From Candidatus Thorarchaeota archaeon (GTDB lineage: Archaea > Asgardarchaeota > Thorarchaeia > Thorarchaeales > Thorarchaeaceae), in assembly GCA_048884785.1 (NCBI GenBank), contig JBHLQM010000039.1:1-30770 (forward strand): 30,770 bases of DNA. Direction: 5' to 3'. Positions within the stretch are counted from its first letter, which is position 1, and every line of letters begins with the position of its first letter. The notes under the pieces were generated by a model. That model was not told the DNA's origin. It did not search any database and saw nothing but the letters and a program-made list of their open reading frames with translations. Below are positions 1-30,770 of this stretch, piece by piece. A program made the position numbers and the translations under genes.

Positions 1-537
1 TCTCTCGACCTTGCACCTCTTGCCAAATGTGAAAAGATGAAATTCCTCTATCTGCATCATAATGTACTAAGGGAAATAAACTTGGGTCCGGCAGCAAACT
101 GGAAAGACCTTAGAATTCTCCGTCTTGGCGGCAATGAACTTGAGAGCATTGATTTAACTCCATTATCAAATGCTCATGAATTAAGGCGTCTGGGACTGGC
201 AATGAATAGGATTTTGAGGCTTGATTTGGAACCTCTTTCAAACTGCCCTGAATTGCGAGCATTGGATCTGGCTGGCAACCGATTGAGAGAACTCGACCTT
301 GGTCCGCTAAGGAATTGCAAGGCACTTGAGGAATTATATTTGTATAGCAAGCATCCAGAAGAGAATGAATTCGAAACACTGGATATCAGTCCCCTTTTCA
401 ATTGCGTAGATTTGGAGGATTTTGGAGTTCCTAGTGATACTGAACTTATAGCAAGATCTACTCTCAAGAAAAAGAAGAATATTCCATATGCAATAGAAGA
501 ATTAATCGAAGACAAGAGGATTCGTTGGACTGATTGA
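1..537 (+). CDS. Leucine-rich repeat protein, 5'-truncated by the window edge
   Basis: Frame 1 is open from base 1 (SLDLAPLAKCEK precedes the track's ATG at 37). At least five tandem 24-aa LRRs of form xxDLxPLxxCxxLxxLxLxxNxLx. TGA at 535-537. Confidence 0.9.
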   Translation, partial: SLDLAPLAKCEKMKFLYLHHNVLREINLGPAANWKDLRILRLGGNELESIDLTPLSNAHELRRLGLAMNRILRLDLEPLSNCPELRALDLAGNRLRELDLGPLRNCKALEELYLYSKHPEENEFETLDISPLFNCVDLEDFGVPSDTELIARSTLKKKKNIPYAIEELIEDKRIRWTD

Positions 538-626
538 TGTCCGAATCATTTGTATGCACCCATTTTTAAGCAAAGGCATCCTTGAATATTCACACGCCAA
601 TTTATTCATCGTGGGATGCGGGGTCA

Positions 627-850
627 TGGACAAAAGAAGAAAGGAAATGGAACGGCTGGCTAAACTCTACATAGAATATTTGAATGGGCCATTTGGGAAG
701 AACGTGTTGGCAAGATTGAAGGAAGGTGAAAGCTTCACCATTCTCTCAAAGTACGAATTATTGAGGGTTACAAAAGAGCAGGGCAAGGCAGTGGTTTTAG
801 TGGAAGACCGAATAGGAGTCGAGGGTCCTGTACAGGAGTTCAGCTCATAA
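627..850 (+). CDS. Small hypothetical protein (~74 aa, MDKRRKEMERLAKLY...)
   Basis: Fills the gap between the LRR and PDO genes. The second ATG near 627 follows a G-rich GCGGGG stretch and looks a better start than 554. No family recognised. Confidence 0.6.
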
Positions 851-878
851 CAGGTGTGAATTGTCCTCAACTCCAAGA

Positions 879-886
879 TTTAAAAA
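879..886 (+). promoter_or_regulatory. Putative TATA box of the PDO gene
   Basis: TTTAAAAA lies 34-41 nt upstream of ATG 920, with an AGGTG SD-like motif near 908. Confidence 0.45.
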
Positions 887-919
887 TTCTGAATTTCACC
901 TCAAAACAGGTGTAGCAAA

Positions 920-1567
920 ATGGTAGTTGAGATGGATTTAGCAACCAAGGAACAGGTTCGCGTAATGTTTTCGGCTTTGAAAGATGAAGTCACAGCTCAT
1001 CTTTTTGTAAAAAATCATGATTGCCTATACTGTGGTGATACGGCGGATCTCATAAATCAGGTGGCAGACCTATCTGAAAAGGTCAATGTTGTAAAGCATA
1101 CGGATGAAATTGGCAAGGGTGAAACTGCAAAGATGGGTGTTAAAGTTCACCCGACAATTGTGCTGCATGGCAAGGGAAAATACAAAGTGAGATTCCTCGG
1201 CATTCCTGCAGGTCATGAGTTTGGTGCCCTTATCGCAGGAATTGTAGCTGTTTCAACCGGTTCAGTCCCTCTTGAACCTGACATTATCGAAGATATTAAG
1301 GCAATTGACAAGCCGCTACATATCCAAGTTTTCACAACTCCTCAGTGTCCATATTGTCCAAACATGGTGAGACTGGCACATTACGCCGCAATTCTCAATC
1401 CAAATATTGAAGCAGATATGGTTGAGGCACTAGAGTTCCAAGACTTAGCTACGAAGTATCAAGTATTTGGAGTTCCAAAGACTATCATTAATGAAACGGT
1501 TCATCTTGAGGGTGCCGTACCTCCAGAGGTTTTTGTCGAGAGGCTCTATGATGCCATAGAGAAGTAG
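920..1567 (+). CDS. Protein-disulfide oxidoreductase (PDO; AhpF-N-terminal-like, two thioredoxin folds)
   Basis: Two CxxC motifs (CLYC, CPYC), the RFLGIPAGHEF signature, and the cis-Pro motif GVPKT. Confidence 0.92.
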   Translation: MVVEMDLATKEQVRVMFSALKDEVTAHLFVKNHDCLYCGDTADLINQVADLSEKVNVVKHTDEIGKGETAKMGVKVHPTIVLHGKGKYKVRFLGIPAGHEFGALIAGIVAVSTGSVPLEPDIIEDIKAIDKPLHIQVFTTPQCPYCPNMVRLAHYAAILNPNIEADMVEALEFQDLATKYQVFGVPKTIINETVHLEGAVPPEVFVERLYDAIEK

Positions 1568-1624
1568 TCAACAGAAATCACAGATATAGGAGCGCGAAAC
1601 AGTTCCAGGTTCGTCCCGAATCTT

Positions 1625-2560
1625 CTACTGCTGGCAAGTGTAAACGAATTCGTTTTCATTAATGTACTTGTATGCCTGGTATGCGGCATGAACGCCTTCT
1701 GCAACTCCAGTGATTGCCTGCTTGAATTCAGTATCAGCAACATCTCCAGCTGCGAATATACCATCAATGTTTGTACGACTTGACCTATCAATTATAATTT
1801 CCTTCTTGTCGTTCACTTTAACCCCCAGTTTTGTTGCCAGCTCGGAGTACGGAATCCCGCCTATTGCAATAAACACTCCATCCAGCTTCAGATTGCTTGA
1901 TCCCGCATATGGTTTATCGAGCTTCACACCAGTCACTTTTTCATTACCAATAATCTCTGTCACATTTGCCTCTGTGATTACTTCAATCTTTGACTCTCTC
2001 TCAATCCGTTTTGCATTTACTGGTTCAGGTCGTATTTTCTCTCTCCGATATATGATGTATACCTTTGAACAGTACTTTGCGAGGAGTAATGCTTCTTTTG
2101 CGGCACTGTCACTCCCGCCCACAACTGCGACCACTTTGTCTTTGAACAGCGGCGCATCACAGAGCGCGCAATAGCTGACTCCTTTGTTTCTCATTTCATC
2201 ATGGCCTGGAACCTCAAGCTCACGTTCCTTCATTCCTGTGGAAATGAGAATCGATTTTGCCAAGAATGTCTTTTTGTCGGTAACAACATAGAAGAGTCCC
2301 TGTTCATCACGAAAAACATCTTCCACTTTCCCTGACTCAATGTAGACTGGATAGGATTCTGCATGGGCTCGTATATTATTGGCTAATTCTTGACCCGTAA
2401 GCTGCTTGAACCCCGGATAATTCGCAACATCATCCGTGAGTGTTATTGTACCTCCGTCGACGTCCCCAATTACTGCTACGGACAATTCCATGCGTGCAGC
2501 ATACATTGCTGCGCCATATCCAGTTACTCCAGCTCCTATTATCACTAAATCATACATCAT
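1625..2560 (-). CDS. trxB: Thioredoxin reductase (low-Mr, NADPH type)
   Basis: FAD motif IIGAGVTG, active site GVSYCALCD, pyridine-nucleotide motif VVGGSDSA followed by YRR, and GIFAAGD. Confidence 0.92.
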   Translation of the reverse strand: MMYDLVIIGAGVTGYGAAMYAARMELSVAVIGDVDGGTITLTDDVANYPGFKQLTGQELANNIRAHAESYPVYIESGKVEDVFRDEQGLFYVVTDKKTFLAKSILISTGMKERELEVPGHDEMRNKGVSYCALCDAPLFKDKVVAVVGGSDSAAKEALLLAKYCSKVYIIYRREKIRPEPVNAKRIERESKIEVITEANVTEIIGNEKVTGVKLDKPYAGSSNLKLDGVFIAIGGIPYSELATKLGVKVNDKKEIIIDRSSRTNIDGIFAAGDVADTEFKQAITGVAEGVHAAYQAYKYINENEFVYTCQQ

Positions 2561-2802
2561 TAAGCCCCCAAAGAACGTCGCATTCGCCTTTCCGTCCTTC
2601 TATCGAATCCCACAAACACCTCACCAGAAACAATGGCAACAGGGATTCCCTTCTGCTGCGTCTTTTCAAATACCTCTGCAACTGTTTCCGGATTTATAAG
2701 GATACATTTCTCTTGATATTCAACACCAACTTCTTTGAGAAATTCCTTCAATTTCATTGAATGCGGGCATTTTGGTGCAGTGTAGACTGTTATCTTTGGC
2801 AT
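2560..2802 (-). CDS. Glutaredoxin/NrdH-like protein, monothiol (CPHS)
   Basis: VYTAPKCPHS, GIPV cis-Pro motif and FVGFD. Its stop overlaps the trxB start (TAATG). Confidence 0.88.
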   Translation of the reverse strand: MPKITVYTAPKCPHSMKLKEFLKEVGVEYQEKCILINPETVAEVFEKTQQKGIPVAIVSGEVFVGFDRRTERRMRRSLGA

Positions 2803-2977
2803 AGGAATATCTTCCTTTTCTTACTGGACCTGATGCGATTGCAATGATTTCAACATTGATATAGATTGCGTCAGCTGATGTTTCTGAGGGGTGTTTTCAG
2901 GACAAACAAGGATTCTTTATGATAGGTAGTGTCTTTGGGATTTGGGAAAGAGCTTCAGAATATGGTGTTAGGTAACA

Positions 2978-5900
2978 ATGTCTGCGAGTCAAGGAATTCC
3001 CAACATAGAAGTAGGATATGCATCTGTCAGAGGCGATGATCCCTTTTCAGTTGGAGTAGAGGTTGCCTCAAAGGCTATTGAGGATATAACAGACCATCCC
3101 CTTTCAATATTACTTGTCCATATCAAGAGTGAGCAAAGTATTCATGAAGTCCTCCAAGGTATATCAACCATTACAGAAGATGTTCCAGTAATGGGATCCT
3201 CATCTTCACCTCGTCAAGGGAATCAAGACCAAATCGAGGCGAGTGCCTTCGCTATTGCGTCACCTTTCATCGCTATCAGTGTTAGCGTTGGAAAAGGTTT
3301 CTCGAATGATACTCAGAAAACCGTTGCGCAGGTTCTGAAATCTACAGAAGTGTCCAAATATTTCGATCCTACTCAGGAAGAGATGTGGCGGGAACTTGTT
3401 GGTATCGGCAAGACTGTCTTTGGCATCATACTTGCAACCGAGGACAAAGAGAATCCTTCAGATATTATGACTGATATGCTTCGAGAATTTAGAAAAAGGT
3501 CAGAAAACCGCATAGCGTTTGTCGGGGGAGCAACTCTGGGAATCTCAGGCGGTAAGTTGGGACAAGTTATCTATAATCGCAATGCCTACAGCGATGCAAT
3601 TCTCTTGGCGATAATTGAAACTAATCTACGTGTTGGGTCAGCTATGGCTCATGGTTTTTCTGATACTGGAGAAGTTCTTAGAATATCAGAATCAAAAGGC
3701 AATCTCGTAACCAAGGTAAATAACAGACCTGTAATCGAATTCATAAAATCAAGGCGTTCATCTACGGGCGTGACATTGGGGATAGCTGATGCATATGGAA
3801 GCTGTAGGCATGTACTTGTTGATCAGGCGCCAGATCAGAAATCTTTGAAAATGACAAAACAGTTTCCCAAAGGAACTGAGCTTGTAATACTTGAATCGGA
3901 GGGGAATGATCTACAAGAAGCAGGAATGGACGCATTCAACAAGTCGGTAATTCGAGGTAATATTGAGAACCCAATTCTCACACTTGTGTTTTCAAATATT
4001 TATCGGCGGGCGATTTTATCTAATAATTCTGTTGATGAATTAGGCCCTATTAGACAAATGCGGCCCAGTATGCATGTTGTAGGTTTTGATACAGGGTTCG
4101 AGATTGGTCTGAGTGATGATGGTATCAATCTAGTCAACAATAGAAGCGTATCGATAATCACTCTCGGCCAAAACCTTTCATATGCAGCTGAGGTAGCAAT
4201 ACAGAACAAGGAACTCTTGGGTCGAGTTTCGGCAGCCGAAGCGAGTCAGAGAGCCTTATTGGACCTAATGCCTGACGCAATATTGGCCACAAATAGGTCC
4301 CTCAAGATTACACACTGGAACCCTCAGGCGCAGCAATTACTCGGCCAGACTCGTGATTCATCTATGGGGCTAAATGTAGCCAGTATACTTCACCCACGCC
4401 TAAGATGGATTTTGGAAAACACCACGACTACCTTGCAAAATAAGGGCGAAGCTAGCTCTACTTCTTTTGAGGCCGAGGTGATAAAGGCAGACAATTCCAT
4501 GATTCCTGTTGAAGTAACGGTTTCATTCAATCCTCACCAAGAGCGTTATGCGTTTGTGATTGCGATTCATGATATTACAGAACATAAGACAAGTGAAGCT
4601 ATACTCGACCGCGAGAGAAAAGCATACAAAGCAATTGCAGAAGCTGCGATTAATACCGCAACAATTGAAGATCTCTGCAAGGTCACACTTCAAGGAATAA
4701 TGGATACTCTTGGATATGATATCGGGACAATACGCCTTTTCAACGAAAAAAACCAATCCCTAATTCTGACAGCTTGTAGCGGAATCAATGAAGACGAAGT
4801 TGAAGATGAGCTATTTGTTCGCCCATTTAGCGAGTCGGGGTATCTTGGTTCGGATAGCGCGTATAAGATGGAATCAATATTCTCACCAAACACGAGAAAA
4901 GATGCTAATCTAATCGGAAGAAGCGAACGACTTGAAAAAATGGGAATAGAAGCAGTTGTGATATGGCCGTTGAAATCATCAACAGGTTCAATTCTCGGGG
5001 TTCTGAATATCGCATCATATACCTCAAAGGATGATACAGAAGAATCGCGGATATTCTTTGAAGTCCTCGCAAATATGTTCGTCACGGTTCTGGAGAGAAG
5101 AATAACATCGGAGGCATTGGCTGAAAGCGAGGTTAAGATAAGAACAATTCTTCAATCGATGAGAGATCTAGTATTTGTTTTTGATGGAAATGACAATTAT
5201 GCAGAGTTCTATTATTCGGATCCATCATTGCTCTATGGCGATCCTGATGAGATAAAGGGAAGACATCTCTCAGAGGCTCTTCCTCCATCTGTTGCGAATG
5301 AAATCATCAGAACTGCAAAACGTGTGAGGGAAACCAAAAAGCCGCAGAATATTGACTACTGCTTGGAGATTCATGGTAGAAAGCTGTGGTTCTCTGCAAA
5401 CATATCTCTCCACGAAGATGGTGAGAGTGTTGTATCAGTTTCTAGGGATATAACTGCAAGAAAAGAAGCGGAATCAGCTCTCGCCAGGAGACTCGAGTAT
5501 GAAAAAGCTCTCGCAAATATATCACAATCATTGTTGATGGAGAGAGAAGAAGGAAAAGAGGCAATACGATATGCTCTTCAGGTTCTGAGAGAAATCACTA
5601 GTACAGCACGAGTGTACATCTTTGAGAATACCGGAGATGACGTTGAAGGATTATCGATAAGACTGATGGAGGAAAGCGCTGCTCCTGAGATACTCGAAGA
5701 AAATGTACCCTACCAAGAAAGAATTGTTGAGTATAGAACGGGGCACTCGAGATGGAGTAAAGAACTCTCGCAGGGCAAAACAGTTGCAGGAAGACTATCT
5801 GATTTTCCACATGGAGAAAAACCTCCAATGATTGATTTTCGGTCAAAATCTGTTCTGATGCTACCTATTTGGGTTCAGGGGAAATGGTATGGATTCATGG

Positions 5901-6652
5901 GATTTGACGATACAGGAAATGAAAGAAACTGGACAGACGATGAAATAAGACTCTTGAGAACAGCCACAGAAATGATATCCAACTACATTGGTAGAATATC
6001 TGCAGAGGCAGAACTCAGGTCATCATTGCGCGACTTAGAGCTCTACTCCTCCATTTTAAGACACGACTTCGCGAACGATATTATGTTGATACTCAATCAA
6101 ATTGAGGCTAGCGAGATTCTGGGTCTGGATGAACAGCAATTAATCGCAATAATGGAAACATCAAAAATTGCAACGGATAGAATGGCACAGGTTCTTTCTG
6201 TATTCCGTGCGGAGAACATTCAATCCATAAACCGTGTTGGTGACCTTCTTGAAGTGGTTGTTGAGCAGGCAGAGAAAGCTCATCCGACAATCAAAATCAC
6301 ATTGCAGATTGGTGATGATTTAGGCAATGCCCAAATCTCTGGGGGGCGTTTATTGCCGATGGTGTTTTCGAATTTGGTCAGGAATGCTGAGGAATATGCA
6401 GGAGAGAATGCCGAGCTGACAATCACTGTTAATGCGTTTGAGACGAACCTTGAATTCCTGGTTGATGATAATGGACCGGGCGTCGATCCATCCATCAGGG
6501 ATAGTCTTTTCCAAATTGGTGCATCAACCAGCGGTGGAGGCTTGGGACTGTATCTCTGTAAAAGGGTTATTGAAGGGTATAGCGGAACAATGGAATATGT
6601 TGACACTGAAGATGTTGGTGCTAGATTTCGCATCACCCTACCAATAGCCTAA
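2978..6652 (+). CDS. Soluble sensor histidine kinase: FIST(N+C)-PAS-GAF-PAS-GAF-HisKA-HATPase
   Basis: FIST-like motifs (FVGG, AHGF, GFDTGFEIG); PAS motifs (WNPQA...HDITE; RDITARK); GAF motifs (WPL...GVLNI; LPIW...GFMGFD); H-box LRHDFAN; N-box FSNLVRNA; DNGPG; GGGLGL. No transmembrane segment seen. Confidence 0.9.
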   Translation: MSASQGIPNIEVGYASVRGDDPFSVGVEVASKAIEDITDHPLSILLVHIKSEQSIHEVLQGISTITEDVPVMGSSSSPRQGNQDQIEASAFAIASPFIAISVSVGKGFSNDTQKTVAQVLKSTEVSKYFDPTQEEMWRELVGIGKTVFGIILATEDKENPSDIMTDMLREFRKRSENRIAFVGGATLGISGGKLGQVIYNRNAYSDAILLAIIETNLRVGSAMAHGFSDTGEVLRISESKGNLVTKVNNRPVIEFIKSRRSSTGVTLGIADAYGSCRHVLVDQAPDQKSLKMTKQFPKGTELVILESEGNDLQEAGMDAFNKSVIRGNIENPILTLVFSNIYRRAILSNNSVDELGPIRQMRPSMHVVGFDTGFEIGLSDDGINLVNNRSVSIITLGQNLSYAAEVAIQNKELLGRVSAAEASQRALLDLMPDAILATNRSLKITHWNPQAQQLLGQTRDSSMGLNVASILHPRLRWILENTTTTLQNKGEASSTSFEAEVIKADNSMIPVEVTVSFNPHQERYAFVIAIHDITEHKTSEAILDRERKAYKAIAEAAINTATIEDLCKVTLQGIMDTLGYDIGTIRLFNEKNQSLILTACSGINEDEVEDELFVRPFSESGYLGSDSAYKMESIFSPNTRKDANLIGRSERLEKMGIEAVVIWPLKSSTGSILGVLNIASYTSKDDTEESRIFFEVLANMFVTVLERRITSEALAESEVKIRTILQSMRDLVFVFDGNDNYAEFYYSDPSLLYGDPDEIKGRHLSEALPPSVANEIIRTAKRVRETKKPQNIDYCLEIHGRKLWFSANISLHEDGESVVSVSRDITARKEAESALARRLEYEKALANISQSLLMEREEGKEAIRYALQVLREITSTARVYIFENTGDDVEGLSIRLMEESAAPEILEENVPYQERIVEYRTGHSRWSKELSQGKTVAGRLSDFPHGEKPPMIDFRSKSVLMLPIWVQGKWYGFMGFDDTGNERNWTDDEIRLLRTATEMISNYIGRISAEAELRSSLRDLELYSSILRHDFANDIMLILNQIEASEILGLDEQQLIAIMETSKIATDRMAQVLSVFRAENIQSINRVGDLLEVVVEQAEKAHPTIKITLQIGDDLGNAQISGGRLLPMVFSNLVRNAEEYAGENAELTITVNAFETNLEFLVDDNGPGVDPSIRDSLFQIGASTSGGGLGLYLCKRVIEGYSGTMEYVDTEDVGARFRITLPIA

Positions 6653-6656
6653 GAAA

Positions 6657-7010
6657 TCAGGACACTTCTTTTTCAGGGTCTGTTTCAGTAGGTTCCAGAA
6701 ATTCATCTGGAGAAGTCCAAATATGCCGAGGTGATATGACTAATCTGATAACGAAACGGTTGCTAATCCCCTCAATAAGGCCTTCATCGCAAACAACACC
6801 ACTCCCTTTGTCTTTTGAACCAAGCAGCCTTACTACTTGCTCTTTGTGAGGATTGAATCGACCCTCATTAGCAAGTACATTGAGTTCATCTTCGCTATTA
6901 TCAATTCCACCCCTACCTCTAATATGCCATCTCCCCTTTGCACTCTCGTCTAGAAGGTCTTTCAAAGTTAATACTGCCGAGGTTCTATTGCGAACAAGAT
7001 AGGACTTCAT
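6657..7010 (-). CDS. Hypothetical protein (117 aa)
   Basis: Non-overlapping ORF with an upstream AGGGATGG SD-like sequence. No family recognised. Confidence 0.65.
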   Translation of the reverse strand: MKSYLVRNRTSAVLTLKDLLDESAKGRWHIRGRGGIDNSEDELNVLANEGRFNPHKEQVVRLLGSKDKGSGVVCDEGLIEGISNRFVIRLVISPRHIWTSPDEFLEPTETDPEKEVS

Positions 7011-7061
7011 GAAACCATCCCTTTCAACACATCAAGTTTGGATAGAGTTATTCACAACGAA

Positions 7062-7067
7062 TTATAA
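7062..7067. promoter_or_regulatory. Palindromic TTATAA, possible shared TATA box of divergent genes
   Basis: Lies in the 94-bp gap between the starts at 7010 (-) and 7105 (+). Confidence 0.4.
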
Positions 7068-7104
7068 GCTGCCTGTCTTTTGATATTATTGGGAGAAACA
7101 ACTC

Positions 7105-8463
7105 TTGACTCGAGTATCTATATCTTGTAGGTCCTCTGGCAAGGTTAATTCCTATTCATTCAGCAGTTCATCATTCAGGCTATGGCTTAGAAATGAAGAG
7201 ATAGAGGAAATTGACCTGAAGCAAGCACTGGATTTCCCAAATCTGAAAGAGATCTATTTAGACAATAATATGCTTCGGGCAATCGATTTGACCCCATTAG
7301 CAAGTTGTCAGAAATTGGAAGTCCTCAGTTTTGCTAACAATATTCTCGAATCAATTAATCTATTTCCTCTTACTCGTTGTTCTAATCTGAGATGGCTATC
7401 ATTATCCAACAATCGACTTACTTCTCTGAACCTCACGCCACTATCGCGATGCTCTCGATTGGAAAATCTTTACCTCTCAGGTAATGAATATAATACATTA
7501 GATCTAAAACCTCTTAGAAGATGCACTGAACTGAGAGAAATTACAGTTTCTCAAGATGATGACGGCGGATTTTTGACACGTGATGCAGCGATTAATATTA
7601 GCCACTTGGCACTCCTAAAAAAATTGAGTAAACTCACAATTTCAAAAAGCCATCCAGTAACCATGTCACTTCTTTCTAATCGATTTCAAAGAATTCCAGA
7701 CACCGTAGCTCAATATCTCAATCAGGAAACATACATTTCAATTGAAGATATAGTGTCAAATCGAATTGAACGCTCAGGTAGAAAGAATGCTATTGCATCA
7801 TTGGAAGAAGAGATTGAGAATCTTGATCCTCAGTATTGGTTGCCGTTGAGAAAGGATTTCCTAAAGCCACTTGGACTTGAGGTGCTAGCAGGACATGATG
7901 GAGATCTCTCACTTCTTTTTGATGACTCTTCGCATCCTAAGAATTGGAGAGATGAAGTGATCCATAGGGCAGCAAATGCAATTGAGAATGGCTCGCTTTC
8001 CACTCTTTATAATTTGGACGAGTTTGATGATGCTAATGCAAACCTAGTGAAACTGAAAGCAGCCATTCTTGAAAGCAGGAGCAATGAAATCAAGTATCCT
8101 AAAGTCTATGTCTGTGAGCGCTGTGCCGACTTGCGGGAGATTTGGTATACTGCGTGGGGCCTAAAAATCCTGACAGAGCTGCGACACTGGATCTTTGCCA
8201 CCTCTGGACCTGATCTTATAGAATTGCGAGATATGCTTAGGCAAATTGGATTCGATTTAAGATTCACACCTGTTAAGCTTCGAGAGCCTTGGCCAAAGGC
8301 CGCAAATGAACCATCTCACCTGGTGAAACGTGCCATCTTGGGCTCTGCTGAAAGAACAACGAGCAATGAGATGAAGACTAAAGCCACAAAGTGCATATTG
8401 AGCTCTGAAATACATCCTCTGAGAGGGGAGCTTGAGAATATTATTCTAGACATCTATGGGTGA
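7105..8463 (+). CDS. Leucine-rich repeat protein with helical C-terminal domain
   Basis: TTG start. About five 24-aa LRRs (e.g. AIDLTPLASCQKLEVLSFANNILE) of the same class as the gene at 1-537. The C-terminal region contains CERC-ADLREIWYTAWG. Confidence 0.88.
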   Translation: MTRVSISCRSSGKVNSYSFSSSSFRLWLRNEEIEEIDLKQALDFPNLKEIYLDNNMLRAIDLTPLASCQKLEVLSFANNILESINLFPLTRCSNLRWLSLSNNRLTSLNLTPLSRCSRLENLYLSGNEYNTLDLKPLRRCTELREITVSQDDDGGFLTRDAAINISHLALLKKLSKLTISKSHPVTMSLLSNRFQRIPDTVAQYLNQETYISIEDIVSNRIERSGRKNAIASLEEEIENLDPQYWLPLRKDFLKPLGLEVLAGHDGDLSLLFDDSSHPKNWRDEVIHRAANAIENGSLSTLYNLDEFDDANANLVKLKAAILESRSNEIKYPKVYVCERCADLREIWYTAWGLKILTELRHWIFATSGPDLIELRDMLRQIGFDLRFTPVKLREPWPKAANEPSHLVKRAILGSAERTTSNEMKTKATKCILSSEIHPLRGELENIILDIYG

Positions 8464-9776
8464 AATATATGACTGAAAGAGGTCTTGCTGATAAAATTGC
8501 AGGTGCACAATCACCCGAAGACCTAGGATTATATCTCCAGAAGATTTCAGTCGCAGATATTGTGGCTGATGAGGCAATTAGAACCTCTCTAAGACATCAG
8601 TCTAATCTCATAGCTTGTCTCATTCACAGGAATTACATTGAAGGCAGAACCTTGCCCTTATTGCATTGGATATCGGCATATCCGGAATTCCTACTCGAAA
8701 ACAGGATTCAGGAGAATCTGCGGAGACTTGGCATTGGAAATAGTATTCTTGACTGCTTCATAGATATTCTGAATTCAAGAGATAGAACAGTTCTAGAGCA
8801 CAAAGAGGCAATAAGGGCAATTGGTAGCATTCACGGGATATCTGACTTGGCCTGGCATTCACTCTATCGGAGCCCTCTTATGGGTCTAATTTCGTCCTTG
8901 GAATTAACAGATAGTTTTGCACGCCTTCTTGCCCTGATTATGAAGATTAGTTCTGTCATTAAGAATCGAGAAATTTTGGATATTGTGAACAAAAGGTCAC
9001 CGGAAATTGTTGAATCATTGGAAGGTAAGAAGAATCCTGATCTCGCAAGAGGGCTCCTTTGTGGATACACATTTTTGTGCGAAAACCCCTGGAAAATCGA
9101 TAAGATATCTGAATCCAAGGTCGACTCACTGGCACCTGAAATCGTCGATGCTCTTCTGTTGAAAATGATCCAGATGATTCCAGAACCCGCCACATTGAAT
9201 CTTTCAGAAAATGAGGGGAATCAACCGAAATTGCTGAGAATTATTGAGAGATCAATCGATAGACTTGGGTGGCCATTTGTTCAACACTACCTGAGGTTCA
9301 TCACACAGGAGAATCCAACAGCTACTGACTGGTTTGAGTTCATATGCAAGGCAATGGGGCCTATGGGACAGATTGACCATTCAGCATTTTTTCTGTTAAT
9401 CAAGGAACAGCAGCCCATTCCGAGACAGATAATGCAGACAGCTCTAGGAACGCCTGAGGAATATGTGATCTCTTTCGAGCTACTCGAAGAGGATGGCCTG
9501 ATTGATAAGTTTGAGACAGACTGCATCCAACTTGAAGACTCCATTCCAACGAGTAGGATGCAGATACAGCATTTTGAGAATGCAAGAACCGGCATAGGTT
9601 TAGAAGAAGCACTTGCCGGTGATCAATGCCTGGTTCGTTTATTATTGCAGCATGAAAATGAAACTGGCAGTGCTACTGCGGTGGATTTCCTAAAAGGAGT
9701 ACTTGTTTCAAACACTCTGCCAATAAAAGTTAAGAAAAGCGCAACACATTGGCTCAAGCAGATGAAGGAAATCTAG
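8460..9776 (+). CDS. Hypothetical, probably all-alpha-helical protein (438 aa)
   Basis: Long Leu/Ile-rich ORF with amphipathic patterning. GTGA overlap with the upstream LRR gene; alternative ATG at 8469. Confidence 0.78.
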   Translation: MKYMTERGLADKIAGAQSPEDLGLYLQKISVADIVADEAIRTSLRHQSNLIACLIHRNYIEGRTLPLLHWISAYPEFLLENRIQENLRRLGIGNSILDCFIDILNSRDRTVLEHKEAIRAIGSIHGISDLAWHSLYRSPLMGLISSLELTDSFARLLALIMKISSVIKNREILDIVNKRSPEIVESLEGKKNPDLARGLLCGYTFLCENPWKIDKISESKVDSLAPEIVDALLLKMIQMIPEPATLNLSENEGNQPKLLRIIERSIDRLGWPFVQHYLRFITQENPTATDWFEFICKAMGPMGQIDHSAFFLLIKEQQPIPRQIMQTALGTPEEYVISFELLEEDGLIDKFETDCIQLEDSIPTSRMQIQHFENARTGIGLEEALAGDQCLVRLLLQHENETGSATAVDFLKGVLVSNTLPIKVKKSATHWLKQMKEI

Positions 9777-9781
9777 TTTTT
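9777..9781 (+). terminator. Possible archaeal oligo-T terminator
   Basis: TTTTT immediately after the TAG of the 8460-9776 gene. Confidence 0.3.
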
Positions 9782-9849
9782 GAACTCCTTTCGGTAGTCT
9801 TAAGTAAAAACGAAATCTGACAACATCGCAGTATACGGAGTGAGGACAA

Positions 9850-10326
9850 TTGGAGAAAGAAAAGACGCTTTCCTTCATTGAGAAACAGATTGAGCTGGAG
9901 CTTAGCATTATCAAGATTGTGGAAGAGAATGTCAAGAGCCTGGGAAATGCCTTCATCAAGGACCTGTTGATTGGGGTATCTCAGGATTCTCAAAAACATG
10001 CAACGCTATTGAAGTCACTTAAGAAGGCCGTAGAAGGCCCAACTCCATTTATCAGTACACAAGAGAGAGATAAGATAGCGAAGGGAATTCAGAAGCACAT
10101 TGATCTGGAGGCTGAAGCAGTCAAGACCTATGGGGAACTCATTGAGAAGAGTGACAATGAGCAGGTAAAGACAATTGCATCGATGATACGTGAGGATGAG
10201 TTTAGGCATCATGCACTCCTAAAGGAACTTCACAAAACTCTAGTTGAACCTGAAACCCTTACTGAGGACATGATATGGGATATAATGTGGAGAGACTCTC
10301 CCTGGCATGGGAGTCCCGGCGGTTGA
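9850..10326 (+). CDS. Ferritin-like/rubrerythrin-like four-helix-bundle protein
   Basis: TTG start after a GGAGTGAGG SD. Internally duplicated helix pairs with E...DSQKH and E...DEFRH metal-ligand motifs. C-terminus WHGSPGG. Confidence 0.85.
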   Translation: MEKEKTLSFIEKQIELELSIIKIVEENVKSLGNAFIKDLLIGVSQDSQKHATLLKSLKKAVEGPTPFISTQERDKIAKGIQKHIDLEAEAVKTYGELIEKSDNEQVKTIASMIREDEFRHHALLKELHKTLVEPETLTEDMIWDIMWRDSPWHGSPGG

Positions 10327-10557
10327 TATCCGATTTACCAGAAACATATGAGATCGTATGTTATGGTGAAATCACAAAGCATCCTGAACTTGAAATCCAG
10401 CTGTTCTATCCCAACACTTGTCTTAGTAGAAATCGGAGATAAGCAACTGCGTTTTTGGAACCCAGCAAAATTTCCGCAGCATCTGGAAGAGCCATAAAAA
10501 AGGAGTAATATACTAGGAAGATGGTGTAAAGAATATTATAATCTGGAAAGTAGGACA

Positions 10558-13413
10558 ATGGACGAAGAGCAAGCTTGGTATAAAGAAACCCCTGAAGCAG
10601 TACTGCAAAAATTGGACTCGAGTGAAAAAGGCCTCAACAGTGAAGAGGTATCCAAGAGACTGATACAGTATGGTCCAAATGAGCTCGAAGAGGTTGGACG
10701 CATTAGTGCTTTCAGGATGTTTCTACAGCAGTTTGCCAACCCAATGGTAATTATCCTTCTATTCGCAATTATAATCTCTGTGGTAGCAGTTCTACTTTCT
10801 GGTGGGCATGAAGATGAAGGTTTTATTGATGCGATTGTGATTTCAGCAATTGTCATAATTAACGCCATTTTTGGCTTCGTTCAAGAATACAAATCAGAAC
10901 AAGCACTCGAAGCTCTAAAGGATCTCTCTGCGCCCATGGCTGTCGTAAAACGCGGTGGCGACTGGATTGAGGTCGAAGCGCGTGAAACGGTTCCCGGTGA
11001 CATCATAGCGCTGGAAACAGGAGATATTGTACCGGCTGATGCGCGTTTGCTTACAGCTGTTGGACTTTCTACTGATGAAGCGGCCCTTACTGGCGAGTCA
11101 CTAGGAGTGCAAAAGAATGTCAAAGCAATTACTACAGCCAGGCCAGCCCTTGGTGATATGGTCAATCTTGTATTTCAGGGGTCAATAGTGACAGCAGGTA
11201 AGGGAACTGCCATCATTACGGCTACCGGAATGAGAACCGAATTTGGAAAGATTGCAAGATTGGTGCAAGAAAGCGAGGAAGAATTAACCCCTTTGCAATT
11301 GGATTTGCAGGACCTGGGCAGAAGATTGGGTGGGATAGTCCTCATCATTTCAATAATCGTGTTTGCTGCACTTGTTTTTGTCAACACTTCATACAATTGG
11401 AATGAAGCCCTCTTTGTTGCAATCGCCATAGCTGTGGCAGCCATACCTGAAGGTTTGCCTGCGGTTGTCACTGTTACTTTAGCCATAGGAGTTAGCCGTA
11501 TGGCAAAGAAGAATGCAATTGTGAGAAAGCTGCCATCGGTAGAAACTCTTGGTTCGACCACTGTTATCTGCTCTGACAAGACAGGCACAATCACCAAGAA
11601 TGAAATGACTGTTCGATATATTCGTTTATCATCTGCAGAAGTGACTGTTTCCGGTACTGGTTACTTGAAAGAAGGTCAGTTCTACAATGCATCTTCTCCA
11701 TCAGATTGTGTAGCTCTTTCGAAAACAGATGAAGAATTCAATCCTCAGAACAGTAATGAGCTACTCACTCTGCTAAGAATAGGACAACTTTGTTCCAACG
11801 CCAAGCTTTCCGATAGTCCCAACGATGAAGTCAACTGGAAAGTAATCGGGGATCCTACGGAAGGTGCCCTTTTGGTAGCCGCTGAGAAAGCCGGTCAATC
11901 TCTTGACCAGACTTGTTCGGAGTATCAATTGATAACAGAGTTTTCATTTGACTCAAAGAGGAAGAGGATGACCACTATCTATAGGGACCACCTCGGACAA
12001 ATTTATGCATTTACAAAAGGAGCCCCAGAAATTATACTCGAAAGATCTTCAAAATTGCTGGTCGGAAACGATGAGCAACCTCTTTCATCAGATCAAAAGA
12101 AACTGATTCTTCAGGATAACACAATAATGGCTGAATGCGCAATGCGAGTACTAGGATTTGCCTACAGGAGGCTTTCAGACGTACGCGGTGAGTATGATGA
12201 GGAAAATGTTGAGTCAGATCTTGTCTTTGTTGGTTTAGTGGGTATGATTGACCCTCCTCGTGATGGAGTCATGGAATCAATTGCCAAATCCAGGAAGTCA
12301 GGAGTCCGACCGATTATGATTACTGGTGATCACGCCCTTACGGCGATGTCGATTGCCAGAAGCGTGGGATTATCCACTTCCGAAGGTGATGCTGTTACTG
12401 GCGCTGATATTGATGAGATGTCAGAACATGAGCTTGAGAATATTGTTCTAGAAAGAAGTGTTTTCGCTCGAGTTGCGCCTGAGCACAAGCTACGAATAGT
12501 CCAAGCTCTGCAGCGTCAGAATCAAGTTGTTGCGATGACGGGTGATGGCGTCAATGATGCTCCAGCCATTAAGACGGCGGATGTAGGGATCTCAATGGGT
12601 ATACGAGGTGCAGGTGTAACTAAAGAATCATCTGACCTTATACTCACTGATGATAACTTCTCAACAATAGTAGCTGCAATTGAAGTTGGGCGGGAAATCT
12701 ATGCAAATATCCGCAAATTCGTCAGATTCCTTCTCTCTGCAAATGCGGGAGAAGTTCTACTCGTATTCTTTATGGCAATAATTGGACTCCCCATTCCCTT
12801 GACTGCTGTTGAGATTCTTTGGATTAACTTGGTTACCGATGGACCTCCTGCACTCGCACTCGGTTTTGACCCACCTCCCAAGGGGATTATGGATCGCTGC
12901 CCAAGGGAACCCGGCAGCAGAATGTTGGATAAAGGAATGGTAAGGATGATTGTAATCGGAGGTGTTCTCGCGACTTTCGCTGCTAGTTCAGTGTACCTCT
13001 TCTGCCTTTACATAGGAATTGGCTGGATTCCAGGCATTACAGGTCCTGCCGTAGATTGGGTATTGCCTGTAAATGAATCCGCCCTCAAATATGCTCAAAC
13101 TGCCACATTTGCAACTATGGTTTTATTCCAATTGCTTTGGGTATGGAATTGCCGAGACGAGTGGAATCCCGTATGGAGAACAAATGTCAGCGAGTCAAAA
13201 GCGCTCCTAATTGCCGTGAGCTTTTCATTGGTGCTTACACTCATGGTCCTGTACACACCATTATCCATTGCCTTTGGAACTGCGCAACTGGGTCTGGATA
13301 CTTGGATAATCATTATTGGATTATGCCTGATAGGCCTTCTGGCTCCCGTGTACAAACTTCTTGGATACGGAGAACAGGATATTTGCGCAGAAGAGGGTGA
13401 TCCCCAAAGTTGA
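10558..13413 (+). CDS. P-type cation-transporting ATPase, P2A (SERCA-like, probably Ca2+)
   Basis: TGES, AAIPEGLP, CSDKTGT, KGAPE, MITGD, TGDGVNDAP, M5 SANAGE and M6 WINLVTDG. Confidence 0.95.
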   Translation: MDEEQAWYKETPEAVLQKLDSSEKGLNSEEVSKRLIQYGPNELEEVGRISAFRMFLQQFANPMVIILLFAIIISVVAVLLSGGHEDEGFIDAIVISAIVIINAIFGFVQEYKSEQALEALKDLSAPMAVVKRGGDWIEVEARETVPGDIIALETGDIVPADARLLTAVGLSTDEAALTGESLGVQKNVKAITTARPALGDMVNLVFQGSIVTAGKGTAIITATGMRTEFGKIARLVQESEEELTPLQLDLQDLGRRLGGIVLIISIIVFAALVFVNTSYNWNEALFVAIAIAVAAIPEGLPAVVTVTLAIGVSRMAKKNAIVRKLPSVETLGSTTVICSDKTGTITKNEMTVRYIRLSSAEVTVSGTGYLKEGQFYNASSPSDCVALSKTDEEFNPQNSNELLTLLRIGQLCSNAKLSDSPNDEVNWKVIGDPTEGALLVAAEKAGQSLDQTCSEYQLITEFSFDSKRKRMTTIYRDHLGQIYAFTKGAPEIILERSSKLLVGNDEQPLSSDQKKLILQDNTIMAECAMRVLGFAYRRLSDVRGEYDEENVESDLVFVGLVGMIDPPRDGVMESIAKSRKSGVRPIMITGDHALTAMSIARSVGLSTSEGDAVTGADIDEMSEHELENIVLERSVFARVAPEHKLRIVQALQRQNQVVAMTGDGVNDAPAIKTADVGISMGIRGAGVTKESSDLILTDDNFSTIVAAIEVGREIYANIRKFVRFLLSANAGEVLLVFFMAIIGLPIPLTAVEILWINLVTDGPPALALGFDPPPKGIMDRCPREPGSRMLDKGMVRMIVIGGVLATFAASSVYLFCLYIGIGWIPGITGPAVDWVLPVNESALKYAQTATFATMVLFQLLWVWNCRDEWNPVWRTNVSESKALLIAVSFSLVLTLMVLYTPLSIAFGTAQLGLDTWIIIIGLCLIGLLAPVYKLLGYGEQDICAEEGDPQS

Positions 13414-13489
13414 TGATAGATGTCAGGCTAGCCGCGGAATGTTTTGTCCATGCAGGAAATATAATATGCGGAAGTAGGAATACTTAGTT

Positions 13490-13990
13490 ATGGAAGACTC
13501 CGATATGCAGGAGAAGCCGTGTCTTCAAGTTGGTGATGTTGCACCAGATTTCATTCTCCCTGGAAGTAATGATGAAAACATTCACCTACAAGACATGCTA
13601 GATAACAATGTCGTTCTTGTGTTTTTCTCGGATACATTCACGCCCTTTGCAACAGGACAAGCGGACTCTTTCCTCCACCTCCACGAGTCACTCAGCAATA
13701 TAGGTGTGACCTTCATAGGAATTTCAACTGAGCCTTTGTCAGCATTAAAGACCTTCATTGAGGACTTGGAACTTCCATTCCTAATGGTCAGCGATTTTGA
13801 CAGGAAGGTTGCCAAAGCATATGGAGTATATGCAGATGAGATGGGGAGCTTGAGATGTGTTGCTCGTCCCAGTATTGTGATTGTTGACCAAGATGGAAAG
13901 ATTGACTACATATGGATTTCACAGGAAGGCGAAATGGCTCCCAAGGCAAGTGATATTGCAGATCGAATCATAAAATCAAAACTTGATTAG
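13490..13990 (+). CDS. Peroxiredoxin/BCP-fold (AhpC/TSA) protein lacking the peroxidatic Cys
   Basis: VGDVAPDFIL, VVLVFF, IGIS, LPFLMVSDFDRKVAKAYGV, ARPSIVIVD. The active-site loop reads SDTFTPFA instead of PxxxTxxC. Confidence 0.85.
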   Translation: MEDSDMQEKPCLQVGDVAPDFILPGSNDENIHLQDMLDNNVVLVFFSDTFTPFATGQADSFLHLHESLSNIGVTFIGISTEPLSALKTFIEDLELPFLMVSDFDRKVAKAYGVYADEMGSLRCVARPSIVIVDQDGKIDYIWISQEGEMAPKASDIADRIIKSKLD

Positions 13991-13993
13991 CCT

Positions 13994-15076
13994 CTATACT
14001 GCAAACTGCTCGAAGTAGATGGCTATTATTTGAGCTACTATGAATAAGACAAGGAGCAATATACCCTCGCCGCGTGTAACTCTCCAATCTCGTCTTATTA
14101 CATAGAAGAATATCAGGGAAACCAAAAGCGCGAAGGCCATTAGCACAATATTCCCAAGTACCAAAAGGAGAACCGTTGGCACAAAAAGCGAAACAATCCC
14201 GAGACCCAATGTGATATTCACGATATTGCTGCCAATTACGTTTCCTATTAGAAGACGACCGAAACCTCTTCTAGCACTATTCACTGACACAGTAAGCTCA
14301 GGTAGTGATGTTCCCAATGCAATGATGACTAGTCCAATTACTCCCTCCTGTATTCCCCATGTGATTGTTATAAAATCCGCTCCTGCGACCACAAGCTGTG
14401 CTCCAAGAACAATAAAGAGGGCAGATACAATTACTGTAATTGATTGTCTTAGGGGGAACCTCTTTGAGTCATCCGAGGCTGCTTCTATGTCATTTCTCTT
14501 TTTGGTGTCTCTCGGTTTCGGAAAAAGACCTCGTAGAGATGTAAGGAAATGCAATTTGATGAGATAGTCAACAAAAACATGGAACTGATAGCATGATTCA
14601 CACTCTTCCTGCCGAGTGATAAGAAATGAAAGATAGGCAAAGAATAGCAAAATCAGAAATCCAGCTTCCCAAATTGCAATAAAACCGGGAGTTAGCGGAT
14701 CAAACATGAACACTGCAAGTGAGGCGACGACGAGAATCATTACCTTTGCATCGCGATCTATTACCACTGCATTAGAGGCCAGTGGGCTAATGAGTGCACT
14801 GATACCTATGATCAGAGTCACATTGATAATTGTGCTGCCAATTATATTCGTAAAAGCAAGCTGTGGTTTTCCAGCTAGAACAGCTGCGGAACTTGAAACT
14901 ATTTCGGGAAGAGAAGTGCCAATTGAAACAATTGTTAAACCTATGAAGAGTTCAGATACTCCGAGATTACGTGCCAGCTCTGATGCAGATTCAACAAACA
15001 CATCAGAACCAAAAATGAGCAGAGCTAGTCCGAAGAGGAAAATACCGATGTTGAGGACTATAAACTCTAGCTGCAT
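13994..15076 (-). CDS. Calcium/sodium antiporter (CaCA superfamily, YrbG-like)
   Basis: Two alpha-repeats with GTSLPE, GNVIGSNIVN, and about 10 hydrophobic segments. Confidence 0.93.
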   Translation of the reverse strand: MQLEFIVLNIGIFLFGLALLIFGSDVFVESASELARNLGVSELFIGLTIVSIGTSLPEIVSSSAAVLAGKPQLAFTNIIGSTIINVTLIIGISALISPLASNAVVIDRDAKVMILVVASLAVFMFDPLTPGFIAIWEAGFLILLFFAYLSFLITRQEECESCYQFHVFVDYLIKLHFLTSLRGLFPKPRDTKKRNDIEAASDDSKRFPLRQSITVIVSALFIVLGAQLVVAGADFITITWGIQEGVIGLVIIALGTSLPELTVSVNSARRGFGRLLIGNVIGSNIVNITLGLGIVSLFVPTVLLLVLGNIVLMAFALLVSLIFFYVIRRDWRVTRGEGILLLVLFIVAQIIAIYFEQFAV

Positions 15077-15262
15077 CTTCTCACCACACTACCAACTTGT
15101 GTTATTGAGGGGAGGAAGTCTTTGATATAAATTGAAGCTTTGTTACATAAACCAAAACCTTGTCATTGCACTGATACTCATGGATGCATGATGGCTTTCT
15201 GTTTGCATCCAGATGCCAAAAAGTTACACAGCCCAACGCTTATGTCTACAACCAAGTCTAGA

Positions 15263-15270
15263 TTATATAT
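15263..15270 (+). promoter_or_regulatory. Putative TATA box of iorAB
   Basis: TTATATAT lies 27-34 nt upstream of ATG 15297. Confidence 0.5.
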
Positions 15271-15296
15271 TGAAATGCCGCAGTTGGTGAAGAGAG

Positions 15297-17195
15297 ATGA
15301 CTGTAGATGATGTAAAAAGAACAGACGGTGGACGGGCATTAATGCTCTCAAACGAGGCTATTGTTCGTGGAGCCCTAGAAGCCAATGTGAAAGTTGTTGC
15401 ATTCTATCCGGGCTCACCTGTTTCAGAGATTATGGATACGTTTGGAGAGGTTTTGGAGCATTTTGATGACTTCAAAATGGAAATCTCGTCAAATGAGAAG
15501 GTAGCCCTGGAAACGGTTGCAGGTGCATCAATGGCTGGAGTAAGGTCATTCACGTCAATGAAGTCTGTAGGAATGAATGTGGCAAGTGATGCGATGTTTA
15601 GTCTTGCATATACGGGGATAAATGCGGGCTGTGTAGTTGTCATGGCAGATGATCCCTTTGCACACTCTTCTCAATCAGAGCAAGATGCACGATACTTTGG
15701 CGAAGCCGCCTATGTTCCAATGATAGAACCGGCAAACGCTCAGGAAGCCTATGAAATGGTAAAATGGGCATTTGACGTGTCTGAAAAATACAAGACACTA
15801 GTTCTCATGAGAACGACTACTCGTGTTAACCATGCTAGGGGCATGGTTCAACTTGGAGAACTTGATCGGACCCCCTTTAGGAAAAACAAATGGGCCGATG
15901 TTAGGGGTCAGTATTTTACCGTGGGTGCGATAGCACGCGCACTTAAAGCTGGTCTCCTAGAAAAATCAAGAGCTATGAAAAAGGATTTTGAAAAGTCACC
16001 CTTCAACAAAATTGAGAAAGGTAAAGGGAATGTTGGAGTAATCACTTCTGGTGTATGCTACCTGCATACGAAGGAAGCAATGCAGAACCTTGGCGTAAAG
16101 ATACCTGTCCTAAAGATAGGAACACTTTATCCTTTGCCAGAAAAGAAGATCGTTCAGTTCCTAGAATCATTGGAAACAGTCATCATTGTTGAGGAACTCT
16201 CGCCATATCTAGAAATGAGGATTACAGCACTGGCCAAGGATTCCAATCCATCTCTCAGAATCATAGGTAAGCGCAGCGGTGATTTCTCAGAAATGCTGGA
16301 ATATAATGTTCCAATAGTTGAGAAGGTTCTCGCCAGCACATTGGGTATGGAGTTGTCGCTTGACTATGATAGTTACCTGAAGAGAGCTGAGGAATTGAAG
16401 AAATCCCTTCCAGATCGTGTTCCAATCTTCTGTCCTGGATGTCCTCATAGAGGGACACTTTGGGCATTTAGGCAAGCCCTTGATCGGCTTCGAATACGAA
16501 ACAAGATTGTGTTCAATAATGACATTGGCTGTTACTCAATGGCGTTCTTACCACCGAATGAATTCAGTGATTCAATGCTGGCAATGGGTGCAAGTTTGGG
16601 AGTTTCAGCAGGAATGAGTCTTGTACTAGAAGACAAGATTATCGCTATGGTGGGTGATTCAACACTTTATCATGCAGCATTACCAGGTATCATCAATCTT
16701 ATCCATCACGGCTCCAATGTTACACTGTTTGTACTCGACAACTCAGTGACAGCAATGACAGGTCAGCAGTTTAATCCAAATACACCCTTCGATGCAGGTG
16801 GAAGGTCTGCAACTAAAATTAGTATGGACAAAATGTTTGAGGCTCTTGGAGCTGAAAGCATAACTGTCATTGACCCGTATCAGACACGAGATTGCATAGA
16901 CCCCATTAAGAAGGCAATCGAGGCTGATGGATTCAATGTCATCATCTCGAGAAGAGAATGCGCTCTCTATGGAGACCGAGAAAAGAAGAAACGCGGTGAG
17001 CAAATCCATCAAAGCGAGAATGTCAAAGAAACCTGTAGAAGTATCTATTCTTGTGTGAAGGAATTCCACTGCCCTGCCATAGTAATAGATCAATCTGACC
17101 ACAAGATGATGATTCTAGAGAGTCTCTGTGATGGATGTCTTGAATGTAGACAGGTCTGTCCAGTAGATGCGCCGCGTCACATAGAGGGGAGGTGA
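15297..17195 (+). CDS. iorA: Indolepyruvate:ferredoxin oxidoreductase alpha subunit
   Basis: NEAIVRGA, YPGSP, NEKVALE, MKSVGMNVASD, CPGCPHR, DIGCY, TPP motif GDST...LDNSVTAMTGQQ, and a C-terminal ferredoxin-like domain. Confidence 0.95.
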   Translation: MTVDDVKRTDGGRALMLSNEAIVRGALEANVKVVAFYPGSPVSEIMDTFGEVLEHFDDFKMEISSNEKVALETVAGASMAGVRSFTSMKSVGMNVASDAMFSLAYTGINAGCVVVMADDPFAHSSQSEQDARYFGEAAYVPMIEPANAQEAYEMVKWAFDVSEKYKTLVLMRTTTRVNHARGMVQLGELDRTPFRKNKWADVRGQYFTVGAIARALKAGLLEKSRAMKKDFEKSPFNKIEKGKGNVGVITSGVCYLHTKEAMQNLGVKIPVLKIGTLYPLPEKKIVQFLESLETVIIVEELSPYLEMRITALAKDSNPSLRIIGKRSGDFSEMLEYNVPIVEKVLASTLGMELSLDYDSYLKRAEELKKSLPDRVPIFCPGCPHRGTLWAFRQALDRLRIRNKIVFNNDIGCYSMAFLPPNEFSDSMLAMGASLGVSAGMSLVLEDKIIAMVGDSTLYHAALPGIINLIHHGSNVTLFVLDNSVTAMTGQQFNPNTPFDAGGRSATKISMDKMFEALGAESITVIDPYQTRDCIDPIKKAIEADGFNVIISRRECALYGDREKKKRGEQIHQSENVKETCRSIYSCVKEFHCPAIVIDQSDHKMMILESLCDGCLECRQVCPVDAPRHIEGR

Positions 17196-17200
17196 AAAGT

Positions 17201-17824
17201 ATGGAAAGAACATACAACATCCTATTTGCAGGAGTTGGGGGTCAAGGACTCATGCTTCTCTCAGCAGTGTTGGGAAAGGCTGCAGTTGATGCCGGACTTG
17301 ATGTGATGACTGGAGAAACTCATGGTCTTGCTCAAAGGAGTGGTTCAATCTATGTCCATTTCAAAATTGGCAAACCTATCTCCCCACTGATTCCCTATGG
17401 AAAGGCGGATATGCTCATCGCTATGGAGGCAACAGAGGCACTCAGGTACATTGAGTATCTGAAAGATGACGGAGTTATCATAATGAGCAAAAACACAATG
17501 CCTCCTGTTGCTGAAACAAAGGCTGTTGCTCTGGATAAAGAGAAGATAGCAAAATACTACGCGCTGGAGATGGTGGAGGAGAGATTGAGAAAAGTGACAA
17601 CTAAACTCATCTCGTTGGACTCTTTAGGTCTAGCATTGGAAGCCGGTAATGCTAGGACAGAAAACTCTGTTCTAATAGGCTCAGCAGCTTCTTGCCCTGA
17701 TTTCCCCATTTCAGCAGAAGATCTTCGAAAGGCAGTACTCTCACTAGTGCCCCCGAAGACTATCGAAGCAAACTCCAAAGCTTTTGATTTGGGAAGAGAA
17801 GCCGGAACAATCTGCCTTGGCTAG
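17201..17824 (+). CDS. iorB: Indolepyruvate:ferredoxin oxidoreductase beta subunit
   Basis: GVGGQG, ETHGLAQRSGS, EATEALR. ATG 17201 follows a GGAGGTGA SD (the track's GTG 17192 is an alternative start). Directly downstream of iorA. Confidence 0.93.
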   Translation: MERTYNILFAGVGGQGLMLLSAVLGKAAVDAGLDVMTGETHGLAQRSGSIYVHFKIGKPISPLIPYGKADMLIAMEATEALRYIEYLKDDGVIIMSKNTMPPVAETKAVALDKEKIAKYYALEMVEERLRKVTTKLISLDSLGLALEAGNARTENSVLIGSAASCPDFPISAEDLRKAVLSLVPPKTIEANSKAFDLGREAGTICLG

Positions 17825-17844
17825 TACCTGGGGACGAAGGAGGT

Positions 17845-18099
17845 TTATTCCTCCTCATCGTCTCCAGAACTCTCTTCCCATAGTCTTCCGAGCTGAAGCA
17901 ATGCAATGACAATTTCCGAGCCTTTGAGTCGCTTTGCGAGGTATTCCACTGATTCAGAAATAGTGTCTTCATGCTCCCAGGCGTCGTATGCGACCTCAAT
18001 GACAGAATCCATCCGCGATGCGGCGATACCGAAAGCTTCAGCTAGAAGATCTGCATTATGAGAGGTGATTGTTAATGTTCCAAGATTGTAGTCGGTCAT
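17845..18099 (-). CDS. Small acidic hypothetical protein (84 aa)
   Basis: Non-overlapping ORF with a GTGATG SD-like element and a TTATATA box about 32 nt upstream. No family recognised. Confidence 0.7.
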   Translation of the reverse strand: MTDYNLGTLTITSHNADLLAEAFGIAASRMDSVIEVAYDAWEHEDTISESVEYLAKRLKGSEIVIALLQLGRLWEESSGDDEEE

Positions 18100-18247
18100 T
18101 TACATCACATAGACTAGCATGGATGCCTGCTATATAATTTAGACTACTGGCCGGCTATAGAGCTAGAAAGACAATCCACCAAATAAACTATGGTTATGTC
18201 CATAGAATTATTAGTTAAAACATGCTGACCAACTCAGGGTGGAACCA

Positions 18248-19273
18248 ATGGCGCATGACAAGGTGTACGATACAATCATCATTGGAGGTGGTCCTGCAGG
18301 CTGTTCGGCTGCACAACATCTCGCATATCACAAACGATCCGTCCTCGTGCTCGATCGTGGGACGAGTCCGATGCACTTCCACACAAATTCGATAATGAAC
18401 CTTGCAGGAGAAACCTATTCCGAAGGGAGATCCCTTTTAAGAAAATTGCAGGGTGTAGCCAAATCGGCCGGAGCCAAGTTCATTGAAGCTGATGTAGTCG
18501 ATGTTTGCGGTGAGTATCCAAGTTTCAAAATCAAAACTGCACCAAGTTACAGGACAAAGGATGAATCCACCTATTATTGTCGTACGCTAATCTTCGCAAC
18601 CGGAACATCACGAAAACATCCAAAGGTTAACGGACAGTGGCGAAAATGGCTTCCTGTGGCGAACGTCGGCAACGGTGCCTATTATTGCCCTGATTGTGAG
18701 GCTCCTCTCTGCAAGGACAAAGAGGTCCTTGTTGTAAACGTTGGCACAGTTGGCAGTGCTCTTCATGTTGCAAACTCGCTTTCACGTTTCACCAAGAAGA
18801 TCAAAATCCTGATGACAGAAGATGCCTACATATCATTAGAAAAACAGGACTTAACAAAGCTTGATGCATCGCCTTTTCAATGGACATCAGGAAAGATTAA
18901 GCAGATAGACTTTCCAGTTCCGGGCAGACTTCAGAGCGTTACACTTCAGTCTGGAGAGGCAATCCGTTCAGATGTGTTCTTTGTTGCATTCGTTGCAGAA
19001 CCACGGACGCAACTCGCAAAATCAATTGGCGTTGAACTGGATGCCAGAGGGAATATACTTACAGACCACCGAGGCAAGACAAATGTTGAAGGAGTATGGG
19101 CCGCTGGGGATTGTAGGCCGATTACTCAACAAGTTGCCACAGCAATAGGAACTGGCAACTATGCAGCGCTCATGGCAAACCAATTCCTAGGAAATGAACA
19201 CGAGAGAGAAGAGATTTTCGATCATCCTGAGTGCAGAACTGCACTTCACATTGATGACATCCCACCAGGATGA
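18248..19273 (+). CDS. Thioredoxin-reductase-like FAD-dependent oxidoreductase
   Basis: IIGGGPAG, IFATG, YYCPDCE, TNVEGVWAAGD, QVATAIGTG. ATG 18248 follows GGGTGG (the track uses GTG 18239). Confidence 0.88.
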   Translation: MAHDKVYDTIIIGGGPAGCSAAQHLAYHKRSVLVLDRGTSPMHFHTNSIMNLAGETYSEGRSLLRKLQGVAKSAGAKFIEADVVDVCGEYPSFKIKTAPSYRTKDESTYYCRTLIFATGTSRKHPKVNGQWRKWLPVANVGNGAYYCPDCEAPLCKDKEVLVVNVGTVGSALHVANSLSRFTKKIKILMTEDAYISLEKQDLTKLDASPFQWTSGKIKQIDFPVPGRLQSVTLQSGEAIRSDVFFVAFVAEPRTQLAKSIGVELDARGNILTDHRGKTNVEGVWAAGDCRPITQQVATAIGTGNYAALMANQFLGNEHEREEIFDHPECRTALHIDDIPPG

Positions 19274-19283
19274 AACTCGATTT

Positions 19284-22211
19284 CTAATATCTGATCCTTG
19301 AAGCTACATGACCTGGCAATTTTGATTCGGTGAGAACCTGATTGCGTTCCTCCTCAGTGAACCTTGCCGCATCACACAATCTCTTGAAGGTTTCTTTGAG
19401 GTTAAGCTTCTCCATAATCTCAGGAGCATAGTTCACTCGATTGATATATGCGCCAGCAAGCAGTATCTTCTGACGCCGAGGCGCATCATCCCTGGTCATG
19501 GTTTCAAAGACAACAGTATCAAGTGCACCAAATAGGCCGGCAACCCACACATTATGAATTCGCTCTGTCCATACTGCGACAGCAAGCTCCCTCGTAATCC
19601 TGTTAATACGGGCTGAGTCAATGGTGATTCTGTATCCTCCATATACTCTTTCATAGCGTTGAGAAGCCAGAAGCAGTTTGGCACGCAACTCAGGGTTCGC
19701 TAAGACTTTCAATGCAAACCGCATGAAGTTTTCATTATTTAACGCCTTGTCAATGATTGCCTTTAGCTGTGGAAACATGGGTATCTTTGTGAGTTCATAG
19801 AGAGATTGTGCCAATACCGTCGGATTATGATGTGGTATGTCTTCTAATATTCTCCGCGTAAGGAAGTTTGATGAAGTGACTAGCTTCATATCTTCCTCTG
19901 GTTCAATTGGTAAATCTGAAACCATGTTTTTGATAGCTGATTGAATCCTTGGCCGGTAAGTATCTTCAAGCGGTTTTAGTGTAGTCTTCAAAAGCTCCGA
20001 AACTTCCTTGGTAGATCCATATGTTGAGGCTCTGAGCAGCTGAGAATACTCAGCAAGTTCCTCCATACTAAGCTCACCAACCTTCTTTTCACCCATAAAG
20101 AAAGCATGAACTTTTTCAAGCATTTTCTTCGCAATATCTACATTCTTGATTTTCTCAGCACTTCTTAGAAGGGCTTCAACATAGGGTCTGGACATGTCCA
20201 TTTCGATGGTACCGCCAAAACCTGACAGAATGTCTGCTGCGTCAAGGATATCCATGATGAATGTCTTGGTTTCAGGTTGAGACTTCTTTGCTGCATCCTG
20301 CAGGAATTTTTTGAGATTCATATTTGTCGGATCGCTAAGAAGTTCCTCAGCAATTGGAGTGATTATCATAGATTGGTCTTCATCTGACAACTTCAGAGCA
20401 TCAACATATGCATTCAGTCTTTTGAAAAGACCTTGTGCAGCCAGTTTTGCGACAACGAGCTGAATCAATTCATTTCGATGCGAGATGTCTAAGAGATTAG
20501 TTAATTCAGTTATTTTCTTCAGCGTTTTGGCATTTGAAACAAAAACAGCAGCAGCGTCTTTAGCTCCAATATCCCAAAGGGTGTTAATCTTTAGTTTCTC
20601 ATCATCAAATGCTTCTATCAGATATGCAAAGACTTTGATGGCATGGGCATCTTCTCTGATGGATTTGGTCAGAGCACGTATACCATCCCTTAACTGAAGA
20701 CATAGTGTAAGGGCTTCATCAGCAAGATCCTGATCATTTAGATTAACAATTAGCTTCACTGCTGCCTGGGAATATCCTGATTCCTTTAACTTAACAAATT
20801 GAGCCGCAGCAGACTCTAAATTGCCCTTTTGAATTTCAGAGAGAATTGAAGTTCTGCGATAGTCAACCTCCATATTCAGATGCCTATATACACGCGAAGC
20901 AGATTCAAAATCACCAACACTGTCATACTTATTCGCTACTTTGGTTAGACTCTCAGTTACACGTGGCCCTAGGTTCATGATTTGCTGAATCATAGGTTCT
21001 GGGAGTCCCAATTGAATAGCCATTCTAATAGCTGAGTTGTGCATCCTTCTATTGCAAAATATCTCAAACGCTAATTTCTTATCTTCTTCATCTCCAGCTT
21101 CTAGCTTTTTGGCACTCAAGATGTCTTTCGAACCTTTGACTCTTGACCTTCGCATATAATCGGTGACCGGAATTGCCACAACGAGTGCTGGTAGGAATAT
21201 AAGCAAAACAGGCAATTGCCATCCAGCTGACGCAACTATTGCACCATTATATAATGTGCGAGGCGACAATTCATTAGATAGGTGAAGAATCACGTGAAGA
21301 TAAATCGTCCTGCTTACAAGTGATAAATCGGACATTTCGTAGTAGTATGTATATTGGTTTTCCCCAGGTTCAATCTCTATCTCTTCTTGCAGAACTATAG
21401 TATCATCAAGTTCAATGGAGAGCAAAGCCGATAATTGCGATGCCTCCCTGTTGAATACACCAATATTCAATTGCCAAAGCCCAACTTGAGGGGTTGCAGG
21501 AACATAGACTGAAACAATTGGTGCCAAAAGCGCTCGTGTTGATAAAATCGCCATTGCAGGGGAATATTCTGCACCAACTGGTCTGTAGTCTAATCTGTAA
21601 TTGCCAACCGAAGCATTGCTGGGCAGGAGAAGGTTGATTGTGGCAATTTGCCCATCCAGCGATATAGCAATCCCTGACTGCACTATTTGTCCTGTCGGAT
21701 TTCTCAACCAGAACTCGACCAGATCAATGTCAACAGGGTTGCTTTCTATGTCTATGAATCCGAATTGAACTTCATATGGAATTCCAAAAACCAAGTTTCC
21801 CAATGTTTCAATAAATCCATCAGGGGGCATTACTTCAATGTCAAGGGTGAATTCCTCCAGAGTTTCAACCACCCAATATGTAACTGTATAGGTTCCTTCA
21901 GGGGAATCATGTGGAAATGAGAAGGTCTTATCTGCGAAACCCGAACCATCTCTAGCGCAGTAACCAGTTTCGATTAATGCGTCTGAAGGATCTGTAAAAT
22001 TATAGCCATAGAGAGACCCTGAGAGGGAACCTCCGCTCAGTGTGACATCAACAGATGAGCCAATCGAAGCCTGAATAGGTGGCAACTGAGAAACAGTGTT
22101 TTGACAAAAGGTTGCATCTGAGGCTTGAGCTGAGTGTCCAGTTTCAGTGAATAACGCTCCTGCAAAAAAGAGTGTGATTAAGATAAGAGAAATGAATGTG
22201 CGCCGATTCAT
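19284..22211 (-). CDS. Type I membrane protein: signal peptide, beta-rich (Ig-like) ectodomain, one TM helix, ~620-aa helical cytoplasmic region
   Basis: N-terminal MNRRTFISLILITLFFAG; beta-strand motifs GTYTVTY and GNYRLDY; TM WQLPVLLIFLPALVVAIPV (from aa 331) followed by MRRSRVK; TPR/solenoid-like helical repeats after that. Confidence 0.82.
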   Translation of the reverse strand: MNRRTFISLILITLFFAGALFTETGHSAQASDATFCQNTVSQLPPIQASIGSSVDVTLSGGSLSGSLYGYNFTDPSDALIETGYCARDGSGFADKTFSFPHDSPEGTYTVTYWVVETLEEFTLDIEVMPPDGFIETLGNLVFGIPYEVQFGFIDIESNPVDIDLVEFWLRNPTGQIVQSGIAISLDGQIATINLLLPSNASVGNYRLDYRPVGAEYSPAMAILSTRALLAPIVSVYVPATPQVGLWQLNIGVFNREASQLSALLSIELDDTIVLQEEIEIEPGENQYTYYYEMSDLSLVSRTIYLHVILHLSNELSPRTLYNGAIVASAGWQLPVLLIFLPALVVAIPVTDYMRRSRVKGSKDILSAKKLEAGDEEDKKLAFEIFCNRRMHNSAIRMAIQLGLPEPMIQQIMNLGPRVTESLTKVANKYDSVGDFESASRVYRHLNMEVDYRRTSILSEIQKGNLESAAAQFVKLKESGYSQAAVKLIVNLNDQDLADEALTLCLQLRDGIRALTKSIREDAHAIKVFAYLIEAFDDEKLKINTLWDIGAKDAAAVFVSNAKTLKKITELTNLLDISHRNELIQLVVAKLAAQGLFKRLNAYVDALKLSDEDQSMIITPIAEELLSDPTNMNLKKFLQDAAKKSQPETKTFIMDILDAADILSGFGGTIEMDMSRPYVEALLRSAEKIKNVDIAKKMLEKVHAFFMGEKKVGELSMEELAEYSQLLRASTYGSTKEVSELLKTTLKPLEDTYRPRIQSAIKNMVSDLPIEPEEDMKLVTSSNFLTRRILEDIPHHNPTVLAQSLYELTKIPMFPQLKAIIDKALNNENFMRFALKVLANPELRAKLLLASQRYERVYGGYRITIDSARINRITRELAVAVWTERIHNVWVAGLFGALDTVVFETMTRDDAPRRQKILLAGAYINRVNYAPEIMEKLNLKETFKRLCDAARFTEEERNQVLTESKLPGHVASRIRY

Positions 22212-22714
22212 TTAGTTTCCTCCTCTTCCTCTTCACTCTTCAAGTCAAACGAACCATCCTTTTTTACAACCAATTCGAAGTCAGCGAACTCATCATCCGG
22301 AACTTCAACATCTCCAAAAATGAGCGGCTCTTTAACCGAAGTCGGAGGTGCTTCATCTGACACTTTGGGTTTGGGTGTCTCAGGTTCATCAGGGAATACC
22401 AGTTCAATGGGAACATCATCAATCTCGACTGGTTCTTCAAACAGTTGGTCCTTCTCCTCACTAGGCTTGATTCTTTCTGTCTTCTTCTTTTTACGCGTAC
22501 TCCGTTTTGAGTCGGCTGGAGCAGCTGATGATTCTGTTACAGTGGACGCCAGTACACTATCTAATGATTCAGAAGACTCCATACTTCTAATCAGAATATT
22601 CAATCTTTGTGATATTCGCGCAATTCCAAGGAACTCAAGTACAACAATAGCAGTAAGAATCGCAGGTAGCGCCGTTGCCAATACTGTGAGTACTAGCTCA
22701 AGGGCTTGCAGCAT
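22208..22714 (-). CDS. Membrane-anchored protein with acidic, Pro-rich, probably disordered tail
   Basis: N-terminal hydrophobic segment followed by S/E/D/P/K-rich low-complexity sequence. ATG 22714 follows a GAGGGGTG SD. ATGA overlap with the downstream gene. Confidence 0.75.
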   Translation of the reverse strand: MLQALELVLTVLATALPAILTAIVVLEFLGIARISQRLNILIRSMESSESLDSVLASTVTESSAAPADSKRSTRKKKKTERIKPSEEKDQLFEEPVEIDDVPIELVFPDEPETPKPKVSDEAPPTSVKEPLIFGDVEVPDDEFADFELVVKKDGSFDLKSEEEEEETK

Positions 22715-23013
22715 CGACCACACCCCTCTGAAAATACACAGTGATGAAACTGATTATGTTTGACTTAGAACGGTTTGATATTATGCCAATATCCCTCAAT
22801 TCAGTGCAGGCTCCCATAACTCATATCTAGCCTAACATCCTGCCTATTTACTTTTACTCATCATATTCTGAAGGCACAAATTATTTAGCATTGTGTCTCT
22901 AATTGTAGCTAAGCTGTGGCATAGCCACTTGTGGCATCCATAGTGATGAAAATGGGCATGGTTGCAGAAAAGGCCGCTGAGTGACATTGAATAATGCCAC
23001 GAGGGATGTTGGA

Positions 23014-26000
23014 GTGACAAGAAAAATACTGATTCTCGCTTTATTTGCCATGGCTATGATTGTTCCATCCATATTGATTACACCTGAAGTATTCATGTCC
23101 CCAGCTTCAGAAGCAGGCGATGATTCAATTCCAATCGAGTATGAATCACATTTCACTTCTGCATGGTTGCTTGGATGGCAGTATAGAAAGGCACACATAA
23201 TTAGAGGAGAATCTGGAGTGGGATCTGGATATCAGGTTCGGATTTCCGTACGTTATGGCTCTGGAATAGATAGCTCTGATAATGTATACCTAGATTCCAA
23301 ATGTCAGACTGATTTTGATGATATTCGGTTTACTAACGACGACCAGACAACACTCCTGCCTTACTGGAGGGAATCCTATTCCTCTTCCAACTACGCAAAT
23401 TTCTGGGTCAAAATCGAGGATAGTCTTGATTCGGATGTCACAATTTTCCTATATTATGGAAATTCAACAGCCACAAGTCTAAGTGATGCAGACTTGGTTT
23501 TTGATATGTACGATGGCTTCGATAGAGCAGATTCAGCCTCAGTTGGAAATGGTTGGATGGAAGATGAAGGGCCAAGTCCGGGTGCAACATCTATCAGCTC
23601 AAATCAACTTAGAATATACCAGTATCAGGACTACTACTGTCATATAGAAAAGCCTGCCCCATCTTTATCGAATTTGGTTTTCCAAGGAAAATTGTACCAT
23701 GGCTCTTATTCTGGTGCCAGCTGGATGCCATCAATTCATGTCTATTGGGATACATACGATTGGATTAGAATTGGATCTGGTTCATCCCACCAAGCAGTGT
23801 ATAATGACGGAGGAAATCCAGCAGGATATTCATCCGGATCTGCGTCAACAAATACTTGGTACTATTATCGGATAAGATTGACTGATGATTATGCATATGC
23901 AGACTATTCAACTGATGGGATAACTTGGGTTAATGTATTAACGCATGCCAGGGCGGTTTCTTGGGAAGGACCTCCAGCATTGGTTCTTATCGGGAAGGGA
24001 TACAGTGGTAGTCCCAATTATCCGAATGTGGACCTTGACAACAATTATGCAACTACAGCCTCTATTGGCACTCACTATGGTGACGATGTTTTTGTAAGAA
24101 AATATGTAAGTTCAGCTGAACCAAATCAGGGTGAATGGGGAGGTGAAGTGACTGAGGATTCAGAGAACTGGCTATCTGGTTGGCAATATAGAAAATCTCA
24201 TACTATTCAGGGCAGCCTCGGGGCTGGACAAGGGTATCAGGTAAGGGTTGTTGTTCACTACGGGTTTGGTACAGATGAGAGTGAACATGTATATCTGGGC
24301 GGTAAGTGCAACTCAGATTTCTCTGATATCCGGTTTATAGACACGACCAATCTTTTGCAGCTTGGATATTGGCTTCAGGAGAAAGCGGATAGTAATTATG
24401 CAGTGTTTTGGGTAAGAATTTCTAAGGACTTGGGTTCAGAACAATCATTCTATTTGTATTACGGTAACATCTTCTCAGAGTCTGAGAGCAATGGGGATGC
24501 AACCTTCATGTTTTTCGATGACTTCAATGACGGAGTGTTTGATAGTACCACTTGGATGGAATGGAGCACTCTCACCGCCGGGACACCATCCGAGGCAAAT
24601 GGTCTGATGACCTATACGAACCCAAGTGGGTGGGGAAGTCTTGGAACTGTGAACAAGCTATTTCCCATCAACACCGCATTTGGGGGCTATGGCAAAACCT
24701 CCGCAGACAGCAACTACTGGTGGTTCAATCGTCATGGATGTGGAAATCCGGTAACGGGCCAAATTGCAATCGGTTATGATGGAGCCTATGGCGGAGCCCA
24801 ATATGAGGCCCGTGATGTCGATACTACCTATACTGCAAGGTCAACTGTATATACGAGCTTTGTGTCGTTTGAGGTCCAGTGGATGCCTGGCAAGGCCAGG
24901 TTCTATGAGGAGGGTTCACTCAAGGCGACCCTGACATCCAATGTCCCGAACAATGGAGACCTGGGGATTGGTATGATCGTGAGCGGGACCCACACACTCT
25001 CATGGGACTGGGTTTATATCAGGAAGTGCATTGATGCCGAACCAAACCATGGGGAATGGGGTTCCGAGGAATATACGGCCCAAGCCAATCAACCCTCCGG
25101 GTGGCTGTCAGGATGGGAGTTCAGAAAGATACTGCAAATTGATGCAGGTTTAGGAGCAGGTACGAATTATCAGCTTCGTTTCAATGTATATTATGGGCAA
25201 GGGGTCGATATCGGAAGTACAGTATATTGCAACTTTAAATGCAAAGCTGATTTCAGTGATATCAGATTCACAAGCTCCAATGGAACAACGGTATTAGATC
25301 ATTGGGTTGAGCGATACACAGAGTCAAGCCTAGCAGTTATCTGGGTGGAAGTACGAGAGGATCTGGATTATAATCAGATCATTTGCTTCTATTACGGGAA
25401 TCCTGCGGCGAGGAGTGTTTCGAATGGAGCAAACACGTTCCTTATTTTCGATGATTTCGATGACGGGGTAATAACGGATTGGATTCTGGACACACCTGTA
25501 GGTTCAATCACTGAATCTAGCGGCACGCTGATATTGGAGATACCAAGTGGTGTAAATGGTAATTGGTGGTCAACTACCACCGAATTTGCGCCAATTGCCT
25601 ATCAGGCCGCACCCACAGGCAGGTGGATTGCGGAAACAAAACTGAACTCGTATTCTGTAAGCACCTATACGCATGCCGGCATCATGTTATATCAGAACAG
25701 GGATAATGTAATCAAGAGTGGAAGATACAGATCTACATCATATAATCGTCATCAGGTTGAACGAATATACCAAGATTCAGGATTGGGCACTCTGGGATAC
25801 TACTCAAGCACATCTCTTCCATCTCAGCTTCGAATACGAAATACCGGCACAACGAAATATTATGATGCTAGTGTTAATTCAGGTTCGTCCTGGTCTCAAA
25901 TGTACTCTAGCTCCTATGTGACTCCTGATTATGTGGGTCTTTTTGTCAAGAATTGGGGTACATACCCACTAGTTTCAGCTCCCTTTGATTGGTTCCATGT

Positions 26001-29000
26001 AAGAAAATTCGCCGCAACAGAACCCAGTTTTGGGTCTTGGACACCTGAACAGCAAAAGGGGTTGGATGATTGGGGATATTATAAATCGCACATTATCTCA
26101 GCAACTACTGGAGTTAACTCAGGTTATCAAATGAAAATATCTGTTAATTTTGGTATTGGAGTAGATTCTGGAGAGAATGTATACTGCAATTTCAAGTGTA
26201 AGCCGGATTTTGATGATATTAGGTTTGCAGACTCAACTAGATTAAACATGCTTGATTATTGGAGGGAATCATACACCCTCGGCACTAAAGCAACCTTTTG
26301 GGTTGAGTTGAATGAACCATTGGATGAAGATAGGACAATCTACATGTACTATGGAAATGCAGATGCCAACACTACCAGTGATGGCTTTGAAACAATGTCA
26401 CGATGGGCAAGCTACAATGCTGATGACACGGAATCACCCCAATCCACGTATACATATCTGGGAGGTTCAACAATCGTAGACCAAGAGAAGCTATTCATAT
26501 CCACTAGCGGAACCTCTTATTCACAATATAGGATATTCAATCAAATTCTATCCAACGATGATCGGTTTCTGCGTGTGCGATTCCAGCCTGTTAGTTTGGG
26601 GAACAATATGTATAGATTTCAGCCGGGTATGTTCGTCTATCAAACTACGTCCCTTCAGGGAACAGCGTATTGGGCGGAGAGCCTTTTATGGGATGATGCA
26701 GGTCTCTGGCTATTCTATACAATGAGTAGCGGCTCAAGTATTCAATTCACTCCACTATCATCAACTCATATCAACCTCAATCATTGGTATGATGTCAGTT
26801 TATCAGTTTCAGGAACTTCGTGTCATGTTATGGTTTATGATGAAAACACATCATCGACAATTGTAGATACGATAACTTCTGTATACAACCATGATTCGAC
26901 AAGCTTGTATGCATCGTTTGGGCAATACTCAGGTCCCAACCCAGGTACCGTGGAAGCTTGGTATGATGATATCTATATGAGAAAATACGTTTCAACCGGA
27001 CCAGCACATGGCGATTGGGGAGACGAAACTATAAACGAAGCAGGAGTAACAGACTCACCCATTTTAATAACAAATAACCAGATGTTTCTATACTATGCCA
27101 CTCAGGGCGATGGAACGCCACAAAATCCATACGTCATGGATGGATATAACATACGCACAAGATTCACGTGTGTTGAAATCATCAACACAACAGCATATTT
27201 CATCTTGGCGAATTCAACGCTGTCATCGGGTCTTTCAATTGCTAGAGGCTGGGGATTATCATTAGCAAATGTCACAAATGGAAGAATTGTCAATACACTG
27301 ATACGATTAAAGGAAATCGGAGTACTGGTCAGTAATTGTACTGACATAAGTATCGATGGCAATTCATTGGAAAAGAATGACATCGGGATTTCTATATGTA
27401 ATGGCTCCTTCAATACCACTGTTTCGACGAATACAATTGATGATTGCACAGTAAGCTCTGTACTCTTGTCAGATGCATTGCTTTCGAATATTACGCAAAA
27501 TGAGTTTTCGAATATGGGGCTTATGATTAGTGGGAGCTTCCTCCAGAATTGGAATCATAACATCACACTCAACACCATGAATGGCAAGCCTATCCTGTAT
27601 CTCTGGAATCAAAGAGATTCCATATATGATGGAGGCACCTATTCACAGGTTATTCTTGCATTCTGTTATAATGTAACCATAACTAGCGGTCAATTTCAGA
27701 ACGTGGCTACAGGGATAATGCTCGGTTTTACAAATGACAGTCTTATCTATGATAACATCATTCGAGGCAGCGAAATCTATGGGATTTTCATATATGAAGG
27801 CCAAGACAACATTCTTGCAAATAACACAGTGTCCAATGGGAAGGGAACAGGATTATGGCTTAATGGAGCGCCAGGCTCTCAAATCACAAATAACTCAGTC
27901 TATGGTCTAGATCTATATGGGATTCTTGTCGAGAATTCATCGAGCACAGTGTCTACTGGACTCAAGGTGTGGCAAAATAGAATCGGATACAATATACTGG
28001 GGAATGCATATGACAATGGAAGCAGCAACCTCTGGGATGATGATATTTCCATTGGAAATACTTGGAATGATTACGGAGGTGCTGGTGTCTATAACATACC
28101 CGGGAATGCAAATAGTGTTGACAGGTATCCAAACCAGCTTCTGTATCCTTCACCCACAATCTCCGGTCCGAGTGACTTTCCAATTGAATTTGCTACATCA
28201 GGCAATTCTATAGAATGGACTACAGAGTCTTCATTTCCGCATAGATATGTTGCATATCAGAATGACACCCAAGTTGAAAGCAGCGATTGGTTTGGTGGCA
28301 CGCTGCTTCTTTTTGTTGATGGCTTAGCTGTGAATACCTACAACTATACAGTCATAGTATTTGACCATGCAGGATTCAACTCTAGTGATTCGGTGATCCT
28401 TACAGTGAGGGACACTCTAGCCCCTTCAATCAGCTCACCCTTGCCACTAACCTACGATTTTGGCTCTACAGGTCATACATTGTCCTGGAACATGTCTGAT
28501 CCGAGCTTCTCGTTCTATGAAATTCAAAGAAATGGCACTCATGTGGTAACAGGATATACTGCTGCTGCATTCATCAGTATTGATGGATTGGACCTTGGAA
28601 AACATAATTACTCCATAACTGCGTGTGACCTATACGGGAATAATGCATCGGATTCTATCTGGGTTACTGTAATAGATGGCACGTTTCCTCTAATAGATTC
28701 ACCTTCAGACTTCATATACGAATTTGGAATGACAGGAATTAATGTCACATGGAATCCATCAGATTTATTCCCAATCAACTATGATGTTTTGCAAAATGGT
28801 AGTTCTATTCAATCAGGGCCTTGGGACGGAGGACAAGTATCTGCAATAGCATCCCCGCTGATTATGGGGTTACACAATTTCACAGTCATCGTCACTGATG
28901 TCGGGGGCAATAATGTTTCAGACACAATCCTTGTAACTGTGGAATCTGAGGCGCCTCCTGCAATGAGCTCTCCAGATGATTTCTGGTATCAAGTTGACAC

Positions 29001-30435
29001 TGTTGGCAATCAGATCAATTGGACATGCTGGGATCGTCATCCTGGAGTCTATCAGGTCTACAGAAATGGTACAAGTCTTGATAGTGACAGCTGGTCGAAT
29101 GGTTTATGGATTCTTAATATTGATGGATTAGAACCTGGAAGTATCTATAATTTCACACTGGTACTAGGCGATCAACTTCAGAATAATTCAACAGATACAG
29201 TATTTGTTCGCGTACGGGACTTGACTCCACCAACCATCAATTCGCCCTCTGACATCTTCTATGAGTATGGCAGAATGGATGTAAACCCAATTCAGTGGAT
29301 TCCGTCTGACCTATATCTCAGTCATTATACTTTGTATCTGGATGATATCTTTATTGATACCGTACCTTGGATAGGAGGCAACATCGTTTGGGGTATAGAT
29401 GTCCTTTTGGCACCGGGTACTCACAATTTCACAGTCATAATATTCGACGTTGATTATAACAATGCATCAGATACAGTTATGGTTGAGGTGTATCCTTCAT
29501 TCCCACCAACAATAGATCATCCGATTGATGCAACCATTGAGTTGGGGACTACTAGAGTCATTACATGGAATCCATCTGATGTGTCGATAGGCAGCTATAC
29601 AATCTATGTCGATGGTATTTCCAACGATACTGGACCATGGTATGGAGAATCTATCTCTTTCAGCTTTACCAAGACTACATCAGGAACATACAATATCACA
29701 GTGAAGGTCGAAGACGCTGCAGGTAATTGGTCAAGTGATACAGTGATTATCACAATAGAGGATACCACAAATCCAGTCATCGCAGACACTGAAAACTGGA
29801 TTTGGATTCAAGGTGAACAGATACCTGCTCAAACTCTGTATTGGTATGCGTATGATTTGCAGCCTGGTACATTTTTTGTGTATCTTGATGGTAGTGAAGA
29901 TGCTAATGGTCAATGGTCCAATGGAGAAGCAATAAGCTATACATTCTCAACAATCCCAACTTGGGGGGATCATGTCGTTTTCATCTCCATTATTGATGCA
30001 GATGGTAATCTTGCAAACAGCACCGTCTTGTTCATACCGCATAGCCTGTTGGACTTTGAAGAGCCAAATGACATCACAATTGAATTTGAAGATGATGAGG
30101 CTATACAATGGACTCTGTTGGCTGGCAGTCCCAGTCAATACTGGCTTACCATCGACTACGTTTCGGTAGAGTCTGGAAATTGGACTGGTTCCGAAAAGAC
30201 TGTGAATCTTGATCAACTGCCAATTGGAATCCACCACATCTCGATTGCTGTTGTTGATACGCTCGGACTCTGGTATTCAGATGAAGTGGTGGTCAATGTC
30301 GAAGGTTCTATGCTGACAGGCACAACCCCTCATGGAGAGCCGCAAGACTATACGTGGGCTTTGATTGCGATTCCGGTCACGTTAGTTGGAGTAGTAGTAA
30401 TTATCTGTCTTATTCAGAAAAGGAAATCCAGCTAG
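23014..30435 (+). CDS. Giant cell-surface protein: 4x DUF2341-like modules, parallel beta-helix (NosD/pectin-lyase-like), ~8 Ig-like repeats, C-terminal TM anchor
   Basis: Signal peptide MTRKILILALFAMAM from GTG 23014 (the track starts at 22981); four W.YRK...DF.DIRF...WV...YYGN units; GDGTPQNPY plus Asn-ladder repeats; ~90-aa P.I..P.D...G.(Y/H)N(Y/F)T repeats; TM WALIAIPVTLVGVVVIICLI followed by QKRKSS. Confidence 0.9.
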   Translation: MTRKILILALFAMAMIVPSILITPEVFMSPASEAGDDSIPIEYESHFTSAWLLGWQYRKAHIIRGESGVGSGYQVRISVRYGSGIDSSDNVYLDSKCQTDFDDIRFTNDDQTTLLPYWRESYSSSNYANFWVKIEDSLDSDVTIFLYYGNSTATSLSDADLVFDMYDGFDRADSASVGNGWMEDEGPSPGATSISSNQLRIYQYQDYYCHIEKPAPSLSNLVFQGKLYHGSYSGASWMPSIHVYWDTYDWIRIGSGSSHQAVYNDGGNPAGYSSGSASTNTWYYYRIRLTDDYAYADYSTDGITWVNVLTHARAVSWEGPPALVLIGKGYSGSPNYPNVDLDNNYATTASIGTHYGDDVFVRKYVSSAEPNQGEWGGEVTEDSENWLSGWQYRKSHTIQGSLGAGQGYQVRVVVHYGFGTDESEHVYLGGKCNSDFSDIRFIDTTNLLQLGYWLQEKADSNYAVFWVRISKDLGSEQSFYLYYGNIFSESESNGDATFMFFDDFNDGVFDSTTWMEWSTLTAGTPSEANGLMTYTNPSGWGSLGTVNKLFPINTAFGGYGKTSADSNYWWFNRHGCGNPVTGQIAIGYDGAYGGAQYEARDVDTTYTARSTVYTSFVSFEVQWMPGKARFYEEGSLKATLTSNVPNNGDLGIGMIVSGTHTLSWDWVYIRKCIDAEPNHGEWGSEEYTAQANQPSGWLSGWEFRKILQIDAGLGAGTNYQLRFNVYYGQGVDIGSTVYCNFKCKADFSDIRFTSSNGTTVLDHWVERYTESSLAVIWVEVREDLDYNQIICFYYGNPAARSVSNGANTFLIFDDFDDGVITDWILDTPVGSITESSGTLILEIPSGVNGNWWSTTTEFAPIAYQAAPTGRWIAETKLNSYSVSTYTHAGIMLYQNRDNVIKSGRYRSTSYNRHQVERIYQDSGLGTLGYYSSTSLPSQLRIRNTGTTKYYDASVNSGSSWSQMYSSSYVTPDYVGLFVKNWGTYPLVSAPFDWFHVRKFAATEPSFGSWTPEQQKGLDDWGYYKSHIISATTGVNSGYQMKISVNFGIGVDSGENVYCNFKCKPDFDDIRFADSTRLNMLDYWRESYTLGTKATFWVELNEPLDEDRTIYMYYGNADANTTSDGFETMSRWASYNADDTESPQSTYTYLGGSTIVDQEKLFISTSGTSYSQYRIFNQILSNDDRFLRVRFQPVSLGNNMYRFQPGMFVYQTTSLQGTAYWAESLLWDDAGLWLFYTMSSGSSIQFTPLSSTHINLNHWYDVSLSVSGTSCHVMVYDENTSSTIVDTITSVYNHDSTSLYASFGQYSGPNPGTVEAWYDDIYMRKYVSTGPAHGDWGDETINEAGVTDSPILITNNQMFLYYATQGDGTPQNPYVMDGYNIRTRFTCVEIINTTAYFILANSTLSSGLSIARGWGLSLANVTNGRIVNTLIRLKEIGVLVSNCTDISIDGNSLEKNDIGISICNGSFNTTVSTNTIDDCTVSSVLLSDALLSNITQNEFSNMGLMISGSFLQNWNHNITLNTMNGKPILYLWNQRDSIYDGGTYSQVILAFCYNVTITSGQFQNVATGIMLGFTNDSLIYDNIIRGSEIYGIFIYEGQDNILANNTVSNGKGTGLWLNGAPGSQITNNSVYGLDLYGILVENSSSTVSTGLKVWQNRIGYNILGNAYDNGSSNLWDDDISIGNTWNDYGGAGVYNIPGNANSVDRYPNQLLYPSPTISGPSDFPIEFATSGNSIEWTTESSFPHRYVAYQNDTQVESSDWFGGTLLLFVDGLAVNTYNYTVIVFDHAGFNSSDSVILTVRDTLAPSISSPLPLTYDFGSTGHTLSWNMSDPSFSFYEIQRNGTHVVTGYTAAAFISIDGLDLGKHNYSITACDLYGNNASDSIWVTVIDGTFPLIDSPSDFIYEFGMTGINVTWNPSDLFPINYDVLQNGSSIQSGPWDGGQVSAIASPLIMGLHNFTVIVTDVGGNNVSDTILVTVESEAPPAMSSPDDFWYQVDTVGNQINWTCWDRHPGVYQVYRNGTSLDSDSWSNGLWILNIDGLEPGSIYNFTLVLGDQLQNNSTDTVFVRVRDLTPPTINSPSDIFYEYGRMDVNPIQWIPSDLYLSHYTLYLDDIFIDTVPWIGGNIVWGIDVLLAPGTHNFTVIIFDVDYNNASDTVMVEVYPSFPPTIDHPIDATIELGTTRVITWNPSDVSIGSYTIYVDGISNDTGPWYGESISFSFTKTTSGTYNITVKVEDAAGNWSSDTVIITIEDTTNPVIADTENWIWIQGEQIPAQTLYWYAYDLQPGTFFVYLDGSEDANGQWSNGEAISYTFSTIPTWGDHVVFISIIDADGNLANSTVLFIPHSLLDFEEPNDITIEFEDDEAIQWTLLAGSPSQYWLTIDYVSVESGNWTGSEKTVNLDQLPIGIHHISIAVVDTLGLWYSDEVVVNVEGSMLTGTTPHGEPQDYTWALIAIPVTLVGVVVIICLIQKRKSS
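23164..27030 (+). repeat. Four tandem ~310-335-aa protein modules
   Basis: Units begin at about 23164 (WLLGWQYRK), 24169 (WLSGWQYRK), 25102 (WLSGWEFRK) and 26062 (LDDWGYYK). Each ends with D...RK...(E/G)P..G.W..E. Confidence 0.85.
28150..30310 (+). repeat. About eight tandem ~90-aa Ig-like stalk repeats
   Basis: Recurrent starts PTISGPSD, PSISSPLP, PLIDSPSD, PAMSSPDD, PTINSPSD, PTIDHPID, PVIADTEN and LDFEEPND, with recurrent N-x-S/T sequons. Confidence 0.8.
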
Positions 30436-30619
30436 AATATCATAGGTCACTGACCGATAAAAGAGCTCTCTACAAGAACCAATCAACAGAAGAAGCTGCA
30501 ATAAAAACCCTTATTAATAATAAGATAACAATTGTTAATTAACTTGTGTCTCAGAAACTGAGCGCTCCTAAGTTTCCACATGATATGCGTGGTATCATAA
30601 TTAGTAGGTGAATGTTGCT

Positions 30620-30770
30620 ATGAGTACAACAGATGAGAAATTAGTCAACTCCCTTATGAAGCAAATAGAAGTTGAAAAGAGAACATTGAATATGCTTGCA
30701 GAGATTGAGGATGAGGTTTCAGAAACAGCCGTAAAGCTTGTTTTTATGGAACTAAGATTGGATTCCTGGA
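30620..30770 (+). CDS. Ferritin-like protein, 3'-truncated by the window edge (absent from the ORF track)
   Basis: ATG 30620 follows an AGGTG SD and stays open to the window end: MSTTDEKLVNSLMKQIEVEKRTLNMLAEIEDEVSETAVKLVFMELRLDSW. It aligns with the 9850 protein (KQIE.E ... DS). Confidence 0.75.
   Translation, partial: MSTTDEKLVNSLMKQIEVEKRTLNMLAEIEDEVSETAVKLVFMELRLDSW

Follow-up and report, generated by a model that had tools for sequence, protein, structure and literature searches.

Peptidase family C25 (gingipain R, clan CD, PF01364), which extends to the CWB2/C25 proteins of Thermoplasmatota, is one of the closest described systems to the archaeal gene pair analyzed here. The spacing between the His and Cys residues is about 33 residues in gingipain, as opposed to about 77 residues in the long relatives of the pair. 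As in C25 proteases (PMC4357240), two strands precede a His-Gly ... Cys dyad in these long relatives, and Ig-like domains come next. However, they extend this plan by a transmembrane (TM) helix, a cytoplasmic solenoid of 620 aa and a TM microprotein whose gene is coupled to theirs, and the protein in the window lacks any protease domain.

A second point of reference is the core GTPase-TPR-C25-Roadblock cluster of Thorarchaea, in which a C25 paralogue is encoded next to small GTPase, TPR and Roadblock genes. This cluster also combines a paralogous protease ectodomain with a helical-repeat protein on the cytoplasmic side, although its TPR protein is the product of a separate gene. No homology between that TPR protein and the solenoid was detected (hhalign probability 0.4%).

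The window, by which we mean the whole 30,770-nucleotide stretch of Candidatus Thorarchaeota DNA that was analyzed, contains a gene pair encoding proteins of 975 and 168 amino acids. The pair is real; it is accessory, confined to one lineage and derived from a known protease family. Our searches of the literature on Thorarchaeota with gingipain, solenoid or coat found no description of the solenoid family, and the pair is undescribed in the literature searched.

The gene pair and its predicted architecture

The features of the locus are as follows, with the basis of each assignment in parentheses.

22721..22728, minus strand: GAGGGGTG, Shine-Dalgarno-like, before the partner gene (sequence)
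22208..22714, minus strand: partner gene, 168 aa, with a single TM, a juxtamembrane helix and an acidic tail (ORF)
22565..22714, minus strand: partner core, residues 1-50, equivalent to the whole 50-56-aa microprotein of long forms (loci, profile)
22238..22330, minus strand: Phe/acidic motifs and a likely beta-hairpin, residues 129-159 (alignment; hairpin by eye)
22208..22225, minus strand: GAGGAGG within the partner poly-Glu codons, then the ATGA overlap (sequence)
19284..22211, minus strand: large gene, 975 aa, predicted type I membrane protein (ORF)
22131..22211, minus strand: probable Sec-type signal peptide, about residues 1-27 (hydropathy; RR unconserved; TatC not found)
21540..22088, minus strand: two MG2-like Ig stalk repeats, residues 42-128 and 138-224 (family match)
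21225..21530, minus strand: putative membrane-proximal Ig-like domain, residues 228-329 (alignment)
21159..21221, minus strand: TM helix, residues 331-351, with near-invariant Trp331, Pro341 and Leu343 (alignment, hydropathy)
20217..21149, minus strand: TPR/PPR-like alpha-solenoid, residues 355-665 (model, profile and structure searches)
20997..21113, minus strand: juxtamembrane helices, residues 367-405, a candidate docking site for the partner (alignment; docking proposed)
19287..20189, minus strand: C-terminal helical domain with long helices and one beta-hairpin, residues 675-975 (model)

The original prediction described an operon with an ATGA overlap, divergent from a giant adhesin-like gene, and both observations stand. 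The partner stop codon and the large-gene start codon share the ATGA at 22208-22211, and the divergent neighbor is a 2484-aa DUF2341/beta-helix/Ig ORF. Each gene has a Shine-Dalgarno-like run 6-7 nt upstream of its ATG, and the position of GAGGGGTG points to the ATG at 22714, rather than the GTG at 22723, as the partner start. Overlap or abutment of the two genes is preserved among relatives, and translation of the pair is probably coupled. A sigma-70 promoter scan performed at chance level and is uninformative for an archaeon.

Hydropathy analysis of the 975-aa protein identifies two strong segments, corresponding to the signal h-region from residue 6 and a TM segment from residue 333 that is followed by the basic stop RRSRVK. 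Together with the MG2-like repeats, these data agree with the predicted signal peptide, beta-rich ectodomain (three Ig-like domains) and single TM with a positive-inside stop, and they support the predicted type I topology; the partner is likely oriented N-out/C-in. The RRTFI sequence in the signal peptide had been likened to a twin-arginine motif, but no such motif is present in any close orthologue in the alignment. A search for TatC was negative in all 86 genomes of the window's family, 23 of them at least 90% complete, while the control was positive in 11 of 14. We therefore rejected the possibility of a Tat substrate, and export by Sec appears likely.

The cytoplasmic part was expected to be a helical, non-enzymatic region of ∼620 residues. 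An AlphaFold2 model of residues 355-975, built from an 11-sequence alignment, bears this out (mean pLDDT 86.9, pTM 0.61), forming an alpha-solenoid that is all-helical except for one beta-hairpin. Three segments previously quoted as repeats are instead successive helices without detectable sequence repetition. A self-search with the solenoid sub-profile gave no periodic self-match typical of 34-residue repeats, and its only two off-diagonal matches are weak and involve none of the quoted segments. The 975-aa protein has no Pfam TPR family match and its relatives reach only E values of 0.07-0.16, such that a canonical TPR protein, with tandem 34-residue repeats over the Pfam cut-off, is ruled out. 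The invariant polar residues of the solenoid across the family are Glu371 and Arg396, both located in the first cytoplasmic helices. Residues 811-975 are basic (+8) and show the highest conservation among close orthologues (75-79%). No consistent Pfam or PDB match and no family match were found for the C-terminal domain, and a winged-helix or enzyme reading of it was dropped for lack of the former.

Kinship to clathrin, COPI or IFT solenoids was also proposed for this region. Protocoatomer proteins (clathrin, COPI/II, IFT-A, HOPS/CORVET) are defined by a beta-propeller plus a solenoid (PMC6141808), and the feature they have in common with the protein in the window is an alpha-solenoid adjoining the membrane. 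The occurrence of such a solenoid at a membrane in an Asgard archaeon is an argument for a membrane-coat-like lattice former, as are a profile match to IFT172 (E 0.007 over the first 100 positions) and a VIA-align match to an IFT-A chain (Z 8.6, rmsd 11.3 Å, 212 aligned). However, matches to PPR, HEAT, condensin and designed repeats are on a par with those to IFT, and by sequence the designed PPR/ARM proteins outscore IFT172. The best VIA-align match is a mitoribosomal PPR chain (Z 9.8, rmsd 11.3 Å, 300 aligned), below which HEAT, TPR, condensin and IFT-A chains are tied, and Z values under about 13 are common for helical repeats.

Likewise, Foldseek returned only generic solenoids for the model of residues 355-975 (TM-score no greater than 0.22), structure searches of the Atlas gave TM-scores of no more than 0.41 by query, and no clathrin, COPI, COPII or Vps chain was among the top rows of the Foldseek or VIA searches. 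The proposed kinship is thus not supported, as the matches are tied, generic TPR/PPR/HEAT ones without a specific fold match. Moreover, the helices begin directly after an integral TM anchor with no N-terminal cytoplasmic beta-propeller, and the 975-aa protein is therefore not a protocoatomer; the SBBP propellers encoded nearby sit on secreted, C-terminally anchored proteins. Given also a family limited to about a tenth of one Asgard family, we consider it very improbable that the protein builds a coat-like lattice and is kin to the solenoids of clathrin, coatomer or IFT, and because of this lineage restriction the pair says little about coat origins.

Protease-bearing relatives and the head-less clade

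A profile of the solenoid identifies members in 9 of 86 genomes of the window's family and in 0 of 314 other Asgard genomes (400 in total). An exhaustive profile search of 1.8 billion proteins yielded about 16 family clusters, then generic TPR/PPR proteins only. Conservation across Asgard genomes, the check suggested by the original prediction, is thus confined to one Asgard family. Complete members outside the window's genus are 1719-2023 aa in length. The extra 800-1000 residues of these long forms comprise CWB2-like and PPC-like pieces (weak Pfam matches) and a C25-like domain. The order of their parts is signal peptide, CWB2-like/PPC head, C25-like domain, one to four MG2-like repeats, Ig, TM and alpha-solenoid.

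On sequence grounds, the long relatives carry a predicted gingipain-like (C25) protease domain. The His-Gly and Cys residues are invariant in all 37 protease-domain rows. Taken alone, the long forms have no PF01364 match and their C25-like domain has no PDB sequence match; their profile finds paralogues at E values of 1e-24 to 1e-37, and the core paralogues pass the curated Pfam C25 cut-off (15 of 28 members match Pfam C25). The top Atlas match of the protease domain is also C25, which we treat as a lead only, and the structure model of the domain, made from a shallow alignment, has a pLDDT of 33. Of 85 genomes of the family, 75 contain a paralogue of the C25-like domain, compared with 8 for the solenoid family. 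The C25-like profile does not match the 975-aa protein, and its sole match in that genome, on contig C3, is the core paralogue.

Residues 43-359 of the window protein can be aligned over their full length, with no large gaps, to the stalk and TM of two long forms (E 2e-30 and 2e-24), while about 970 residues corresponding to the head, the protease and one repeat are missing relative to a long form. No other copy of the head is present in the window's genome except the core paralogue. The five short forms constitute one clade that groups with long forms P0008 and P0016 (100/99) in a solenoid tree with a midpoint root only and no outgroup. They share with P0008 and P0016 a multi-repeat stalk, whereas all other long forms have one repeat, and a protease tree that takes the core paralogue as its root places the P0008/P0016 subclade itself in a derived position (98/99). 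This common grouping, the shared stalk and the derived position in the protease tree indicate that absence of the head is the derived state, and the best reading is that the window protein arose from a long form by head loss.

Other rearrangements are evident in the family. The number of MG2-like repeats varies from 0 to 4, and relative G016 has lost both repeats in addition to the head, leaving one outer domain. The opposite deletion also exists, producing head-only relatives that have the protease without a cytoplasmic part; head-only and head-less forms were never found together in one genome. Within the genus, the locus is found in three of seven genomes and was not found in two that are 92-95% complete. 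One copy (L026) carries a deletion spanning the gene junction.

The membrane partner and selection on both chains

As predicted, the upstream gene encodes a TM anchor and an acidic tail. Hydropathy analysis of the 168-aa protein reveals one strong segment from residue 8 (TM at about residues 4-30), and residues 57-168 form a lineage-specific tail with a net charge of -16. A profile of this protein finds members of the same genus only. However, at all eight long-form loci with DNA a ribosome-binding site is followed by an ORF of 50-56 aa that encodes a single TM and ends at the large-gene start. Thus, all 13 solenoid-bearing loci with DNA (eight long-form and five short-form) have a single-TM partner directly abutting the start of the large gene, whereas no such neighbor precedes any of 455 other large ORFs of the genome in the window. 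The long forms P0012 and P0017, which have 150-320 nt free upstream, are outside this count. A microprotein profile made from nine sequences of other genera, with composition correction off, ranks the 168-aa ORF first across that whole genome (E 6.3e-6, next 0.011). The expectation that the two genes are conserved together therefore holds at every counted locus, but within a single Asgard family.

The microprotein appears to follow the cytoplasmic part of its neighbor. G025 retains it with a solenoid cut down to roughly its first 50 residues, the stretch that includes the candidate docking helices with Glu371 and Arg396, and three relatives that lack a cytoplasmic part do not have it, although these are probably one clade and count as few events. 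Glu46 in the juxtamembrane helix is near-invariant in the partner across the family, and the alignment reveals no conserved charged residue in the partner TM.

Co-folding of the pair, another check proposed originally, lends weak support to a direct contact. The TM and solenoid modeled with partner residues 1-60 gave a score of 0.34 against 0.00 for the best control, with at least 92% of contacts agreeing between runs and a partner pLDDT of at least 77. The mark used for such scores is reached by 58 of 80 solved pairs and 2 of 110 mismatched pairs; those reaching it at 0.60 or under include only 7 of the 80 solved pairs and both mismatches.

The motifs at partner residues 129-159 are confined to the head-less clade, where they are 46-49% identical compared with 19-29% in the linker. 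The solenoids of the five forms with a tailed partner have net charges between 0 and +20, and those of 16 of the 17 other members are negative. This correlation of tail acidity with solenoid basicity is suggestive but reflects one evolutionary event. Indeed, loss of the head, gain of the tail and the shift in charge each represent a single event, and the correlations among them are not independent tests.

Silent sites have reached saturation between close orthologues (pS 0.6-0.9), while pN is 0.13-0.27 for the solenoid and 0.14-0.23 for the partner TM. Amino acid identity is 57-79% in the solenoid, 64-77% in the partner TM and 26-58% in the outer part, with the membrane-proximal Ig-like domain being the least conserved folded part (26-36%). 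The retention of protein identity despite saturated silent sites indicates that both chains are maintained, with constraint greatest inside the cell. The MG2-like repeats remain 44-58% identical, which indicates selection on them and leaves room for a binding role.

Possible functions of the pair

We favor the view, at about an even chance, that the pair forms a membrane-anchored scaffold of two chains whose ancestor was a surface cysteine protease. This view builds on the architecture, descent, gene coupling and constraint pattern documented above. Coupled translation would yield the chains at about 1:1, and the partner TM and short helix would pack on the TM and first cytoplasmic helices of the large protein. 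The solenoid would bind cytoplasmic proteins, such that the complex is held at a chosen membrane site. In long forms, this anchoring would position, and may gate, the protease outside the cell. In the window's lineage the anchoring or adaptor role alone would remain and the complex would work as a non-enzyme, with the acidic Phe-motif tail binding either the now-basic solenoid or a third protein.

Other roles can be envisioned for the same parts. For example, the complex may be an inside-out regulator in trans, in which the stalk engages either the core C25 paralogue or the giant neighbor and the solenoid switches the protein engaged. This logic has a precedent, by analogy only, in LapD/LapG/LapA of Pseudomonas (PMC3032545), where a membrane protein with cytoplasmic input is combined at a single locus with a surface cysteine protease and a giant adhesin; here no homology to these proteins and no c-di-GMP-binding domains were found, and the protease is fused in cis or lost. 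Genes for giant TM-anchored surface proteins lie directly upstream on the same strand at five long-form loci, a giant gene is divergent at three of four short-form loci with flanks, one C25 paralogue is retained in the window's genome, and head-only relatives also exist. However, the giant gene is absent at L023, L017 and L018, head-only and head-less forms do not co-occur, the cytoplasmic part has no ligand-binding domain, and the single outer domain of G016 is poorly conserved. We therefore regard such a regulator as rather unlikely. It is similarly improbable that the pair is a two-chain, eukaryote-like receptor module, in which the single-pass solenoid protein and its obligate small TM adaptor would relay signals through the membrane to or from a caspase-fold surface protease, and whose head-less copy would serve as a protease-less decoy or adaptor controlling the conserved GTPase/Roadblock-linked C25 paralogue in trans.

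The topology, the obligate small TM partner and the purifying selection on the MG2-like repeats would also fit an outside-in receptor whose Ig domains bind a ligand, whose solenoid recruits effectors and whose small chain is a signaling adaptor. Such a receptor is unlikely, given that the Ig domains represent a protease spacer with 0 to 4 repeats and are the least conserved parts, that no conserved charged residue is found in the partner TM across the family, and that there is no effector domain. That the outer part is the least conserved, and is reduced to one domain in G016, argues for a membrane-anchored scaffold over a ligand receptor. The earlier proposal of an external binding event coupled to an internal lattice is weakened accordingly, since the outer part is the most dispensable part of this C25 derivative. 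Stepwise loss of outer domains, the patchy presence within the genus and the L026 deletion might instead be signs of a protease gene decaying into a relic with no function of its own. This is quite improbable, because full open frames persist in four lineages despite saturated silent sites, with the low pN of the solenoid and partner TM noted above, and because the partner has gained conserved motifs.

An architecture that joins a single-pass protein, its large cytoplasmic solenoid and an obligate small TM chain is characteristic of eukaryotic receptors but seldom seen in prokaryotes. Given the rarity of this receptor-like design among prokaryotes, the pair offers a compact, expressible test case. 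If the scaffold reading is correct, domain loss would have turned a surface enzyme into a non-catalytic membrane scaffold within one Asgard family, with a tiny and usually unannotated membrane partner being retained and elaborated through the loss of the head.

Relatives with an altered cytoplasmic part

Several relatives of the 975-aa membrane protein have lost or shortened the cytoplasmic alpha-solenoid, and a C25 protease paralogue occurs in a separate, conserved gene cluster.

L076:2155-6948, L068:2975-7803 and L069/L070: head-only relatives
L067:6045-10221 (genome G025): protease form with a shortened solenoid
L074:2590-8650 (contig C3 of the window's genome, outside the window): conserved cluster of small GTPase, TPR protein, C25 protease and Roadblock genes

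The head-only relatives consist of a C25 protease, three MG2-like repeats and a TM, and lack both the solenoid and the microprotein; one is fused to DUF2341 and another is split by a frameshift. The G025 protein retains only ∼50 residues of solenoid, followed by an unrelated 150-aa tail, and is still accompanied by a 56-aa microprotein. At L026:9930-10000, a deletion spanning the gene junction removes the last motif of the partner and the start of the large gene, and represents either a broken copy or an assembly error.

The GTPase/TPR/C25/Roadblock cluster is found likewise at L071 and L072. Its protease (1287 aa) is TM-anchored, ends in a conserved KEFFGV-like motif, and is present in 75 of 85 genomes of the host's taxonomic family. 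TatC was found in none of 86 genomes of this family.

Other genes of the window

2978-6652, + strand: FIST-PAS-GAF-PAS-GAF histidine kinase, 1224 aa
7105-9776, + strand: LRR protein gene overlapping a 438-aa gene
15297-19273, + strand: iorA/iorB-like genes and TrxR-like flavoprotein
22981-30435, + strand: 2484-aa surface protein gene

The 438-aa gene product has no Pfam match, and the order of this gene and its LRR neighbor is repeated in L023/L025.

Surface proteins and flanking genes

The 2484-aa protein carries four DUF2341 domains, a beta-helix, Ig repeats and a C-terminal TM. Genes of this type are divergent from the pair in the window, L022 and L026, and absent from L023. At five loci (L019, L020, L038, L040 and L077), giant SBBP/DUF7948/TSP3 proteins with a C-terminal TM, some with DUF2341, are encoded directly upstream of the microprotein on the same strand, and at three of these the two genes abut. 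Such arrangements are possibly three-gene operons that also include the long form, and the upstream giant protein may be a substrate.

Several members of the protein family have, no more than a few kb away, genes for small GTPases of the Roc/Arf-like type, next to which multi-TM and 125-aa proteins are encoded (L018:11273-13925, L019:3063-5744, L022:17016-19667 and L040:11257-14111). Three genes downstream of the L038 long form is a legumain-like peptidase C13 gene (L038:13943-15211), which belongs to clan CD, as does C25.

In most genomes the protein family is bordered by iorA/iorB-like, TrxR-like, ferritin-like, Thioredoxin_9 and HxlR genes, and these flanks mark a variable surface-protein slot.
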